A stretch of 64,000 bases of DNA, taken from positions 1,355,875-1,419,874 of the forward strand of contig CP175567.1 in assembly GCA_046097085.1 (NCBI GenBank), in the 5' to 3' direction. Below the pieces are notes generated by a model. The model was not told where the DNA came from, made no database searches, and was given only the letters and a program-made list of their open reading frames with translations. This DNA comes from Haloferacaceae archaeon 50. GTDB taxonomy: Archaea; Halobacteriota; Halobacteria; Halobacteriales; Haloferacaceae. How positions within the stretch are numbered: the stretch's first letter is position 1; every line of letters starts with the position of its first letter. Made by a program: the position numbers and the translations under genes. This document shows positions 1 through 64,000 of this stretch, piece after piece.

Positions 1-323
1 ACGATGATGACGTAGCCGCGTTCGACGCGCGCGATGCCGTCTCCCTGCTTGCCGATGTCCTCTATCTCGACGTACCGGAGTTCGCCCGACTCCACCGGGG
101 GTTGGGGCTCGTCGGACGGTCGTTCGCTCGACCCGCTCTCGGACTCCTCGCTGGCCGCCCCCCGCGCGATGAGAGCGACGCGGTACGTGTCGCCCGGTTC
201 GATAGAGCCAGTCTCGACTTCACGTCGCGGTATCTCGACCACGTAGCGGTCGTCCTCGGTCCGGACGTCGGCGCTGAACAGACACAGGAGCTTATCTGAG
301 ATTTCCACCGTGTAGACCTCCAC
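1..323 (-). CDS. TRAM-domain protein (N-terminal part; C-terminus lies beyond window start)
   Basis: Reverse-strand reading from GTG at 323..321 gives VEVYTVEISDKLLCLFSADVRTEDDRYVVEIPRREVETGSIEPGDTYRVALI...ELRYVEIEDIGKQGDGIARVERGYVIIV; the DIGKQGDGIARVE segment resembles a TRAM/OB-fold domain. There is no stop before position 1 and the ORF is absent from the track because it is partial. Confidence 0.45.
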   Translation of the reverse strand, partial: MEVYTVEISDKLLCLFSADVRTEDDRYVVEIPRREVETGSIEPGDTYRVALIARGAASEESESGSSERPSDEPQPPVESGELRYVEIEDIGKQGDGIARVERGYVII

Positions 324-445
324 CGAAACGTCTACATCGACCGTTAAATGTGTACCGCCGAGAACGTGGGGTCAACGCGGCGTTCCGTCGGAGGCCGCAC
401 AACGAGTGCCGGTGCGAGTCGGGATGGGACTGCGGGGCCGACGTG

Positions 446-1294
446 TCACTCGGCGTCGCCGAGTCGCGACCCGTCCGGGCGTTTCGCACCCTCGGAGTCG
501 TGGACCACGACGCCGTCGGCCTCGGCGGGTTCGTAGCTGTCGCGCACCGCGACGGCCTCTTCGAGTTCTCGTACCGCCCGCTCTTTGAGGGCCGCGGCGA
601 GTTCCTCGGCGTCCTCGCGGGCGATGTCGCGCCCGAGGCCCTCGCACTCGTGGGCGCGGACCATCCCCTCCTCGTCGCCGGTTTCACCGGCTTCCCGTTG
701 CGCTCCCAGCGCAACGCTGTCGACCACCTCGCCCATCGGCTGACTCGTGCCGCCGAGGGCGACGCTGAACGGGTAGGTCCGACAGATGAGCGGTCGGTCG
801 GCGTGGACCGAACACGCGCCCGTGCCGTCCGCGGACTCCTCGTAGAACGTGCAGTCGCCGCAGTCGTCGGTCTGGAGCGCCCACTCGAACGTCTCGCCAG
901 CGAGTTCGCCGTCGTCGCCCTCGGTCAGACCGTACGGCATCGGGCGGGCCACGTCGCGCCATTCCCGCGAGGCGTCCGAGCGGGTGCTCGGAGCGGCGTC
1001 GCCGCTCCGGTGGTCGTACCCAGTCGCGGCCTGCAGGTCGCGCACCTCGTCGGGGAACACCGTGGCGGTGTGAGGCTCCGTCTCGCCGTCGTCGTCCCCG
1101 CCGCTCCCGCCCGACTCGCCGCCGCCGTCGTCACCGTCCGGGCCGCCGTCACCGCTCTCCCCGTCCGCAGTGGTGTACCCCTTGCAGCACGCGCCACAGC
1201 GGGTGCACTCGAACCCTATCTCCTCGATGGCGTCCGCGAGTTCGGACGCGTCGAGTGCGCGGGCGTCGGCGAGTTCGGCTTCGAGGCTTCGCAC
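446..1294 (-). CDS. YkgJ/UPF0153-family Fe-S or Zn cluster protein (CxxCxxCC motif) with an acidic Gly/Asp-rich insert
   Basis: ORF track 282 aa; motifs FECTRCGACCKGY and CSVHADRPLICRTYP are typical of the YkgJ putative zinc/iron-chelating domain. Confidence 0.7.
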   Translation of the reverse strand: MRSLEAELADARALDASELADAIEEIGFECTRCGACCKGYTTADGESGDGGPDGDDGGGESGGSGGDDDGETEPHTATVFPDEVRDLQAATGYDHRSGDAAPSTRSDASREWRDVARPMPYGLTEGDDGELAGETFEWALQTDDCGDCTFYEESADGTGACSVHADRPLICRTYPFSVALGGTSQPMGEVVDSVALGAQREAGETGDEEGMVRAHECEGLGRDIAREDAEELAAALKERAVRELEEAVAVRDSYEPAEADGVVVHDSEGAKRPDGSRLGDAE

Positions 1295-1366
1295 GTCCCG
1301 CCCTCGGCGGGCGCGGCGTAAGAACCCGTCGCCCCGGCGCGCGGTGCGTCCGCCGTCGCCGTCGGG

Positions 1367-2167
1367 TCACGCGGGTTCGACGCGCTCCCGGTCGGGGTCC
1401 CACCGCACCCGCCCCTCGGCCGCGAGTTTCTCGACGTGGGCGACGACGGTGGCGCGGGCCATCTCGCGCACGCCCGAGAGGTCCTTGTCGTAGGCGGCGT
1501 CGAGCACCGCGTCGGCGTCGCGCGCGCCCTCCGCCACCGCCGCGAGCACGCGCCGTTCACGGTCGCGGCGGTGAGCGAGCAGTCGGTCGACGACGGCCCG
1601 CGAGTCCGCTATCTCGGGGCCGTGTCCCGGGTAGAGGACGGCGGGGGCGCGGGCGCGCAGGCGGCGCAGCGAGACGACGTACGCCCGCATCTCGCCCTCG
1701 GGCGCGCCGACGGCGACGCTCCCCTCCGCCACCGCGAGGTCGCCGCACAGGACGGGTGCGCGGCGGTCGGACCCCGCGCCCGCGACGAACGAGACGTGGT
1801 CGGGGGCGTGGCCCGGCGTGTCGAGGACCGCCACCGGCCCGTCGCCGGTCGGAATCTCCGTCCCCTCGGCGAAGGTGCGGTCGGGGTCGACCCCCGCGGC
1901 GGCCGCGAACCGCTCCTCGTAGCCGCGGCGCGCCCACACCGTCGCGCCGGTGCGGTCCGCGAGGGCGGCGACGCCCCCGACGTGGTCGGGGTGGGCGTGG
2001 GTGACCGCGACGTGGGCCACGTCCCGGTCGGCGGCGGCCTCGAACAGCGCCGGGTCGTCGGCGGCGGGGTCGACGACGAGGGCGTCGTCGTCGCCGACGA
2101 GGTAGGCGTTGGTCGCGCCGCCCGGCGCGCGGGCGTCGACGGGGAGCGAAACGTGCGTGACTGTCAC
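1367..2167 (-). CDS. MBL-fold metallo-hydrolase
   Basis: 266 aa; VTHAHPDHVGG (HxHxDH) metal-binding motif and downstream His/Asp ligands (TPGHAPDH, YPGHG). Confidence 0.85.
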   Translation of the reverse strand: MTVTHVSLPVDARAPGGATNAYLVGDDDALVVDPAADDPALFEAAADRDVAHVAVTHAHPDHVGGVAALADRTGATVWARRGYEERFAAAAGVDPDRTFAEGTEIPTGDGPVAVLDTPGHAPDHVSFVAGAGSDRRAPVLCGDLAVAEGSVAVGAPEGEMRAYVVSLRRLRARAPAVLYPGHGPEIADSRAVVDRLLAHRRDRERRVLAAVAEGARDADAVLDAAYDKDLSGVREMARATVVAHVEKLAAEGRVRWDPDRERVEPA

Positions 2168-2298
2168 GCCCGTGGCTACGCGGGGCGGGAGGTAAATCTC
2201 ACGGACGGCGGAGAGTAGAGAGTGGCTCGGTCAGTCGCGTCTCGGTCGGGGGGCGACGGCGCCGGGTCGAGTCGCGCGGTCGGTCTCCGGCCGGCGGC

Positions 2299-2571
2299 TC
2301 AGGTGTTGAGGTAGTAGACCTGCTTGCGGGCGTCCTTGAAGCTGTAGCGCGAGGAGACGAGGTCGGACTCCTCGAGGCGGTTGAGGGCGTAGCGGACGGT
2401 CCGGTCGGGCAGGAGCGACTCCTCGGCGAGCTGACCCTGCGAGAGCGGCGCGTCGGTCTCAAGCACTTTCGCCACGAGCTTCGCGCTCGGGGGGAGTTCG
2501 CGGAGACGGTCGCGGAACTCGCTCTTGGACAGCCTGTCTTCGGTGTTGGTCTCTGCGGTACTGGTGCTCAT
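2299..2571 (-). CDS. small winged-helix transcriptional regulator (MarR/TrmB-like)
   Basis: 90 aa; LVAKVLETDAPLSQGQLAEESLLPDRTVRYALNRLEESDLV fits a wHTH DNA-binding domain. Confidence 0.65.
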   Translation of the reverse strand: MSTSTAETNTEDRLSKSEFRDRLRELPPSAKLVAKVLETDAPLSQGQLAEESLLPDRTVRYALNRLEESDLVSSRYSFKDARKQVYYLNT

Positions 2572-2648
2572 GTGGACCTCCTATCCGTGATACGGGGTAA
2601 AGGTTGGCTACAAAGGTGACAATACAATCCAGTCTCCTTAAACACATA

Positions 2649-2870
2649 TTAAGGTATCTCAGCAGGAAGAGGCGCCCGCGTTCGTCGGCTTCGGAGCGTG
2701 TCGGTGTTCGGCGAACTCGTGCGGTAGTTCCCCATCACGGTGTTACAGGCGGGGCAGTGGACCACCAGCAACCGCCCGTCGTACACGTGGCGCACTAGTT
2801 CCTCGGTTCCGAACGACTTACCGCATTGTCTGCACGTTGGCATAAGATGAGATACGTCGTCTGAGAGCAT
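2649..2870 (-). CDS. small zinc-ribbon protein (CxxC...CxxC), hypothetical
   Basis: 73 aa ORF; TCRQCGK...HCPACN forms four Cys in two CxxC pairs; alternative start at internal Met (MPTCRQCG). Confidence 0.45.
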   Translation of the reverse strand: MLSDDVSHLMPTCRQCGKSFGTEELVRHVYDGRLLVVHCPACNTVMGNYRTSSPNTDTLRSRRTRAPLPAEIP

Positions 2871-3029
2871 AGAGGTATCCCCCCGCGTGTCCGGGCGGTT
2901 CCGTCCGTCACGGCTCCGCCGGCCGTCCGCCGAGGGCCGGGGCGGTTCGACGAGTGGGTCCGAGAAAACGGCGTCGGCGCGTATGCATCCAGTACGGTTT
3001 TAATCTCGGGGGAGTGAACACGGAGTAGT

Positions 3030-3782
3030 GTGAAAGGGAAGGAGTGGTATCAGGCCGACGACGTCGCCCAAGAGTACGACGACAAGCGGTTCTCGCGGGG
3101 CGGGCGACTCATCGACCACCGAGAGAAGGAGGCCGTCCTCGACGCGCTCCAGCCGCTCGACGGTAAGCGAGTGCTGGAGGTCGCGTGCGGGACGGGGCGG
3201 TTCACCGTGATGCTCGCCGAACGCGGCGCGGAGGTGGTCGCCCTCGACATCTCGTCGGCGATGATGGTCCAAGGGCGAGAGAAGGCCCGCCGCGCCGGGG
3301 TGGCCGACCGAATCGAGTTCCTCCGGGCGGACGCCGCGCGCCTGCCGTTCCCGGACGACCATTTCGACGCCGTGTTCGCCATGCGCTTTTTCCACCTCGC
3401 CGACACCCCCGCGAAGTTCCTCGCGGAGATGGCGCGCGTCACCGAGGACGTGGTCTTTTTCGACACGTTCAACGACTTCAGCAGTCGGGTGGCCTACAAC
3501 TGGCTACTCCCGATGGGGTCGCACCTCTACTCCCGCGCGGACGTGGAGCGCCTCCTCGACGACGCCGGCCTCCGCCTCGACGAGGAGGCCCACGACTTCG
3601 TCCTTCCCTACGGGTTCTACCGCAAGATTCCCAACGCCCTCGCCCGCGAGTTCCGCGAACTCGACAACTCCGTCGGCGACACGACGGTGGGCGAGAAGCT
3701 CTCGTCGGTGTCGTACTGGACGGCGCGGACCGCCGACCGGGCGGCCGAGACGCCGACCGACCCGGCCTCCAGTACGGAGTAG
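3030..3782 (+). CDS. class I SAM-dependent methyltransferase
   Basis: 250 aa; VLEVACGTGRFT (motif I GxGxG), acidic motif II ALDIS, typical Methyltransf_11/25 layout. Confidence 0.85.
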   Translation: MKGKEWYQADDVAQEYDDKRFSRGGRLIDHREKEAVLDALQPLDGKRVLEVACGTGRFTVMLAERGAEVVALDISSAMMVQGREKARRAGVADRIEFLRADAARLPFPDDHFDAVFAMRFFHLADTPAKFLAEMARVTEDVVFFDTFNDFSSRVAYNWLLPMGSHLYSRADVERLLDDAGLRLDEEAHDFVLPYGFYRKIPNALAREFRELDNSVGDTTVGEKLSSVSYWTARTADRAAETPTDPASSTE

Positions 3783-3827
3783 GGCCGGAACGAACTTATT
3801 AAACGGGCCCACGAGGTAGGGACAGGT

Positions 3828-4751
3828 ATGGAGCTCTCGGTAGTCGTCCCGACGCTGAACGGGCGCGAGCAGTTGGCCGCGAGTCTCGACTCGCTGGCCG
3901 AACACGCGCCCGACGCGGAGGTGGTCGTGGTCAACGGCCCCTCCGCCGACGGCACTACCGGGATGGTGCGCGAACGCGACGACGTGGACGTGCTGGTCGA
4001 ACTCTCGGACCGCACGCTCAACGTCGCCCGCAACGCTGGCATCGAGGCGGCGTCGGGCGACGTGCTCGCCTTCCTCTCGCACGACCACTCCGTCGAGTCG
4101 ACGTGGCGGGCGGCGCTGGAACGCGCCCTCGACGGTGCGGACGCGGTCACCGGCCCCACCCACCAGACGGTGCCCGCCGGGATGACCACCGAGGAACCGG
4201 AGGTGACCGACATGTACGGGCGCGAGGTTCGCTACTTCGACGGCGGCAACGTGGCGTTCCGCGCCGACGTCCTCAACGCCCTCGACGGGTTCGACGAGTA
4301 CCTCGAAACCGGCGGCTCGCGCGACGTCGCCCACCGCCTCGCGGGGATGGACTACTCGGTGGCGTGGGACTCCGAGATGTGCGTCCGCCGCGAGTTCGAG
4401 GCCGACGGCGGCGTCCGGGAGCGAGACTGGGACTGGAAGTACCGCTCGCTCGCGTACCGCCTCGTCAAGAACTACGGCCTCCGGCCGGGGGTCGCCCGCC
4501 GGACCCTGTCCCACGCCGTCTCCGAGACGGCCGCGAACGCGAAGAGCGCGGTCCGCGGCGACACCAAGCCCACGGCGCTGGTCCGGGCGACGCGGGACGT
4601 GGTCGTCGGCGCGACGCTGGGCTGTAAGGACGGCCTCGTCTCGCGGGCGCGCGACCGGACCGACGCGCGCAACCCTCACGGCCGGTCCAAGAGCCCGAAT
4701 CGCGCGGTCACGGCCTACGACTGGCGGGAGCGGCCGCCGTCGCAGGAGTAG
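3828..4751 (+). CDS. family 2 glycosyltransferase
   Basis: 307 aa; N-terminal LSVVVPTLNGREQL GT-A fold start, downstream Asp motifs and FLSHDH. Confidence 0.85.
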   Translation: MELSVVVPTLNGREQLAASLDSLAEHAPDAEVVVVNGPSADGTTGMVRERDDVDVLVELSDRTLNVARNAGIEAASGDVLAFLSHDHSVESTWRAALERALDGADAVTGPTHQTVPAGMTTEEPEVTDMYGREVRYFDGGNVAFRADVLNALDGFDEYLETGGSRDVAHRLAGMDYSVAWDSEMCVRREFEADGGVRERDWDWKYRSLAYRLVKNYGLRPGVARRTLSHAVSETAANAKSAVRGDTKPTALVRATRDVVVGATLGCKDGLVSRARDRTDARNPHGRSKSPNRAVTAYDWRERPPSQE

Positions 4752-4772
4752 GCCGACGAGGACGGCCGCGCG

Positions 4773-5591
4773 TCAGGGTACGAGGTCCTCGAACACCCGC
4801 GCCGGGTTCTTCGTGAACGCGCGGCGCATCGCGTCCTCCGACACGTCGAGCGTCAGCACCTCCATCACGGCCACGTCGGGGTGGGCCGCGGGCATCCCCG
4901 ACCCGAACAGGACGCGGTCCGGGTGTTCGAGCAGGCCGCGTTCGAGCACGTCGCGGTAGCGCACGAACGAGGTATCGAGGTAGAGTTCGTCGTGGTCGTC
5001 CAGCATGTCCAGCGCCGCGTTCATCAGGTCGCGGTCGAGGGGGTACCCGCCGAAACTCGACAGCACGACCGGGAACGTCCGCCGGAGGAGCGTCTCGGCC
5101 ACCGCCGACGGCGGGAACGTCGTCCCCGCCTGCACCAACACCGGCAGGCTCACGTCGTCGAGTCTGTCGAGCGTCTCCTCGTCCGGCAGGCCATCGTGAG
5201 CGGGGTCGAGGTAGAAGCCGTGGAACCGGTCGTCGTAGGCGTACTGTTCGACGTCGGAGGGCGAGGTGTGCTCGTCGCCGCGGGAGGCCGCGAGGTTCCG
5301 CAGGCGGGCCGCGGGCGTATCGCTCGGGTCGCGGGGGCCGTTGATGCGCGCCACGGCGAGGAAGGGGCGTTCGACCGAGAGGCGCGCCACGGCGTTGTTG
5401 GCACTCAGGTAACTCTCCCCGGACGGGCGTGCGCCGGGCGACACCAGCGCTCCCACGATGCCCGCCTGGTGGAACTCGCGTTCGAGTCGCTCGGGGGTGA
5501 CGTCGCGGCCGTGCGTCTCCACGTCCTCGTCGTTCGGGGCGAGGCGGGCGTGGACGTCGTACACCCGGAACCCGTGTTCCAACTCCAGCAT
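4773..5591 (-). CDS. amidohydrolase-family metal-dependent hydrolase (TIM barrel)
   Basis: 272 aa; N-terminal YDVHARL (metal-binding H-x-H region) and C-terminal conserved Asp (DTSF) as in Amidohydro_2 proteins. Confidence 0.75.
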   Translation of the reverse strand: MLELEHGFRVYDVHARLAPNDEDVETHGRDVTPERLEREFHQAGIVGALVSPGARPSGESYLSANNAVARLSVERPFLAVARINGPRDPSDTPAARLRNLAASRGDEHTSPSDVEQYAYDDRFHGFYLDPAHDGLPDEETLDRLDDVSLPVLVQAGTTFPPSAVAETLLRRTFPVVLSSFGGYPLDRDLMNAALDMLDDHDELYLDTSFVRYRDVLERGLLEHPDRVLFGSGMPAAHPDVAVMEVLTLDVSEDAMRRAFTKNPARVFEDLVP

Positions 5592-5611
5592 TGTGGGACC
5601 TCCGTCGTCGC

Positions 5612-5622
5612 CCTATATCTGC
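5612..5622 (-). promoter_or_regulatory. TATA-like element ~25 nt upstream of amidohydrolase start (leaderless-type promoter)
   Basis: cctatatctg AT-rich hexamer in otherwise GC-rich spacer, at the distance expected for an archaeal TATA box. Confidence 0.3.
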
Positions 5623-5708
5623 CTATTGGTCGTTTCGGCCGCGGCCGGTCACACAGCCAACCGCCGACCCCGGCGGAACCGTGCGACTTTGTGACTCGTT
5701 CACCGATA

Positions 5709-5720
5709 TCTATATATAGA
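5709..5720 (+). promoter_or_regulatory. TATA box of thermosome gene
   Basis: tctatatataga located ~40 nt upstream of ATG 5757; strongest TATA-like element in the spacer. Confidence 0.5.
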
Positions 5721-5756
5721 ACCGCTAGCCTCCAGTTCATCGAGGTTTCCTACACC

Positions 5757-7331
5757 ATGGCAGCAGGTATGCAGCAACCGATGTACGTTCTCACTGAGGG
5801 TAGCCAGCGGACCCGCGGACAGGACGCTCAGAAGTCCAACATCCGCGCCGGGAAGGCCGTGGCCGACGCGGTACGCACGACGCTCGGCCCCCGAGGCATG
5901 GACAAGATGCTCGTCGACTCCTCGGGCGAAGTCGTCATCACCAACGACGGCGCGACCATCCTCCAAGAGATGGACATCGAACACCCCGCGGCCCAGATGA
6001 TCGTCGAGGTGTCCCAGACCCAAGAGGACGAGGTGGGCGACGGCACCACGACGGCCGCGGTGCTGGCGGGCGAACTCCTCGCGCGGGCCGAGGACCTCCT
6101 CGACGACGACATCCACCCCTCGGTCGTGGTCGAGGGCTACACCGCCGCCTCGCGCCTCGCCCTCGAGGCCGTCGAGGAGCAGGTGCTCGACGTCGACCTC
6201 GACGACGACGTACTCGTACAGGTCGCCGAGTCGAGCATGACCGGCAAGGGCACCGGCGACGTGACAGCCGACGTGCTGGCCGAACAGGTCGTCGCCGCGG
6301 TCCGGCACGTCGCCGAGGGCGGCGTCGTCGACCGCGACGACGTCCACGTCCACACCCGGACCGGCGCGTCGTCGTCGGCCACCGAGACGGTCGAGGGCGT
6401 CGTGGTCGACAAGGAACGCGTCAACGACAACATGCCCGAACGGGTCGAGGACGCCACCGTCGCCATCCTCGACCTCGAACTCGACGTGCGCGAGACGGAG
6501 GCGAACACCGAGTACAACATCAGCTCCGTCGACCAACTGACCGCCGCCATCGACGCCGAGGACGAGGAACTCCGCGGCTACGCGAAGGCCCTCGCCGACG
6601 CCGGCGTCGACGTGGTGTTCTGCACCAAGTCCGTCGACGACCGGGTGGCCTCCCACCTCGCCGACGCGGGCGTACTCGCGTTCGAGAGCGTCAAGAGCTC
6701 CGACGCGAAGGCCATCGCGCGCGCGACAGGCGCGAAGCGCCTCGGCTCGGTGACCGATCTCGACGCCGACGACTTCGGCCGCGCCGACGCGGTGCGACTG
6801 GCGAAGTACGGCGACGACGAACTCACCTTCGTCGAGGGCGGCGCGGCGTCGAAGGCCGTGACGCTGTTCCTGCGCGGCGGCACCCAGCACGTGGTCGACG
6901 AACTCGAACGCGCCGTCGGGGACGCCGTCGACGTGACGGTGGCCACCGTCGAACGCGGCGGCGTGGTCCCCGGTGCGGGCGCGACGGAAGTCGCCATCGC
7001 CGACCGGGTCCGGGCCGCGGCCGCGGGCGTCGAGGGCCGCAAGCAGTTGGCGGTCGAGGCGTTCGCCGACGCCGTCGACGCCCTGCCGCGCACCCTCGCC
7101 GAGAACACCGGGATGGACCCCATCGACGCCCTCGTCGACCTCCGAGCCACCTTCGAGCGGGAGGGCCGCGCCGGCGTCATCGCCCACGGCAAGACGGGCG
7201 AAATCGGCGACCCCGTCGAGCGCGGCGTCCTCGACCCCGCCGCCGTCAAGCGCGAGGCGGTCGAGTCCGCCACCGAGGCCGCGACGATGATTCTCCGCAT
7301 CGACGACGTCATCGCGGCCAAGAACGACTGA
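5757..7331 (+). CDS. ths: thermosome subunit (group II chaperonin)
   Basis: The track ORF 4881..7331 has a spurious upstream extension; true start is the in-frame ATG at 5757 ([12 protein letters not shown]...). Hallmarks: [20 protein letters not shown]-binding loop, 525 aa. Confidence 0.95.
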
Positions 7332-7399
7332 GCCGACCGCCGCACCCCGGTCGGGCGGGCGCGCGGCGCCGTCCCGCCGTCCGCCCCTGTCGACTCCCG

Positions 7400-7404
7400 T
7401 TTTT
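7400..7404 (+). terminator. oligo-T tract downstream of thermosome stop (putative archaeal terminator)
   Basis: cccgtttttcgcc ~70 nt after the stop codon; T5 runs are rare in this GC-rich sequence. Confidence 0.3.
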
Positions 7405-7450
7405 CGCCTTCGGTCTCTCCCTCCATCGACACCTCTCCCGCCGTCGCTCG

Positions 7451-8107
7451 CTACTCCGCGGAGACGACGCTCTCCCTGACGAGGCGTCCCACGCCCCGCC
7501 GGATGCGCTCAGACACCGCCTGGTCGCTCACGTCGAGTTCGTCGGCGATGTCGAGGAGCGTCGCCCGCCGGGGAACGTCGAAGTAGCCGAGGCGGTGGGC
7601 GGTGAGCAGCGTCTCTCGCTGTTGTTCCGTGAGCGCGCTCTCCCGACGCTCCTCCGCCGGCCGGAAGATGCGGACGGGCGTCATCGAGAGGTCGTCCTCC
7701 GAGCAGAGCTCCCCGAACCACGTGACGCTCTCGTCGTCGGGAAACCGGAGGCGGAGGCGGAGCGAGTCCCCGTCGAGGCTCCCTTCGAGGATGGCGGCGT
7801 CGGTCCGCGCGACGGCCTCGCACAACGCCTCCCCGGGGGTCCAGTCGACGCGGTAGAGCCGCCAGCCGTCCGTCTCGCCGAGCGACTCCGCGTCCGACAC
7901 CTGCGGGTGGTCGCGCGCCGCGCGTTCGAACCGCTCGAAGTCGTCCGTCCGGACCCACACGAACGGGACGGCCTCGGCCCGCCCCCGCGGGACCATCCGG
8001 TCGAACTCGATTTCGGTGTTTGGAGGCAGGTCGCACGGCACGTCTCCGCCGAGTTCCGTCACAGGAAACCGCACGTCGACCATGACCACCATGAGTGGAT
8101 ATAACAC
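7451..8107 (-). CDS. bacterio-opsin-activator-like HTH_10 transcriptional regulator
   Basis: 218 aa; C-terminal LTEQQRETLLTAHRLGYFDVPRRATLLDIADELDVSDQAVSERIRRG is the haloarchaeal HTH_10 (Bat-type) DNA-binding domain; N-terminal sensor-like domain. Confidence 0.7.
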   Translation of the reverse strand: MLYPLMVVMVDVRFPVTELGGDVPCDLPPNTEIEFDRMVPRGRAEAVPFVWVRTDDFERFERAARDHPQVSDAESLGETDGWRLYRVDWTPGEALCEAVARTDAAILEGSLDGDSLRLRLRFPDDESVTWFGELCSEDDLSMTPVRIFRPAEERRESALTEQQRETLLTAHRLGYFDVPRRATLLDIADELDVSDQAVSERIRRGVGRLVRESVVSAE

Positions 8108-8179
8108 GGACCAACGGTATCAACCTCCCGCCGACGGTGGCGGACGGCGCACCGGCGGTGGCGGACTGTCCCCGTCAGG

Positions 8180-9004
8180 TCACTCGAACGCGAGGGTCAC
8201 CGCGTCGCCGACGTCGAGGCCGAACGCCTCGTCGCCGCGGCCCCGGTTTACGTCGCACTCGACGTAGCCGTGGCTCCCGACCGTGACCACCCGGTCGCCG
8301 GGGGCGACGGCCGCGAACGAGCGTCCCACGGGGACGCCCTCGACCGGCGACCCGTCGGCCGGGCGGACCGTGACCGCCTCGCGGCCGTCGAGGGCGTCGC
8401 CCGGCACGTTGGTTATCGCGTTGCCGAAGTCGTCCACCGCCAGCACCTCGCCCTCGGCGCGGTCGGCCGTCACCGTCGCCGACGGGAACGAGAGGTCGAC
8501 GAACTCCTCTACGGGGGTCACGGCGTCGAGGCGTTCGAGGTCGGAGACGCCGGCCTCGTGGACCGCGGCGGCCGCGGGTGCGAACACGTCGCGGCCGTGG
8601 AAGGTGGCGGAGTCGGGGTCCTCGTAGGCGTAGTCGAACACCTCCACGTCGACGCCGTCGGTCGCGCCCGGGCCGGCGTCGGCTTCCGTGTCGGCGTCGC
8701 TCTCGGTCGCGATGCGTCGGGCGGCGGGCAGGAGGAGGCCGTTGTCGGGGCCGACGAGGGCGTGGTCGCCGGCCCGGACCACGACGGCGGCGCGGTCGGT
8801 GCCGACGCCGGGGTCGACCACGGCGAGGTGGACCGCGGGCGGGAACTCGGGGAGCACCTCCCGGAGCCAGAACGCCGCCGAGCGGACGTCCTGCCGGGGG
8901 AAGTCGTGGGCCACGTCGACCAGTCGGGCGTCGCACTGCCGGAGGACGACGCCCTTCATCGCCGCGGGGTACGGCGTGCCGAAGTCGGAGGCGAGGGTTA
9001 TCAT
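8180..9004 (-). CDS. SAM hydrolase / SAM-dependent halogenase family protein (DUF62; SAM hydroxide adenosyltransferase-like)
   Basis: 274 aa; MITLASDFGTPYPAAMKGV...VVDPGVGT N-terminal pattern and overall length match the fluorinase/chlorinase-like DUF62 family that is widespread in archaea. Confidence 0.75.
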   Translation of the reverse strand: MITLASDFGTPYPAAMKGVVLRQCDARLVDVAHDFPRQDVRSAAFWLREVLPEFPPAVHLAVVDPGVGTDRAAVVVRAGDHALVGPDNGLLLPAARRIATESDADTEADAGPGATDGVDVEVFDYAYEDPDSATFHGRDVFAPAAAAVHEAGVSDLERLDAVTPVEEFVDLSFPSATVTADRAEGEVLAVDDFGNAITNVPGDALDGREAVTVRPADGSPVEGVPVGRSFAAVAPGDRVVTVGSHGYVECDVNRGRGDEAFGLDVGDAVTLAFE

Positions 9005-9017
9005 GTCGCGCGCGGGG

Positions 9018-9551
9018 TCACGCGGGGTCGGTGTTGTCGTCCCCGTTGGCGTCCGTCTCGCTCACTCGCTGGAGGCGTTCGATGCCGCCTATCTCCTCGA
9101 CAACCTCGACCACCGCGGGCGGGACGAGGTCGCGCCACCCCTCGTCGGCCACCATCTTCTCGCGTATCTCCGTCCCTTCGAGCACCTCGCGGTTGAACAT
9201 AGGCGACTCGCGCACCTCGACGCCGGCCTCGCGGAACAGTTGGATGACCAGCGGGTTGTTGGAGTAGGCCACCTCGAACGCGGGCGACATGCTCTGGACG
9301 TGGCTCACCCACACGGAGTTGCGCTCCAAGTCCTCGATGGGGACCGCGTAGGTCACCAGGTCGAAGTCCTTGACCGACTTGGTGACCATCATTATCCGCT
9401 CCCCCGCGGTGAACGGGTTCTTGAGGGCGTGGGAGTCGCCGGCGCTCCCGATTCCGAGGACGAGTTCGTCGACTTCGCTCGCTATCTCCTGTACCATCCG
9501 GTGGTGGCCGTTGTGATACGGCTGAAACCGACCGATGTAGAACCCCCGCAT
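9018..9551 (-). CDS. nadM: nicotinamide-nucleotide adenylyltransferase (archaeal NMNAT)
   Basis: 177 aa; RGFYIGRFQPYHNGH (HxGH nucleotidyltransferase motif) and conserved archaeal NadM length. Confidence 0.9.
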   Translation of the reverse strand: MRGFYIGRFQPYHNGHHRMVQEIASEVDELVLGIGSAGDSHALKNPFTAGERIMMVTKSVKDFDLVTYAVPIEDLERNSVWVSHVQSMSPAFEVAYSNNPLVIQLFREAGVEVRESPMFNREVLEGTEIREKMVADEGWRDLVPPAVVEVVEEIGGIERLQRVSETDANGDDNTDPA

Positions 9552-9571
9552 CGTGTGCGTAGTCGCGTCGG

Positions 9572-9584
9572 TTATTTATAAATA
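9572..9584 (-). promoter_or_regulatory. TATA box for nadM (leaderless)
   Basis: ttatttataaata palindromic AT-rich element 21-33 nt upstream of the nadM start codon at 9551. Confidence 0.45.
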
Positions 9585-9671
9585 CAGCGAGTCGTCTGGC
9601 CCGACGAAACCGGTGGGTAGGGGGGTTCTACGGGGCGTCGCCCGCTGTGGTGCGTTCGCCCCCGGGGAGAA

Positions 9672-9680
9672 AGTATATCA
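9672..9680 (+). promoter_or_regulatory. TATA box for lon
   Basis: agtatatca ~40 nt upstream of lon ATG at 9718 in the divergent nadM-lon spacer. Confidence 0.45.
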
Positions 9681-9717
9681 GTCGCCCTACCTTCGGATTA
9701 TGTAGCGATAGAGTTCT

Positions 9718-11772
9718 ATGAGCAACGACATGGACAAAGACGAAAACCTCCCGGAAACGGGGGCAGGCGACGGGGCCACGTCGGGGGGACGCGACCACTC
9801 CAACTCCCCCGCCGACAGGTCGGAGGGGTCGATCGACGACCTCGGTAGCGACGTCGAAGTCGAAGCCGACGTCGCGGACGATATCGACGAGGACGACCTC
9901 CTCGGCGGGCTACAGATAGACAGCACCGCCGACATCGAGGTCCCCGACCGACTCGTCGACCAAGTCATCGGGCAGGACCACGCCCGCGACGTGGTGATGA
10001 AGGCCGCCAAACAGCGGCGCCACGTCATGATGATCGGGTCGCCGGGCACGGGTAAGTCGATGCTCGCGAAAGCGATGGCAGAACTCCTCCCCAAGGAGGA
10101 TCTGCAGGACGTTCTGGTCTACCACAACCCGGACGACGGCAACAACCCCAAGGTCCGGACTGTCCCGGCCGGGAAAGGCGAACAGATCGTCGAGGCCCAC
10201 AAGGAGGAAGCCCGCAAGCGCAACCAGATGCGGTCGTTCCTCATGTGGATAATCATCGCCATCGTCCTCGGCTACTCGCTCATCATCGCTCAGCAGGTGC
10301 TCTTGGGTATCCTCGCGGCGGGTATCATCTACCTCGCGTTCCGCTACGGGTCGCGCTCCAGCGACTCGATGATCCCCAACCTCATCGTGAACCACGCGGA
10401 CGACGCCACCGCGCCCTTCGAGGACGCGACCGGCGCGCACGCGGGTGCACTGCTTGGCGACGTGCGCCACGACCCGTTCCAGTCGGGCGGCATGGAGACG
10501 CCCAGCCACGACCGGGTCGAACCCGGGGCCATCCACAAGGCCAACAAGGGCGTACTGTTCATCGACGAGATAAACACGCTCGACATCCGGTCCCAGCAGC
10601 ACCTCATGACCGCGATTCAGGAGGGCGAGTTCGGCATCACGGGCCAGTCCGAGCGCTCCTCGGGCGCGATGGTCCAGACCGAACCCGTGCCGACGGACTT
10701 CGTGATGGTCGCGGCCGGCAACCTCGACGCGATGGAGAACATGCACCCCGCGCTCCGCTCCCGCATCAAGGGGTACGGGTACGAGGTGTACATGGACGAC
10801 ACCATCGAGGACACGCCGGAGATGCGCCGGAAGTACGCTCGGTTCGTCGCACAGGAGGTGGCCAAGGACGGCCGCCTGCCGCACTTCACCGAGGAGGCGA
10901 TGGAGGAGGTCATCCTCGAAGCCCGCCGCCGCGCGGGTCGGAAGGGTCACCTCACGCTCGAACTCCGGAACCTCGGCGGTCTGGTGCGCGTCTCCGGCGA
11001 CATCGCGCGCTCCGAGGACGCCGAGGCCACCACCCGCGAGCACGTGCTGCAGGCCAAGGGCCGCTCGCGCTCCATCGAGCAGCAGCTCGCCGACGACTAC
11101 ATCGAGCGCCGCAAGGACTACGAGCTCCAGATAAACGAGGGCTACCAGGTCGGCCGCGTCAACGGGCTGGCCGTCATGGGCGAGGACTCGGGCATCGTGA
11201 TGCCCGTCATGGCCGAAGTGGCCCCCTCGCAGGGTCCCGGCGAGGTCATCGCCACCGGGAAGCTCCAGGACATCGCCGAGGAGGCGGTCCAGAACGTTTC
11301 GGCCATCATCAAGAAGTTCAGCGGGGAGGACATCAACCAGAAGGACATCCACATCCAGTTCGTCCAGTCCTACGAGGGCGTGCAGGGAGACTCCGCCTCG
11401 GTCACCGTGGCCACGGCGGTCATCTCCGCGCTGGAGAACGTCGGCGTCGACCAGAGCCTCGCCATGACCGGGTCGCTCTCGGTCCGCGGCGACGTGCTGC
11501 CGGTCGGCGGCGTGACCCACAAGATAGAGGCCGCGGCAAAGACGGGGATGGACCGGGTCATCATCCCGAAGGCCAACATGCAGGACGTGATGATAGAGGA
11601 CGAGTACAAGGACATGATAGAGATAATCCCGGTGGAGCACATCAGCGAGGTGCTCGACATCGCGCTCGAAGGCGAACCCGAGAAGGACTCGCTGGTCGAC
11701 CGCCTCAAGAGCATCACCGGGTCCGCACTCGACAAGCAGGGCGTCGGGCCGTCGAGTCCCAGCCCGCAGTAA
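9718..11772 (+). CDS. lon: archaeal membrane-bound ATP-dependent Lon protease (LonB)
   Basis: 684 aa; Walker A GSPGTGKS, transmembrane insertion ([17 protein letters not shown]...), C-terminal Lon proteolytic domain with catalytic Ser region ([17 protein letters not shown]). Confidence 0.95.
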
Positions 11773-11780
11773 GCAGATAG

Positions 11781-12755
11781 ATGGCAGAGTGGGGGACGTT
11801 CGCGGGCTTCGCGGGCGTCGTCCTCACGGCGTTACTTTTTCTCGCGTACGTGTCGCAGGGCTCCCTGAGCGGCGCCGAGAGGGAGTCGTCGGCCGAGAGT
11901 GACCCCGACGACGCCGCCACCGACGCCGACGCTCACGGACCCGTCCCGGCCGTCGCGCCCGACGCGGAGGGCGACGACGGCGACGAACCGTCCGCCGACG
12001 CGCCGCGGCGTCGCCCCAACGGCGGGACGGTGGACCGCTCGGACGCCGCCCTCGACGCCGGGGACGACCCCCGACGGGAGGACCCGGACGGGCCGGCCCA
12101 CCGGCAGTTGCGCGAGATGGGCGACGGGACGGGCGAACTCTCGACCGGGATGCTTCTCGTGAACGTCGCGCTCTCGCAGGGCTTCCTCGGCGGACTGCTC
12201 GTACTCGGGGCGTGGTACACCGGCGTGCCGCTCTCGGCGCTAGGTCTCGGCCCCGCGGCGTTCGCCCCCGCCGTCCTCCTCGCGGGCGTCGGCGTCGGCG
12301 TCGGCCTCTACGTCGCCAACGAGGTAGGCGCGGCCGTGGGCGAGCGGTTCGGTCTCGGCGGGTCCGAGGAACTGCGGTCGGCGCTGGCTCCCGACTCCGC
12401 GCGGGGGTGGGTGCTCCTCTTCGGCGGCGTCCTGCCCGTCATCGCCGCGTTCGAGGAGTTCCTGTTCCGGGCCGTTCTCGTGGGCGCGTTCGCTACGGGG
12501 TTCGGCGTCTCGCCGTGGGTGCTCGCGGTGCTCTCCTCCGTGGCGTTCGCGGCGGGCCACGGCGCGCAGGGGCCGGCGGGCGTGGCCGTGACCGGTGCGC
12601 TCGGGTTCGTCCTCGCCGCCGCGTTCGTCCTGACGGGGAGCCTCGCCGCCGTCGTCGTCGCCCACTACCTCGTCAACGCGCTCGAGTTCGCGGTCCACGA
12701 GGGACTCGGCGTCGAGTGGACCGACCGCGGCGGCGGACGCGCCGACGGGGGGTAG
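11781..12755 (+). CDS. CPBP-family intramembrane glutamic endopeptidase (CAAX protease homologue)
   Basis: 324 aa; multi-TM with EEFLFRAVL motif (EExxxR) and FAAGH motif characteristic of CPBP/Abi proteases; immediately downstream of lon as in many haloarchaea. Confidence 0.8.
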   Translation: MAEWGTFAGFAGVVLTALLFLAYVSQGSLSGAERESSAESDPDDAATDADAHGPVPAVAPDAEGDDGDEPSADAPRRRPNGGTVDRSDAALDAGDDPRREDPDGPAHRQLREMGDGTGELSTGMLLVNVALSQGFLGGLLVLGAWYTGVPLSALGLGPAAFAPAVLLAGVGVGVGLYVANEVGAAVGERFGLGGSEELRSALAPDSARGWVLLFGGVLPVIAAFEEFLFRAVLVGAFATGFGVSPWVLAVLSSVAFAAGHGAQGPAGVAVTGALGFVLAAAFVLTGSLAAVVVAHYLVNALEFAVHEGLGVEWTDRGGGRADGG

Positions 12756-12805
12756 GCCGGGGTTATTTCACCAACCACCATGTGATATTACGCGGGGATA
12801 GGACC

Positions 12806-12928
12806 GTGACAACCAGAAGTCTCTATCGGTGTACGTCGTGCGGGTGGACTGGTCGACGCACAGAACTCGACGACGCCCACGGCGGACCGGAGTGTCCGTC
12901 GTGCGGCGCGCGCGTCCTCGTCGGCTGA
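12806..12928 (+). CDS. possible micro-protein: 40-aa zinc ribbon (CxxC-N17-CxxC)
   Basis: GTG-initiated frame VTTRSLYRCTSCGWTGRRTELDDAHGGPECPSCGARVLVG* preceded by an AT-rich stretch (ttatttcaccaaccaccatgtgatatta); lies in the tail of a long Arg-rich spurious ORF. Confidence 0.3.
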   Translation: MTTRSLYRCTSCGWTGRRTELDDAHGGPECPSCGARVLVG

Positions 12929-12950
12929 GGGCGTCGCGGCCGTTTTTTCG

Positions 12951-13403
12951 TCACTCCCGTTCCAGCGCGCGGAGTCGGTCCGCCACCTCGGCGGGCGTCG
13001 CGCCCGCGGCGTCGACGCGGTGGTCGGGCACGAACAGCGGAACCGGGTTCTCCGAGAGCGCCGTCCGTACCGTGCGTACGTCGTCCTCGTCGTCGCCGTC
13101 GAGTCCGGCGAGGCGGGCGAGGCGGGCGACCGACACCTGTTCGCCGTAGGGGACGTTCCGCACCGCGTCGAGGACCCGCCGCTGGTCGGTGGGGACGGTC
13201 AGCGCCACCTCCACGTCGTCGAAGTGGTCCTCCGCGCCGTCGAGGTAGTCGAACACCCGGTCGAGAAGCGGGTGGTCGGGGTCGGCGTCCGCGGGGGCCT
13301 CCCCCGGGAACGAGACGCTGATGGCGCGTCCGCTCGCCACTCCTATCTGGACGGCACGTCCCAGCGTCGGCGACTCGCGCGCGTAGATGCCTGCCTCCTT
13401 CAT
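12951..13403 (-). CDS. Ogt/MGMT-family protein with PDHRV replacing the PCHRV active site (alkyltransferase-like, probably non-catalytic)
   Basis: True start is the internal Met (MKEAGIYARESPTLG...), giving 150 aa; C-terminal VPYGEQVSVARLARLAG...NPVPLFVPDHRVD matches the DNA-binding/active-site region of O6-alkylguanine alkyltransferases but Cys is Asp. Confidence 0.6.
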   Translation of the reverse strand: MKEAGIYARESPTLGRAVQIGVASGRAISVSFPGEAPADADPDHPLLDRVFDYLDGAEDHFDDVEVALTVPTDQRRVLDAVRNVPYGEQVSVARLARLAGLDGDDEDDVRTVRTALSENPVPLFVPDHRVDAAGATPAEVADRLRALERE

Positions 13404-13568
13404 GCGAGAACGAAGGGGCGTAGCGCCCTTGAAGCTTGCAACTCCGGGCGGCGGGTCGGCGGACGGCGACGGCGGGCGTGCGCGACGGGTTCGCGGGCGA
13501 CGCCGCCGGACGGAGGGGGTCCGGCGCGTGACGCAAACCTTATGGTCATATCCGTACGTTAGTGTACA

Positions 13569-14369
13569 ATGATGGATACTACCGACGACGACCTCGCGCC
13601 GGCGGTGCGCTCGATACTCGACGCCGCCGCGGCGCGCGAGGGGGGCGCGGAGCGACTGTCCGTCTCCGCGCGGTCCCTGCCGGCGGCGCTCTCGGCCGCC
13701 GAGGCGGACGGCCGCGTCCCGGTCATCGCAGAGGTCAAGCCCACGAGCCCCACGACGGAGGGCGAGCGAACCGACGACCCGGTCGACCTCGCGCGCGCGA
13801 TGGTCGACGGCGGCGCGGCGGCCCTGTCGGTGCTCACGGAACCCGAGCACTTCGGCGGGTCGCCCGAGAACCTCCGCCGGGTGCGCGAGGCGGTCGACGT
13901 GCCCGTCCTGCGGAAGGACTTCCTGCTCGAAGAAGCCCACCTTGACGCCGTCGCGGCCGACGCGGTGTTGCTCATCGCGCGGTTCGTCGACGACCTGCCG
14001 GGCATGGTGGCGGCCGCCGAGGAGCGGGGGATGCGACCGCTGGTCGAGGTCCACACCCGCGAGGAACTCGACCGGGCGGTCGAGGCGGGCGCGTCCGTCA
14101 TCGGCGTCAACAACCGCGACCTCGGGAAGTTGAAGGTCGACCTCGGCACGTTCGAGCGCGTCGCCCCGGACGCGCCGTCGGAGGCGACGCTGATAGCCGA
14201 GAGCGGCGTCTCGACGCCCGCCGACGCCCGGCGGATGCGCGAGGCGGGCGCGGACGGCCTGCTCGTCGGCACCGCCATCATGGACGGCGACCCCCGCGAG
14301 AACGCCGCGCGGTTCGCGGGCGCGGAACGGGACGCCGACGTCGCCGACGACGCGGAGGCGGTACGATGA
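13569..14369 (+). CDS. trpC: indole-3-glycerol-phosphate synthase
   Basis: 266 aa; [36 protein letters not shown] motifs of IGPS. Confidence 0.9.
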
Positions 14370-15679
14370 GCGCCGGCGGCGACGGCAAGTTCGGCGCGTA
14401 CGGCGGCCAGTACGTGCCCGAGGCGTTGATGCCCGCCATCGAGGAACTCACCGACGCCTACGAGCGGTACGTCCTCGACAACGAGGACGGCTTCGTGGAC
14501 GAGTTCCGCCGGCGTCTCCGGGACTTCGGCGGTCGGCCGACGCCCCTCCAGCACGCCGAACGCCTCTCGGAGCGCTACGGCCGCGACGTCTACCTCAAGC
14601 GCGAGGACCTGCTCCACGGCGGCGCGCACAAGTTGAACAACGCCCTCGGGCAGGTCCTGCTGGCGAAGTACATGGGCAAAGACCGCATCATCGCGGAGAC
14701 GGGCGCGGGTCAGCACGGCACCGCGACGGCGATGGCCTGCGCCCACCTCGACGTGCCCTGCGAGGTGTACATGGGCGAACGGGACATCAACCGCCAGCGC
14801 CCCAACGTGTTCCGGATGCGCATCAACGGCGCGGCGGTGAACCCCGTGTCGACGGGCCGGGGTACGCTCAAGGAGGCCATCAGCGAGACGATGCGCGACT
14901 GGGCCGCCAACGTCGAGGACACCCACTACGTCATCGGGTCGGTCGTCGGTCCCCACCCGTTCCCGAGCATGGTGCGGGACTTCCAGTCGGTCATCTCCGA
15001 GGAGGCGCGCGAACAGGCCCGGGAGAAGACCGGCGACCTGCCCGACAGCGTCGTCGCGTGTGCGGGCGGCGGGTCGAACACGATGGGCGCGTTCGCGGCG
15101 TTCGTCGGTAGCGCGGCGCTGTACTCCGCGGACCGTTCGAGCGACGCCGGAGGCGACGACGAGGTGTCCCTGTTCGCCGTTGAGGCGGGCGGGTCGTCGC
15201 TCGACGTGGACGAGGAGGCGGGCGTCGCACCCAACTCCGCGTCGCTCTCGACGGGCACGGAGGGCGTCCTCCACGGGGCGCGCACCCGCGTCCTGCAGGA
15301 CTCCGACGGGCAGATAATGGAGTCGCACTCGGTGTCGTCGGGCCTCGACTACGCGGGCGTCGGGCCGGAACTCGCCCACCTCGTTGACGAGGGGCGCGTG
15401 ACGGCGGTCAACGTCGACGACGACGACGCTCTGGAGGCGTTCCACCGCCTCTCGCAGACGGAGGGCGTCATTCCGGCGCTGGAGACGGCCCACGCGTTCG
15501 GCTACCTCGAACGGGTCGCGGGTCCGGACGCCGACCTGACTGCCGACCTCGGTGAGACGGTGGTCGTGACCGTCTCCGGGCGCGGCGACAAGGACCTCGA
15601 GTCGGTCATCGAGGAGACGGCCGGACGGGACGTGCCGAACGCGCCCGACATGGACGCCTTCTCGGGGGGTCTGCGATGA
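14366..15679 (+). CDS. trpB: tryptophan synthase beta subunit
   Basis: 437 aa; [24 protein letters not shown] (PLP-binding Lys), AETGAGQHG, overlaps trpC stop by 4 nt (ATGA). Confidence 0.95.
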
Positions 15680-16512
15680 GCGGCATCGCGGAGGCGTTCG
15701 CCGACGGCCCGGCGTTCGTGCCCTACCTCGCGGCGGGCGACCCCGACTACGAGTCGTCGCTCGCGTACGTCGAGGCGCTGGAACGCGGCGGTGCGGACGT
15801 CATCGAACTCGGCCTGCCGTTCTCCGAGCCAATCGCGGAGGGGCCGACCATCCAAAGCGCAGTCGTGCGGTCGCTGGAGGGCGGCATGACGCCCGACCGC
15901 TTCTTCGAGTTCGTGACCGACCTCGACGTGGACGTGCCCCTCGTCTGCATGACCTACTACAACCTCATCTACCGCTACGGCGAGGCGGAGGGTCCAGAGC
16001 CGTTCGTGCGCCGGGCGGCCGAGGTGGGGATAGAGGGGTTCGTGGTGCCCGACCTGCCGGCCGAGGAGTCGGGACCGCTCCGGGCGGCGTGCGACGAACA
16101 CGGCCTCGACCTGATATTCGTGGTCGCGCCGACGACGCAGGGCGAGCGACTCGACCGCATCATGTCACAGGTGTCGGGCTACGTCTACGTGCAGGCGCGC
16201 CTCGGCACGACCGGCGCGCGCGACGACGTCTCCGACCAGACCGGTCAGAGCCTCGACCGCCTGCGCGAGTACGACATACCCAAGGCCGTGGGGTTCGGAA
16301 TCAAGACCGGCGACCACGCGGCGCGCATCGTCGAGGGGGGCGCGGACGGTATCATCGTCGGCAGCGCACTCGTCGACATCGTGGCGGAGGGCGTCGAGAC
16401 GGGCGCGAGCGCCGACGACGTCGCGGACCGTCTCGAAGCCAAGGCGAGCGAACTCAAGGAGGGTGCGGAGCGCGGGTTCGCGCAACGCCGACCGCATCCG
16501 GAACGCACATAA
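15676..16512 (+). CDS. trpA: tryptophan synthase alpha subunit
   Basis: 278 aa; [33 protein letters not shown] motifs of TrpA; overlaps trpB stop by 4 nt. Confidence 0.95.
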
Positions 16513-16539
16513 CTCCCGGTTGACAGAGGATAACATACT

Positions 16540-17340
16540 ATGGACGCAGGACTCACGGCACGAATCGAACGCATCTCCACAGACGGGCGCTTTCTCGTCG
16601 TCCCCATGGACCACGGCGTGACGCTCGGCCCGGTCAAGGGCCTGAAAGACCTCGAATCCACCGTCGGGGCGCTGGCGCGCGGGGGCGCGGACGCCGTACT
16701 CACGCAGAAGGGCGTCGCGCCGCGGGTGCACGCCGCGAAGGGCGACGCGGGCTTCATCGTCCACCTCAACGGCTCCACCGACATCGGTCCCGACGAGAAC
16801 GACAAGCGCCGCACCGGCAGTCTACGCGACGCCATCCGGGCCGGCGCCGACGCCGTCTCCTTCCACATCAACGTCGGGAGCCGGTACGAGCCCGACCAGA
16901 TGACTCAGCTGTCCGAACTCACCTCCGAGGCGGAGCGCTACGGGATGCCGGTGCTGGCGATGGCGTACGCCCGCGGCCCGGACGTGGACCCCGAGGACGA
17001 GGAGGCCATCGGCCACGCCGTCCGCCTCGCCGAGGAACTCGGCGCGCACGTGGTGAAGACGGGCTACAGCGGCGACGCCGACAGCTTCCGGCACGTCGTA
17101 GAGTCGACGCGCCTGCCCGTCGTGATAGCGGGCGGGAGCCGCGGCACCGACCGCGAGACGGTCGAGATGGTGCGCGGCGCGATGGACGCGGGCGCGGCGG
17201 GCGTCTCGATGGGTCGGAGCCTCTTCCAGCACGACGACCCCGAGGCCATCACGCGCGCCGTCGCGGGCGTCATCCACGACGGCGTCGACGCCGACGAGGC
17301 CCTCGGGCGCGCCGGTCTCTCCGCGACGCCCGAGGCGTAG
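16540..17340 (+). CDS. aroA': 2-amino-3,7-dideoxy-D-threo-hept-6-ulosonate synthase (archaeal ADH synthase, class I aldolase DhnA family)
   Basis: 266 aa; DhnA-type class I aldolase signature ([17 protein letters not shown] with Schiff-base Lys); positioned directly after trpCBA and before DHQ synthase II as in Halobacterium. Confidence 0.8.
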
Positions 17341-17417
17341 CGCCGCGCGGCGCCGCTCTCTCCTCGCCGGGTCGTACGCCCTGCCAACTTTTGGCACGGC
17401 CGGTCCAACGACAACGC

Positions 17418-18201
17418 ATGTCGGTCTCGTACGACTTCGCCGACCGGACCGTAATCGTGACTGGGGGCAGTTCGGGCATCGGCCGCGCCGCGGCCCGCCT
17501 GTTCGGCGAGGCGGGCGCGACGGTGGTCGTCGCCGACGTGCGCGAGGACCCCAAGGACCTCGGAGCGGAGACGCCGACCCACGAAGCCATCGCCGACGCG
17601 GGCGGCACGGCGGAGTACGTCGAGACGGACGTGTCCGACCCCGACGAGGTGTCGTCGGTGGTCGAGGCCGCCCGCGAGTACGGCGGCGTCGACGTGATGG
17701 TGAACAACGCCGGCCTCCAGATAGAGAGTTCGCTCCGCGACTTGACTCCCGAGGAGTTGGGCCGTATCGTCGACGTGAACGTGAAGGGGGTGTTCTACGG
17801 CGTGCAGGCCGCGGCCGAGGACATGATAGCGCGCGACGACCCGGGCGCCGTCGTCAACACGGCCTCAATCTCCTCGAACCTCGCTCAGCACGGACAGGTC
17901 CACTACGACACCACCAAGGGCGCCGTTCGGATGATAACCCGGGGCGCGGCGCTCGAACTCGCCGAGTACGGCGTCCGCGTCAACGCCGTCGCGCCGGGGC
18001 AGATAGCCACCGAGTTCGCCGAGGGGTGGACCGAGGAGGCGAGAGAAAGGCGAGACTGGCGACCTGCTGAAGCCGATTCCGCTCGGGCGGGCGGGCACGC
18101 CCGAGGACGTGGCCCCCGCGTTCGCGTGGCTGGCGAGCGAGGACGCCGGCTACGTCACGGGGGAACTCCTCCACGTCGACGGCGGGTGGCAGGTCGGATA
18201 G
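17418..18201 (+). CDS. short-chain dehydrogenase/reductase (SDR) family oxidoreductase; apparent +1 frameshift near 18040-18060
   Basis: Start at ATG 17418 ([23 protein letters not shown]; TTG at 17391 in track). NNAG and YxxxK SDR motifs present. After ...[14 protein letters not shown] the conserved SDR C-terminus ([47 protein letters not shown]) continues in the +1 frame, ending at 18201; the in-frame track ORF instead ends in Arg-rich nonsense at 18314. Confidence 0.65.
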
Positions 18202-18313
18202 GCGGGCCGGGTCCGCGGACGTCGTCCCGTCCCGCTCTCGCCGCCGCGGGCGTCGGACGGCCGGATTCGTGCGATTCGCCACGTTCAAGCCACCCGACCG
18301 AGTGCCTCCGGTA

Positions 18314-19570
18314 ATGACACGCACTGTCTGGCTCAAGGCCGACGACGCCGTCGGCGACTGGGAGACGCGGAAGCGACGCATCACGGCCGGACTGGAGTCT
18401 GGCGTCGACTGGGTCCTCGTCGACGAGGAGGACGTGGGTCGGGTCCGGGACCTCGGCGACGTGAACGTCGCGGCGTTCCGCACCGACCCCGACGCTACGG
18501 TGATGGACGACGGCGGCGAGGCCCTCTCCGAGGTCGACGAGGCGGACGTCGGCGGCGACGCGCGGGCCGACGCCTACGTCGTGGGCAAACAGGGCGAGGG
18601 CGACGGCACCGTCGAACTCCCCTCGGACTTCTCGGGGTCGGCCGACCTCACGACGCTCCGCCGGTCGGACGACCGGGCGCAGGGCGCGTACGTCCGCATC
18701 TTCGACGAGGACTACGAGGCGTTCGCCGAGACGGCGGCCCACGACGCCGACTACACGCTGGTGGTGGGCGAGAACTGGCAGATAATCCCGCTGGAGAACC
18801 TCATCGCGCGCATCGGCAACGAGACGGAACTGGTGGCGGGGGTCACCACGGCCGAGGAGGCCCGGACGGCGTTCGAGACGCTCGAACTCGGCTCCGACGG
18901 CGTACTGTTGGACACCGACGACCCCGACGAGATTCGGAAGACGGTCGAGGCGCGCGACGACGCCGAACGCGAGGAACTCGACCTCCAGTGGGCCACCGTG
19001 ACCGCCGTCGAACCCGTCGGCATGGCCGACCGGGTGTGCGTCGACACCGGGTCGCTGCTGGAACACGACGAGGGGATGCTCGTCGGGTCGATGTCACGCG
19101 GTCTCTTTCTCGTCCACGCGGAGACGGCCGAGTCGCCGTACGTCGCCTCCCGCCCGTTCCGGGTGAACGCGGGCGCGGTCCACGCCTACGTCCGGACGCC
19201 CGACGGCGGCACGAAGTACCTCTCGGAACTCAAGAGCGGCGACGAGGTGCAGGTGGTCAACACCGAGGGCAAGACGCGCGAGGCCATCGTCGGCCGGGTC
19301 AAGATAGAGAAGCGACCCATGTTCCGCGTCGAGGCCGAACTCGGCGGGGCCTCCGACTCTGAAGAGTCGGAGGCTCGCGAGGCGGCGGGACCGTCTCGCG
19401 GCGACCGCATCGAGACGCTCCTCCAGAACGCCGAGACCATCAAGGTCCCGACGAGCGACGGCCGCAAGGCGGTCACCGACCTCGAACCCGGCGACGAGAT
19501 GCTGGTCTACTACGAGGACACCGCGCGCCACTTCGGCGAGAAAGTCGAAGAGAGCATCATCGAGAAGTGA
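18314..19570 (+). CDS. aroB': 3-dehydroquinate synthase II (archaeal type)
   Basis: Start at internal ATG 18314 (MTRTVWLKADD...), 418 aa; length and conserved blocks (VGENWQIIPLENLIA, RPFRVNAGAVHAYV) match DHQ synthase II of the archaeal shikimate pathway variant. Confidence 0.85.
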   Translation: MTRTVWLKADDAVGDWETRKRRITAGLESGVDWVLVDEEDVGRVRDLGDVNVAAFRTDPDATVMDDGGEALSEVDEADVGGDARADAYVVGKQGEGDGTVELPSDFSGSADLTTLRRSDDRAQGAYVRIFDEDYEAFAETAAHDADYTLVVGENWQIIPLENLIARIGNETELVAGVTTAEEARTAFETLELGSDGVLLDTDDPDEIRKTVEARDDAEREELDLQWATVTAVEPVGMADRVCVDTGSLLEHDEGMLVGSMSRGLFLVHAETAESPYVASRPFRVNAGAVHAYVRTPDGGTKYLSELKSGDEVQVVNTEGKTREAIVGRVKIEKRPMFRVEAELGGASDSEESEAREAAGPSRGDRIETLLQNAETIKVPTSDGRKAVTDLEPGDEMLVYYEDTARHFGEKVEESIIEK

Positions 19571-19653
19571 CGTAGTCGCCGCGTCGCCCGCGCGGCGGCC
19601 GGGGTCGTCCGCCGTTCGCCGACCGCCGCCGACTCACGGACGCCCTGTCGGAC

Positions 19654-20085
19654 TCACAGACGTCCGTCGGCGTCGTCGCGCGCCTGGCCGCGGCCCTCCT
19701 CGGCGCCCTCCGCGTCGGCCGACAACCGTCGGGTGCACCAGTGACAGAAGTCGAGTCCCGGGTCCACCTCGCGCCCGCACTCCGGACAAGTCGACGCGTC
19801 TTCGTCGCCGGGGCCCTCCTCTCCGGTGGGTTCGCGGGCGGCGAGCAGATACGCGTCGACGGCGCTCAGGACGAACAAGCCGAGGAGCGGCAACACCACG
19901 GTGAGCGGCCACTCCCGCACGCCGGTGCTCGAGTCCGCGAACGCGCTGACGAGGACCACCGCAGTGGTGACGATGGTGAGAAACCACGCGGCCGCGCGAC
20001 CCCAGCGCCGGAGGTAGGCGTGGCCCAGTCCGGCGACTGCGAGTGCCAGTACAGCGGCGATTGCCGGCCGCGCGCGTCGTTCCAT
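19654..20085 (-). CDS. membrane protein with C-terminal zinc-ribbon (CPECG...CHWC), hypothetical
   Basis: 143 aa; three predicted TM helices then TCPECGREVDPGLDFCHWC. Confidence 0.5.
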   Translation of the reverse strand: MERRARPAIAAVLALAVAGLGHAYLRRWGRAAAWFLTIVTTAVVLVSAFADSSTGVREWPLTVVLPLLGLFVLSAVDAYLLAAREPTGEEGPGDEDASTCPECGREVDPGLDFCHWCTRRLSADAEGAEEGRGQARDDADGRL

Positions 20086-20208
20086 GGCCCGGACGTAGCG
20101 ACCGCGGGATACTGAAGCTTCTGCTCCGACGGTGGGGGAGCGTTCCGCCGCCGTCGTACAGGACGTGACGGAACGGGACGGAGGCGGCCGACGGGACCGC
20201 GCGCCGAG

Positions 20209-20427
20209 TCAGTCGCCGTCGTCGAACAGGTAGCCGAACTCCTCGTCGAAGTCGCCGTCGAACGCCTCGTTCTCCTCGTACACCTCTCGGAAAACCGTCT
20301 CCACGTCGTCGTCGTCGCGCAGCATACCGTCGACCTCGTGAGGGCCGACGTAGTGGGTCCACATCTCGTGGCCCTCGTACGACTGGAGTCCCGGGTCCGG
20401 TCGCCACTGGGTGTCGTCGTAGCTCAC
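20209..20427 (-). CDS. small acidic hypothetical protein
   Basis: 72 aa ORF, Asp/Glu-rich, typical haloarchaeal small cytoplasmic protein; coding-like codon usage (GC3 high). Confidence 0.45.
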   Translation of the reverse strand: MSYDDTQWRPDPGLQSYEGHEMWTHYVGPHEVDGMLRDDDDVETVFREVYEENEAFDGDFDEEFGYLFDDGD

Positions 20428-20490
20428 GGTCGGCAGACGAGAGGGTCGCCGTCCGGATATGCGTTCTGCCCGACGAGTCGCCGAGGTACG

Positions 20491-20506
20491 TTTATTTTCA
20501 TTACAG
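20491..20506 (+). promoter_or_regulatory. AT-rich TATA-like element in fdh/small-ORF divergent spacer
   Basis: tttattttcattacag is the only AT-rich stretch in the 226-bp spacer; ~150 nt upstream of the preferred FdhA start, implying a long structured leader, or serving the minus-strand small ORF. Confidence 0.3.
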
Positions 20507-20653
20507 TAAGGCCACCAAACATATCCCTGTCAACCCCCACGTTCCGACAATGCCTTTCGGTGTGAGTGCGCGCTCTGCGAGCGGAGCGTGTCACCGGCTG
20601 AGGCGCACAGCCGTGGTGCGGCGACCGACGACCGTTCGACTCGACGCTCACAG

Positions 20654-23600
20654 ATGAGTTCGCAACAGGAACCCGTCTCGCTCGACCTCGACCGCCGTTC
20701 GTTCATGAAGGCCTCGGCGCTCGCCGGGTCGCTCGTCCTCGCGGGGAGCGGCGCTGGCCACGCCCTCTCGGAGGACGCGACCGGCGGCGGTCCCGACTCC
20801 GAGGGGGCCGAGGGGCGGGACGTCGAAGGCAAGCAGGTGAAGACGGTCTGTAACTACTGCGCCGTCGGTTGCGGCTTCAAGGGCGAACGCAAGGGCGACG
20901 CGTTCGTCGGTCAGGAGCCGTGGCACGAGAACCCCATCAACAACGGATCGCTCTGTTCGAAGGGCGCCGGCATCTACGCCACCGAGCACTCGCCGAAGCG
21001 GATGAAACATCCGATGAAGAAAGTGAACGGCGAGTGGCAGAAGGTGTCGTGGGACGAGGCGTTCAAGACTATCGGCGACGAGATGAAGCGCCTCCGCGAG
21101 GAGTACGGCCCCGACAGCGTGTTCTGGGCCGGGAGCGCCCACCACGTCAACGAGACGGCCTACGCCCTCCGGAAACTCGTCTCGCTCTACGGCACCAACA
21201 ACACGGACAATCAGGCGCGCATCTGTCACTCCACCACGGTCACGGGCCTCGCCAACACGTTCGGCTACGGCGCGATGACCAACACCATCAACGACTACCG
21301 CAACTACGACCTCCTGCTCATCGTCGGGCAGAACCCCGCCGAGTCCCACCCCATCGCGATGCAACACATCCTCGAAGGGCAGGCCCGCGGCGGGACCATC
21401 GTCAACGTCGACCCCCGCTACACGAAGACGTCCGCCCACGCCGACAAGTTCCAGCGGATGCGCCCGGGGAGCGACACCGCGTTCATGATGGGTCTGCTCC
21501 ACTACCTCAACCAGCAGAACGAACTCGACCGGGACATGATACAGAGCCGGGTGCAGGGGTGGCCCGACCTGCAGGCCAAACTCGGGGAGTACGACCTGGA
21601 GACCGTCTCGGAACTCACGTGGGTCGACGCGGAGTCCATCCGCGAGATCGGCGACCTCATAATCGAGAACAAGCCCAAGATTCAGATAGAGTGGGCGATG
21701 GGCGGCACCCAGCACAACAACGGCACCCAGAACGTCCGGTCGTACGCGATGACGGCGCTGGGGACGCAGGGTATCGGCGCGCAGGGCGCCGGCCTACAGG
21801 TCATGCGCGGTCACGCCAACATCCAAGGCTCGACCGACGTGGGGCCGAACCCGCACATCCTGCCGGCGTACTACACGGTGAGTTCGCCCGGGTCGTGGCA
21901 GTGGTGGACGACCGTCTGGAGCAAAAGTCCGTTCACCAGCGGCGAGATATCGTTCGACGAACTCTACCAGCGCTTCGAGAAGATGCCGAAGGACCTCTAC
22001 CAGCGCCAGAAGGGCGGGAACACGACCCGCGCCAACAAGGCCGGACGGGGTCCGACCAAGAACAGCCAGAACCGGAGCGAACAGGGCGGGCAGGGCGCTC
22101 AGGGCGGCCGCACCGGCGGCGAAATCGGCGACCTCCAGATACAGAACCTCCAACAGCAGGGCCTCGACCCCCGCTCGCTGATGTTCCAGAAGGGGTTCCC
22201 CGTCTCCCGGTGGTACGAGGGCGCCCTCCCGAAGGAGGAACGCCTCCACGACACGCCCATCTACCAGCCCCATCAGCTGAAGATGGCGGTGTTCCAAGGT
22301 CACTCGGTCAACTCGCTGACCGAGATGAACAAGGTCAAACGGGCCATGGAGCAGTTGGACCTGCTGGTCATCGCGGACATGTTCCCCAGCGTGGCGTCCG
22401 TCCTGCCGGACCGCGACGACGGTGTGCTGTTCCTGCCCGTGGCGAGTCCGTACGAGCACTGGGGGAGCGCGACCAACTCCCACCGCTCGATTCAGTGGCG
22501 CGACCCGGTCCGGCCGCCGAGCCACAACACCAAGACGGACATGGAGATAGTCCAGCGCATCGCGGCCGAACTGGGCTACGAGGACCACTTCGACTGGGGC
22601 AACGGTCCCGAACTGTTCAGCGGCGAGAGCACCTACGCCGACGCCCTGCGCGAGATAAACCTCGGCGCGAAGACCATCGGCTACTGTCAGGCGCCCGAAC
22701 GACTGAAGAAGCAGAAGGAGCACGACGGGCAGTTCAGCACCGAGACGCTCCGCGCCGAGTCGACAGACCCCGAGGACCCCGTCCACGACGAGTACTGGGG
22801 GCTCCCGTGGCCGTGTTGGGGCGAGGGCCACCCCGGCACGCCCATCATCTGGAACGACCACAAAGACCCCCGCGAGGGCGGCCACGACTTCCGCGCGCGG
22901 TGGGGGACGAAGGCGCCGACGCCGCAGGAGTGGCAGAACCTCCCGCTCGACGAGGACTACCCCCTCGAACAGACCATCCAACAGCAGGGGCGGTCCGGGC
23001 TGAGTCTGATGCGCGAGTCGTACAGTCCGGACTGGCAGACGTCGTTCGGCGGGCAGGTGCGGGGCGTCCCGCAGTACCCCAAGTTCACGACCACGCTCCC
23101 CGAGAACTTGGAGAACTCCGACGCGCTCACCCTCCCGTACCGGTACGCGCTCGACCCGACCAAGTCGCCCTACGACACCGCGAAGGCGCTGGCACAGCGG
23201 GGACGCGACGTCGACCCGCAACTGTACCGCCAGTTCGACCACGCGCAACCCGACCCGCCGACGGGGCGGGGGAAGGCCCGCGCCGTCGCGTGGAACTTCC
23301 TCGACATGACGCCGGTCCACCGCGAACCCATCGAGAGCCCCAAGATAGAGTGGGTGAAGGAGTGGCCCGCGAACGGCTACCAGCGCAACGTGCTCCGCCT
23401 CGACCAGAACAACCGGAAGGAGCAGGCGCAGTCGACCATGCTGGCCCACAAGCAGAACGTCGACACCGTGATGACCACCGGCCGGCAGGTGGAACATCAG
23501 GGCGGCGGCGGCGAGACGCGTAACAACGTCTACCTCGCCGACCTCCAGCCCCACATGTACGCCGAGATACACCCGGAGAAGGCGGAGCAACTCGGCGTCG

Positions 23601-23995
23601 AGGGCGGCGAGATGGTAGTGGTCGAGACGACCAACCGCGGGTCGGTGCTGGTGCGCGCGCGGGTCACCAACCGCCCCGCGCCCAAGGAGACGTTCCTCCC
23701 GTTCCACTGGGGCGGCATCTTCGAGGGCGAGAGCCTCGAAGAGCGCTACCCCGAGGGGCACGTCCCGTTCGCCATCGGCGACAGCGTCAACGCCATCACG
23801 GTCCGCGGCTACGACGCCCAGACCGCGATGCAGGAGACGAAGGTCAGCCTCGTGCGCATCCGCAAGGCGACCCAGAAGATACTCGACGAGCGGAACATGG
23901 AGACCGACCTCGACAACTTCACCACCCCGCAGGAGGAGGAGGACATCGGCCTCCAGAAGGAGTACGACGTGCGGAACAACCGGTCGATACAGTGA
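20654..23995 (+). CDS. Tat-exported molybdopterin oxidoreductase, formate dehydrogenase alpha-subunit-like
   Basis: Preferred start ATG 20654 gives MSSQQEPVSLDLDRRSFMKASALAGSLVLAGSGAGHA (twin-arginine signal); KTVCNYCAVGCGF Fe-S Cys cluster, MoCo-binding domains, 1113 aa; contains a Gly/Gln/Asn-rich low-complexity insert (QRQKGGNTTRANKAGRGPTKNSQNRSEQGGQGAQGGRTGGEIGDLQIQNLQQQG). Confidence 0.9.
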   Translation: MSSQQEPVSLDLDRRSFMKASALAGSLVLAGSGAGHALSEDATGGGPDSEGAEGRDVEGKQVKTVCNYCAVGCGFKGERKGDAFVGQEPWHENPINNGSLCSKGAGIYATEHSPKRMKHPMKKVNGEWQKVSWDEAFKTIGDEMKRLREEYGPDSVFWAGSAHHVNETAYALRKLVSLYGTNNTDNQARICHSTTVTGLANTFGYGAMTNTINDYRNYDLLLIVGQNPAESHPIAMQHILEGQARGGTIVNVDPRYTKTSAHADKFQRMRPGSDTAFMMGLLHYLNQQNELDRDMIQSRVQGWPDLQAKLGEYDLETVSELTWVDAESIREIGDLIIENKPKIQIEWAMGGTQHNNGTQNVRSYAMTALGTQGIGAQGAGLQVMRGHANIQGSTDVGPNPHILPAYYTVSSPGSWQWWTTVWSKSPFTSGEISFDELYQRFEKMPKDLYQRQKGGNTTRANKAGRGPTKNSQNRSEQGGQGAQGGRTGGEIGDLQIQNLQQQGLDPRSLMFQKGFPVSRWYEGALPKEERLHDTPIYQPHQLKMAVFQGHSVNSLTEMNKVKRAMEQLDLLVIADMFPSVASVLPDRDDGVLFLPVASPYEHWGSATNSHRSIQWRDPVRPPSHNTKTDMEIVQRIAAELGYEDHFDWGNGPELFSGESTYADALREINLGAKTIGYCQAPERLKKQKEHDGQFSTETLRAESTDPEDPVHDEYWGLPWPCWGEGHPGTPIIWNDHKDPREGGHDFRARWGTKAPTPQEWQNLPLDEDYPLEQTIQQQGRSGLSLMRESYSPDWQTSFGGQVRGVPQYPKFTTTLPENLENSDALTLPYRYALDPTKSPYDTAKALAQRGRDVDPQLYRQFDHAQPDPPTGRGKARAVAWNFLDMTPVHREPIESPKIEWVKEWPANGYQRNVLRLDQNNRKEQAQSTMLAHKQNVDTVMTTGRQVEHQGGGGETRNNVYLADLQPHMYAEIHPEKAEQLGVEGGEMVVVETTNRGSVLVRARVTNRPAPKETFLPFHWGGIFEGESLEERYPEGHVPFAIGDSVNAITVRGYDAQTAMQETKVSLVRIRKATQKILDERNMETDLDNFTTPQEEEDIGLQKEYDVRNNRSIQ

Positions 23996-24065
23996 GCCGC
24001 GGGTCGCGGTCCGCTGTCTCGCCGCCGGCCTCGCCCCGTCCGTCGACGGGCGGTCGATCGCCGCG

Positions 24066-24272
24066 TCAGTCGTCCGCGCGGCCGCACTCGAACTCTAGCA
24101 CGTGCATGATGCCGGCCGCGATGGTGTGGTAGTCCTGCAGGTCGAGCGCCGACTCGACGTCGGGCACCTCCCTGTTCAGCGAACACTCGCTGCAGGTCAC
24201 GTGGACGACGTCCGACCCGTCGCCGTCGCACGCTGCGGACGCCTCGCGGACGGTCCTCTTCTGCCCGGACAT
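24066..24272 (-). CDS. small Cys-containing hypothetical protein
   Basis: 68 aa; VTCSECS...FECG spacing suggests a zinc-binding knuckle; weak support. Confidence 0.35.
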   Translation of the reverse strand: MSGQKRTVREASAACDGDGSDVVHVTCSECSLNREVPDVESALDLQDYHTIAAGIMHVLEFECGRADD

Positions 24273-24404
24273 GTGTCCGAGTCACAACACTCCGGTTCGG
24301 AGGTTAACAGTTATTGCCGACTGTGCGGAGTGTTCGACCAATCGTCGGCGTGACGCCGGGATTTCCGTCTACTCTTCGACCGTCGCGTCGGGCGTCGGGC
24401 GTCG

Positions 24405-25433
24405 TCAGGCCAGTCCCAGCGTCTCCTCGGCTTCGAGGAGTTCGTGGTAGCGGTTGCGGATGGTGACCTCGCTGATGTCGGCCACGTCGGAGACGGCCGC
24501 CTGCGTGGTCTTCTCGTTGGTGAGGAGGGCGGCGGCGTAGACGGCGGCGGCCGCGAGGCCGACCGGCGACTTGCCCGAGTGGACGCCCTTCTCCTTCGCG
24601 TTCTGGAGGAGTTTCCGCGCGCGCAGTTCCGTCTCGTCCGAGAGGTCGAGCGACGACGCGAACCGCGGCACGTACTGCTCGGGGTCCGCGGGCTTGACCT
24701 CCAGCTTGAGTTCGCGGGTGACGTACCGGTAGGTCCGGGCCACCTCGCTCTTCTCGACGCGGGACACCTCGGCTATCTCGTCGAGGGAGCGGGGGACGCC
24801 CGCCATCCGCGCGGCGGCGTAGGTGCAGGACGTGGCGACGCCCTCGATGGAGCGACCGGGCAACAGGTCGTCGTCGAGTGCGCGGCGGTAGATGACCGAG
24901 GCGGTCTCGCGGACGTTCTCGGGTAGGCCCAGCGCCGAGGCCATCCGGTCTATCTCGCCCAGAGCCTGCTTGAGGTTGCGCTCTTTCGAGTCGCGCGTGC
25001 GGAACCGCTCGTTCCACTTGCGCAGGCGCTGCATCTTCTGTCGCTGGCGCGCCCCCAGCGAGTTGCCGTAGGCGTCCTTGTCGCGCCAGTCGATGTTGGT
25101 CGACAGCCCCTTGTCGTGCATCGTGTTCGTGGTGGGCGCGCCCACCCGGGACTTCTGGTCTTTCTCCGCCGAGTCGAAGGCGCGCCACTCGGGTCCGCGG
25201 TCCACGGAGTCGGCCTCGACCACGAGACCGCAGTCCTCACAGACCGTCTCGCCGTGTTCCTCGTCGGTGACGACCTGTCCCCCGCACTCGGGACACTGCA
25301 GTTTGTCGCCCGACGTCTTCTCGTCGGACCGTTCGGTCTCGTCTCGCCCGCGCGAACGCCGTCGCGTCCGCGACCCTCGGTCGCTCGGTTCCTCTGTCGC
25401 GTTCCGCTGGTGTATCTTCTCGTTCATTGACAC
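24405..25433 (-). CDS. tfb: transcription initiation factor IIB (TFB) with ~45-aa Arg/Ser-rich N-terminal extension
   Basis: 342 aa; N-terminal Zn ribbon CPECGG...CEDCG, B-finger/linker, two cyclin-like repeats (e.g. GRSIEGVATSCTYAAAR, GKSPVGLAAAAVYAAAL). Confidence 0.9.
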   Translation of the reverse strand: MSMNEKIHQRNATEEPSDRGSRTRRRSRGRDETERSDEKTSGDKLQCPECGGQVVTDEEHGETVCEDCGLVVEADSVDRGPEWRAFDSAEKDQKSRVGAPTTNTMHDKGLSTNIDWRDKDAYGNSLGARQRQKMQRLRKWNERFRTRDSKERNLKQALGEIDRMASALGLPENVRETASVIYRRALDDDLLPGRSIEGVATSCTYAAARMAGVPRSLDEIAEVSRVEKSEVARTYRYVTRELKLEVKPADPEQYVPRFASSLDLSDETELRARKLLQNAKEKGVHSGKSPVGLAAAAVYAAALLTNEKTTQAAVSDVADISEVTIRNRYHELLEAEETLGLA

Positions 25434-25510
25434 TTGTCCGTAACGTGAACTCCGGAAATCGCGGCCCCGAAAACCCCGGAGCAGTCCGTACCCAACCGTC
25501 GCCAGTTCGG

Positions 25511-25517
25511 TATATAT
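25511..25517 (-). promoter_or_regulatory. TATA-like element upstream of tfb
   Basis: ggtatatatcgc ~80 nt upstream of tfb start on minus strand; palindromic so orientation ambiguous. Confidence 0.3.
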
Positions 25518-25645
25518 CGCTTTCGGTGTATTGCGGGAGTGCCGCCGAAACGGTCTCGTACCGCTGGGTGTGAACCACCCACATCATGATTTAAGTAGAA
25601 CGCCCGGACGAGCGACTTATCCCGGTCGGCGTCCGCAGGCCGGAC

Positions 25646-26416
25646 GTGAGCAACTCCGCGCCGTCACCCGACGAGGGCGCCCGCCGCGTCGTCTCGCTCG
25701 CGCCGAGCGCCACCGCGACGCTCGACGCGATGGGCGCGGCCGACCGCCTCGTCGGCGCGACGACACACTGCGACGTCGACCGGCCGGTCGTGGGCGGGTG
25801 GCTCAATCCCGACTACGACCGCGTGGCCGCACTCGACCCCGACCTCGTCTGCACCTGCGACGACCTGCAGGCGGACGTGCGCGACGAACTCCGCGAACGC
25901 GGCCACGAGGTGTGTCACGTCGCCCCGGCGACGCTCGACGACGTGCCGGCGTCGTTCGAGACGCTCGGGACCGCGGTGGGAGACCCCGAGGCCGGGGCGC
26001 GTCTCGCGGCGCGCGCCCGCGCCCGCCTCGCCCGAGTGCGCGAACGCGTCCCCGACGCCGACGCGGACCGGCCGGTGGTCTACTGCGAGGAGTGGTCCGA
26101 CCCGCCCATGGCGGCGGGCAACTGGGTGCCCGAGGCCGTCGAAGCCGCGGGCGGTCGCTACCCGTTCGTCGCGCCCGGCGAGCGCTCCCGCGAGGTGAGC
26201 GGCGACGAGGTGGTCGCCGCCGACCCGGACCTCGCGGTGCTCCACGTCTGCGGGCGGGGGACTCGCGCCGACCCCGACGCGGTCCGCGACCGGTGGGACC
26301 TCGACGCGCCCGTGTACGTCCTCGACGACTCCCTGCTCAACCAGCCGAGTCCGCGCCTCCTCGAGGGCGTCGAGCGACTCGCCGAACTCCTCCACGGCGT
26401 CCCGCCGGAGCCGTAG
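25646..26416 (+). CDS. BtuF-like (Peripla_BP_2 fold) cobalamin/iron-siderophore-binding-domain protein lacking a signal peptide
   Basis: 256 aa; RVVSLAPSATATLDAMGAADRLVGAT and ...VYCEEWSDPPMAAGNWVPE blocks typical of BtuF/FhuD-type binding proteins, but the N-terminus (MSNSAPSPDEG...) has no hydrophobic signal or lipobox. Confidence 0.65.
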   Translation: MSNSAPSPDEGARRVVSLAPSATATLDAMGAADRLVGATTHCDVDRPVVGGWLNPDYDRVAALDPDLVCTCDDLQADVRDELRERGHEVCHVAPATLDDVPASFETLGTAVGDPEAGARLAARARARLARVRERVPDADADRPVVYCEEWSDPPMAAGNWVPEAVEAAGGRYPFVAPGERSREVSGDEVVAADPDLAVLHVCGRGTRADPDAVRDRWDLDAPVYVLDDSLLNQPSPRLLEGVERLAELLHGVPPEP

Positions 26417-26432
26417 CGGGCGGCGGGGTCGG

Positions 26433-27503
26433 TCAGCCGTTCGGCGTGTGGACGCCGTCCCCGGGACCGCCCGGCGAGAGGTAGTCGAACTCGCCCGTCG
26501 GGACGGTGCCCTCCGTCCAGACCGTCCGACCCTCGGTCTCGACTTCGAGTCCGTCGTACGCGCCGAACCGCGCCGACTCGGACTCGACGTACGCCCCCAG
26601 GTCGGCTTTCTTCGCCGCCTCGGGGTCGGGGTACGTGTTCGCGAGCGTGAGGTGCGTCGTCTCCCCGCCGAACCGCCACGCTTTGAGTCCGCCCGTCATC
26701 ACGTCCTTCCGGAACCCGCGCGACGTCGACCCGTCCATCGCCTCCGGGTAACACTTCAGCGCGTGGGGTCGGTCGACGAGGTCGAGCATCGCGCTCACGT
26801 ACTCGTTCGCGTCGGCGTAGGCGGTCGCTCCGTCCGACTGCGTGTCGACGACGGCCCGCGCGTACTCGTGCGGGTCTCCCTCGTGGACGTAGCCGACCTC
26901 GATTATCACGTCCTCGGAGACGGCGTACGCGCGGTTCGCCCCGTAGATGTCGAACCCGGCGTACCGCTCTGGGGTCGTCGTCTCCGACGTGCCCGTCGTC
27001 GCCGTCGCCGTCGAGGCGGTCTCGCGCCGCGCGCGTTCGCGGGCGTACCGCTCCCCGAACTCGTCCGGGTCGAACGAGCCGAACGCGACCGAGATTTCGA
27101 ACCCGATTCCGAGCGTGGCCGCCACCGCGCCTTCGTCGACGTACTTGCCGGTCGGGCCGGCGTTCAACATCTCCGCTTCGAGGCGCTCGTAGGCGGTTTC
27201 GTGGAGGTCACCCCGCCGTTCGCGGATGGCGGCCGCGTCGAAGTACCGCACGCCGTACCCGTCTCTGAACGGCGTCCTCCTCGGGTCGGGGAGCCAACTC
27301 TCGAAGTCGGTCGCGCCGGTCCGCTCGGACCGTCCGTCGCTTCGGGTCGTCTTCGTCTCGGTCGTCGTCTCAGTCGTCGCGGCGGACGTCTCCTCCGGAG
27401 TCGCGCCGCGGGTCGACGCCGACCCGCCGAGACAACCCGCGAGTGCGCCGCCGGCGAACGGGAGGGCGGCCGCCTTGAGCAGCGTTCGTCGTGTGGGGGA
27501 CAC
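26433..27503 (-). CDS. Tat-signal lipoprotein, secreted hypothetical protein
   Basis: 356 aa; MSPTRRTLLKAAALPFAGGALAGC (RR motif + lipobox Cys), Thr-rich linker, then globular domain. Confidence 0.7.
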   Translation of the reverse strand: MSPTRRTLLKAAALPFAGGALAGCLGGSASTRGATPEETSAATTETTTETKTTRSDGRSERTGATDFESWLPDPRRTPFRDGYGVRYFDAAAIRERRGDLHETAYERLEAEMLNAGPTGKYVDEGAVAATLGIGFEISVAFGSFDPDEFGERYARERARRETASTATATTGTSETTTPERYAGFDIYGANRAYAVSEDVIIEVGYVHEGDPHEYARAVVDTQSDGATAYADANEYVSAMLDLVDRPHALKCYPEAMDGSTSRGFRKDVMTGGLKAWRFGGETTHLTLANTYPDPEAAKKADLGAYVESESARFGAYDGLEVETEGRTVWTEGTVPTGEFDYLSPGGPGDGVHTPNG

Positions 27504-27508
27504 GGGCG

Positions 27509-27540
27509 AAAAATTATCAAACAGCTATAATAAGTGTTGT
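27509..27540. promoter_or_regulatory. AT-rich divergent promoter region (lipoprotein gene / ITPase gene)
   Basis: gaaaaattatcaaacagctataataagtg is strongly AT-rich relative to surroundings, between divergently oriented starts at 27503 (-) and 27640 (+). Confidence 0.3.
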
Positions 27541-27639
27541 CCCACGTTCGCGCGCGTACTCGCAGACTGGGCCGCGGGCGTCCGGTCGCCTCCGCGGCGT
27601 TTCGACAGACCGATAGCCGCCCCCGTCCGAACGACGCGC

Positions 27640-28188
27640 ATGGACGCGCGAGTGGTCGTCGGCAGCGGCAACCCGGTGAAGCGGCGCGCGGTGGTCTCTG
27701 CGTTCCCGGACGCGACGGTCGAACTCGTCTCCGTCGCGTCGGGCGTCGCCGAGCAACCCCGCGGACACGCCGAGACGATAGCGGGCGCGGAGACGCGCGC
27801 GAGAAACGCCTACGAGGCCGACGCCGACGCGGACTACGGCGTCGGGCTGGAGGGCGGCGTGGCGCGGTTCGACGGCGCGGCGGGCCTCTATCTCGTCATG
27901 TGGGCGGCCGCGACGGACGGCGAGCGAACCGGTCGAGGCGCGGGACCGTCGCTCCGCCTGCCCGACGGCGTGGCCACCCGCGTCGAGGCCGGCGCGGAAC
28001 TCGGGCCGGTGATGGACGACGTCCTCGGCGAGGACGGCGTGGCGAAGAAGGGGGGCGCGGCGGGCGCGTTCACCGGCGGGCGCCTCGCGCGGGCCGACGC
28101 CCTCGCCGACGCCGTGTGCGGCGCGTTCGGGCCGTTCGTGACCGACCACTACGGCGCGGACGCGCCGCGGGACGCCTCTCGAACGTAG
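27640..28188 (+). CDS. inosine/xanthosine triphosphatase (non-canonical purine NTP phosphatase, YjjX/DUF84 family)
   Basis: Real start ATG 27640 (MDARVVVGSGNPVKRRAV...), 182 aa; VGSGNPVK N-terminal motif and overall pattern of the Maf/Ham1-superfamily NTPase_I-T family. The upstream part of track ORF 27226.. is antisense to the lipoprotein gene. Confidence 0.7.
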   Translation: MDARVVVGSGNPVKRRAVVSAFPDATVELVSVASGVAEQPRGHAETIAGAETRARNAYEADADADYGVGLEGGVARFDGAAGLYLVMWAAATDGERTGRGAGPSLRLPDGVATRVEAGAELGPVMDDVLGEDGVAKKGGAAGAFTGGRLARADALADAVCGAFGPFVTDHYGADAPRDASRT

Positions 28189-28243
28189 CGACGAACCCGG
28201 CGAGAAACGGAGTAGTGCGGAGCGGAGAGAGTCGGCGGAGGCG

Positions 28244-30103
28244 TCAGTCGTCGGTCGCCACGTCGGCGTCGTGCGCCGTCGCCTCCTCGACGCCCTCGGT
28301 GCCCTCCTCGACGGCGGTAGTGAGCGACACGTTGAGGCCGAGCATCGAGGCGACGCCGCCGGCGACGGTCACGAGGTTCTTGACGGCGTGGTCGAGGATG
28401 GCGGCCCCGATGGCCACCTCCGAGGAGAGGGGCGTGAGGCCGAGCACCAACAGCGTGAACGCCCCCTCGTAGAGGCCGACGCCGCCGGGCGACAGCGGCA
28501 GCACCTTGGCGAGGTTGCCGACGCTGACGGCGAAGAAGCCGACGGCCAGCAGCGTGACCGGCGAGAGGCTGATGTCGAACGCCGCGAGCACCAGCACCGC
28601 GGTCACCACGTCGAGCGACCAGATTATCACGCTCGTCGCGCCGATGCGAAGGAAGCCGGCGCGCGACCCGGCGACTCGCTGGATGTCGCCCACGAACCGT
28701 TCGATGACGCCGGCGACGTAGTCGGCGTAGGAGTCGGTGCTCACCTTTCGGACGCCCGCGCGCACGAAGTTGCGCTCGGACCGAGCGCTGGCGGCGATGG
28801 CGGCGACCGCGCCGATGGCGGCGAGCCCGACGCCCACCGCCACGGTGACGGCGACACGCCCCGCGCCCTCGGCGCCGGTCACGGTCCGCGCGAGTTCGGC
28901 CGTCTCGCCCGCCGCGGTGAACCCGAGCAGGGCGATACCCGCGAGGAACGTGATGGTGAGCAGGTCGAACACGCGTTCGACCGCGAGCGACGCGAACCCC
29001 GAGGGGTACGGGATGCCGCGGCGGGCCTTCACCACGTACGCCCGGACGGCGTCGCCGAGACGCGCCGGGAACACGAGGTTGCCCGTCTGCGAGATGAACA
29101 CCGCCCCGGTCAGGAATCCGACCCGTTCGTGGAACCCGAGGGCGTCGAGGATGTCCTGATACCGGAGGCCGCGGACCGGCCACGAGGCGAGGTAGATTAC
29201 GGCCGCCACCGCCACCAGCGCCGGGTCGACCTCGCTCATCCGCGCGAAGACGCGCGAGAAGTCGATGTACTGCGTCATCAGCACCACCGCGAGTACGGTG
29301 AGCAGGATGCCCGCCGACATGGTGACGCGGCGGGTGATTCGCGGCTGTACCGACAGCTCCCACCACGTGCGGAGTATCTGGCTCCCCATGCCGAACACGT
29401 CGCGCACGAGGTCGACCTTCGAGTCGCCCTTCGGCTCCCAGTCGACCGGGAACTCGGCCACCCGGAGGCCGGAGCGCTGACCCCGGACCAGCATCTCGGT
29501 GTCCCAGAACCAGTGTTCGTCGCCCACCTCGTTACGGAGGGTCTCGAACGCCTCGCGGTCGAACGCCTTGAAGCCGCACTGGTGGTCGTTGAGCTTCGAC
29601 CGGAGGAACAGACGGACCATGGCGTTGTACGCCTGACTCGGCACGCCCCGCTTGACGGGGCGGTCGGCCTCCCGGCCGGGCATCCACCGCGACCCGGTGG
29701 CGATGTCGTACTCCTCTGACCGTACCTTCTCCACGAGTTCTTCGAGGTGGCCCATGTCCGTGGCGAGGTCCGTGTCGAAGTAGACCAGCGTCTCGCCGTG
29801 AGCCGCCTCGAACGCCCGAGTCAGCGCTCCGCCCCGCCCCAGTCGCTCGTCGCTGTGGAAGTGTCGCACGCGCGGGTCTTCGGCCGCCATTCGGTCGGCT
29901 ATCTCCGGCGTCCGGTCGTCGCAGCCGTCCTCGGCGACGATAACCTCGTACGATCCCGGCGGAAGAAACGAACCCAGCGTGTCGAGGGTGGTCTCCACCG
30001 TCCCCTCGATGGTTTTCTCTTCGTTGTACGCCGGGAGAACGACGCTCACCTCCACCTGAGCGGGCGTCGTCTCGGCGGCGTCCGCGGTGCTCCGACTATG
30101 CAT
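28244..30103 (-). CDS. GT2 glycosyltransferase fused to multi-TM LPG-synthase-like domain (AglD-like dolichyl-phosphate hexosyltransferase candidate)
   Basis: 619 aa; N-terminal VSVVLPAYNEE...FDTDLATD (GT-A DxD) resembles dolichol-phosphate mannosyltransferase; C-terminal ~330 aa with 7-8 TM helices similar to UPF0104/flippase-like domains as in Haloferax AglD. Confidence 0.8.
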   Translation of the reverse strand: MHSRSTADAAETTPAQVEVSVVLPAYNEEKTIEGTVETTLDTLGSFLPPGSYEVIVAEDGCDDRTPEIADRMAAEDPRVRHFHSDERLGRGGALTRAFEAAHGETLVYFDTDLATDMGHLEELVEKVRSEEYDIATGSRWMPGREADRPVKRGVPSQAYNAMVRLFLRSKLNDHQCGFKAFDREAFETLRNEVGDEHWFWDTEMLVRGQRSGLRVAEFPVDWEPKGDSKVDLVRDVFGMGSQILRTWWELSVQPRITRRVTMSAGILLTVLAVVLMTQYIDFSRVFARMSEVDPALVAVAAVIYLASWPVRGLRYQDILDALGFHERVGFLTGAVFISQTGNLVFPARLGDAVRAYVVKARRGIPYPSGFASLAVERVFDLLTITFLAGIALLGFTAAGETAELARTVTGAEGAGRVAVTVAVGVGLAAIGAVAAIAASARSERNFVRAGVRKVSTDSYADYVAGVIERFVGDIQRVAGSRAGFLRIGATSVIIWSLDVVTAVLVLAAFDISLSPVTLLAVGFFAVSVGNLAKVLPLSPGGVGLYEGAFTLLVLGLTPLSSEVAIGAAILDHAVKNLVTVAGGVASMLGLNVSLTTAVEEGTEGVEEATAHDADVATDD

Positions 30104-30148
30104 TGGGTTTCAGTCCGGCACCCGCGAGTATGAACTTTCTGGGTTCGG

Positions 30149-30192
30149 CCGTGAATGTGCACGTGAGAACAGATTCCGCGTGAATGTCACCG
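30149..30192. repeat. two copies of GTGAATGT(G/C)AC motif 30 bp apart (putative operator half-site pairs GTGA-N3/4-(G)CAC)
   Basis: ccGTGAATGTGCAC at 30149-30162 and gcGTGAATGTCACc at 30179-30192 in the spacer upstream of the minus-strand GT2 gene (start 30103). Confidence 0.3.
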
Positions 30193-30378
30193 GAGACACA
30201 GCGTCCCGACGGGTGCGTTCGCGGCGACCGTCGTCGACCGTGACGTGTTAGGCGACCGTACCCACGGCGGGGGGCCGGAGCGCGCGTCGGCGGTCCCGAG
30301 GGGATAGAATCGCACGACTGCGGCGGGTTAACCTCCCGTACCAAATCTCTAAAGGCGCTTTCGGTCGTCTGTAGTGAC

Positions 30379-30639
30379 ATGAGCGCGACCACGGCGGCCG
30401 CGGAGGCGGCGGACGCGGAGACGACCGACCTGACCGAGAAACAGCGTCGCATCCTCGACTACCTGCGACAGAGCGCGGCGACCAAGACCTACTTCAAGTC
30501 CCGCCTCATCGCCGAGGAACTCGGGATGACCGCCAAGGAGGTCGGCGCGAACATGACCGCCATCCGCAAGGGCGACTTCGACGTGTGCGTCGAGAAGTGG
30601 GGCTACTCCTCGGGCACGACGTGGAAGGTCACCGCGTGA
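30379..30639 (+). CDS. small hypothetical protein (86 aa), conserved-looking haloarchaeal ORF
   Basis: ORF with good codon bias; LTEKQRRILDYLRQSAATKTYFKSRLIAEELGMTAKEVGANMTAIRKG suggests a small HTH-like domain. Confidence 0.45.
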   Translation: MSATTAAAEAADAETTDLTEKQRRILDYLRQSAATKTYFKSRLIAEELGMTAKEVGANMTAIRKGDFDVCVEKWGYSSGTTWKVTA

Positions 30640-30695
30640 AGACGTAGAAGTATGACTCACCGCGTGAAGACGGGTGCGACTGCGGGCCGACCCGC

Positions 30696-31331
30696 TCAGG
30701 GGTCGTACCGGATGAACTCGTCCGCCGCGGCCGCGAAGTCGGCGGCGTCGGCTCCGAACGAGTCGGTGTATCGCAACAGGAGCGTGATGACCGCCTCGGG
30801 CCGGACCACGGCGTAGCCGTCCTCGCGCGCGAGGAGGCCCGCCTCGTCGAGTTCGCCCGCGTAGTTGCTGACCGTCGCGCGAGACACGCCGAGGGCGTCT
30901 GCGAGGTGGCTCCCGGTCGCGTCGGGCGTCCGGAGGAGTTCGACCAGCATCCCCCGCGGGGTGTCGCGCCGGAGGTAGCCGAGCGCCACCTGTTCGAACT
31001 CGTCGAACCGGCCGGCCGGGAAAAAGCGGCGGTAGTCGCCGTCGCGCCGGGACTCTATCACGCCGTCGTCCAGCAGGCGCCTGAGGTGGTGTTGCGTCTC
31101 CCCGGTGCCGAGTTTGAGGTCGTCGCGGACCTTCGAGAAGTGCGCGCCCGGCGTGGCCGCGAGATAGCCCACGATGGCGTCGCGGGCGTCGCTCCCCGTC
31201 CCCGCCCCGGCCTCGGCGGCGTCGCCGTCGTCGCCGTTCCCGCTCCCGAGGCCGACGAGCGGCGTCGCGGTGCCGACGGCCGCGAACCGTCGGAGCGTCG
31301 CCCGTTTGTCCTCGTCGACGCGCTCGCCCAT
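30696..31331 (-). CDS. winged-helix (ArsR/TrmB-like) transcriptional regulator, two wHTH-like segments
   Basis: 211 aa; IVGYLAATPGAHFSKVRDDLKLGTGETQHHLRRLLDDGVIESRRDGDYRRFFP and LVELLRTPDATGSHLADALGVSRATVSNYAGELDEAGLL. Confidence 0.6.
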   Translation of the reverse strand: MGERVDEDKRATLRRFAAVGTATPLVGLGSGNGDDGDAAEAGAGTGSDARDAIVGYLAATPGAHFSKVRDDLKLGTGETQHHLRRLLDDGVIESRRDGDYRRFFPAGRFDEFEQVALGYLRRDTPRGMLVELLRTPDATGSHLADALGVSRATVSNYAGELDEAGLLAREDGYAVVRPEAVITLLLRYTDSFGADAADFAAAADEFIRYDP

Positions 31332-31378
31332 TTGACGGCTCTACGGGGGACCCGGCTAAAAGAGCTTCGTCGTCGCCG

Positions 31379-32623
31379 TCACTCCCGCTCGCGTTCGAGT
31401 TCGCGGTCCGACTCGTCCGCCGCCGCGTCCTCGTCGCCGCCGGTCGGGGCGTCCTCGCGGCCGTCCCCGGGCGCGCTCTCGGGCTCCGCGGCCGTCTCCG
31501 AGGCGCCCCCGGCCACGGGCTCTTCCTCGTTCGCGTCCGCGATTATCTCGTCCGCGCTCTTGAGGTCGGTGCCCGCGCCGGCCTTGATGGCCTCGGCCTC
31601 CTTCTCCAGTTCCTCCACGTCCATCTCGGCCGCCTCGTCTATCTGGCCGAGTATCTCGTCGATGTCGTCGAGGCCGATGAGTTCGCGCGTCTCCGCGTCG
31701 AACTCCAGGCTGTCGAGTCCGGCCGTCTCCTGTACGTCGCTGTCGGTCAACTGCTTGCCGTAGCGCCCCAGCAACGACGTCAGCTCCTGTGGCAACACGA
31801 ACGTGGTGGACTCGCCCTCGCCGATGCGTTCGAGCGTCTCCATCCCGCGCTCGATGACGGCGCGTTCGCCCATCGACTCGGCGGACTTCGCGCGTAGCAC
31901 CGTGGAGATGGCGTCGCCCTGCGCTTCGAGTATCTGGGACTGCTTCTCGCCCTGCGCCCGGATGATGTTCGACTGCTTCTCTCCCTCCGCCTGCTCGACG
32001 GCGCTGCGGCGTTCACCCTGCGCCTCCAGAATCATGGCGCGGCGGCGACGCTCCGCGGAGGTCTGTTGCTCCATCGCCTGCTGGACGTCCGCCGAGGGGT
32101 TGACCTCGCGCACCTCCACCGACTCGACGCGCACGCCCCACTCGTCGGTGGGTTCGTCGAGTTCCTTCCGGATGCGCGCGTTTATCTCCTGTCGCTTGTT
32201 GAGCGTGTCGTCGAGTTCCATGTCGCCCAGCACCGCACGGAGGGTGGTCTGGGCGAGGTTGGAGACGGCGCGCTTGTAGTCGTCGACTTCGAGGAACGCC
32301 TTGCGCGCGTCCATCACCTTGATGTAGACCACCGCGTCGGCGGTGACCGGCGAGTTGTCGCGAGTGATAGCCTCCTGTCGGGGCACGTCGAGCGTCTGCG
32401 TACGCATGTCGAACGGGTACGTCCGCGAGACGAACGGCGGGATGAAGTTGATACCCGGTTCGAGTAGCTTGCGGTACTCCCCGAACACCGTGAGCGCCTG
32501 CTTCTCGTAGGCGTCCACGATAGCCACCATCTGGTAGACTGTCACCACGGCGAGGACGAGGACGAGTAGACCCACTATCAGCGGTAGGCCGACCAGCCCC
32601 GTCTGGAGTGGTACGGGAACCAT
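31379..32623 (-). CDS. SPFH/Band-7 (stomatin/prohibitin-like) membrane protein with long acidic coiled-coil tail
   Basis: 414 aa; N-terminal TM then SPFH core (FGEYRKLLEPGINFIPPFV...QTLDVPRQEAITRDN...), Ala/Glu/Gln-rich repeats, acidic C-terminus. Confidence 0.9.
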   Translation of the reverse strand: MVPVPLQTGLVGLPLIVGLLVLVLAVVTVYQMVAIVDAYEKQALTVFGEYRKLLEPGINFIPPFVSRTYPFDMRTQTLDVPRQEAITRDNSPVTADAVVYIKVMDARKAFLEVDDYKRAVSNLAQTTLRAVLGDMELDDTLNKRQEINARIRKELDEPTDEWGVRVESVEVREVNPSADVQQAMEQQTSAERRRRAMILEAQGERRSAVEQAEGEKQSNIIRAQGEKQSQILEAQGDAISTVLRAKSAESMGERAVIERGMETLERIGEGESTTFVLPQELTSLLGRYGKQLTDSDVQETAGLDSLEFDAETRELIGLDDIDEILGQIDEAAEMDVEELEKEAEAIKAGAGTDLKSADEIIADANEEEPVAGGASETAAEPESAPGDGREDAPTGGDEDAAADESDRELERERE

Positions 32624-32822
32624 AACTCGGGCTTAGTGTGTGCGTGTGATAAGGGTTCGCCTCACAGTCGCGGCGGTCGTACCGCCGTGTCCGGCGGATT
32701 ACGACCGGCTACGGCCATGGTCGTCGGCCGGTGCGCCGTCGGAGTCAGACGCGCCTCCGGACGTCACAGTGCGGCCCCGCGGTCATCCCCCGCACGTCGG
32801 CGTCCGAGCCGTCACCGCTCTC

Positions 32823-34346
32823 TCAGTCCGCCATCGTATCGCTGTAACCGGGCGGCGACTGGATACGGACGAACGGCGGTTCGTCGATGTTGTCGACGAG
32901 ACGGCTCGACCCCACGTACCCCATGGGGGACTTCTCCAGTGTGAGGTACTGGAGTCCGTTGTCGTGGCGCCACAGCTCCAGCGCCTGCGACGCGTTGTTC
33001 GTGAAGAACTCCTCGATATCTTCGGGCACCGTGTCGGGGTTGTGGACGTACACCGTCGTACTGTCGTCGGTGAGCAGGTGCGTCTCCTGCCACCGGTGCA
33101 GTTCCATAATCTGATCGGCGGTGAGGTGTCTCGCCGCCGTCTCCGTGTCGATGAACGTCGAAAGTGAACGCTCTTCCCGACGGTCGTCGATGAGTTGGAG
33201 CAGGTGCTCGATTCCACCCTGTTCCTGTGCCAGCGTGTAGACGTTGTTCTGGGCGGTTTCCTGTTTGCTCGTAACGTCGATGACGAACAGCCTATCCGAG
33301 TCTAGGAGCTCCGTAACCCGGTCCGGGTTCTCCGGAAACAGCTGGTCGAGGAGTTCGGACTTCGATCCTACCTTCGGCACCATCAGCAGGACGGCGTTGC
33401 CTTCCTCCAGTTGGTACTTCAACAGCGGAAGAAACAGCGGACGGAGGTCGACGTAGCCGTCGTGTTTGAACACGACGGACTCACCCCTGATGAACCCGCC
33501 GCCCAACAGCTCGTTGAGGCCCGAGATGTGCGTGTCCATGAACGACGCCTCGGAACGTCCCATATCGACCGGGTTCCGATTGCGCGGGATAATGTACACG
33601 CCTCCATCGTTGAACTCGATCTCGTACGATCGGGTGTCGTGATTGACGCCGCGCATCTTCAGCACCTGGAGAAACCGGTGAAAGTCGCTCCGGATCTCTT
33701 CGAGCCAGAGCCGAATGACACCGTGGGCGTTGTACTGTAGCGGGTCTATGGTGCTGGCGGTCTGGTCGGCCATGTATCCTCCCTCCGAGACGAGCAGTGC
33801 GGTCGCCTCGAACTCGTCGCTGAACAGTCGAATGAGGTCGAGGATGGCCCGGCGGAACACGTCCCGGTTGTCGGTCATCGCCTGCAACCCGGAGACGCTG
33901 TCGACGACGACGCGGTCTGCCGGGGCGTACTGCCCCAGCATCTGACTGACGTACTTCCGGGAGAACGGCGCGGCGTATCCCTCTCCGACTACCTGATTTC
34001 CTTCGAGCGTCTCGACGGTGAGTTTCTCTTGGTCGTCTTCCAGCGTGTAGCCGGGACGCGCCTGAACGGACGTGATTGTCAGGTTCTCGTGGTCGAGGTC
34101 GTAGTCGTACGGGGCGAAGGTGTCCCGGAGTTCGGACGGTGTCTGTTCCGTGGAGACGAACAGACACTCGTCGCCCTCTCGTATCCCCTCCTGTAAGAAC
34201 TGCATCGAGAGCGTCGACTTCCCCGTACCCGGCCCGCCCGTAACGAGAACTGACCGGTTTCGAGGGAGTCCGCCTCCGAGAATGCGATCGAGCGTTTCGT
34301 TTCCTGTCGACACGACTTCCCGTATTGCGTCAGGCATCTCGTCCAC
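32823..34346 (-). CDS. KaiC/RecA-superfamily ATPase, tandem-domain with intact N-terminal Walker A and degenerate second domain
   Basis: 507 aa; LDRILGGGLPRNRSVLVTGGPGTGKSTLSMQF (KaiC-type Walker A), Walker B LLVSE-like; second half (NELLGGGFIRGESVVFKHDGYV...) aligns to a KaiC domain that has lost the P-loop. Gene lies in a ~58-60% GC island. Confidence 0.8.
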   Translation of the reverse strand: MDEMPDAIREVVSTGNETLDRILGGGLPRNRSVLVTGGPGTGKSTLSMQFLQEGIREGDECLFVSTEQTPSELRDTFAPYDYDLDHENLTITSVQARPGYTLEDDQEKLTVETLEGNQVVGEGYAAPFSRKYVSQMLGQYAPADRVVVDSVSGLQAMTDNRDVFRRAILDLIRLFSDEFEATALLVSEGGYMADQTASTIDPLQYNAHGVIRLWLEEIRSDFHRFLQVLKMRGVNHDTRSYEIEFNDGGVYIIPRNRNPVDMGRSEASFMDTHISGLNELLGGGFIRGESVVFKHDGYVDLRPLFLPLLKYQLEEGNAVLLMVPKVGSKSELLDQLFPENPDRVTELLDSDRLFVIDVTSKQETAQNNVYTLAQEQGGIEHLLQLIDDRREERSLSTFIDTETAARHLTADQIMELHRWQETHLLTDDSTTVYVHNPDTVPEDIEEFFTNNASQALELWRHDNGLQYLTLEKSPMGYVGSSRLVDNIDEPPFVRIQSPPGYSDTMAD

Positions 34347-34719
34347 ACATTCAGGCCTCCGTTACTTAACATTAAGCTGATTATATGCGAAATGAGAGAT
34401 AATCACGAGCGGTCGACAGTCATCTGTCCGACGCCCGAAGAGTAGTGTGAGACGGAGCGGCGGGGTTCGGTCGACTGCCACGCTATCGAGAGCGTAGGCT
34501 CCATCGGCTCCGGCGTCCCATTTCGGGTACCGCCGCGGGTCGGCAGTCGGACGTGAGAACGACGGGCCGAGGCGCGTCCGATGGCCGCCGCCGGAACTGT
34601 TCGCCGTCCGGGCGTGACGTTACCGGCCTCCGGAGAGTCGCCCGAACCGACTGGAGAGTCGCGCGGCCGTGGTGACCTCCGACGTCTTCGCCAGTTCGAG
34701 AGCGGCGGGGCGGACCGAT

Positions 34720-35775
34720 CTACTTCTGCCCCTCGCTGTCGAGGTGGAACTGGAGGACCGTCTCCATCCCGTCGAGCAGCGCCCGAATATCGACCGTCTC
34801 CAGTTCGGGGGTGCGTTCGAGTTCCTCGTGGTACTGTTGCCACTGGTCGAGGAACGTGCCCTGGACGTCGTTGCGCTTGACCCGCTCACGAGCCGAGTCC
34901 ACCACGTCCTCCGTCGGGTTCGCCCACAGTCGTCGTAGGTCCCGGTCGGTTATGATGCCCGTCTCGTAGGCGTAGGCCACCACGCCGGAGGTGAAATCCC
35001 CTTCCGCAAGTTCGCGCTGCCACGTACTCACCCAGTTCCCGATGCGCGCCATCTTCTGGGCCTTCCAGAGCGTGGTCCGGAGCGTGGCGAACTCTTCACG
35101 GTTGAATCTCGTGGAGTGCATCAGATCGACGTCCGAGAAGGCGAGCATGACCATGTTGTGGGAACTGTACGCGTACGCCTCCGTCGTGTTGGCCGAGTAC
35201 GGGTGGTTGTTTACGATGTACGCGTACCGCACCGCGTTCAGCGTCTGTTGCAGGTCGAAGCGGAACAGGTCGGCGTACTCCCTGAACCGCGGCGCAATCC
35301 GGAGTGATCGTTCGAGTTCGTCCCATACGTCGACGGCGAGGCCGAGGCAGTCTTCGTTGACGCCGCACCTGTCGAAGTTCACGGAGAGATGGTTGAACGG
35401 GATTTTGGCGGCCTCCTGGAACGTCGTCCGATCGTTCTGGTCGTCGACGAGGTCGTCGAGAAGGGTCACGTAAAACGTGAGGAGGGTCTTGTCGTTCTGC
35501 ACCTTGTCCCTGTACCTCTCGTTCACCGTCGAGAGGCGGAAATACGGACTCAGAAAGTGGAACCACTTCCAGAGGAACCGGTCACGGATGCCGACGACGT
35601 CGTCGTACTTGTCGGCGATAGCTTCGAGGTTGCCGGGGAGGTCGTACTCCTCTACTTCTCTCATTATTCGTTCAGGATGTATTATACGTTCAGGGACTAA
35701 AATAACACTCATCCGCTCTAGTTCTCGCGTGTCTCTCGCGCGGGCCTCCGTTTCGGGCGTCGTCAATCGACGCAC
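34720..35775 (-). CDS. hypothetical all-alpha protein with class I terpene-synthase-like motifs (DDLVDD and NWVSTWQRE)
   Basis: 351 aa (alternative start MSVILV at 35709); FYVTLLDDLVDDQND (DDxxD preceded by aromatic/hydrophobic helix) and ~140 aa downstream IGNWVSTWQRELAEGD (compare NDLFSYQRE NSE/DTE motif of bacterial terpene cyclases). Low-GC island gene; function inferred from motifs only. Confidence 0.55.
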   Translation of the reverse strand: MRRLTTPETEARARDTRELERMSVILVPERIIHPERIMREVEEYDLPGNLEAIADKYDDVVGIRDRFLWKWFHFLSPYFRLSTVNERYRDKVQNDKTLLTFYVTLLDDLVDDQNDRTTFQEAAKIPFNHLSVNFDRCGVNEDCLGLAVDVWDELERSLRIAPRFREYADLFRFDLQQTLNAVRYAYIVNNHPYSANTTEAYAYSSHNMVMLAFSDVDLMHSTRFNREEFATLRTTLWKAQKMARIGNWVSTWQRELAEGDFTSGVVAYAYETGIITDRDLRRLWANPTEDVVDSARERVKRNDVQGTFLDQWQQYHEELERTPELETVDIRALLDGMETVLQFHLDSEGQK

Positions 35776-35819
35776 GTCCCCCTCTCGGATGGAGTAGCGC
35801 GACGGTCAGTACGGGCCGG

Positions 35820-36431
35820 TCACTCCCGCTCTGTCTCGGGTTCGGTCCCCGTCTGCCGTCCGCTCTGCGTCTCCGAGGCCGTCCGACCCCGCGCGAGTTC
35901 GCGGTCTATCTCGTCTTCGAAACTCGACACCGCCTCGACGGTGACGACGTTGCCGCCGCCGGGGTCGACCACCATCACCTCCGTGCCCTCGGGTATCTCG
36001 CCGTCGACCGACCGCGCGGAGTAGTAGGGGTTGAAGCCGCCGGCGTCCAGTTTGATCTGGCCCGACCTCGGCGTGACGCGCTCCGTCACCCGGCCCGTCT
36101 TGCCCGTGAGCGCCGCCGAGTCGCTGGTGCGCCCCGCGCCCTTCCCGCCGTACACGTCGAGTTCGCGGTAGCCCCAGAGGGCGACGCCGCCGAACACCAA
36201 CACGAGGAGACCGAGGACAAGCGTCCCGGCCAGCGGACCCAGCGCGGGGCCGACTACCATCCCCACGAGTCCGGCGGCGAGGAGCGCCACGCCGAGGACG
36301 ATGAAGTGCGCGCCGGGCGACAGCGCTTCGGCCACCGAGAGGCCGAGACCTGCCAGTACCAGCAGGAGCGGGAGCACGCTCGGGTCCGTCGGGTCGAGTT
36401 GTAGGAGCGGACCGAGGGGCGGGCTGACCAT
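35820..36431 (-). CDS. NfeD-family membrane protein (short form, OB-fold C-terminal domain)
   Basis: 203 aa; N-terminal hydrophobic helices then GKTGRVTERVTPRSGQIKLDAGGFNPYYSARSVDGEIPEGTEVMVVDPGGGNVVTVE beta-barrel region typical of NfeD partners of stomatins. Confidence 0.8.
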   Translation of the reverse strand: MVSPPLGPLLQLDPTDPSVLPLLLVLAGLGLSVAEALSPGAHFIVLGVALLAAGLVGMVVGPALGPLAGTLVLGLLVLVFGGVALWGYRELDVYGGKGAGRTSDSAALTGKTGRVTERVTPRSGQIKLDAGGFNPYYSARSVDGEIPEGTEVMVVDPGGGNVVTVEAVSSFEDEIDRELARGRTASETQSGRQTGTEPETERE

Positions 36432-36488
36432 GTCCGGGACTAGGGACGTGGCCGGTTAATGATTTGCGTACGCCGGGACGCGACCGGG

Positions 36489-37721
36489 TCACTGTGCGAC
36501 GGTTGCGCCGACCCCCGCCGCCGGGAGCGGCGGGCGCAGGTCGACCGCCGACACCGCGGCGCGGAGGGCGTCGAGCGATGCGGACGCCGACTCGGCGGCC
36601 GACGTCTCACTCTCCAACGCGGATTCCGATTCGGACTCGGACTCGGTCCCGGAACTGGACCCGGACTCCGACGACGGGGCGTCGAACTCGACGGTCAGCG
36701 ACGGGTCGTGGACGAACCGCACGCCCGGCCCGTCGGCGGCCAGTCCGTCCCGGACCAGCACCGTGCCGGTCGTGGCGTTCGTCGGGACGGTGAACACCGC
36801 CCACACCGTGCCGGCGTCGCCGGGCGCGAACCGGTCCATCGTCTTGAGGTTCCCGCCCGAGAGGGACTGCGGGCCGTAGCGCACGCCGTCGGACTCGAAG
36901 AGGAGGGTCGGCCCCCCGAACATCGCGGCCTCGCCCGCGGTGCTGGACACGTCGAGTCTGACCAGCACGAACGTCTCGTTCGGCGGCGCCTCGAACGTGC
37001 CGCCGGGCGGGTCGAGCGTCGACCGCGTCTCCGCGCGCCACCGCACCGTCAGCGACTCGCTCGCCTCCGGCGTCGCCGTGGAGACGGCGGACACCGCGAT
37101 GTCCGGGCCGCCACCGCCGCCGGTCGGCACCCCGATGACGACGCCGCTGGTCAGCACCGCCACCGCCACGACGACGGCCAGCAGGTGCTTCGGGTTGCTC
37201 GCCGCGCGGGCGCGCAGCGCCGCCGTCGCCGCGCCGTCGGCCGCGCCTGGGAGCGCGGCGCGGAGCCTCGCCAGCCAGTCGCCGCCGTCGGCCCGGTCCT
37301 CGTCGTCCTCCGCTCCGCTCTCGTCCGCGCCCTCCGTCTCGCCGCCGTCGCGGTGGCGGCGTAGCACCGCCTCGAACCCGCCCTGCTGTACGGTCTTCTC
37401 GAGGCGGCCGCGGTCGAGGAGGTGGACGCCGCGGTCGGACGCGATGCGGCGCACCTCGTCCGTGAACGTGCCCTGTGTCGCCACGACTGCCACGTCGACG
37501 CCGCGGCTCCCGCACATCTCCGCGAACCGACGGAGGTGGGCCGTCCGCACCTCGGTGTCCGGATCGGGGAGCACCAGCATCAGCCCGCGTGTCCCGCCGC
37601 CGCGCTCACCGCCGACGAGGTACGCGTCGTCGCCGCGGCGCGTCGTGTCCGTCTGCCACCCCTGTTCGCGCCACAGGTCGGCGAGGAGGCGGGGGAACGC
37701 GGCCGTCGGGAGGGGGTCCAT
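36489..37721 (-). CDS. membrane protein with N-terminal Mrr-cat (restriction-endonuclease-fold) domain, single TM and extracytoplasmic Ser/Thr/Glu-rich domain
   Basis: 410 aa; FPRLLADLWREQGWQTDTTRRGDDAYLVGGER...LMLVLPD...AVVATQGTFTDEVRRIASDRGVHLLDRGRL fits the Mrr_cat/PD-(D/E)xK core; TM LLAVVVAVAVLTSGVVIGV; C-terminal acidic ESESESE tail. Confidence 0.6.
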   Translation of the reverse strand: MDPLPTAAFPRLLADLWREQGWQTDTTRRGDDAYLVGGERGGGTRGLMLVLPDPDTEVRTAHLRRFAEMCGSRGVDVAVVATQGTFTDEVRRIASDRGVHLLDRGRLEKTVQQGGFEAVLRRHRDGGETEGADESGAEDDEDRADGGDWLARLRAALPGAADGAATAALRARAASNPKHLLAVVVAVAVLTSGVVIGVPTGGGGGPDIAVSAVSTATPEASESLTVRWRAETRSTLDPPGGTFEAPPNETFVLVRLDVSSTAGEAAMFGGPTLLFESDGVRYGPQSLSGGNLKTMDRFAPGDAGTVWAVFTVPTNATTGTVLVRDGLAADGPGVRFVHDPSLTVEFDAPSSESGSSSGTESESESESALESETSAAESASASLDALRAAVSAVDLRPPLPAAGVGATVAQ

Positions 37722-37754
37722 CTTACCGCACCTCCCCCCGGCGCGTCGCCGGCG

Positions 37755-39521
37755 TCACGCGGACCGCCTCCTGAGCGCCAACACGCCCGCGCCCACCACC
37801 GCCACGACGGACAGCGTACGCCCGGTCAGGGGTCCCGGGAGCGGGAACGGCAGGAGTCCGCCGTCCCCGTCCCCGCCCTCGCTCGGCGTCAGCGGCGTCT
37901 CCTCGCGCACGGGGAGCGGCGTCTGCGTCGGCGCGGCCGTCGTCGTGGTGGCCGTCGCCGTCTCCGTCGCGGGAGTCCCCCTCGGCGTGGGCGTCGGCGC
38001 GTCGGCGGCCGGCACGACGTTCGCCTCCGACATCACTGGCGTCTCGTTCGGCGCGTACGCTCTGTCGATACGCGAGTCGAACGTCCCGTTCTCGTTTCTG
38101 TCGGTGTAGGGCACGGCGTACATGGTCGTGTTCGTGTTCAGCGTCGGCACGAGCGGAACTCGCACGTCGCGGTGGGTCCCCGGCGACAGGTACGACGACG
38201 CGCCGCGGATGCCCACCTTCTCGTCCTGTACGACGACGAACCCGCCCGCGGAGAGGGTGACCGAATCGACGGTCACGCTCGTCCCGCGCGTGGTCTGGTC
38301 GCGGAACGTGACGTTTGCCGCCTCCTCCTGCAGGGTGACGGTCCGCTGGGTCAGGCCCCGGTAGCCGAGCACCCAGAGCGGGAACGACGTGCCCCGGGCG
38401 ACGCCGTCGAAGTCGAACGACGCCCCGAACGTGCCGTTCCCGCCGACGGAGACCTCGTGCGGTTGGAGGAACGTGTCGGGCGCCTCAGACCGCGCGCGCA
38501 CCTCGAGCGTCGTCCCCGGCGCGAGGTTGGTCCGGCCGGACACCGCGAGCGACGAGTCGTTCCACGGGTGGACGGTGAACCCCGGGTCCGCGGACAGCGA
38601 GAACGACGGCGGCACCACCTCGAAGTCGGTGCTGAACACCGTTTCGTCCTCGTTCACGAGTTCGTTGTGCGCCTCCCGGAGCGTCATCGTGACCTCGTAC
38701 TCCCGCGGGTTCTCGTCGGGCGGGAGCGTGCTCGTGTTCCAGAGGAGGAGCACCTCGTCGCCGCCCTCGCCCGCGTTCCCGTCGTCGCCGAAGTCGGTGA
38801 ACACCCTCGTGCCGTTCGCCGGCGTGGCGAGGAACGACTCCTCCACGTTCGGGCCGGTGTCGGTCCGGGTGAACCGGACCTCGATGCCCTCGGCCCCGGC
38901 GCCGCCGGTGAGGTCGGACTCGTCGAACGCCGAGGTCAGGCCGGTGGCGTCGAACCGCACGACGGCGTAGTCGCCGCGCGCGACGGTGCTCCGCGACGTC
39001 GTCGCCTCCGCGAGGCCGCCGAACGCCGCCTCGGCCGGGTCGAGTTCGCCCGGCGCGACGCCCGACGTCGCCCCGGCCGACCCTCGTTCCTCGATGACGA
39101 AGTGGCCGAGGTCGCGTTCGACGCCGCCCACGGTCACGTTCATCAGGTACTTGGTCGCCACCAGCGGTTCGTCGAGCGAGTCGGAGTGTATCGTGGCGTC
39201 ACCCCCGGTGACGTAGGTGTCGGGGTCGGCGTTCGCCGACCGGTAGGTGTCGACCGTGACGGTGTCGGTGCCGGACCCCGGGAGCGTCACCTCCAACAGG
39301 TAGCCCGACCGCTCGCCGCCGAGGTAGAGGTGCGCCGTGTCGGAGTGGCTGACCGTGACCTCGAGGACGCCGCCCCGCGTAACCGTGAGGCTGTCGTCCC
39401 CGAACGAGGCCGACCCCTCCTCTCCTTCCGCGCCCGCGGCGACGCCGGACCCCGCCAGCGCTACTCCTACCGCGAGGAGGAGGGCTACGACCCCGCGCCA
39501 CCAGTCGTTCATTTCACTCAT
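37755..39521 (-). CDS. secreted cell-surface glycoprotein with PGF-CTERM archaeosortase sorting signal
   Basis: Start at internal Met 39521 (MSEMNDWWRGVVALLLAVGVALAGSGVAAG signal peptide); >10 N-glycosylation sequons (NVT, NGT, NTS, NDS, NTNTT, NET); Thr/Pro-rich linker (PTPTPRGTPATETATATTTTAAPTQTP) then PGPLTGRTLSVVAVVGAGVLALRRRSA (PGF-CTERM-like TM plus basic tail). Confidence 0.8.
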   Translation of the reverse strand: MSEMNDWWRGVVALLLAVGVALAGSGVAAGAEGEEGSASFGDDSLTVTRGGVLEVTVSHSDTAHLYLGGERSGYLLEVTLPGSGTDTVTVDTYRSANADPDTYVTGGDATIHSDSLDEPLVATKYLMNVTVGGVERDLGHFVIEERGSAGATSGVAPGELDPAEAAFGGLAEATTSRSTVARGDYAVVRFDATGLTSAFDESDLTGGAGAEGIEVRFTRTDTGPNVEESFLATPANGTRVFTDFGDDGNAGEGGDEVLLLWNTSTLPPDENPREYEVTMTLREAHNELVNEDETVFSTDFEVVPPSFSLSADPGFTVHPWNDSSLAVSGRTNLAPGTTLEVRARSEAPDTFLQPHEVSVGGNGTFGASFDFDGVARGTSFPLWVLGYRGLTQRTVTLQEEAANVTFRDQTTRGTSVTVDSVTLSAGGFVVVQDEKVGIRGASSYLSPGTHRDVRVPLVPTLNTNTTMYAVPYTDRNENGTFDSRIDRAYAPNETPVMSEANVVPAADAPTPTPRGTPATETATATTTTAAPTQTPLPVREETPLTPSEGGDGDGGLLPFPLPGPLTGRTLSVVAVVGAGVLALRRRSA

Positions 39522-39661
39522 GTAGCTCCGTCTGACAGTATCGTATGCGGGACAGTTCTCCGTCATACAATATAAAGAGTCGGTGAGCGTTATCACTCAG
39601 CGAAATCGGAGTTACCGGAGCGGCGGGACGGGACCCGCGCGGGACGCGGACGCGGACCCGA

Positions 39662-39925
39662 CTACGCCACGAACGGGAGGGGGACGAACACCGACAGGAA
39701 GAGGAGGAGCGTCAGCGCAACGCCGACGAGAACGAAGAAGACGTTCTCGGCCGACGGCGACCCGGGTTCGAGCGGCGGTCGCTCTTCGGGCACCTCGCTC
39801 TCGTCGTCCGGGTCGGTCAGTTCGAACCGCCACCCCTCGTCGTCCTCGTTGCGGACTACGCCGCCGCGGGCGTCGCCGTCCTCCGGGCCGTTCGACCCGT
39901 CCCGCGACCGTGAGGAGTCAGACAT
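39662..39925 (-). CDS. small membrane protein, acidic N-terminus and C-terminal TM helix, hypothetical
   Basis: 87 aa ORF; NVFFVLVGVALTLLLFLSVFVPLPFVA terminal hydrophobic segment. Confidence 0.45.
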   Translation of the reverse strand: MSDSSRSRDGSNGPEDGDARGGVVRNEDDEGWRFELTDPDDESEVPEERPPLEPGSPSAENVFFVLVGVALTLLLFLSVFVPLPFVA

Positions 39926-39979
39926 CGCCCGCCACTACGGCGTGGGGCGTGAAAGGGCTACCGACGGGGCGGCGTCCCG

Positions 39980-41746
39980 TCAGTTGCGCCCCCGGCGGTC
40001 GTGTTTCAGCACGTCGCCCTCGTACACCACGCCGCGTTCGGCGTCGAGGGTCACGACGGTGCCGTCGGCGACCGACTCGTGGATGGGCGCGCCGCTTATC
40101 ATGGGGATGTCGAGTTCGCGCGCCACCATCGCGGGGTAGCCGGTCATGCCGGGTCGGGCGTCGATGATGCCGGCGAGGTCGGCGGCGTCGGCGTCGAACT
40201 CGCCCTCGAACCCGGCGGGGAGGTGGAGGAGCGACCCGGCGGGCACGTCGCCCACCTCGTCGTCGGTCGCCCGGACGAGCGGACCCGTGACGCGGCCGCC
40301 GACTATCTTCCGGCCCGAGGCCACCGCCTCGGCCGCGACGTGGACTTTCAGCATGTTGGTGGTGTTGGTGCCCTCCAGTTCGGACATCATGCCCGAGAGC
40401 ACGACCACGGTGTCGCCGCTCTCGGTCAGGCCGCTGTCCATCGCGGCGTCGACGGCGTTGTCGATGATGGCGTCCACGCTCTCGCGGTAGTCGGCGTACT
40501 GAGGTTTGACCCCCCACGAGAGCGCGAGTTGGCGGCGCACGCGGTCGTTGGGGGTGGTCGCCACCACGGGCACCGCCGGCCGGAACTTGGCGGTCTTGCG
40601 CGCGGTGTAGCCCGACTCCGACGCCGCGACGACGGCCGTCGCGCCCACGTCGCGCGCGAGGTAGCGCGCCGACCACGCCAGCGCCTCGGTCCGGGAGTCC
40701 TCGGCGGCCTCGGGCACTCGCTGTTCGACGCTCTCGGCGTACTCGTCGCTCGCCTCCACCTGCCGCACGATGCGGTCCATCGTCCGCACCACGCGCACGG
40801 GGTGGTCGCCCACCGCCGTCTCCGCGGAGAGCATCACGGCGTCCGTGCCGTCGAGAACGGCGTTGGCCACGTCTGACGCCTCCGCGCGGGTGGGCCGCCG
40901 GGCGTGGACCATCGAGTCGAGCATCTCCGTCGCCGTGATGACGGGCACGCCCGCGGCCTGACACTTCTTGATGATGCGCTTCTGGACCATCGGCACGTCC
41001 TCCAGCGGACACTCGACGCCGAGGTCGCCCCGCGCCACCATCACGCCGTAGGCGGCGTCGACGATACCGTCGAGGTTCTCCACCGCGCCCGAGCGCTCTA
41101 TCTTGGCCACCACCGGGATGTCGCCGCCCTCCTCCTCGATGGCGTCGGAGATGGCGTACACGTCGCTCGCGTCGCGCACGAAACTCGCCGCCACGAAGTC
41201 GGCGTCCTTCTGGGCGGCGAGGCGTATCTCGTCGCGGTCGGCCTCGGTGATGAGGTCGATGTCGAGGTTGACGCCCGGCACGTTCACACCCTTGCGCCCG
41301 CCGAGGTCGCCGCCGGAGACGATTTCGGTCACGACGGCCCCGTCCTCGGCGTCGACCCGCTTCACCCGGGCCTCGATGCGTCCGTCGTCCAAGAGCACGG
41401 TGTCGCCCGGCGACGCCGCGGCGATAGAGTACGAGAGGCCCACCTCCTCGGGGGTGGCCTCGTCGCCCTCGACGAACCGGACCTCCGACCCGGTGTCGAG
41501 GTGGATGGGCGCCGACAGCGGCGCGGTCCGCACCTCCGGCCCCTGCAGGTCCACCATCGCGGCGAGTGGGTCGTCGGTCACCTCGTCCACCTCGCGGACA
41601 AGGTCGATTATCTCGGCGCGGTCCTCGGTGGTCCCGTGGCTCGCGTTCAATCGGGCCACCGACATGCCGGCCTCCGCGAGGTCGCGGACGGTGGACCGGT
41701 CGTCAGACGCCGGTCCGAGCGTGCAGACGATCTTTGCCTTTCTCAT
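39980..41746 (-). CDS. pykA: pyruvate kinase with C-terminal PEP-utilizer mobile domain
   Basis: Start at internal Met (MRKAKIVCTLGPASDD), 588 aa; conserved PK blocks (MVARGDLGVE, ATEMLDSM) and C-terminal PEP-utilizers-like domain. Confidence 0.9.
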   Translation of the reverse strand: MRKAKIVCTLGPASDDRSTVRDLAEAGMSVARLNASHGTTEDRAEIIDLVREVDEVTDDPLAAMVDLQGPEVRTAPLSAPIHLDTGSEVRFVEGDEATPEEVGLSYSIAAASPGDTVLLDDGRIEARVKRVDAEDGAVVTEIVSGGDLGGRKGVNVPGVNLDIDLITEADRDEIRLAAQKDADFVAASFVRDASDVYAISDAIEEEGGDIPVVAKIERSGAVENLDGIVDAAYGVMVARGDLGVECPLEDVPMVQKRIIKKCQAAGVPVITATEMLDSMVHARRPTRAEASDVANAVLDGTDAVMLSAETAVGDHPVRVVRTMDRIVRQVEASDEYAESVEQRVPEAAEDSRTEALAWSARYLARDVGATAVVAASESGYTARKTAKFRPAVPVVATTPNDRVRRQLALSWGVKPQYADYRESVDAIIDNAVDAAMDSGLTESGDTVVVLSGMMSELEGTNTTNMLKVHVAAEAVASGRKIVGGRVTGPLVRATDDEVGDVPAGSLLHLPAGFEGEFDADAADLAGIIDARPGMTGYPAMVARELDIPMISGAPIHESVADGTVVTLDAERGVVYEGDVLKHDRRGRN

Positions 41747-41821
41747 GCGCCGGGCTACGCCCGAGCGGGTGAAAAATCCCCCCAATGCCACTCGTGGCCG
41801 AGTAAACGGCCGTCGGCGCGC

Positions 41822-42922
41822 CTACTCGGCGGAGGCGCGCCGAACGCCCGTGAACTCGAAGCGCGCGCCGCCGCGGTCGCTCTCCGTCAACGAGACGTCC
41901 CAGCCATGGGCCGCGGCGACGTGCCGCACGATGGCGAGGCCGAACCCCGTGCCGTCCGAGGCCGTCGTGACGCCCGACTCGAACGCCCGGTCACGGACCT
42001 CCGGGGGGACGCCCGGACCGTCGTCGGCCACGTAGAACCCGTCGCCGCCCGGGAGCGGTCCGACCCGCACGCTGACTCCCGGGTCGGCGTCGCACGCGAC
42101 TTCGTTTGACTCCGTCCGGCTGTTCGTCGAACCGTGTTCGACGGCGTCGCCGGACCCCGTCCGGCTGTCCGTGGAGCCGTACTCCACGCTATTCCGAAAC
42201 AGGTTCTCGAACAGCTGTCTCAGACGCGTCTCGTCGCCCTCGACGGTGCCGAGGCCGTCGTCGACGGTCAGCGTCCCTCGCTCGTCGGCGCTGGTCCGCC
42301 ACGCGTCGCGGGCCACCTCGGCCAGCGACACGGGGCGGCACCGCCCGAGCACCGACCCCGCCCGCGCGAGGCGCAACACGTCGTCGACGAGTTCCGACAT
42401 CCGGTCGAGCGCCGACGCGGCGCGCCGGAGGTGTTCGGAGTCGCAGTCCGCCGCCGCGAGGTCCAGCCGCCCTTTCGCCACGGTCAGCGGACTCCTGAGG
42501 TCGTGTGACACCACCGACGCGAACTCCTCCAAGCGCTCGTTCCGCCGGCGGACCTCCCGGGTCGCCCGCGAGGGCGTCGCCCGACGCGCCACGCGGTCGG
42601 CCGCGTTCGCGTACGTCGCGTCTCCCTCCCCGGTCGCGTCGTCCGCCCCGCCCGCGACGGTCGACGCCGGGTCGACGTCCGGGACGAACGCCACCGGCAG
42701 GTCGTTCACGCCCGGCGTCCGCGCCACCTCGCGCAGCAGTCCCGCCGGCGGGTGGTCCGCGTCGACGACGAGACAGTCCGCCCCCACGAGGTCGAGTGCG
42801 TCCGTCGACCCGTCGGCGGCCGCGACTGAGAGGTCGTCCCGCGCGCGTTCAAGCGCCCACGCGACCCGCTCACCCGCGTCCGCCTCCGAACTGGCGAGTA
42901 CGGCCCGTACGTCCCCACCCAT
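41822..42922 (-). CDS. sensor histidine kinase (receiver-like N-terminal domain, HisKA, HATPase_c)
   Basis: Start at Met 42922 (MGGDVRAVL...), 366 aa; H-box FASVVSHDLRSPL, N-box LFENLFRNSVEYG, G-box DDGPGVPPE...GTGFGLAIV; internal 14-aa tandem duplication in the ATPase domain. Confidence 0.8.
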   Translation of the reverse strand: MGGDVRAVLASSEADAGERVAWALERARDDLSVAAADGSTDALDLVGADCLVVDADHPPAGLLREVARTPGVNDLPVAFVPDVDPASTVAGGADDATGEGDATYANAADRVARRATPSRATREVRRRNERLEEFASVVSHDLRSPLTVAKGRLDLAAADCDSEHLRRAASALDRMSELVDDVLRLARAGSVLGRCRPVSLAEVARDAWRTSADERGTLTVDDGLGTVEGDETRLRQLFENLFRNSVEYGSTDSRTGSGDAVEHGSTNSRTESNEVACDADPGVSVRVGPLPGGDGFYVADDGPGVPPEVRDRAFESGVTTASDGTGFGLAIVRHVAAAHGWDVSLTESDRGGARFEFTGVRRASAE

Positions 42923-43040
42923 GACGGATGTACCGTTCGGAGATACCGCAATAAAAATGTCGAACGTCCTTAAGAAAGGGGACGACCTGTGCGCGCCGGA
43001 GTCGGGCGGCGGCGCGCCAGCGGTCGGCCCCACGCCGCCG

Positions 43041-45131
43041 TCACCGTATCTTCTCGCCGGGTTCGGCGTCGCCGTGGGTGGTGAGCAGGTCGGCCTCCTC
43101 GCCGGCGGCGAGCACCATCCCGTTCGACTCGACGCCGAACAGTTCGGCCCTCTCCAGATTGGCCAGCACTATCACGCGCTCGCCGGGGAGTTCGGACAGG
43201 TCGTGGAGCTGTTTGATGCCCGCGACCACCTGCCGCGTCTCGACGCCGATGTCGACCGTGAGCTTCGCCAGCTTGTCCGCGCCCTCGATGCCCTCGGCGT
43301 CCACTATCTCGCCCACGCGGATGTCGAGCGACTCGAACTCGTCGAAGGAGATGCGGCCGTCCGCCAGCGGTTCGAGTTCGGCGGGTGCGCCCGCCTCGTC
43401 TCCGGCGTCTGCCTCGTCTCCGGTGTCCGCCTCGTCCCCGTCGCCCTCGCTCTCGTCGCTCGCGGCCTCGACCCGCTCGGCGAGCTTCTCGTTGAGCTCC
43501 TCGACGCGCTCTTCGGGTATCTTCTCGAACAGCTCCTCGGGCTCCTCGAACGTCGCGGCTGGGGGTTCGAGCGCGGCGTCGGTCGTCGTCTCGTGGACCG
43601 AGCCGTCCTCGTTCAACTGCGCCCAGAGGCGCTCGGTCTTCCCGGGCGCCACGGGCTCGAAGAGCACCGCCACGGCCTTGGCTATCTGGACGCAGTCGCG
43701 GATGACGCTCTCCTTCTCGGGACCGTCGTCGAGTTTCCACGGCTCGTTGCGCTGGATGTACTCGTTGCCGAACTGCGCGAGTCGGACCGCGGCGTTACCC
43801 GCCTCGCGGACAGAGTAGTCGTTGACCCCCGCGCCGAACTCCGCGATGGCCTCCTCGATGCGCTCGCGCACCTCCTCGGACAGGTCCGTCTCGGGCGTCC
43901 CCTCGTACTCGCGGTAGGCGAAGAGCATCGACCGGTAGAGGAAGTTGCCCACCGTACCCACGAGTTCGTTGTTGGTGCGCTCGCGGAACCGGTCCCACGA
44001 GAAGTCCACGTCCTGCTGGAACCCGCCGTTGGTGGCGAGGTAGTAGCGCAGGAGGTCCGGGTGGAACCCCTCGTCGAGGTACTCGTCGGCCCACACCGCG
44101 CGGTTGCGCGACGTGGAGAAGCCCTTGCCGTTGAGCGTGATGAACCCCGACGCCATCACCGCGCGCGGTTCGACGTAGCCGGCGACCCGGAGCATCGCGG
44201 GCCAGAACACGGTGTGGTGCTGGATGATGTCGCGCCCGATGATGTGGACTATCTCGCCCGACTCCTTCCACGCCGCCTCCCAGTCGAAGGTGTCGGCGCC
44301 CACCCGTTCGGAGTACTGCTTGGTCGAGGCGACGTACTCGATGGGGGCGTCCACCCAGACGTAGAGCACGAGGTCGTCCTCGTTCTCGCCGGGGTAGTCG
44401 ACGCCCCAGTCCATGTCGCGGGTGATACACCAGTCCTGCAGTTCGCCCTCTATCCACTCCCGGGGCTGGTTCCTCGCGTTCGGCGTGCCCTCGAGGCGGT
44501 CGATGAACTCCTTCAGGTAGTCCTGCAGTTCGGAGACGCGGAAGAACTTGTGCGTGCGCTCGCGGTACTCCGCGGGGTTGCCAGTGAGCGTCGAGGTGGG
44601 GTCCTCTATCTCGCCGGGCTCGAGGTGACGGCCGCAGCCCTCGTCGCACTCGTCGCCGCGGGCGTGCGCGCCGCAGTACGGGCAGGTGCCCTCGACGTAC
44701 CGGTCCGGGAGCCACTGGTCCTCGTCGGGGTCGTACGCCACCTGAATCTCCTTCTCGTAGACGTAGCCCTCGGACTCGAGCGCCCGCACGAACTCCTGTG
44801 TGAGCTCCGTGTTGGTCTCGTCGTGGGTGTGACCGTAGTTGTCGAACTCGACGTTGAACTTCGGGAACGTCTCCTCGTAGGTCTCGTGGTGGCGGAGCGC
44901 GAACTCCTCGGGGGTGACGCCCTCCCGCGCGGCGTTGACCGCGACGGGGGTGCCGTGCATGTCCGACCCCGAGACGAACGCGGTCTCCTGCCCGAGTCGC
45001 TCCAGCGCCCGGGCGTACACGTCGCCGCCGACGTACGTTCGCAGGTGGCCCACGTGCAGGTCGCCGTTGGCGTACGGCAAGCCGCACGTCACCACCGCGG
45101 GGTTCTCGGTGGGGAAGTCCTCGTGGCTCAT
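43041..45131 (-). CDS. metG: methionyl-tRNA synthetase
   Basis: Start at Met 45131 (MSHEDFPTENPAVVTCGLPYANGDLHVGHL: HIGH motif), Zn knuckle CPYCG...CDEGC, KMSKS-equivalent FSTSRN, C-terminal tRNA-binding (EMAP/Trbp111-like) domain; 696 aa. Confidence 0.95.
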   Translation of the reverse strand: MSHEDFPTENPAVVTCGLPYANGDLHVGHLRTYVGGDVYARALERLGQETAFVSGSDMHGTPVAVNAAREGVTPEEFALRHHETYEETFPKFNVEFDNYGHTHDETNTELTQEFVRALESEGYVYEKEIQVAYDPDEDQWLPDRYVEGTCPYCGAHARGDECDEGCGRHLEPGEIEDPTSTLTGNPAEYRERTHKFFRVSELQDYLKEFIDRLEGTPNARNQPREWIEGELQDWCITRDMDWGVDYPGENEDDLVLYVWVDAPIEYVASTKQYSERVGADTFDWEAAWKESGEIVHIIGRDIIQHHTVFWPAMLRVAGYVEPRAVMASGFITLNGKGFSTSRNRAVWADEYLDEGFHPDLLRYYLATNGGFQQDVDFSWDRFRERTNNELVGTVGNFLYRSMLFAYREYEGTPETDLSEEVRERIEEAIAEFGAGVNDYSVREAGNAAVRLAQFGNEYIQRNEPWKLDDGPEKESVIRDCVQIAKAVAVLFEPVAPGKTERLWAQLNEDGSVHETTTDAALEPPAATFEEPEELFEKIPEERVEELNEKLAERVEAASDESEGDGDEADTGDEADAGDEAGAPAELEPLADGRISFDEFESLDIRVGEIVDAEGIEGADKLAKLTVDIGVETRQVVAGIKQLHDLSELPGERVIVLANLERAELFGVESNGMVLAAGEEADLLTTHGDAEPGEKIR

Positions 45132-45240
45132 GTGTGCTATAACTCGAATCGACACCTAAAGACCGCTGGGATTTCGAAGGCGCGGGCGGGCGTCTCCGCG
45201 CGGCGCACACGAGGGGCGCGGACGCGTCGCCCGTCGGCAC

Positions 45241-46623
45241 CTACTCGGAGGGCAGCATCTTCCCCGGGTTGAGCGTCCCGTTCGGGTCGAAGGCGTCTTT
45301 GATTCGCCGCATGGCACCCACCGCGTCGCCGTGTTCGTACGCCATGTACGGGCGCTTGCCCAGACCGACGCCGTGTTCGCCCGTGGCGGTGCCGCCGAGG
45401 TCCACGGCGGCGTACACCACGCGCTCGTTGAGTTCGTGGACGCGCGCCACCATCTCCGGGTCGTCGGGGTCGATGAGCGGCGTGAAGTGGAGGTTGCCGT
45501 CGCCCGCGTGGCCGACGCAGGGCGTGAGAAGGTCGAGGTCGTCCGCCGCCGCCGCGACGGCGTCGACGATGTCGGGGTACGCGGAGATGGGGACGACCAC
45601 GTCGCCGACGACCCCCACGTCCCACTCCTCGCGGTGGGCGCGCGCCGCCGGGAGAGCGTCCCGCCGGGCCGCCCAGACGTCGTCCATCTCGCCGCGGTCG
45701 GCCGCGGTCCAGCGCTCCATCCCGTTGTCGTCGAATATCTCCCGGACGAACGCGAGGTCGGCCTCGACGCCCGCGACAGAGTTGCCGTGGAGTTCGACCA
45801 CGAGCGTCGGCTTGGCCGCGAGGTCGGCGGCGTCGCTGTAGGCGTCGATGAGTGCCGCCTGCGTCGCGCCGATGAACTCCAGAGCGCCGGGGCGGACGCC
45901 GTAGCGAATCACCTCCGCGACGGCCTCGGCGGCCGAGCGCTCGTCGGGGAATGTGACCAGCGCCGCGCGCGTCTCCTGGGGGATGCCCACCAGGCCGAGC
46001 GTCACCGCCGTCACGACGCCGAGGGTGCCCTCGCTCCCGACGAACAGGTCCGTGAGGCTGTAGCCCGACGACGTCTTGACGGCGGCCGTCCCGCAGTCGA
46101 GCACCGTCCCGTCGGCGAGTACTACCTCCATCGCCCGGACGTGGTCCCGCGTCTCGCCGTACCGGACGGCGTTGAACCCGGAGGCGTTCGTGGCCACCAT
46201 CCCGCCCACGGTGGCGACGTCGCCGCTGGATATGCCGGGCGCGAACCGCAGGCCGTGGCGGGCGAGTCGTTCGTTGAGGTCGTCGTACACCACGCCCGGC
46301 CCGACGCGCGCCACGAGGTCCGACGGCCGCACCTCGACGGCGTCGAGGTCGCGCGTCGTGAGGACGACGCCCCCCTCGACGGGGACGGCGTTGCCCTCCA
46401 GTCCGGAGCCGCCGCCCCACGGCGTGACCGACACCCCTCGTTCGTCCGCCGCGGCGAGCACCGCCGACACGTCGTCGGTCGACGCGGCGTGGACGACGGC
46501 GTCGGGTTCGGACGGGTCGTGCGGGCTCGCGTCCTCGGCGTACCGGCCGCACTCGCCCGCGCCGAACTCGACGCGGCCGTCGAGGTCGAGACCGGCGAGG
46601 AACTCGCAGTCCTGTCTCGGCAT
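45241..46623 (-). CDS. FAD-linked oxidase (GlcD / D-lactate dehydrogenase family)
   Basis: Start at Met 46623 (MPRQDCEFLAGL...), 460 aa; FAD-binding PCMH domain (VTPWGGGSGLEGNAVP), C-terminal FAD-oxidase_C blocks (GTATGEHGVG). Confidence 0.85.
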   Translation of the reverse strand: MPRQDCEFLAGLDLDGRVEFGAGECGRYAEDASPHDPSEPDAVVHAASTDDVSAVLAAADERGVSVTPWGGGSGLEGNAVPVEGGVVLTTRDLDAVEVRPSDLVARVGPGVVYDDLNERLARHGLRFAPGISSGDVATVGGMVATNASGFNAVRYGETRDHVRAMEVVLADGTVLDCGTAAVKTSSGYSLTDLFVGSEGTLGVVTAVTLGLVGIPQETRAALVTFPDERSAAEAVAEVIRYGVRPGALEFIGATQAALIDAYSDAADLAAKPTLVVELHGNSVAGVEADLAFVREIFDDNGMERWTAADRGEMDDVWAARRDALPAARAHREEWDVGVVGDVVVPISAYPDIVDAVAAAADDLDLLTPCVGHAGDGNLHFTPLIDPDDPEMVARVHELNERVVYAAVDLGGTATGEHGVGLGKRPYMAYEHGDAVGAMRRIKDAFDPNGTLNPGKMLPSE

Positions 46624-46671
46624 GGGCTGGCGGACGGCCGCGACTACCTTGGTCTTACCCCCGGCGGGCAC

Positions 46672-47232
46672 TCAGAGCAGGAAGAACAGCGACGACGCCG
46701 CGAAGTGGACGAGAAGGAGTCGGCCCATGCTCCCGACGAACGTCGCCAGCCCGAACTTGACGTAGTCGCGTTCGAGGACGGCGAAGGCGTAGATGGAGAG
46801 GGTGTCGGGGAACCCCGGGACACAGAGCGCGAGGGCGAGGCCGGCGTAGCCCCAGCGCTTGGCCACCTCGACGGTCCGGCGCTCGGACCACTCAACCACG
46901 TCGAACCGGGAGTTGCGGAGCGCCCGGATGATCGGTCCCGACTCCTTGGCCTCCTGCCCGATGTGGAACGCGAACAGGCTCCCGGCGGCCTTCCCAGCGC
47001 CGCTCACGACGACGATGAGTCCGAGCACCGCCCACGACGGGAGGCCGAGGTCGAGGGGCGCGAGCAGGACCACCTCCGACACCAGCGGCAGGGCGAAGGC
47101 GATGAGAAACGAGTAGACGAAGATGACGACCAGTCCGCCCCACCCCGTGGCGCCCCGCACGAGGTCCGCGAGCCACCCGAAGTCGAACAGGCCGTCGGCG
47201 GCGGCGGTCAGCGCCGTGAGGAAGAACGACAC
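46672..47232 (-). CDS. DedA/SNARE-associated (VTT domain) membrane protein
   Basis: Likely GTG start at 47232; multi-TM with the conserved DedA core (...PLVSEVVLLAPLDLG...GAGKAAGSLFAFHIGQ...); upstream extension in track is spurious. Confidence 0.65.
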   Translation of the reverse strand: MSFFLTALTAAADGLFDFGWLADLVRGATGWGGLVVIFVYSFLIAFALPLVSEVVLLAPLDLGLPSWAVLGLIVVVSGAGKAAGSLFAFHIGQEAKESGPIIRALRNSRFDVVEWSERRTVEVAKRWGYAGLALALCVPGFPDTLSIYAFAVLERDYVKFGLATFVGSMGRLLLVHFAASSLFFLL

Positions 47233-47338
47233 GCTCGTGAATCCGTCACGTCCCGACGTAAACTTTGAGGTTCGGAGACGGCCGGAGACGCCGCGTCCGG
47301 GCGTGCCACAAGTTCTCACGCCGTCGCGGCCAGCCCTG

Positions 47339-48418
47339 TCACCGCAGGTCGTCCACGTCGCGCACGAACGCGGAGAGCGTCTCGCGGGTGACGTGGGGCA
47401 TGCAGACGAGTCTGAGGTCGTCGTCCGCGGTGCGCGAGATGCGCCACCCTCGCTCTCTGAGCGCCGAGAACAGGTCGTCCGACGTCTCGGCGGTCACCAG
47501 CGGGAGTTCGGGACGGGTCACGTCGAACCCCCGGTCGGCGAGGGCGTCGGCCGCCCACTCGGCGTTCTCCATCGAGCGCTCGAACTGCTCGCGGTAGCCG
47601 TCGGGCCAGAGTTCGTCGAGGGCGGCGGCGGCCGACGCCACGCCCGCGCCGCTCCGGGTGCCGTTGAGCGTGGCCTGCGACGTGGATTCGAGGTAGGGCG
47701 TGTCCACCGCGAGGGCGTCGAGCGCCGCCCGGTCGCGGAACAGCAGTCCCCCGGCGGGCACCACCGCGCGCCCGAACTTGTGGGGGTCTATCGTGAGCGA
47801 GTCCACGGCGGCGTGGTCGAAGTTCCACGCGTGGTGGGTGAACGGCAGGGCGAACCCGCCCCACGCCGCGTCGACGTGGAGGCGCGCCCCCGCGTCGGCC
47901 GCCGCGTCCGCGAGGCGCGGAATCGGGTCGACGCGGCCGTACTCGGTGTTCCCGGCCACCCCCACCACCAGCACCGTGTCGTCGTCCGTCGCCGCCCGCA
48001 CCGCGTCCACGTCGGCGCGGTGGTCGGCGTCGGTGGGGACGAGTCGCAACTCGACGCTCAGCACGTCCGCCGCCTTCCGGAACGAGAAGTGGGCGCTCTC
48101 GGGCGCGACCACGTTGGGGCGCGACGCGTCGCCCCCGTCGGCGTCCGCGTCGCGCGCGAGGTTGCGCGCCGCGCGGACGGCCTGCAGGTTGGCCTCGGTG
48201 CCGCCGCCGGTCACGTAGCCGTGGGGGTCGTCGAGGCCGGTCACCTCTCCGAGCGTCGCCACCACCTCGTCTTCGAGTTCGGCGACTCGCCGGTACGTCT
48301 CGGGGTCGCCGGGGTTGGCGGCGAGGAACGTCTCGGCCGCCTCTCGCGCCGCCGGGTGGGGTTCGGTACACATCGAGGACAGCACCCGGTCGAACGACTG
48401 CGGCGCGACCTGTCGCAT
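47339..48418 (-). CDS. mfnA: L-tyrosine/L-aspartate decarboxylase MfnA (PLP-dependent, group II decarboxylase)
   Basis: 359 aa; [18 protein letters not shown]-Lys context LTIDPHKFG; length typical of archaeal MfnA. Confidence 0.85.
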
Positions 48419-48583
48419 GGAACTCCGTTACCCGGCGCGGCGTTTATCGTTTCCGCTCCGGGGCGGTGTCGCCGGAGACGGCGACGGCCGGTCGAAGACG
48501 GGCGGCGAAACAGGGGACGGCGGCGGAGAGAAGGGGGACGGTGAGAAGCGGGGACGGGCGTGCGACCGCTGGGGTCGCTCGGC

Positions 48584-50932
48584 CTACCGCACGGAGTCGA
48601 GCACGAGTTTCTGCTCGACCCGCTTCGCCTCGTGTTGGACGTCGCGGACGGCGTCGATGTTGGCCGAGATGGAGCTCACGCCCTCGTTGACGAGGAACTG
48701 GACCATCTGCGGTTTCGACCCGGCCTGCCCGCAGATGCTCGTCTTCACGTCGAGTTCGCGGCACGTCTCGATGGTGGTCTCGATGAGTTTGAGCACCGAC
48801 GGGTGGAGTTCGTCGTAGATGCCGGCCACGTTGCCGTTGTTGCGGTCGACCGCCAGCGTGTACTGGGTGAGGTCGTTCGTGCCGAACGACGCGAAGTCGA
48901 TGCCGGCCTCCGCGAGTTCCTCGATGGCAAGCGCCGAGGAGGGCGTCTCTATCATCACGCCCCACTCGCGTTTCTCGGGGTCGATGCCCACCTCCTTCAT
49001 GTGCTCTTTCGCGCGGTAGACGTCCTCGGCGTCGTTCACGAGGGGGAACATTATCTCGACGTTGTCGTAGCCCATCTCGTAGAGGCGGCGGAACGCCTCC
49101 AGTTCCTTCTTGAACACGCGCGGGTTGTCGAGGCTCCGCCGGATGCCCCGGTAGCCCAGCATCGGGTTGTGCTCGTCGGGTTCGTCCTCGCCGCCCTCGA
49201 GTTGGCTGAACTCGTCGGTGGGGGCGTCGAGCGTCCGGACCCGGACGGGCCGGGGGTAGAACTCGTCGGCCACCCCGCGCACGCCGTCGACTATCTCCTC
49301 GACGTAGGCGCGTTCGCCCTCGTCGGCCATGTAGCGCTCGGGGGTCTTGCCCAGCGAGAGCACCATGTGCTCGATGCGGAGGAGGCCCACGCCGTCGGCC
49401 CCGGTGGCGGCGGCGCGTTCGGCCGCCTCGGGGATGGAGACGTTGACCTTCACCTCGGTGGCGGTCATGGGCTTGACCGGCGTCTTGGGGCGGGCCTCCT
49501 CGATGGGTTCGCGCTGCTCGGAGGTGTCCTCGCCGCCCTCGCGCACGGTGCCCTTGTCGCCGTCGATGGTTATCTCCTGTTCGTCCTCCAGCACCCGGGT
49601 GCCGTTCTGCGTGCCCACGACGGCGGGCACGCCGAGTTCGCGCGAGACGATGGCGGCGTGGGAGGTCATCCCGCCCTCGTCGGTCACGATGCCCGCCGCG
49701 CGCTTCATCGCGGGCACCATGTCGGGCATCGTCATCTCGGTCACGATGATGTCGCCCTCGGAGACCTGGTCGAGGTGGTCGAGTTTGGTCACGATGCGGG
49801 CGGTGCCCGACGCGATGCCGGGGCTCGCGCCGAGGCCGTCCACGATGACGTCGCCGCTCGCCTCGCCGTTCGCGGTCTGCATCTCGGCCTGCGCTCCGCC
49901 GCTCCCTCCGCTGGGACCGCCGCCGTTGCCGTCGGGCACCGACGACTCCACGTTGTCCGCGGCGTCGGCTATCTGCTTGTCCTCGCCGTCGGAGATGGTG
50001 GTGATGGGCCGCGACTGGAGCATGTACACGTCGCCGTCGAAGACGGCCCACTCCACGTCCTGCGGCTCGCCGTAGTGGTCCTCGACCCGTTCGCCGAGTT
50101 CGACGAGCGTCCCTATCTCGTCGTCGTCGAGCACGCGCGCGTCGCGCTTCTCGACGGGCACCTCGGTCTCGACCGTCTCGCCCGTCTCTTCGTCTTTCTC
50201 GATGAGCACCTTCTTCTCGGCGACGGTGACCTCCTCGACGTCGCCGGACTCGCGGTCGACCACGTAGTTGTCGGGCGACACCGTGCCCGACACCACCGCC
50301 TCGCCGAGTCCCCACGCCGCCTCGATGATGATGCGAGAGTCGCCGGTGGAGGGGTGGGAGGTGAACATCACGCCGGACTTCTCGGCGTCCACCATCTGCT
50401 GGACGACGACGGCGATGTCGACCGCGTCGTGGGCGAAGCCCTTCTGGTTTCGGTAGTAGATGGCGCGTTGAGAGAACAGCGACGCCCAACACTTCTTGAT
50501 ACACTCGATGAGGTCGTCGGCCTGTACGTTGAGGTACGTCTCCTGCTGGCCCGCGAAGGAGGCGTCGGGCAGGTCCTCCGCCGTCGCCGACGACCGCACC
50601 GCGACGAACGCCTCGCCGTCACCCACCTCGCGGTAGGCGGCGAGTATCTCGTCGGCCACGTCGTCGGGCATCTCCGTCTCCATGATGAGTTCGGTCGCCC
50701 GCTCGTGGGCCTCGGAGAGCGCCGCCGAGTCCTCGGAGTCTACCTCGACAGCCTCGAAGAGCTCCTCGTCGATTCCCGCTTCTTCGATGAACGTGCGGTA
50801 CGTCTGCGCCGTCACCACGAAACCGGGTGGGACCGGTAGCCCCGCGTCGGTGAGTTCGCCGAGTGACGCCGCTTTGCCGCCGACTGTGTCGAGGTCGGTC
50901 GAACGCACGTCGTCCAGCCAGGTTACTGCCAT
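48584..50932 (-). CDS. ppsA: phosphoenolpyruvate synthase
   Basis: Start at Met 50932 (MAVTWLDDV...GGKAASLGEL), 782 aa; ATP-grasp N-domain, phospho-His domain (GGMTSHAAIVSRELGVP), C-terminal PEP-utilizing TIM barrel (SFGTNDLTQY...ICGQ). Confidence 0.95.
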   Translation of the reverse strand: MAVTWLDDVRSTDLDTVGGKAASLGELTDAGLPVPPGFVVTAQTYRTFIEEAGIDEELFEAVEVDSEDSAALSEAHERATELIMETEMPDDVADEILAAYREVGDGEAFVAVRSSATAEDLPDASFAGQQETYLNVQADDLIECIKKCWASLFSQRAIYYRNQKGFAHDAVDIAVVVQQMVDAEKSGVMFTSHPSTGDSRIIIEAAWGLGEAVVSGTVSPDNYVVDRESGDVEEVTVAEKKVLIEKDEETGETVETEVPVEKRDARVLDDDEIGTLVELGERVEDHYGEPQDVEWAVFDGDVYMLQSRPITTISDGEDKQIADAADNVESSVPDGNGGGPSGGSGGAQAEMQTANGEASGDVIVDGLGASPGIASGTARIVTKLDHLDQVSEGDIIVTEMTMPDMVPAMKRAAGIVTDEGGMTSHAAIVSRELGVPAVVGTQNGTRVLEDEQEITIDGDKGTVREGGEDTSEQREPIEEARPKTPVKPMTATEVKVNVSIPEAAERAAATGADGVGLLRIEHMVLSLGKTPERYMADEGERAYVEEIVDGVRGVADEFYPRPVRVRTLDAPTDEFSQLEGGEDEPDEHNPMLGYRGIRRSLDNPRVFKKELEAFRRLYEMGYDNVEIMFPLVNDAEDVYRAKEHMKEVGIDPEKREWGVMIETPSSALAIEELAEAGIDFASFGTNDLTQYTLAVDRNNGNVAGIYDELHPSVLKLIETTIETCRELDVKTSICGQAGSKPQMVQFLVNEGVSSISANIDAVRDVQHEAKRVEQKLVLDSVR

Positions 50933-51108
50933 TGCGCAGTCGGATGTGCGCAAGCGACTTCAAAGAACCTTCCGGGTCGAAATCGGAGCCCTCACTCGGT
51001 TATGAGTACCGATTTGGGGGGAATAGCCTCACGGCGAGCGCGTCCGGTTTCCCCTCGCTGGGGACCTCAGGCGAGACATTCATTTAGCTACGGCGCGCAC
51101 GTGCGGAC

Positions 51109-51708
51109 GTGCTTCCGGAGTGGTTGTCCCTGCTCCCGCCGTGGCTACTGGTCGGGGTCTGTCTCGGCGTCGCCGCGTCACTGTTCGTGGCCGGCGCGTT
51201 CGTGGTCGGCGACCGCCTGTTCCCCGCCCCCGCGTCGTCCGGCCCCTCCGTCGACGGCGTCGCTCGCCGTCGCGCCGAGATACGTGACTACCTCGGACGG
51301 ATAGACGAACCGTACGACGAGAACCGCACCGTCCGCGGCGAGGCAGTCGCGTTCTACCTGCCCCGCCGCGACGTGGCCATCACCTTCGACGCGAAGGCGT
51401 ACTTCCGCCTCCAACGCGCCGGGACGTACGCGGTGCTGTGCGAACACGAGATGCCCGGTGCGCAACTCGGACGCCGCCTCCCGTTCGAGACGCCCGACTA
51501 CGACCCCATCCCGGACGCTCCCTCCCCCGTCTCGGCGGCGTTCGACCACCTCGAACTCCCGCCGTCGGCCTCGCCCGAGGATGTCAAGTCCGCCTACCGG
51601 GAACGGGTGAAGGAGGTCCACCCCGACCACGGGGGCGACCCCGAAGAGTTCAAACGCCTGCGCGAGGCCTACACCACCGTGAAGGACCACCTCGAAGTCG
51701 CCGCATGA
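51109..51708 (+). CDS. membrane-anchored J-domain protein (DnaJ-like, HPD motif)
   Basis: 199 aa; N-terminal TM (LLPPWLLVGVCLGVAASLFVAGAFVV), C-terminal J domain SPEDVKSAYRERVKEVHPDHGGDPEEFKRLREAY. Confidence 0.7.
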   Translation: MLPEWLSLLPPWLLVGVCLGVAASLFVAGAFVVGDRLFPAPASSGPSVDGVARRRAEIRDYLGRIDEPYDENRTVRGEAVAFYLPRRDVAITFDAKAYFRLQRAGTYAVLCEHEMPGAQLGRRLPFETPDYDPIPDAPSPVSAAFDHLELPPSASPEDVKSAYRERVKEVHPDHGGDPEEFKRLREAYTTVKDHLEVAA

Positions 51709-51882
51709 ACGCTACTCGCCCGACACATATCCGCCGCTCGTACCGCCCGCCGCCGAGTCCCGACTCCCGCCGACCTCGTGCCCGAGGCTGCATTTGCAGG
51801 CGCGAGCGCTATGCGAAGCGTTCCCGAACGTGGGGGCAACGCCGGAGTCCGTCGCGACGCGGACCGACCGGCGGACCCCACT

Positions 51883-52146
51883 ATGTCCGACACGGATACC
51901 ACGCTCGACGCCGTCGAATCGAAACTCGACCGCGCGAAGGGCAAAGAGCGGGCGGAGGCGCTGGAACTCCTCCGCTCCGCGAGGGACGACCTCGAAGCGC
52001 TCGACGAGGACGACGCGGTGGACGACGCCAAGATCGGTTCGCTGGCCACGCACGTGGACCAGCGGATACGGGAGGTGCGGAAGCGAGACGAGTACTCGGG
52101 CGGAATGGGCGCGGCGATGAACCCCGAGAACGACGAGGCGCCCTGA
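51883..52146 (+). CDS. small coiled-coil hypothetical protein
   Basis: Start at internal Met 51883 (MSDTDTTLDAVESKLDRAKGKERAEALELLRSARDDLEALDEDD...), 87 aa; upstream track extension overlaps antisense frames. Confidence 0.4.
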   Translation: MSDTDTTLDAVESKLDRAKGKERAEALELLRSARDDLEALDEDDAVDDAKIGSLATHVDQRIREVRKRDEYSGGMGAAMNPENDEAP

Positions 52147-52237
52147 CCGGCGCGCGCCCCGTCGGCGTGTCCCGCGCCCTGACCGATGCGCCGAGAACCG
52201 AAGCGGGAGTAGGAACGGAGACGGGGGTGCCCGGCCG

Positions 52238-52858
52238 ATGAGCGAGGCCACCGCGCCGGTCGTCCGGACGCTGACCGTCCGCCTCGACGTGCCCGCAGAC
52301 GCGCGGGCGTCCCTCCACGACACCGTCGAGGCGTTCAACGCCGCCGTCTCCTTCGCCGTCGAGAACGCCCCCTCGTCCGCGCCGAGCGACGAGACGATGC
52401 GGGAGGCTGTCTACGAGGACATCCTCACCCGGAGCGACCTCCCCCGACGCCTCGCGCTCAGGGCGTGCGCCGAGGCGGCCGACTTCCTCCGCCGCCGCGC
52501 CGCGCGCGCCGAGGCGCGTGCCGCGACCGAACCCGACGCGACGGCCGCCGCCGAGGCGGCCGTCTCCGGTGCGGGTGGGGGAAGTGACGGGACCGCCGCC
52601 GCGGCCGCCGGCCCCGCCCCCCGGTTCGACCACCCGAGCGTGGGGTACGACGCGGAGTCGTTCACCCCGCGCGGCGACGCCGCGACGCTCCAGACCGTCG
52701 ACGGCGCGGTCGACGTGACCTACGAGTCCACCGCACGCCAGCGCGAGTACCTCTCCTCCGGCGAGTTCACCGCGACCGACGGCGTCCTCCACTACGTGAC
52801 CGAGACGGACCGGTTCCACCTCCAACTCAACCTGCGACGCCGCCCGTCGCTGGCGTGA
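52238..52858 (+). pseudogene. TnpB-like (IS200/IS605-family OrfB, haloarchaeal IS1341-type) N-terminal fragment, truncated before the RuvC-like domain
   Basis: 206 aa; VVRTLTVRLDVPADARASLHDTVEAFNAAVSFAVENA and ...ESFTPRGDAATLQTVDGAVDVTYESTARQREYLSSGEFTATDGVLHYVTETDRFHLQLNL resemble the N-terminal/WED region of haloarchaeal TnpB proteins; ends abruptly and its stop overlaps the next gene's start; no tnpA, no RuvC/zinc-finger part. Confidence 0.4.
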
Positions 52859-53565
52859 TGTACGACGCGGACTACCGGGACCGGGCGGTCTACCTCCCGG
52901 CGACCGAGACGCTGGTGGTCGCCGACCTCCACGTCGGCCGCGCCGAGGCGTCGGACGTGGCGTTCCCCCTCGGGGAGCGAGACGACCTCGTCTCGCGCCT
53001 CGCGGCCCACGTCGACGCCGTCTCGCCCGCCGAAGTCGCGTTCGCGGGCGACGTGCTCCACGAGTTCGGCGGCGTCTCGCGCCGCGCCCGCGAGACGCTG
53101 ACGGCCCTCGCGGACGCCTGCCGCGACGCCGGCGCGCGCCCGGTGATGGTGGCGGGCAACCACGACGCGATGCTCGGCGAGGCGTGGGACGGCCCCGTGT
53201 ACGACGCCTACCGGCCGGGCGACGGCGACGGCGCGGTGCTGGTGTGTCACGGCCACGAGGCCCCCGACGCCGACGCCCGGGCGTCGCTCTACGTCGTCGG
53301 CCACGACCACCCCGCCATCGACGTCGAGGGGCGAAAGCGGCCCTGCTTCCTCTACGGCGAGGGCACCTACCGCGGCGGCGACGTGCTGATGCTCCCGGCG
53401 TTCACCCGCCTCGCCGCGGGCGCGACGGTCAACGGCATGCGCGCGCGGGACTTCCAGTCGCCGCTGGTGACCGACGCCGACGCCCTCCGCGTAGTCGTCT
53501 ACGACGCCGACGCGGGCGAGGCGCTGACGTTCCCGCCGCTTGGCCGGTTCCGGCGGATGCTGTGA
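52858..53565 (+). CDS. metallophosphoesterase (calcineurin-like phosphoesterase)
   Basis: 235 aa; VVADLHVG, AGDVLHEF, VAGNHD, CHGHE, VGHDH motifs of the Metallophos superfamily. Confidence 0.75.
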   Translation: MYDADYRDRAVYLPATETLVVADLHVGRAEASDVAFPLGERDDLVSRLAAHVDAVSPAEVAFAGDVLHEFGGVSRRARETLTALADACRDAGARPVMVAGNHDAMLGEAWDGPVYDAYRPGDGDGAVLVCHGHEAPDADARASLYVVGHDHPAIDVEGRKRPCFLYGEGTYRGGDVLMLPAFTRLAAGATVNGMRARDFQSPLVTDADALRVVVYDADAGEALTFPPLGRFRRML

Positions 53566-53614
53566 GCGTGCCGCCCCACCGAGAGATTATGAGCCTCGCG
53601 CGAGAGGTACGCCC

Positions 53615-54709
53615 GTGACAGTGACCCCCGCGGACGACGTGGCGCGCGTCCTCGACCCCGACGGCGAGGTGGTGGGCGACCCGCCGGACCTCTCCGACGA
53701 CCGCCTCCGGGCGATGTACCGCGACATGCGACTAGTCCGGCGGTTCGACGAGCGGATGGTCAGCCTCCAGCGGCAGGGTCGCCTCGGCACCTACGCGCCG
53801 GTCGCCGGGCAGGAGGCCGCCTCGGTCGCCAGCACGCACGCGCTGACCGACGACGACTGGATATTCTACCAGTACCGCGAGCACGGGGCCGTGGCGGTCC
53901 GCGGTCTCACGCCCGCCTACCTCACCTACTGGATGGGCCACGAACACGGCAACGCGGCGCTGGTAGAGGACAACGTCGCGCCCCTCAACATCTCCATCGG
54001 GGCCCAGATACCCCACGCCGTCGGGATGGCGTGGGCGTCGAAGTTGAAGGGCGACGACAACGTGGTGGTGTGTCACTTCGGCGACGGCGCGACCAGCGAG
54101 GGCGACTTCCACGAGGGGATGAACTTCGCGGGCGTGTTCGACGTGCCCGCGGTCATGTTCTGCAACAACAACCAGTGGGCCATCTCCCACCCGCGAGAGC
54201 GCCAGACCGCGAGCGACACGCTCGCCGTCAAGGCCGAGGCCTACGGCTTCGAGGGCGTCCGCGTCGACGGCATGGACCCCCTCGCGGTCTACCGGGTGAC
54301 CCGCGACGCCGTGGCGAAAGCCCGGGGCGACGGCGACCACGACCACCGTCCGACGATGATAGAGGCCGACATGTACCGGTTCGGCGCGCACACCACCGCC
54401 GACGACCCCTCCGTCTACCGCGACGAGGACGAGGTCGAGGCGTGGAGAGAGCGCGACCCCCTCCGGCGGTTCGAGGCGTACCTCCGCGACCGGGGACTGC
54501 TCGACGACGAACGAATCGACGACGTCGAGTCCGAGGTGGAGGAGACGCTGGCCGACGTGATAGCGAGCGCCGAGGAGTACGAGGCCGACCCGGTCTCCAT
54601 GTTCGACTACGCGTTCGCCGACCCGACGCCCGTGATGCGCGACCAGCGGGCGTCGTTCGCGGACCTCCTCGACTCGGAGGGGGCGGCGGCGTTCCGCGAC
54701 GGGGAGTGA
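53615..54709 (+). CDS. 2-oxoacid (pyruvate/branched-chain) dehydrogenase E1 component alpha subunit, TPP-dependent; no adjacent beta subunit
   Basis: GTG start at 53615 (VTVTPADDVARVLDPDGEVV...), 364 aa; YRDMRLVRRFDE, GQEAASVAS, TPP-binding GDGATSEGDFHEGMNFA...NNQWAIS. Confidence 0.85.
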   Translation: MTVTPADDVARVLDPDGEVVGDPPDLSDDRLRAMYRDMRLVRRFDERMVSLQRQGRLGTYAPVAGQEAASVASTHALTDDDWIFYQYREHGAVAVRGLTPAYLTYWMGHEHGNAALVEDNVAPLNISIGAQIPHAVGMAWASKLKGDDNVVVCHFGDGATSEGDFHEGMNFAGVFDVPAVMFCNNNQWAISHPRERQTASDTLAVKAEAYGFEGVRVDGMDPLAVYRVTRDAVAKARGDGDHDHRPTMIEADMYRFGAHTTADDPSVYRDEDEVEAWRERDPLRRFEAYLRDRGLLDDERIDDVESEVEETLADVIASAEEYEADPVSMFDYAFADPTPVMRDQRASFADLLDSEGAAAFRDGE

Positions 54710-54784
54710 CCGCGGGCCGCGACGCCGGCGCGTCGGCGGCCCGCGACGTTCGTGCGTGCGGGGCGCGCCGCCCCGTCGCCCCCC

Positions 54785-56071
54785 TCACTCCGCCATCGCG
54801 CCGTGGTCGGACAGCACCGCCTCCGCGGCCTCCCGGCCCGACCGCAACGCGCCCTGAATCGACGACCACGTCGTGTAGTCGCCGGCGAGGTATATCCTGT
54901 CGCCGCCGTCGCGCGGCACGGGCAGTTCCTCGTGTATCCCGGGCGGTTGGGCGAACTGCGCGAACTCGACGCGGTCGGTCGCCACCACGTCGGGGTCGAG
55001 TCGTCGCTCGGGGAACCACGACCGGAGGGTCTCGCGCGCGTCGGCCGCGAGGTCGGTCTCGGTGCGGTCGAGCACGTCGCCCCCGAGGAACGTGGCCGAG
55101 AGGAGTTCCGCGTCGCCCGGGGCGTACTCGGGCGCGACCGCCGACATCGGCGCAATCGTGTTGGGCGAGGCGTCCTCGGCGTTGAGGAGAAGTCGCCCCC
55201 GGACGCCGAGGTCCGTCCCTCCGGGGAGGCGGTAGTGCTGGGTCACGCAGGACCGCGCCTCGGTCGGCACGCTCTCGACGCCGGTCAGTTCCCGCGCGGT
55301 CGGCGGGTCGGTCGCCACCACGCAGGCGTCCGCCTCGACCGTCTCGCCCGTCACGCGGACGCCCACGGTGTCGCCGTCCGCGACGCTCGCCACCGTCTCC
55401 CCCAGTTCTATCGTCGCGCCCGCGTCCCGCGCCGTCTCGGCCAGTTGCTCCGGAACCGCGCGCATCCCGTCGGCGGGGACGGCTATCGCGCCCTCGCTCA
55501 GCATCTTGAACGTGTACGCGAACACCCGCCGGGAGGTGGACAGCGACCGGTCGAGCGTGATACCGCCGTAGAAGGGAGCCACGAAGTTCTCCACGAACTG
55601 CTCGGAGAAGCCCCACTCCGAGAGCCACTCCCGGATGGTGGCGTCGGGCGCGGCGAACACCTCCTCCTCCGACCGCCCGGCGAGGTCCTGATACAGGAGG
55701 AGCGTCCGCACCTTGTCGGTGGTCGTCACCTCGCGGTTGAACAGCGTCTCGAACAGGGCGCGCGGGTCGCGTCGGGGGTCCGACAGCACCGACCGCCGGG
55801 CGTGGCGCGCTATCACCGCGCCCGGCGTGAACCCCCGGAGGTCGAGGGCGTCGAGGTCGAGTTCCCGCCGGACCGCGGGGTAGGCCGTGAACAGCACCTG
55901 AAACCCGCGGTCGAGCGTGAAGCCCTCTACCTCGCGTGAACGGACGCGGCCGCCCACTACGTCCCGGTCTTCGAACACCGTCACGTCCGCGCCCGCGTCC
56001 GCCAGACGGCGGGCGGCCGCGAGGCCGGCGAGTCCCGCGCCGACGACGGCGACGGAAGGCGTCTCGGTCAT
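54785..56071 (-). CDS. FAD/NAD(P)-binding amine-oxidase / phytoene-desaturase-like oxidoreductase
   Basis: Start at Met 56071 (MTETPSVAVVGAGLAGLAAARRLADAGADVTVFEDRDVVGGR: Rossmann GxGxxG + EDR..GGR), 428 aa; upstream Arg-rich extension in track is spurious. Confidence 0.8.
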   Translation of the reverse strand: MTETPSVAVVGAGLAGLAAARRLADAGADVTVFEDRDVVGGRVRSREVEGFTLDRGFQVLFTAYPAVRRELDLDALDLRGFTPGAVIARHARRSVLSDPRRDPRALFETLFNREVTTTDKVRTLLLYQDLAGRSEEEVFAAPDATIREWLSEWGFSEQFVENFVAPFYGGITLDRSLSTSRRVFAYTFKMLSEGAIAVPADGMRAVPEQLAETARDAGATIELGETVASVADGDTVGVRVTGETVEADACVVATDPPTARELTGVESVPTEARSCVTQHYRLPGGTDLGVRGRLLLNAEDASPNTIAPMSAVAPEYAPGDAELLSATFLGGDVLDRTETDLAADARETLRSWFPERRLDPDVVATDRVEFAQFAQPPGIHEELPVPRDGGDRIYLAGDYTTWSSIQGALRSGREAAEAVLSDHGAMAE

Positions 56072-56246
56072 GCCCCGCGGTTGGCGGGGACCCCACAAAG
56101 TACCTCTCCCCGATGGCCCGACCGGCGGCGGCGTACAGTCCGGGGGGTGGGCCGCGGACGGGCGGCGCGTCGGCCTCCGGACGGGGCGCGGACGTCCCCC
56201 GCCCGCGTTCCGGTAGTCGTTAGTCGGGCGGGTCACAAGCCCCCGT

Positions 56247-57449
56247 ATGCACACCAACGAGGCGTTTCTGGGCCTGCGGTGTACCGAGACGGGAGAGTCG
56301 TACGACGCCGACGCGACCGGCCGTAGCGACGCGGGCGCGCCCCTCGACCCCACCTACGACTACGGCGCGGCGTCGGTCGACCCCGGGACGTTCGGGAGCG
56401 AGTCCGGCGGGGCGGCCGGTGCCGGCGGTGCGGCCGGGATGTGGCGGTTCGACGCCCTCCTGCCGTTCTCCGCCGACCGCGCCGTGACGGCCGCCGAGGG
56501 GGACACGCCGCTGGTCGAGGCCCCGTCGCTCGCCGACGACCTCGGGGCGGGGCGAGTGTTCCTCAAGGACGAGGCGCGCAACCCGACCGGGACCGTGCTG
56601 GACCGGGGCCTGAGCCTCGCCGTGACCGCGGCGAGAGAGCGGGGGGTCGACGAGGTGGCCCTCGCGTCGCCCGGCAACGCCGCCCAGTCCGCGGCGTCGT
56701 ACGCGGGTCGGGCCGGCGTCGAGTCCCACTCGTTCGTCCCCTCGCGCACGCCGTTCTCGAACAAGGCGATGGTCAACGTCCACGGCGGGGACATGCGGGT
56801 GGGCGGCGGCCGCTTCGACGACGCGCGCGCGGCGTTCGAGGACGTCCTCGCCGACGAGGACTGGCACTCCCTGCAGGAGTTCGACGCGCCCTACCGCCAC
56901 GAGGGGGTCAAGACCGTCGCCTTCGAGATAGCGGCCGCCCTCGACTGGACCGTCCCGGACGCCGTCGTGGTTCCCGTCGGCACCGGCGAGGTGGTGTACG
57001 GCGTCGCCAAGGGCTTCCGCGAACTCCGCGAGGCGGGCCTGACGGACGCGACGCCGACGCTCCACGCCGCGCAACCCGCCGGCTGTGCCCCCGTTGTCGC
57101 CGCGCGCGAACGCGGCGACGACGCGGTGGAACCGTGGGAGAACCCCGACACCATCTGCGGCGAACTCGAGATTCCGGACCCCGCGGGCGGCGGACTCGCC
57201 CTCGACGCCCTCGCGGAGGCGGGCGGGGACGCCGTCGCGGTGGACGACCCGGACACGTTAGAGAGCGCCGTGGCGGTCACCCAGCGGACGGGCGTCGAGG
57301 TGGGCGTCGCCGGCGGCGTCGCGGCCGCGGGCGCGTGGGAACTCGCGGACCGGTTCGACGCCGACGACACGGTCGTCCTCCTCAACACGGAGGCGGGCGT
57401 CAAGACGGCCGACGTCCTCCGGAGCCACCTGATGGGGCAGGGAGTGTAG
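56247..57449 (+). CDS. thrC: threonine synthase (archaeal-type)
   Basis: 400 aa; N-terminal LRCTETGESYD (Cys motif of archaeal ThrC), PLP fold blocks (EGDTPLVEAP, FLKDEARNPTG, ASPGNAAQSAASYA). Confidence 0.85.
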   Translation: MHTNEAFLGLRCTETGESYDADATGRSDAGAPLDPTYDYGAASVDPGTFGSESGGAAGAGGAAGMWRFDALLPFSADRAVTAAEGDTPLVEAPSLADDLGAGRVFLKDEARNPTGTVLDRGLSLAVTAARERGVDEVALASPGNAAQSAASYAGRAGVESHSFVPSRTPFSNKAMVNVHGGDMRVGGGRFDDARAAFEDVLADEDWHSLQEFDAPYRHEGVKTVAFEIAAALDWTVPDAVVVPVGTGEVVYGVAKGFRELREAGLTDATPTLHAAQPAGCAPVVAARERGDDAVEPWENPDTICGELEIPDPAGGGLALDALAEAGGDAVAVDDPDTLESAVAVTQRTGVEVGVAGGVAAAGAWELADRFDADDTVVLLNTEAGVKTADVLRSHLMGQGV

Positions 57450-57543
57450 CGCTCCGAAGCGCGTTCCGGGAGCGGACGAAACGCACGTTTCGGCCGGTCG
57501 AAAATCTTAGTGTGGTGTGTCCCGTACCCCTTCGCAAGTGACC

Positions 57544-58245
57544 ATGCTGAGCAACGTCATGGAGGACTATCTGAAGGCCATCTACACGCTGGAGGCGGAG
57601 TCCGGTCCGCCGGTGAGCACCACGGCCGTCGCGGAGGCGCTCGACAAGACGCCCTCGACGGTCACCAGCATGCTGGAGACGCTGGAGGAACGGGGGCTGG
57701 TGGAGCGCGAGAAGTACAAGGGCGCGGAGCTGACGGAGGAGGGCGAGACGGTGGCGCTGGAGGTGGTGCGCCACCACCGCCTGCTGGAGACGTACCTGCT
57801 CGAACATCTCGACTACTCGTGGGACGAGGTCCACGACGAGGCCGACGCCCTCGAACACCACATCAGCGAGCGGTTCGAGCGCCGGGTGGCGGAGGCGCTC
57901 GGCGACCCGCGGGTCGACCCCCACGGCGACCCCATCCCCGACGCCAGCCTCGAACCGCTGGAGGCCGACGACGCCGCGCCTCTCTCGGCCCACGAGGTGG
58001 GCGACCGGGTGGTGGTCGTGCGCGTCAACGACCGCAACGCCGACGAACTCGAGTACCTCGCCGACGCCGGCGTCACGCCCGGCACCGAACTCGCGGTGAC
58101 CGACGTGGCTCCGTTCGGCATGGTGACCGTGCGCGTCGCCGACGACGGGCGCGAGCAGAGCCTCCCCGACGCGGTGGCCGACTCGATCCGGGTCCGCCCG
58201 GCGACCGAGTCCGACGACGCCCCCGCGGAGGTGCCCAGCGCGTGA
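57544..58245 (+). CDS. sirR: DtxR/SirR-family metal-dependent transcriptional regulator with C-terminal FeoA-like domain
   Basis: Start at ATG 57544 (MLSNVMEDYLKAIYTLE...), 233 aa; HTH, metal-binding HHRLLETYL region, C-terminal SH3-like domain (GDRVVVVRVNDRN). Confidence 0.85.
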   Translation: MLSNVMEDYLKAIYTLEAESGPPVSTTAVAEALDKTPSTVTSMLETLEERGLVEREKYKGAELTEEGETVALEVVRHHRLLETYLLEHLDYSWDEVHDEADALEHHISERFERRVAEALGDPRVDPHGDPIPDASLEPLEADDAAPLSAHEVGDRVVVVRVNDRNADELEYLADAGVTPGTELAVTDVAPFGMVTVRVADDGREQSLPDAVADSIRVRPATESDDAPAEVPSA

Positions 58246-58952
58246 CCGGTTGGCTCGAAATCCTGACGGTGGCGTTCGTGGCCCAGTTGGCCGTGCTGCC
58301 CGGCGAGAAGGTGCAGTTCATCATCGCCGGCCTCGCGACGCGCTACGACCCGAAGGTGGTCGTGGCCGCCGCCGGGTCTGCGTTCGCGGGGTGGACGGCG
58401 CTCGAAATCCTGTTCGGCGAGGCGCTGCGGACGGCGCTCCCGCCGACGGTGCTCGACGCGTTCACGGCGGGCCTGTTCCTCCTGTTCGCCGTCCTCCTGT
58501 GGCGGTCGGCCCCGGACGACCACGCCACCGTCGAGGAGGTGGCCGCCCAGACCGACGGCGGGTTCTTCCGGTCGCCCGACGCGGACCTGCCGACGGTGTT
58601 CGGCCGCGACCTCTCGACCGTCGGGGGCGGGTTCCTGCCCATCTTCTTCATGATGGCCGCCGGGGAGTTCGGCGACAAGACCCAACTCGTCACCATCGGC
58701 CTCGCCGCCCAGTACGGCGCGAGTCCGGCCATCTGGGCGGGGGAGATGCTCGCCATCCTCCCGGTGAGTGTCGCGAACGCGTACTTCTTCCACAAGTTCT
58801 CCCACCGGTTCGACGTGCGCCGGGCCCACCACGCCGCGGCCGGCCTGTTCGCCTTCTTCGCGGCGGACTCCGTCCTCGCCATCACGACCGGGTTCTCGGT
58901 GTGGGAGACGCTGGTGACGTCCGTGTCGGCGACCCTGCTCGGCCTGCTGTGA
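58242..58952 (+). CDS. UPF0016/GDT1 (TMEM165-like) family cation (Mn2+/Ca2+) transporter, paralogue 1
   Basis: GTG start overlapping sirR stop; 236 aa; two repeat units each with E-x-G-D-K-T-like motif (LPGEKVQF; GEFGDKTQLVTI). Confidence 0.7.
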   Translation: MTGWLEILTVAFVAQLAVLPGEKVQFIIAGLATRYDPKVVVAAAGSAFAGWTALEILFGEALRTALPPTVLDAFTAGLFLLFAVLLWRSAPDDHATVEEVAAQTDGGFFRSPDADLPTVFGRDLSTVGGGFLPIFFMMAAGEFGDKTQLVTIGLAAQYGASPAIWAGEMLAILPVSVANAYFFHKFSHRFDVRRAHHAAAGLFAFFAADSVLAITTGFSVWETLVTSVSATLLGLL

Positions 58953-59120
58953 GCGGCCGACCGGGGGAGAACGAGAGCGAGAGCGGGACTGAACCCGCGG
59001 CGGTCGGTCGCGGGGGCCGAAACCCTCAACCGCCCGACGCGGCTACCTCGACGCGACTCCTCGAATGGATTTCGACGCACGACGCGACGGCGCGAGGCCG
59101 TCACGCTCGCGGGGTGGCGG

Positions 59121-59885
59121 GTGACGCCGCTCGCCGCGGGCGTGGGCCACCTCGTCGGAGAGTACGCCGCCTACGGGCCCCTCGCTGCGTCCTTTCTCGC
59201 CAACCTCCTCGGGACGTTCGGCGACAAGGGCCAACTGGTAGTGGTGATGCTCGCCACCCGGTACGACGCAGAGAAGGTGTTCGGCGGCGCGATGGCGGCG
59301 TTCGTCGGCTGGAGCGCCCTCGAAGTCGCGGTGGGCCAGTGGATACATCGGGTCCTGCCGACGGCCGCCATGACGCTCGTGACGGGCGGCCTGTTTCTCG
59401 CGTTCGGCCTCTGGACGCTCCGCACCGCGGCGTCGTCGTTCGAGGCGGCCGACCGCGACGCGCGGCCGTCGCTCACGGGCGGCGGCCTCGACGACGGCCT
59501 GTCCCGACGCCTCCTGCCCGACCCGGTCTGCGACCACCTCGGCGCGCACGGCGGTTTCCTCACGTCGTTCGTGTTCATCGGGTTCGCCGAGTTCGGCGAC
59601 AAGACCCAACTCCTCACCATCAACCTCGCCGCGACGTTCTCGGACGCGCCCGTCGCGGTGTTCGCCGGCGTCGTGGCCGCCCTCGCCCTGCGGACGGGCG
59701 TCGACGCCCTCGTGGGCGAGGAGGTGGAGCGGTCGCTGCCGACGGCGTGGCTCGAACTCGCGGGCGCGGCCATCTTCCTCGCGTTCGGCCTCGTCGTCCT
59801 CGGCGTCGTGCCCGACGCGGTGCTCTACGTCGTCGGCGGACTGGCGGCGCTCGTCGTCGCCGTCGGCTACCTGCGCGTCCGCTGA
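59121..59885 (+). CDS. UPF0016/GDT1 (TMEM165-like) family cation transporter, paralogue 2
   Basis: 254 aa; GTFGDKGQLVVV and AEFGDKTQLLTI motifs, 6-7 TM helices. Confidence 0.7.
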   Translation: MTPLAAGVGHLVGEYAAYGPLAASFLANLLGTFGDKGQLVVVMLATRYDAEKVFGGAMAAFVGWSALEVAVGQWIHRVLPTAAMTLVTGGLFLAFGLWTLRTAASSFEAADRDARPSLTGGGLDDGLSRRLLPDPVCDHLGAHGGFLTSFVFIGFAEFGDKTQLLTINLAATFSDAPVAVFAGVVAALALRTGVDALVGEEVERSLPTAWLELAGAAIFLAFGLVVLGVVPDAVLYVVGGLAALVVAVGYLRVR

Positions 59886-59952
59886 CCGCGCACCGCACCC
59901 CCGAACGCGTCGAAACCGCGTCGTTTTTGCCCGGCGTTGCCGAGGTTGAGGC

Positions 59953-60639
59953 GTGTTCGGACTGCTCACGGGTCTCGCGGGCGTCGTGTTCGGCCTCGCG
60001 CTGGCGGCCCCGCCGGGTCCCATGAACGCGATAATCGCGGAGGAGAGCGTGGTCAACGGCTGGCGGTCCGGCTTCCGCGCGGGCCTCGGCGCGATGACGG
60101 CCGACGCCACCTTCTTCGTCCTCGCCCTCCTCGGCGTCGTGGCGTTCGTCGACCGGTTCCCCCTCGTCCGGGCCGCGATGGTGGGTCTGGGCGGCCTCCT
60201 GATGCTCTACTTCGCGTACGGCGCGGCCGACGAGGCCCGGTCGTTCCGGCCCGGCGCCGAGGCCGAGGCCGGGGCGGGCGAGGGGCGGGGCTTCCGGAAG
60301 GCGTTCGTACTGGCGCTCACCAACCCCTACCAGATACTGTTCTGGCTCACCATCGGCGTCGGGATGCTCCGGCCGGGCGAGGTGGACGTGCTGGGGCAGA
60401 CCCCCTACGTCGGCGACGGCCTCGCTGACGTGCTGGTGGTCCAGACCGGGAGTCCGGCGCTGGTCGCGGGCTTCTTCGGCGGCATCCTGATATGGGTCGC
60501 GGGCTTCCCGGCGGCGCTCGTCACCGCCGAGCGCCGGGTCGAGTCGTTCGCGCCCGTCGTCGCCGGGGCGTCCGCCGTCGTCCTCGCGGGGTTCGGCCTC
60601 CTCTTTCTGTCCGACGCCGCGCGCACCCTCCTGTTCTGA
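59953..60639 (+). CDS. LysE/RhtB-family amino-acid exporter
   Basis: 228 aa; N-terminal PGPMNAIIAEESV...and LTNPYQILFWLTIG blocks typical of LysE translocators. Confidence 0.8.
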   Translation: MFGLLTGLAGVVFGLALAAPPGPMNAIIAEESVVNGWRSGFRAGLGAMTADATFFVLALLGVVAFVDRFPLVRAAMVGLGGLLMLYFAYGAADEARSFRPGAEAEAGAGEGRGFRKAFVLALTNPYQILFWLTIGVGMLRPGEVDVLGQTPYVGDGLADVLVVQTGSPALVAGFFGGILIWVAGFPAALVTAERRVESFAPVVAGASAVVLAGFGLLFLSDAARTLLF

Positions 60640-60683
60640 GGCCAGACGGGAAAGGTTTCAACGCTCCCCCGAGTTGTGGGAGT

Positions 60684-61733
60684 ATGTTCGAGAAGTCGAC
60701 GTGGATAAAGCTCCCGCGCAACGTGCTCGTGGGCCACGGCGTCATCGACGAACTCGGTCGGGCGGTCGACGAACTCTACCTCACCGGACGACCGCTGCTC
60801 GTCACGAGTCCGACGCCCGACGCCATCGCGGGCGACCGGGTCCGCGCGCAGTTCGACGCCGACGCCGCCACGGCCACCGTCGAGACGGCCGGGTTCGAGT
60901 CGGTCGAACGCGTCATCGAGACGGCGCGCGCCGAGGAGGTGGGCTACATCGTCGCGCTCGGCGGCGGGAAGGCCATCGACACCGCCAAGATGGCGTCGGA
61001 CCGCATCGGCGTGGGGTTCGTCTCCGTGCCGACGGCCGCGAGCCACGACGGCATCGTCTCGGGGCGGTCCTCGATTCCGGAGGGCGACACCCGCCACTCC
61101 GTGGCGGCGGACCCGCCGCTGGCCGTCGTGGCCGACACCGAGATAATCGGCGACGCGCCGTGGGAGCTCACCACCGCCGGCTGCGCCGACATCATCTCCA
61201 ACTACACCGCGGTCAAGGACTGGCAGCTCGCCAACCGCCTCAAGAACGTGGAGTACTCGGAGTACGCGGGCGCGCTCTCGCAGATGACCGCCGAGATGCT
61301 CGTTGGGAACTCGGGCTCCATCAAACAGGGATTGGAGGAGTCGGCGTGGCTGGTCGTGAAGGCGCTGGTCTCCTCGGGCGTGGCCATGTCTATCGCCGGC
61401 ACGTCGCGCCCGGCGTCAGGCGCGGAACATCTCATCTCCCACCAGTTGGATCGCCTCGTGCCCAACGAGGCGCTCCACGGCCACCAGGTCGGCGTCGCCG
61501 CCGTCGTGACCGAGTACCTCCACAGCGGCGAGGACGGCGAGTGGCGGGACATCAAGAACGCGCTGGAGTCCATCGACGCGCCTACCTCCGCGGCCGAACT
61601 CGGCATCGGCGACGAGACGTTCCTCGAAGCGCTCACGACGGCTCACACCATCCGCGACCGCTACACCATCCTCGGCGACGGCGTGAACGAGGAGGCGGCG
61701 CTGGAGGCGGCGGCGCGAACGGGCGTCGTCTGA
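60684..61733 (+). CDS. egsA: sn-glycerol-1-phosphate dehydrogenase [NAD(P)+] (archaeal lipid backbone synthesis)
   Basis: Start at ATG 60684 (MFEKSTWIKLPRNVLVGHGV...), 349 aa; GGGKAIDTAK, metal ligands D..H..H (SHDGIVS, EHLISHQLD, HGHQVG) as in G1PDH/iron-ADH fold. Confidence 0.9.
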   Translation: MFEKSTWIKLPRNVLVGHGVIDELGRAVDELYLTGRPLLVTSPTPDAIAGDRVRAQFDADAATATVETAGFESVERVIETARAEEVGYIVALGGGKAIDTAKMASDRIGVGFVSVPTAASHDGIVSGRSSIPEGDTRHSVAADPPLAVVADTEIIGDAPWELTTAGCADIISNYTAVKDWQLANRLKNVEYSEYAGALSQMTAEMLVGNSGSIKQGLEESAWLVVKALVSSGVAMSIAGTSRPASGAEHLISHQLDRLVPNEALHGHQVGVAAVVTEYLHSGEDGEWRDIKNALESIDAPTSAAELGIGDETFLEALTTAHTIRDRYTILGDGVNEEAALEAAARTGVV

Positions 61734-61910
61734 GACGCGAAAAATCCGCCGCCCCGGGCGTGTGAACCGGGACGAGTCGGTCGAGCGTCGGTCGTGGTCG
61801 CTCGCTCGCGGCGGCGGACGCGACAGCGGGTGCCGTCCGTCGACCCGCCGGACCCCACCCCGGCGCGGCGCCGTCCCGCGTGCCGTCCGTGCCGTGAGCG
61901 ACCGTCGGAT

Positions 61911-61980
61911 ACGATGCGCCACACAGATATAAACATTAATTTTAGTTGGTTCAATGAACGTATAGAATACTGGACGTGTC
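61911..61980 (+). promoter_or_regulatory. 70-bp AT-rich block upstream of DUF420 gene (promoter/5' leader)
   Basis: cacacagatataaacattaattttagttggttcaatgaacgtatagaatactggacg: ~35% GC versus ~70% background; 60-120 nt upstream of ATG 62037. Confidence 0.3.
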
Positions 61981-62036
61981 CGACGGCGTGCGCGGAAACC
62001 GAAGACGCATTACCCCCGTCGGCCGAACCGCCGAGT

Positions 62037-62642
62037 ATGGCAACAGCTGACGTCGGCGGCCCGGTCAAGGAGCACCCGGCCGCGGTGACCGCGGCGCTCT
62101 CCGCGTTGGGGTACGCGGCCGTCCTCGGCACTTTCCTCGGACTGGTCCCCGGGTCGGTCTACCCTCCGCTCTCGCAGGCGCAGGTCAACCTGTTCTCTCA
62201 CGCCATCGCGGCGGTCAACACCACCGCGACCCTCCTCCTCGTCGCCGGGTGGCGGTGGATACGCCGGGACGAGGTGCGAAAGCACGCCGCCGCCATGGGC
62301 GGCGCGTTCGCCCTCATCCTCGTCTTCCTCGTGCTCTACCTCTGGAAGATCGGCGGCGGCGGCACGAAGGAGATAGTCGGTCCGCCGACGCTCGTCTACT
62401 ACGCCTACCTCGCCATGCTGGCGATACACATCGTCCTCTCCGTGGTGGCGGTGCCGGTGGTGCTGTACGCCCTCGTCCTCGGTCTGAGCCACTCGCCCGC
62501 GGAACTCCGGGAGACGCGCCACGCCGCGGTGGGGCGCGTCGCGGCGGGGTCGTGGATACTCTCGCTCTCGCTCGGCGTCGTGACGTACGTCCTCCTCAAC
62601 TGGGTGTACGGCTACGAGTTCGTGCAGGGGACCGGGGTGTAG
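62037..62642 (+). CDS. DUF420-family membrane protein
   Basis: Start at ATG 62037 (MATADVGGPVKEHPAAV...), 201 aa; four TM helices with conserved His (NLFSHAIAAVNT; AMLAIHIVLS) typical of DUF420. Confidence 0.6.
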   Translation: MATADVGGPVKEHPAAVTAALSALGYAAVLGTFLGLVPGSVYPPLSQAQVNLFSHAIAAVNTTATLLLVAGWRWIRRDEVRKHAAAMGGAFALILVFLVLYLWKIGGGGTKEIVGPPTLVYYAYLAMLAIHIVLSVVAVPVVLYALVLGLSHSPAELRETRHAAVGRVAAGSWILSLSLGVVTYVLLNWVYGYEFVQGTGV

Positions 62643-62815
62643 GCGGCCGCGGGTCGAACGGTCGCCGGGACAGTCGCGGGCGCCGCCGCCAGCGCAGACG
62701 CGTTCGAGGCGGGTGCCGGCGTGCCGCCTCCGGACCGCTCTCCGCCCCGCGCGTCGGCGTCGGGTGTCCTATCGAATGACGAGGATTTTTATCGCCCGTC
62801 GCTAATCTCGCGGGT

Positions 62816-63874
62816 ATGCACGTCGCGTTCGTCTCGATGTACACCACTCACCACGAGGACTCGTGGGGTGCGAGGCGAACGCGACGCGTGGCCGAACTCC
62901 TCGCGGGCCGGGGTCACGAGGTGACCGTCTGCTGTGCCGGGTGGTGGGACGGCGACCACGACGAGTTCGAACAGAACGACGTGACCTACCGTGCGGTGAC
63001 GCGCGACCCCGCCCCGAAGACGTTCGCGTCGAAACTCCCCTTCGTCCTCCGGCGACTCCGCCCGGACGTGATACACGCCGCCACCCGCCCGGCGTCGGGG
63101 GTCACCGCGGCCAAGACCGCCGCGCGACTCCTCCGGACGCCCGTGGTGGCGGAGTGGTGGCCCGACGCCGACGGCGCGCGGGGGGCGGGGTCGCGACGCG
63201 CCGCCCGGTCGCCGGACGCCGTCGTGGTGCCCTCCCGGATGGTCAAGACGTGGGTCCGCGAGACGGGCGCCGACGCCGACACGGTCCGGGTCATCCCGGA
63301 GCCCATCGACCTCGACCTCGTGCGCGACGCCCCGGTGGACGAACGCGCGGACCTCGTCTACGCCCGCGACTTGGACGAACACGCCAACGTGGAGTCGTTC
63401 CTCCTCGCGTTGGCGGAACTCCGGGACCGGGACTGGCGCGCGGCCGTCATCGGCGACGGCCCGGCGCGCGCGGACGTCGAGGCGACGGCCCGGGACCTGC
63501 GCATCGACGACCGGGTGGAGTTCCTCGGCGAACTCGACGCCGAGGAGGGCGTCCCCGTGATGAAGGGCGCGCACGTGTTCGCCCAGACGGCCACGTGGGA
63601 GCCGTTCGCCACGAACCTGCTCTGGGGCCTCGCCTGCGGCTGTGTCGGCATCGTGGAGTACCAGGCCGACTCGGCGGCCCACGAACTCGTCGAGGGCTGT
63701 GACCGCGGCGTGCGCGTCACCAACCCGCAGGAACTCGCCCACGAGATAGAGGCCGTCGCCGACGCCGAGCGGATGACAGAGCACGAGGCGTTCGCGTCGT
63801 ACCACCACCGCGAGGTGCTCGAACGCTACCTGTCGCTCTACCGCGAACTCCTTGACGACTACGGCTTCTTCTGA
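62816..63874 (+). CDS. GT-B fold glycosyltransferase (family 4-like)
   Basis: 352 aa; N-terminal MHVAFVSMY... Glyco_trans_4-like domain and C-terminal EX7E-like region (FAQTATWEPFATNLLWGLACGCVGI). Confidence 0.8.
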   Translation: MHVAFVSMYTTHHEDSWGARRTRRVAELLAGRGHEVTVCCAGWWDGDHDEFEQNDVTYRAVTRDPAPKTFASKLPFVLRRLRPDVIHAATRPASGVTAAKTAARLLRTPVVAEWWPDADGARGAGSRRAARSPDAVVVPSRMVKTWVRETGADADTVRVIPEPIDLDLVRDAPVDERADLVYARDLDEHANVESFLLALAELRDRDWRAAVIGDGPARADVEATARDLRIDDRVEFLGELDAEEGVPVMKGAHVFAQTATWEPFATNLLWGLACGCVGIVEYQADSAAHELVEGCDRGVRVTNPQELAHEIEAVADAERMTEHEAFASYHHREVLERYLSLYRELLDDYGFF

Positions 63875-63934
63875 GAACCGCGGCGCAGACCGTCGCGCGC
63901 GGCGACGAACAGTCCCGCGGCGGGACGGGCGACT

Positions 63935-64000
63935 ACTCCTCGGACGGGTCGGCGTAGTCGCCGCCGTACTTCAGGAAGAAGTAGGAGAGAGTGAGCGTCG
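63935..64000 (-). CDS. C-terminal end of a minus-strand gene running off the window (…TLTLSYFFLKYGGDYADPSEE*)
   Basis: Stop codon (cta on + strand) at 63934-63936 and open frame to the window edge; identity undeterminable from 21 residues. Confidence 0.2.

Follow-up and report, generated by a model that had tools for sequence, protein, structure and literature searches.

The nfeD–stomatin operon partners PH1510/PH1511 of Pyrococcus horikoshii (PMC4208085) are the closest described counterpart of the gene pair that frames the locus considered here, and the 64-kb stretch of haloarchaeal DNA that was analyzed, referred to as the window, shows both families with that order and orientation. In the window, however, the pair is parted by 3.2 kb holding two unrelated genes, one for a terpene-synthase-like (TPS) protein and one for a KaiC-like ATPase, and in haloarchaeal relatives the pair lies ~114 bp apart, with the SPFH/stomatin gene preceded by its own promoter-like box. 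Archaeal KaiC-like ATPases have been proposed as signal-transduction hubs (Makarova, Galperin, and Koonin 2017, as cited in PMC5847659). For terpene synthases, experimental confirmation in archaea began with A0A0E3NXY0, A0A537EJD0, and A0A5E4I9B1; the accessible part of a preprint describes these three and also predicts many such enzymes in Halobacteriota (bioRxiv 10.1101/2024.01.29.577750). Taken as a whole, the locus is best explained by a single old insertion followed by vertical inheritance, with the TPS protein acting as an enzyme regulated by the KaiC-like ATPase, a combined reading that we moderately favor. The features are as follows, in the direction of transcription.

36489–39596, minus strand: native upstream synteny block (the next two genes)
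37755–39596, minus strand: DUF7827/DUF7282 gene (Pfam)
36489–37721, minus strand: Mrr_cat-domain gene (Pfam)
35820–36431, minus strand: nfeD, native upstream-side gene; 203 aa, GC 0.712, GC3 0.88
35665–35819, minus strand: nfeD-to-TPS spacer; 155 bp, GC 0.574, with an AT-rich promoter-like segment
34720–35664, minus strand: TPS gene (class I), first cassette gene; 314 aa
34347–34719, minus strand: TPS-to-KaiC spacer; 373 bp, GC 0.643
32823–34346, minus strand: KaiC-like ATPase gene (PF06745), second cassette gene; 507 aa
32624–32822, minus strand: KaiC-to-SPFH spacer; 199 bp, GC 0.698, with the native SPFH promoter-like box
31379–32623, minus strand: SPFH/stomatin-family gene, native downstream-side gene; 414 aa, GC3 0.89
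28244–31331, minus strand: native downstream synteny block (the next two genes)
30696–31331, minus strand: HVO_0163-type HTH regulator gene (Pfam)
28244–30103, minus strand: GT2 plus LPG_synthase_TM gene (Pfam)

A re-check of the open reading frames and profile searches bore out the coordinates, strands, and gene identities of the preliminary description. The plus-strand ORFs at 36459–37364 and 37422–39575 are shadow ORFs, the real genes being the minus-strand Mrr_cat and DUF7282 genes. The SPFH protein matches Band_7 (Pfam, E 6e-43), and its orthologues in 80 haloarchaeal genomes are 75–93% identical over the best aligned segment. NfeD scores 26.3 bits against PF01957, under the 29.1-bit cut-off; in 48 other genomes, the gene immediately upstream of SPFH has a product 60–76% identical to it. 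For the TPS protein, the start is probably the ATG at 35664 within the ORF 34720–35775, as close homologues are all 312–317 aa long and align with this methionine first.

The comparison sample consisted of 80 haloarchaeal genomes, retrieved by means of the SPFH protein. In 48 of them nfeD is found by tblastn directly upstream of SPFH and co-oriented with it, the median spacer being ~114 bp over the 44 loci measurable by the gene caller; none of the 80 has either cassette gene closer than 10 kb to SPFH. The order of the Mrr_cat and DUF7282 genes upstream of nfeD is shared by Halobellus, Haloferax, Halogeometricum, Halopelagius, and Salinigranum loci, almost all of the 80 loci have an HTH gene after SPFH, and most Haloferacaceae loci then have a GT gene; the DUF7282–Mrr–nfeD–SPFH–HTH–GT block is kept across Halobellus, Haloferax, Halogeometricum, and related genera. 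The initial proposal that a cassette had been put between normally adjacent genes is thus supported by synteny and by a deficit in third-position GC (GC3), and acquisition of the module by insertion is very likely. The same proposal had called nfeD and SPFH a tight operon, of which the adjacency stands and the tightness does not: given the spacer length and the promoter-like box of SPFH, the two genes are adjacent in haloarchaea yet not closely coupled. A two-gene module of ~2.9–3.2 kb would have entered their intergenic spacer once, and would be transcribed in tandem, the TPS-like gene first and the KaiC-like ATPase gene second.

In 1-kb bins the region from 33 to 36 kb has a GC content of 0.60–0.63, the minimum of the window, which averages 0.700. 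In the window, 53 genes of 100 aa or more were called (mean GC 0.708, sd 0.037); of these, the two cassette genes have the lowest values, 0.598 and, for the KaiC-like gene, 0.606, ~2.8–3.0 sd under the mean; their GC3 of 0.80–0.81 (0.80 in the KaiC-like gene) lies 0.09–0.10 under the mean of 0.901 (sd 0.049). The lower GC first noticed for these genes is a real dip, of which ~2.7 GC points are intrinsic to the TPS family through amino-acid composition; the GC3 deficit is not intrinsic and exceeds the family bias. A foreign, lower-GC origin of the module is probable; no donor of the TPS–KaiC module was identified. Alternatively, the pair could be native and relocated within the lineage, its low GC being due to the make-up of the family or to weak expression and not to a donor of lower GC. 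Consistent with this, the TPS family averages 2.7 GC points under its neighbors and is lower in 88% of loci, the GC3 deficit has persisted across four lineages with no amelioration, no signatures of mobility were found, and both families are common among haloarchaea. Elsewhere, however, the GC3 of the TPS family equals that of its neighbors (difference 0.002 ± 0.039 over 49 loci), so that the deficit of −0.09 in the window is more than 2 sd away; relatives at 68% identity (L086, L087) have a native GC3 of 0.91, and the KaiC-like gene shows an equal deficit. On this evidence a native origin is unlikely.

The order nfeD–TPS–KaiC–SPFH is common to three related contigs (L169, L085, and L168). Uniform GC in relatives with this order, which the preliminary description had named as counter-evidence, was not seen; all three share the dip. 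The synonymous divergence of the cassette (dS 0.20–0.53) tracks that of the flanks (0.21–0.52) pair by pair, and its dN/dS is 0.19–0.34, like that of nfeD, with the KaiC-like gene at 0.24–0.34. The insertion is old and vertically inherited and not a recent strain-specific island; that it was one event is likely, and we hold this with good confidence. It would have occurred in the ancestor of the window haloarchaeon and at least three relatives, after which the module would have been passed on vertically under purifying selection. The low GC3 is kept to dS ~0.5 in the four lineages, which slow amelioration fits less well than a maintained bias.

The spacers are consistent with an insertion that left the native SPFH signals in place. 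In the KaiC-to-SPFH spacer, a BRE/TATA-like box, GCGAACCCTTATCA..., at 32632–32660, is kept in front of the SPFH gene in Halobellus and loci related to it, as well as in L085, which suggests that SPFH has at least one independent promoter, and the 46–47 nt adjoining SPFH align with Halobellus inordinatus (L007). The insertion would have spared this box, and each incoming gene would have carried its own AT-rich upstream region. The nfeD-to-TPS spacer contains a direct repeat, CCTGAACG(T/A)ATAAT, at 35663–35676 and 35681–35694, the proximal copy of which ends in the first two bases of the TPS start codon; the spacer is partly kept in L169 (75% over 146 nt), and its AT-rich segment is a putative promoter. 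The TPS-to-KaiC spacer is variable: its length is 59–220 bp in L172, L085, and L169, ~200 nt align with L169 at 71% while the remainder varies, and only ~36 AT-rich nt beside the KaiC start are kept in L085. The AT-richer string singled out in the preliminary description sits here, at 34362–34398, immediately upstream of the KaiC-like gene, and the AT-rich stretch beside the KaiC start includes the palindrome CTTAATGTTAAG at 34365–34376. The sole ORF in this spacer has a GC3 of 0.585, which marks it as non-coding, and Rfam gave no match over 30–38 kb, this spacer included.

The 507-aa ATPase matches PF06745 (KaiC) over residues 12–255 (E 2e-46; 158.5 bits against a cut-off of 26.6), and its profile matches in the PDB are to KaiC (E 8e-52). 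A single Walker A motif, GGPGTGKS, is found at residue 37 and none in the second domain, which opens with a GLNELLGGG motif and lacks a P-loop; homologues carry PF23442 (DUF7125) as well. Foldseek aligned 510–528 columns to two-domain KaiC (E 7e-28). The architecture predicted from sequence and structure model thus has an active KaiC/RecA domain first and a degenerate KaiC-like one (DUF7125) second. Like cyanobacterial circadian KaiC, the protein has the two-domain fold over its full length. Identity with a KaiC of the KaiABC oscillator was rejected, as only one Walker A motif is present, the scores against the circadian equivalog models are far under their cut-offs (NCBIfam PRK09302, 105 versus 408 bits; TIGR02655, 69.6 versus 546), and no KaiA or KaiB is found among the annotated neighbors of the gene.

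Seven loci were examined in which the TPS shares 66% identity or more with that of the window, and in each of them a KaiC gene adjoins the TPS gene. They occur in three different genomic settings, with two orientations of the pair: the nfeD/SPFH site; a tandem pair with another upstream neighbor (L172); and a convergent pair beside genes for a methyltransferase and a T2SSE ATPase (L086/L087). More distant pairs are found in L109/L128 and, with a P450 gene in between, in L105. In an unbiased set of distant family loci, KaiC–DUF7125 is near TPS in 3 of 80, versus 0 of 80 controls (Fisher p = 0.25), so the linkage is clade-specific, and linkage across the whole TPS family was rejected. A KaiC-like protein 63% identical to that of the window (L170/L171) has no TPS alongside. 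Both families are widespread in haloarchaea. A functional partnership between the ATPase and the enzyme has about an even chance, and the substrate, the product, and any contact between the two proteins are all putative. In the searchable literature, nothing specific was found on a KaiC–terpene link or on haloarchaeal terpene synthases, and the TPS–KaiC gene pairing is not described there.

Flotillin microdomains of Bacillus subtilis have been linked to an isoprenoid-fold enzyme, YisP. This precedent favors the idea that the placement in the window is itself functional, with the terpenoid enzyme working with NfeD/SPFH scaffolds, for example through an isoprenoid lipid that organizes or is organized by SPFH microdomains, and with selection holding the cassette in place. 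The four genes are co-oriented, their arrangement is kept in four lineages to dS ~0.5, and on one unrelated contig (L146) a TPS homologue lies together with P450 and SPFH genes within 5 kb. Retention of the site is, however, predicted by vertical inheritance in any case, and one TPS–SPFH proximity in ~85 loci is about the chance expectation. Moreover, neither the module nor a lone TPS gene adjoins nfeD or SPFH in any other context found (L172, L086/L087, L109, L105, and 80 further loci), and a TPS gene lies within 10 kb of the pair in 0 of 80 nfeD–SPFH genomes. A functional role for the placement is thus doubtful, and the site that the module occupies, between the two scaffold genes, is most likely incidental.

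The KaiC-like and terpene-synthase-like identities first proposed for the cargo hold up and are strengthened by structure prediction. The ORF 34720–35775 matches Terpene_syn_C_2 (PF19086) weakly (E 2.7e-4; 21.2 bits, under the 23.7-bit cut-off), and many homologues have a precomputed PF19086 match. The predicted structure shows the all-α class I terpenoid synthase fold. The first metal-binding motif, DDxx(D/E), is present as LLDDLVDDQND, and D70, D71, and D78 do not vary among 26 homologues; the second, the NSE/DTE motif (N/D)xxx(S/T)xxxE, is present as RIGNWVSTWQRE, and N210, T214, and E218 are invariant in the homologue alignment. An NSE/DTE motif in second position sets cyclases apart from prenyl diphosphate synthases, which have a second DDxxD. 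Inspection of the alignment did not reveal the C-terminal RY pair of bacterial terpene synthases; R196, R207, H307, and K314 are invariant or nearly so and, judging from the alignment, could replace the diphosphate sensor and RY pair. Isoprenoid diphosphates are abundant in archaea, and the enzyme would turn such a substrate into a terpenoid.

Could the TPS-like protein instead lack enzymatic activity and serve KaiC, Bat, or REC signaling as a helical domain that binds a ligand or regulates? Its neighbors are regulators: a PAS-GAF-BAT-HTH_10 regulator, present at 43 loci, is the commonest neighbor of the family, genes for HalOD1 and DUF7344 are also found beside it, and some fusions join it to REC-HalX or the DUF7344 winged-helix domain (REC-HalX-TPS and DUF7344-TPS). 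The Pfam score is also sub-threshold, and tailoring enzymes are absent from the window. Against this, the two Mg2+-binding motifs and a number of Arg/Lys residues do not vary even in homologues as distant as 39% identity, which fits catalysis rather than a mere scaffold, and P450 or methyltransferase genes are close by in some loci. REC domains fused to true enzymes are, in addition, known in archaea (PMC5847659). A non-enzymatic role is improbable, and the TPS-like protein is predicted, with fair confidence, to be catalytically competent. A P450 gene lies within ~1–5 kb of TPS in only four TPS loci and in one control locus. A SAM-methyltransferase was rejected as a conserved partner, the two methyltransferases found being unrelated and each confined to a single sub-lineage; pairing of a terpene synthase with such an enzyme is the logic of 2-methylisoborneol-type systems.

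Neither of the remaining explanations fares well. An ancestral four-gene order with loss of the cassette from every other lineage, favored by nothing beyond the arrangement shared by the four closest lineages, is highly improbable, as it needs many independent precise losses in at least 15 genera that keep nfeD and SPFH ~114 bp apart and leaves the GC3 deficit unexplained. KaiC-like P-loop ATPases are present in some defense systems, and a gene with an Mrr_cat restriction-endonuclease domain lies upstream of nfeD, both of which would suit the cargo of a mobile element or an antiviral defense system; the chance of this is very small, since the Mrr gene is part of the conserved native block, PADLOC gave only weak P-loop-level matches for the KaiC-like protein (best mad8, E 6.6e-6 over 49 residues) and nothing for the TPS, NfeD, SPFH, Mrr, or DUF7282 proteins, and no integrase, tRNA, or flanking repeat was found. 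No relatives of the TPS family turned up in 50,697 phage records or in IMG/VR viral contigs. The short direct repeats that the preliminary description had envisaged at the insertion boundaries did not emerge, a search for direct and inverted repeats giving only short chance-level matches; there is no tRNA gene in the 64-kb window, and neither inserted gene encodes an integrase or recombinase. No insertion mechanism is thus visible.

An old insertion that carried a predicted TPS enzyme and its putative regulator is ordinary genome evolution, a small acquired pair in a permissive intergenic spacer, although the locus shows that a compositional anomaly can outlast substantial divergence (dS ~0.5). 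The cargo is of greater interest, as archaeal terpene synthases have been demonstrated very recently and those of Halobacteriota are predicted and uncharacterized. From this locus a haloarchaeal family of class I terpene-synthase-like proteins can be defined, whose catalytic motifs are intact and whose genes are systematically set in signaling neighborhoods and, in the clade of the window, stably paired with that of a KaiC-type ATPase. This ATPase would be a regulatory partner, controlling TPS activity or expression. If functional, the pairing would provide a concrete, testable effector for the proposed KaiC-like hub signaling of archaea and an entry to regulated terpenoid production, possibly terpenoid signaling, in haloarchaea. 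In Haloferax volcanii, a network of CirA, the Bat-type regulator QarA, and REC-HalX has recently been tied to quorum-sensing-like behavior; the accessible part of that study names no signal synthase and states that the mechanism of signal secretion is unknown. It is conceivable, with a slim chance of being correct, that the family makes a small terpenoid signal whose synthesis is gated by archaeal signaling modules. Here the gating would fall to KaiC-like ATPases, and in other lineages to Bat-type PAS-GAF regulators, REC-HalX receivers, and hybrid kinases; TPS would be the enzymatic output of a network akin to that of H. volcanii.

The TPS protein of the window shares just 8–16% sequence identity with bacterial and fungal class I terpene synthases such as 10-epi-cubebol synthase (7zrn), T-muurolol synthase (9hqd), selinadiene synthase (4okm), and the N-terminal domain of geosmin synthase (5dz2). 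It differs from these also in scoring below the PF19086 cut-off, in having a C-terminal SEGxK motif in place of a recognizable RY pair, and in that the genes of its family adjoin or are fused with those of signaling proteins rather than lying in classical biosynthetic clusters. The confirmed archaeal enzymes A0A0E3NXY0, A0A537EJD0, and A0A5E4I9B1 are, by description, similar to it in being single α-domain proteins missed by standard annotation; the accessible part of the preprint states none of them to be haloarchaeal or KaiC-linked (bioRxiv 10.1101/2024.01.29.577750). The KaiC-like ATPase, in turn, resembles the archaeal hub ATPases, such as CirA of H. volcanii, in combining a KaiC/RecA domain that has an intact Walker A motif with an inactivated KaiC-like domain. 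Proteins of this kind are haloarchaeal, multi-copy, and in some loci encoded beside HalOD1 and DUF7504. CirA is shorter, its gene being given as 741 nt in the accessible part of its description, and the ATPase of the window differs from the hub ATPases in its partner, a terpene-synthase-like enzyme.

The preliminary description had placed two genes of low GC content between nfeD and the SPFH gene, and both the gene layout and the binned GC profile bear this out. In transcription order, from first to last, the region comprises the following genes.

37755-39596, minus strand: DUF7827/DUF7282 gene
36489-37721, minus strand: Mrr_cat-domain gene
35820-36431, minus strand: nfeD
34720-35664/35775, minus strand: terpene-synthase-like (TPS) gene
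32823-34346, minus strand: KaiC-like ATPase gene
31379-32623, minus strand: SPFH/Band_7 gene
30696-31331, minus strand: HVO_0163-type HTH regulator
28244-30103, minus strand: GT2 + LPG_synthase_TM gene

The location of the TPS gene is as first described, but its start is very probably the ATG at 35664 (314 aa) rather than 35775, since the same start is found in all close homologues.

The mean GC content of the window is 70.0%, and the 1-kb bins at 33-36 kb (60-63%) are its minimum. A simple gene caller guided by GC3 predicted 53 genes, of which the two cassette genes have the lowest total GC (0.598 and 0.606, compared with a gene mean of 0.708, sd 0.037), and their GC3 is 0.80-0.81, compared with a mean of 0.901 (sd 0.049). 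The AT-rich string reported earlier occupies 34362-34398 and precedes the KaiC-like gene. Across 49 TPS loci for which enough neighbours were available, the TPS gene averages 2.7 GC points under its neighbours and is lower in 88% of loci, a shortfall that is an amino-acid-composition effect. The GC3 of the same genes equals that of their neighbours (difference 0.002 ± 0.039), and the TPS genes of loci L086 and L087, which are 68% identical to that of the window, have a GC3 of 0.91. The cassette deficit of ~0.09 in GC3, common to the TPS and KaiC genes, therefore exceeds the family bias and is compatible with a lower-GC donor; no donor of the cassette was found. The GC3 deficit of the cassette (32823-35664) is kept in four lineages, the window and the metagenomic contigs L085, L168, and L169, at dS up to ~0.5, a slower amelioration than would be expected. 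Bins 9001-11000 and 21001-22000 are also under the window mean (GC 0.64-0.66); they include long genes (9718-11772 and 20588-23995) with normal GC3 (~0.92), so the low GC there probably stems from composition, not acquisition.

To compare the site in relatives, the SPFH protein was scanned against one genome per species. The scan gave 80 haloarchaeal loci, which were taken with flanks of at most 10 kb per side and searched by tblastn with the window proteins. The loci include Halobellus, Haloferax, Halorubrum, Halogranum, Haloquadratum, Halobaculum, Natronomonas, Halococcus, and Halorhabdus, among others. As visualized in these loci, nfeD lies immediately upstream of SPFH in 48 of 80, the HTH gene follows SPFH in nearly all, the GT gene comes next in most Haloferacaceae, and DUF7282-Mrr precedes nfeD in Halobellus, Haloferax, Halogeometricum, Halopelagius, and Salinigranum. 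Both cassette genes are missing from all 80 loci, the sole match being a 60-residue KaiC fragment (E 6.5e-4). Given this conserved synteny and the absence of the cassette, parsimony strongly favours gain in the lineage of the window. The adjacency claimed in the preliminary description is thus observed, with no cassette between the two genes in these loci; the pair is not "tight", as the nfeD-SPFH spacer has a median of ~114 bp (interquartile range 83-134) and SPFH has its own promoter-like box. This spacer appears tolerant of insertions, as it holds a 144-aa ORF on the opposite strand in Haloparvum alkalitolerans (L063, 2134-2565) and is an empty 557 bp in Halorientalis salina (L082, 9444-10000).

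In every locus compared, the BRE/TATA-like box precedes the SPFH ATG by ~10-38 nt. It is kept across Halobellus and related genera and reads GGCCAACGCTTATCA in Halobellus and GCGAACCCTTATCA in the window, where the segment 32632-32660 is GCGAACCCTTATCACACGCACACACTAAG. The SPFH-proximal 46-47 nt of the window still align with Halobellus inordinatus. Together, the box and this alignment indicate that the insertion left the promoter-like element of SPFH intact. The box implies that SPFH probably has a promoter of its own and a transcript whose leader, if any, is very short. The AT-rich DNA that precedes the KaiC-like gene contains a palindrome, CTTAATGTTAAG, at 34365-34376, and a direct repeat, CCTGAACG(T/A)ATAAT, is present at 35663-35694 upstream of the TPS gene; these AT-rich segments are candidate promoters or operators. 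The TPS-KaiC spacer (34347-34719) measures 373 bp, compared with 59-220 bp in relatives, and its extra DNA (64% GC) shows no coding signal, no Rfam match, and no similarity except to L169.

The order Mrr-nfeD-TPS-KaiC-SPFH is found in three metagenomic contigs, L169 (TPS 91% and KaiC 87% identical to the window), L085 (86% and 78%), and L168 (79% and 77%). Each displays the GC dip, at 0.53-0.66 compared with flanks of 0.70-0.76, rather than the uniform GC that would have spoken against acquisition. By the Nei-Gojobori method, dS of the cassette (0.20-0.53) matches that of the flanks (nfeD and the SPFH N terminus, 0.21-0.52) for the same pairs, and dN/dS is low for TPS (0.19-0.26) and KaiC (0.24-0.34), as for nfeD (0.21-0.33). 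These sequence comparisons point to one old insertion that has co-diverged with its flanks, and to purifying selection on each of the two genes. Neither notable flanking repeats nor a recombinase were found, the window contains no tRNA, Rfam gave no match, PADLOC gave no defence match, and the phage and IMG/VR collections contain no relatives. TPS family members are present on seven haloarchaeal megaplasmids.

The KaiC gene adjoins TPS in all seven examined loci with a TPS at least 66% identical to that of the window. Three genomic contexts are represented, in two orientations: the nfeD/SPFH site in four lineages; L172, a tandem pair whose AT-rich spacer is 59 bp long and whose upstream neighbour is a different gene, transcribed divergently; and L086/L087, a convergent pair with a methyltransferase and a T2SSE ATPase as flanking genes. 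Further co-resident pairs (proteins P0004/P0126, P0014/P0137, and P0015/P0136) are indicated by contigs of equal length among the TPS and KaiC homologues. In a neighbour-joining tree of KaiC-DUF7125 proteins, the TPS-linked members form a grade (the window clade, then L172, then L087/P0136/P0137), with the unlinked L170 nested within. The KaiC-DUF7125 proteins of L170 (1757-4320) and L171 (41-2517), 63% identical to that of the window, occur with DUF7504 and HalOD1 genes and no visible TPS; the same ATPase subfamily thus pairs with different partners. Among distant TPS loci, a KaiC-DUF7125 gene is nearby in 3/80, compared with 0/80 control loci (p = 0.25), and a KaiC neighbour is lacking in Halomarina (55% TPS) and Halovivax. 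In locus L109, a distant KaiC is convergent with, and 25 bp from, a 40% TPS; in L105 (7001-11643), TPS lies on the plus strand, convergent with P450 and KaiC-DUF7125 genes on the minus strand, the P450 lying between. Both KaiCs are phylogenetically distant from that of the window, and their associations with TPS are therefore independent; the one in L105 includes a tailoring enzyme. Linkage of TPS and KaiC is clade-specific, not family-wide, and the adjacency has been repeatedly rearranged.

The strongest family-wide association of TPS is with a PAS-GAF-BAT-HTH_10 (Bat-type, bacterio-opsin-activator-type) regulator, the commonest neighbour (43 loci among L088-L167), which is divergent or co-directional (e.g. 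L134, 4087-6630; L118, 3638-6091). HalOD1, DUF7344 winged-helix, and double-KaiC proteins also recur. In four REC-HalX-TPS fusions (P0064, P0112, P0116, and P0094), TPS is the C-terminal output after the receiver and HalX, and in P0104 it is joined to a DUF7344 winged helix. On the Halobellus limi megaplasmid (L173, NZ_CP031312.1, 348447-354993), HalOD1, Bat-like, TPS (42%), class I SAM methyltransferase, hypothetical, and prenyltransferase/squalene-oxidase-repeat genes follow one another in this order and could constitute a regulated gene cluster for a terpenoid, located on a secondary replicon. Judged from gene content, the recurring theme is an enzyme that would be under signal-transduction control.

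At this locus a tandem TPS→KaiC module was inserted, once and long ago, into a permissive spacer. TPS shows the class I terpene-synthase fold, and its metal-binding motifs are intact. The proposed activity of TPS is the ionisation of an isoprenoid diphosphate, giving a terpenoid; the KaiC-like ATPase would sense or relay a signal that gates TPS activity or expression, and the position between nfeD and SPFH would be incidental. A minority reading ties TPS functionally to SPFH microdomains. A second TPS/SPFH proximity is seen in metagenome contig LKMJ01000283.1 (L146, 6854-12459), in which a distant TPS (37%) lies with a REC-PAS-PAS-HisKA-HATPase hybrid kinase, a cytochrome P450, and an SPFH protein 77% identical to that of the window, with no nfeD match; however, one such TPS-P450-SPFH case in ~85 loci is near chance expectation.

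The KaiC-like protein matches Pfam KaiC over residues 12-255 (E 2e-46) and has a single Walker A motif, GGPGTGKS, at residue 37; its second half starts with a KaiC-type GLNELLGGG motif. Homologues of ~500 aa with PF06745 and DUF7125 are plentiful in haloarchaea. With the AF2 model (pLDDT 81), Foldseek gave an end-to-end alignment to two-domain KaiC (E 7e-28), and a PDB profile search gave E 8e-52. With Walker A confined to the first half of a full-length KaiC fold, the protein is a KaiC plus inactivated-KaiC protein, of the type proposed for archaeal signalling hubs (cited in PMC5847659). A circadian KaiC orthologue was ruled out by NCBIfam scores far under the cut-offs.

The first demonstration of terpene synthases in archaea is recent, and many are predicted in Halobacteriota; in the available part of that report, the three confirmed enzymes (A0A0E3NXY0, A0A537EJD0, and A0A5E4I9B1) are linked neither to haloarchaea nor to KaiC (10.1101/2024.01.29.577750). 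Haloarchaeal signalling is known to use KaiC-like hubs, Bat-type regulators, and REC-HalX receivers, as in the CirA/QarA network of Haloferax volcanii (PMC13464002); no literature linking any of these to a terpene synthase was found. The KaiC-like protein aligns with the two-domain fold of circadian KaiC, but its second domain lacks the P-loop. The components are all of known kinds: an acquired islet of small size, a signalling module of the KaiC-like type, and a terpene synthase of class I. As an insertion the locus is ordinary, and the interest lies in the TPS-KaiC pairing and the signalling context of the TPS family.

Follow-up and report, generated by a model that had tools for sequence, protein, structure and literature searches.

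Before the work of Samusevich et al. (bioRxiv 10.1101/2024.01.29.577750), no archaeal terpene cyclization had been reported. The three archaeal terpene synthases assayed in that study (accessions A0A5E4I9B1, A0A0E3NXY0 and A0A537EJD0) are the first of their kind, and its fine-tuning set contains, as terpene-synthase-like sequences, two members of the family described below (RIGNWLTTWERE). Its definition of terpene synthase also takes in phytoene/squalene-type synthases. The same preprint predicts terpene synthases widely in Halobacteriota, and NCBI names some homologues of the gene studied here terpene synthase family proteins, so that the statement, made in a preliminary description of this gene, that terpene cyclases are essentially undescribed in Halobacteria is now dated. 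In the literature searched, no haloarchaeal terpene-synthase enzyme or product was found described, and no assay of any member of this family was found.

As a lead, the closest assayed archaeal enzyme appears to be the beta-bisabolol synthase A0A5E4I9B1, the likeness being one of motifs only and taken from the published description. That enzyme carries 67-DDXXD and 221-NTLNTWPRE, and its R24 contacts D68 (bioRxiv 10.1101/2024.01.29.577750); the apparent equivalents in the present protein are D70-DxxD, 210-NWVSTWQRE and R27. The string T-W-x-R-E is common to both, and the offset from the arginine to the aspartate-rich motif is 43 residues in either case (from R24 in A0A5E4I9B1, from R27 to D70 here), whereas the spacing from DDxxD to NSE is 154 residues in the bisabolol synthase and 140 here. 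Like the enzymes of Samusevich et al., the present protein is archaeal, consists of a single alpha domain and is missed by default Pfam thresholds. Bacterial class I synthases (10-epi-cubebol synthase, 7ZRN; selinadiene synthase, 4OKM; pentalenene synthase) are only 8-13% identical to it, and DabA-type prenyltransferases (6VKZ), which have the terpene-synthase fold, show no detectable sequence relationship to the family.

Two haloarchaeal regulatory systems are also relevant to what follows. One is the bat locus of Halobacterium, where blp, a gene of unknown function, is the divergently oriented neighbour of bat and shares its regulation with bop (PMC2253796). The other is found in Haloferax volcanii, which requires both a KaiC-type protein and a Bat-type response regulator in order to respond to an unidentified density cue (PMC13464002).

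The gene described here lies in a 64,000-nucleotide stretch of DNA from Haloferacaceae archaeon 50, the whole of which was analysed (the window). Its product is best placed in a divergent subfamily with the class I terpenoid-synthase fold, a subfamily that has kept the metal/diphosphate site, lacks two accessory features of canonical bacterial cyclases and occurs in signal-transduction contexts.

Identification of the gene and its start codon

The maximal open reading frame of 351 codons, which begins with GTG and occupies positions 34720..35775 of the minus strand, was confirmed in the window. Both motifs originally quoted from it, FYVTLLDDLVDDQND and IGNWVSTWQRELAEGD, were found as quoted; the aspartate pair begins at residue 107, and 140 residues further on, at residue 247, is the asparagine of the second motif. 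The best database match is a 314-amino acid NCBI protein (P0001) that is 100% identical. Because all homologues, including this one, begin at the equivalent of Met38, an ATG at position 35664, the start of the coding sequence was placed there. The annotated GTG start is thus probably wrong and the in-frame extension upstream of the ATG is probably untranslated. An AT-rich, TATA-like stretch (approximately 35680-35707) lies directly upstream of the ATG amid DNA of 60-70% GC and may act as a promoter. Residue numbers given here (D70, N210 and so on) refer to the 314-amino acid protein. The relevant features are:

34720..35664, minus strand: probable true coding sequence of the terpene-synthase-fold protein, 314 aa, stop codon included (from identity to P0001 and the starts of homologues)
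35665..35775, minus strand: upstream in-frame extension of the maximal open reading frame, absent from all homologues
35440..35457, minus strand: Asp-rich motif D70-D-L-V-D-D75 (DDxxD/E), at the C-terminal end of helix 49-74
35011..35037, minus strand: NSE-type motif N210-W-V-S-T214-W-Q-R217-E218, at the C-terminal end of helix 189-220

Structural resemblance to class I terpene synthases

An AlphaFold2 model built on 67 homologues is entirely helical (mean pLDDT 95.7, pTM 0.92), which bears out the all-alpha structure initially predicted. When the model was compared with the PDB using Foldseek, 45 matches were obtained at E <=1e-3, almost all of them class I terpene synthases aligned over their full length; they include hydropyrene, aristolochene, T-muurolol and epi-cubenol synthases, the N-domain of geosmin synthase and TEAS, with TM values of 0.5-0.63. 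The predicted all-helical bundle superposes on solved class I terpene synthases, and, as in these enzymes, each metal motif marks the C-terminal end of a long helix. The class I alpha bundle that a structural comparison had been expected to reveal was therefore recovered, with terpene-synthase-fold matches in both fold searches.

The sequence relationship is more distant. PF19086 (Terpene_syn_C_2) is the only Pfam family that the window protein matches, in keeping with the original proposal, but the score of 21.2-21.7 bits (E about 2e-4) falls below the gathering cut-off of 23.7 bits. PF19086 is matched by 46 of 67 relatives at E <=0.01, with a best E of 2.1e-8, and several relatives carry a precomputed PF19086 label; PF03936 is matched by two of the 67, and no other Pfam family is. 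From these scores the family appears borderline for PF19086. A profile of the family retrieved very few matches from all PDB sequences, most of them terpene synthases (AtTPS18, E 0.024; Sat1646, 0.16; Stt4548, 0.98), and in the AtTPS18 alignment the DDxxD and NSE segments are both in register. A direct search of PDB chains with the window protein returned noise only. By hhalign, the family profile showed no significant similarity to epi-isozizaene synthase or pentalenene synthase; the sole alignment with pentalenene synthase, itself non-significant, places NSE on NSE. The relationship to terpene synthases thus appears remote and rests mainly on structure prediction and motif register. Taken with the conservation of the motif residues (see below), we regard the assignment of the class I terpenoid-synthase fold and of its metal/diphosphate site as highly probable.

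The same data bear on a different assignment, namely that the protein elongates chains as a trans-prenyl diphosphate synthase or is a synthase of squalene/phytoene type, in agreement with the names "geranylgeranyl pyrophosphate synthase" and "polyprenyl synthetase" that UniRef gives to two homologues. Trans-prenyl diphosphate synthases (FPPS/GGPPS, PF00348) have two DDxxD motifs (FARM and SARM), whereas the present family has one, its second motif being N-x3-(S/T)-x3-E. Squalene/phytoene synthases (PF00494) are marked by two Asp-rich DxxxD motifs. Neither PF00348 nor PF00494 is matched by any of the 67 family members, and terpene synthases obtained the higher scores in both fold searches. An activity of this type is accordingly very improbable.

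Conservation of the putative metal site

Sequence conservation was assessed in an alignment of 97 diverse relatives representing all sampled clades, archaeal and bacterial, bacterial fusion proteins included. Only three columns, D71, N210 and E218, are invariant. These are the residues expected to serve as metal ligands, and their invariance provides the strongest evidence for selection acting on the predicted metal/diphosphate site. Conservation of at least 90% was seen for D70, T214, R217, R27, K59, W32, W34, W114, P125 and D137, and likewise for M171, D180, R196, Q203, R207, I208, W215, D223 and W275.

In alignments, the second motif coincides with the NSE/DTE motifs of four terpene synthases (AtTPS18, Sat1646, Stt4548 and pentalenene synthase), and R217 falls at the position of the lysine in the "SLEKE"/"SLPKE" motifs of pentalenene and epi-isozizaene synthases. 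Its description as NSE-like holds for the asparagine, threonine and glutamate (N210, T214 and E218) but not for the position following the asparagine, which is tryptophan or leucine across the family instead of the aspartate of the canonical (N/D)Dxx(S/T)xxxE. Two further features of canonical bacterial cyclases that the preliminary description had proposed to look for are absent. At the position of the diphosphate-sensor arginine, approximately 46 residues upstream of N210, the window protein has a tyrosine (Tyr164); there is no arginine in residues 161-173 (TEAYAYSSHNMVM), and the family has no conserved arginine in this region, H169, N170 and M171 being conserved instead. An RY pair is absent from the last 60 residues, its place being taken in the family by (Y/F)306-H307 and a terminal K314. 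The proposed homology to terpene synthases is thus upheld by the fold, the motif positions and their conservation, and not by the sensor arginine or the RY pair. Besides these absences and the Trp/Leu following the asparagine, the family differs from bacterial class I terpene synthases in the strong family-wide conservation of polar residues.

Asp-rich strings are common in haloarchaeal proteins, and high-GC DNA yields many spurious open reading frames; on these grounds the reading frame might not be a gene, or its product might be an acidic helical protein with some unrelated function in which the two motifs are coincidental. This explanation carries next to no weight and is refuted by the results. 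A word-indexed search returned more than 216 relatives, with E values as low as 1e-210, and those among the matches listed that carry an organism name are haloarchaeal. The motif residues are the invariant columns of the family. The combination of DDxx[DE] and Nxxx[ST]xxxE at a spacing of 125-155 residues arose in only 53 of 20,000 composition-matched shuffles (0.27%) and, of the 129 open frames in the 64-kb window that reach 250 aa or more, is present in this one only; the fold, finally, is predicted with confidence.

Distribution of the family

An exhaustive profile search of 1.84 billion representatives yielded 750 clusters at E <=1e-3 and 416 at E <=1e-30, the clusters (about 750) being defined at 50% identity. 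At least 155 relatives were found in a scan of one genome per species, and the best 80 of these 155 are all from haloarchaea except for two MAG contigs labelled Thermococci and Methanohalobium. Genera with relatives include Haloarcula, Halorubrum, Halosimplex, Natrinema, Natronomonas, Halomarina, Halobellus, Halogranum and Halalkalicoccus, and some genomes carry several paralogues. The family is also present in bacteria. No relatives were found in the viral contigs searched, and no Halobacterium member was seen among the matches listed; a homologue search started from a gene of a Halobacteriaceae MAG led to a clade of REC-HalX fusions (see below) and to no Halobacterium protein. The clade of the window protein consists of short stand-alone proteins, its 27 sampled members being 55-100% identical to the window protein.

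Annotation of the family is sparse. The NCBI name "terpene synthase family protein" is attached to a few members (Halomarina litorea, Halorientalis halophila) and the rest are called hypothetical, as are all homologues in the plasmid records. With representatives of at least 155 haloarchaeal species carrying it, and about 750 clusters in all, the family does not fit the notion of a rare, horizontally acquired cyclase; the window protein is not a one-off horizontal acquisition, nor has its family gone wholly unnoticed. The family is large and well conserved, has a predicted terpene-synthase fold and occurs in some bacteria as well as in most of the haloarchaeal genera sampled.

Gene order at the window locus

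Four genes follow one another on the minus strand, in the order NfeD-like, terpene-synthase-like, KaiC/RecA-type ATPase and SPFH/Band 7. The three that accompany the gene of interest are:

35820..36431, minus strand: NfeD-like membrane protein, upstream flank (Pfam NfeD, E 8.4e-6; GC3 0.88)
32823..34346, minus strand: KaiC/RecA-type ATPase of 507 aa with a C-terminal extension, downstream (Pfam KaiC ATPase, E 2.2e-46)
31379..32623, minus strand: SPFH/Band 7 (stomatin-type) protein, downstream flank (Pfam Band_7, E 6.4e-43; GC3 0.89)

NfeD and SPFH genes usually form an operon pair. Since here they are separated by two genes of lower GC3 (0.80-0.81, the terpene-synthase-like gene having 0.81) than the genes around them (0.88-0.95), an old insertion of the gene pair between the NfeD and SPFH genes is plausible. 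No notable flanking direct or inverted repeats, tRNA, integrase signal or Rfam match was found around the pair. The idea of a strain-specific island was rejected, and the gene's original designation as an "island" protein is not supported: the order NfeD, terpene-synthase-like, KaiC-like is conserved in relatives at 79-86% identity, and the metagenomic contigs concerned (86% and 79% identity) share the longer series DUF7827/DUF7282 protein, Mrr-like, NfeD, terpene-synthase-like and KaiC-like.

The KaiC-like ATPase is the conserved neighbour of the clade. It adjoins the gene in all five contexts of at least 68% identity, being co-directional in the window and at two other loci (L092 and L093) and convergent at L010 and L094; at 68% identity it is still adjacent, but convergent. 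The terpene-synthase-like and KaiC-like genes each have their own AT-rich upstream region, so that co-transcription is not implied. Homologues of prenyl-diphosphate synthase, phytoene synthase or P450 were not found in the 64-kb window. The open reading frame at 41822-43033 of the window encodes a histidine kinase, not a Bat-type regulator.

Association with regulatory genes

Gene neighbourhoods were surveyed at 89 loci, Bat-type regulators being counted with a query specific for BAT/HTH_10. The following were found:

40 of 89 loci: true Bat-type regulator no more than 4.5 kb away, with a BAT/HTH_10 C-terminus and in most cases 786-963 aa long
20 of 89 loci: histidine kinase within 3 kb
12 of 89 loci: REC-HalX fusion, with an adjacent histidine kinase in 10 of the 12
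20 of 89 loci: HalOD1 protein as neighbour
8 of 89 loci: DUF7344 / FilR1-type HTH operon
73 of 89 loci: at least one neighbour or fusion of a signalling or regulatory kind (REC and KaiC-like proteins encoded separately nearby are included)

At the 40 loci with a Bat-type regulator, the family gene lies directly downstream of the regulator gene or divergent from it. The regulator is within 1 kb in 37 instances and upstream in 39, with 20 divergent and 19 co-directional arrangements. Curated annotation of Halorussus halophilus agrees with the census of Bat-type regulators, and that of Halogeometricum pHBOR04 shows a "bacterio-opsin activator domain-containing protein" divergent from the gene, together with HalOD1. 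Biosynthetic neighbours are rare: a P450 occurs at three distinct loci and a methyltransferase at L010 and L094. Linkage to P450 was accordingly dismissed as a general feature, as was linkage to rhodopsin, seen at two loci only. The neighbourhoods of the family are regulatory and not biosynthetic, which again sets it apart from bacterial class I terpene synthases.

Fusions to isoprenoid enzymes and signalling domains

In nearly all relatives among the matches listed, the terpene-synthase-like domain is C-terminal. The N-terminal partners were surveyed among 52 long members:

DXP-synthase/transketolase domains: Transketolase_C in 20 of the 52
full-length DXS: P0198, 915 aa, whose cluster includes a protein from a Phycisphaerae bacterium (HUU98814.1)
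REC or REC-HalX: an extensive haloarchaeal clade whose proteins are some 500-520 aa long
PilZ: P0183, P0196 and P0265
REC-PilZ: P0193
class II HMG-CoA reductase, C-terminal part: P0200
geranylgeranyl-reductase-like FAD domain: P0165
DHBP synthase: P0180, the sole such cluster, found on a contig of 2.5 kb

In many of the fusions the DXS-like part can hardly be recognised. No description of DXS, PilZ or REC fusions of this family was found in the literature. Three of the partners are isoprenoid enzymes, two of which catalyse flux-controlling entry steps of the MEP and mevalonate pathways; the family is therefore tied to isoprenoid metabolism independently of its fold. REC and PilZ are input domains, and their presence suggests that the terpene-synthase-like domain is a regulated output of REC/PilZ modules. 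The genes sit with regulators and not with tailoring enzymes, and the domain would be an output of two-component and c-di-GMP modules.

The partners are also central to the main rival of an enzymatic function, namely that the protein is a sensor of prenyl diphosphates (or of another diphosphate) that makes no product. Occupancy of its Mg2+/diphosphate site would be relayed to a partner, DXS or HMG-CoA reductase in the fusions and Bat-type, HTH or KaiC-like proteins in the neighbourhoods, so as to exert feedback control over isoprenoid flux. Attachment to flux-controlling enzymes of both precursor pathways speaks for such a role, and the poor recognisability of the DXS-like part in many fusions, the regulatory neighbours or fusions at 73 of 89 loci, the strong polar conservation throughout the family and the lack of canonical catalytic accessories all point the same way. 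REC and PilZ, however, are normally placed N-terminal to an effector, which argues for the terpene-synthase-like domain as output; the metal ligands are retained, with D71, N210 and E218 invariant, and five tryptophans are conserved as in catalytic pockets. To our knowledge, the known proteins of terpene-synthase fold are enzymes. On balance a sensing role appears unlikely, its chances being nonetheless appreciable. If correct, it would represent a new use of the terpene-synthase fold.

Another rival is a different chemistry on the same fold, either prenyl transfer to a polar acceptor, as in the N-prenyltransferase DabA, or a reaction of a small phosphorylated substrate related to the products of the fusion partners (DXP, DHBP). 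DHBP synthase as a fusion partner is limited to one cluster on a short contig, however, and the NSE/DDxxD architecture is of the diphosphate-ionization type. We consider such a chemistry improbable.

Possible function

Of the readings considered, that of an Mg2+-dependent, prenyl-diphosphate-ionizing enzyme under signal control seems reasonably probable. The window protein would be a stand-alone, single-domain class I alpha-fold protein with an intact predicted trinuclear-Mg2+/diphosphate site. The metals would be held by D70/D71(/D74) on one helix and by N210/T214/E218 on the opposite helix, and R217, R207, R27 and the C-terminal H307/K314 are candidate ligands of the diphosphate. We infer that the haloarchaeal mevalonate pathway provides the substrate, an all-trans prenyl diphosphate, for which FPP and GGPP are the obvious candidates. 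The metals would assist ionization of the C-O bond, and the resulting allylic cation would then be quenched or cyclized in a pocket presumably lined by the conserved tryptophans W32, W34, W114, W215 and W275. The activity may be coupled to signal transduction, through the KaiC-like ATPase at the present locus and through Bat-type regulators, histidine kinase/REC-HalX or PilZ elsewhere.

Many pocket-facing and polar residues are conserved family-wide; one conserved reaction and product would therefore be expected, not the diversity typical of secondary metabolism. Some of these same residues count against an enzyme, since the conserved polar K59, D137, Q140, D180, R196 and Q203 are unusual for a pocket that shapes a hydrocarbon. 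The sub-threshold Pfam score, the non-significant comparisons with epi-isozizaene and pentalenene synthases, the missing sensor arginine and RY pair, the Trp/Leu after the asparagine, the lack of prenyl-diphosphate synthase, phytoene synthase and P450 genes in the window and the regulatory character of the neighbourhoods weigh in the same direction. Were the family catalytic, it would supply a conserved, regulated terpenoid with a physiological role and not a sporadic secondary metabolite.

It seems conceivable that the family makes (or senses) an isoprenoid-derived signal and that its members are the synthase half of synthase/receptor pairs. This more specific proposal is, in our estimate, rather unlikely. 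The signal would be read by the neighbouring GAF/PAS-containing Bat-type regulator, by HTH proteins or by the KaiC-like ATPase, and its synthesis might be switched by phosphorylation, c-di-GMP or precursor supply in the REC-HalX, PilZ and DXS/HMG-CoA-reductase fusions, respectively. If true, this would be the first terpenoid signalling system in archaea and would offer a candidate route to small-molecule cues acting via KaiC-type and Bat-type proteins in haloarchaea (PMC13464002). The position of Halobacterium Blp (OE3100F/VNG1463G) next to Bat parallels that of the family gene at 40 of the 89 loci, the analogy being purely one of position.

Gene order around the terpene-synthase-like gene

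NfeD and SPFH/Band 7 genes normally form an adjacent operon pair. In the window (31379-36431), the genes for the terpene-synthase-like and KaiC-like proteins sit between the NfeD-like and SPFH/Band 7 genes, and their GC3 is lower (0.80-0.81 versus 0.88-0.95). The order NfeD-like, terpene-synthase-like, KaiC-like is kept in two metagenomic contigs, L092 and L093, where the gene for an Mrr-type protein also occupies the same position as in the window. The latter and two further window genes are as follows:

36489-37721, minus strand: 410-aa protein with an N-terminal Mrr-type restriction-endonuclease domain, two genes upstream of the terpene-synthase-like gene
39980-41791, minus strand: pyruvate kinase with a C-terminal PEP-utilising-enzyme mobile domain
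41822-43033, minus strand: histidine kinase (HisKA and HATPase_c), 6 kb from the terpene-synthase-like gene

The Mrr-type protein also gives a weak match to DUF4352. Assignment of the 41822-43033 product as a Bat-type regulator was rejected; it is a histidine kinase.

Neighbours of related genes

The closest relatives of the window gene (68% identical), at loci L010 and L094, are each adjoined by a divergent gene:

L010:5262-6002: SAM-dependent methyltransferase
L094:5255-5869: SAM-dependent methyltransferase

This arrangement resembles the pairing of a methyltransferase with a terpene synthase in methylated terpenoid pathways. Three paralogues (L010, L011 and L087) occur in a single MAG, Halobacteriales archaeon QS_5_70_17; L010 and L011 lie on the same contig, PXRR01000022.1, and two of the three are separated by about 10 kb. 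In Halovivax ruber, heliorhodopsin and bacteriorhodopsin-type genes (L002:927-3742) are found 4-7 kb upstream of a family member. A general link between rhodopsins and the family was rejected, because a nearby rhodopsin gene occurs at just one further locus, L018.

Domain fusions

The terpene-synthase-like domain is fused to PilZ in protein clusters P0183, P0196 and P0265, to REC-PilZ in P0193, and to REC-HalX in several others (e.g., P0116 at L008:6001-7536); a histidine kinase gene is adjacent in 10 of the 12 REC-HalX cases. Placed at the C-terminus, the domain is the output of modules that bind c-di-GMP and of phosphoreceiver modules.

In bacterial proteins, including P0198 (915 aa) and about ten further clusters of 850-917 aa (HUU98814.1 from a Phycisphaerae bacterium being a cluster member), the domain is fused to a DXP synthase, either full-length or degenerate. 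No description of this architecture was found in the literature searched. Three fusions are each represented by a single cluster: with the C-terminal portion of a class II HMG-CoA reductase (P0200), with DHBP synthase (P0180), and with a geranylgeranyl-reductase-like FAD domain (P0165). The first two may be truncated at contig ends.
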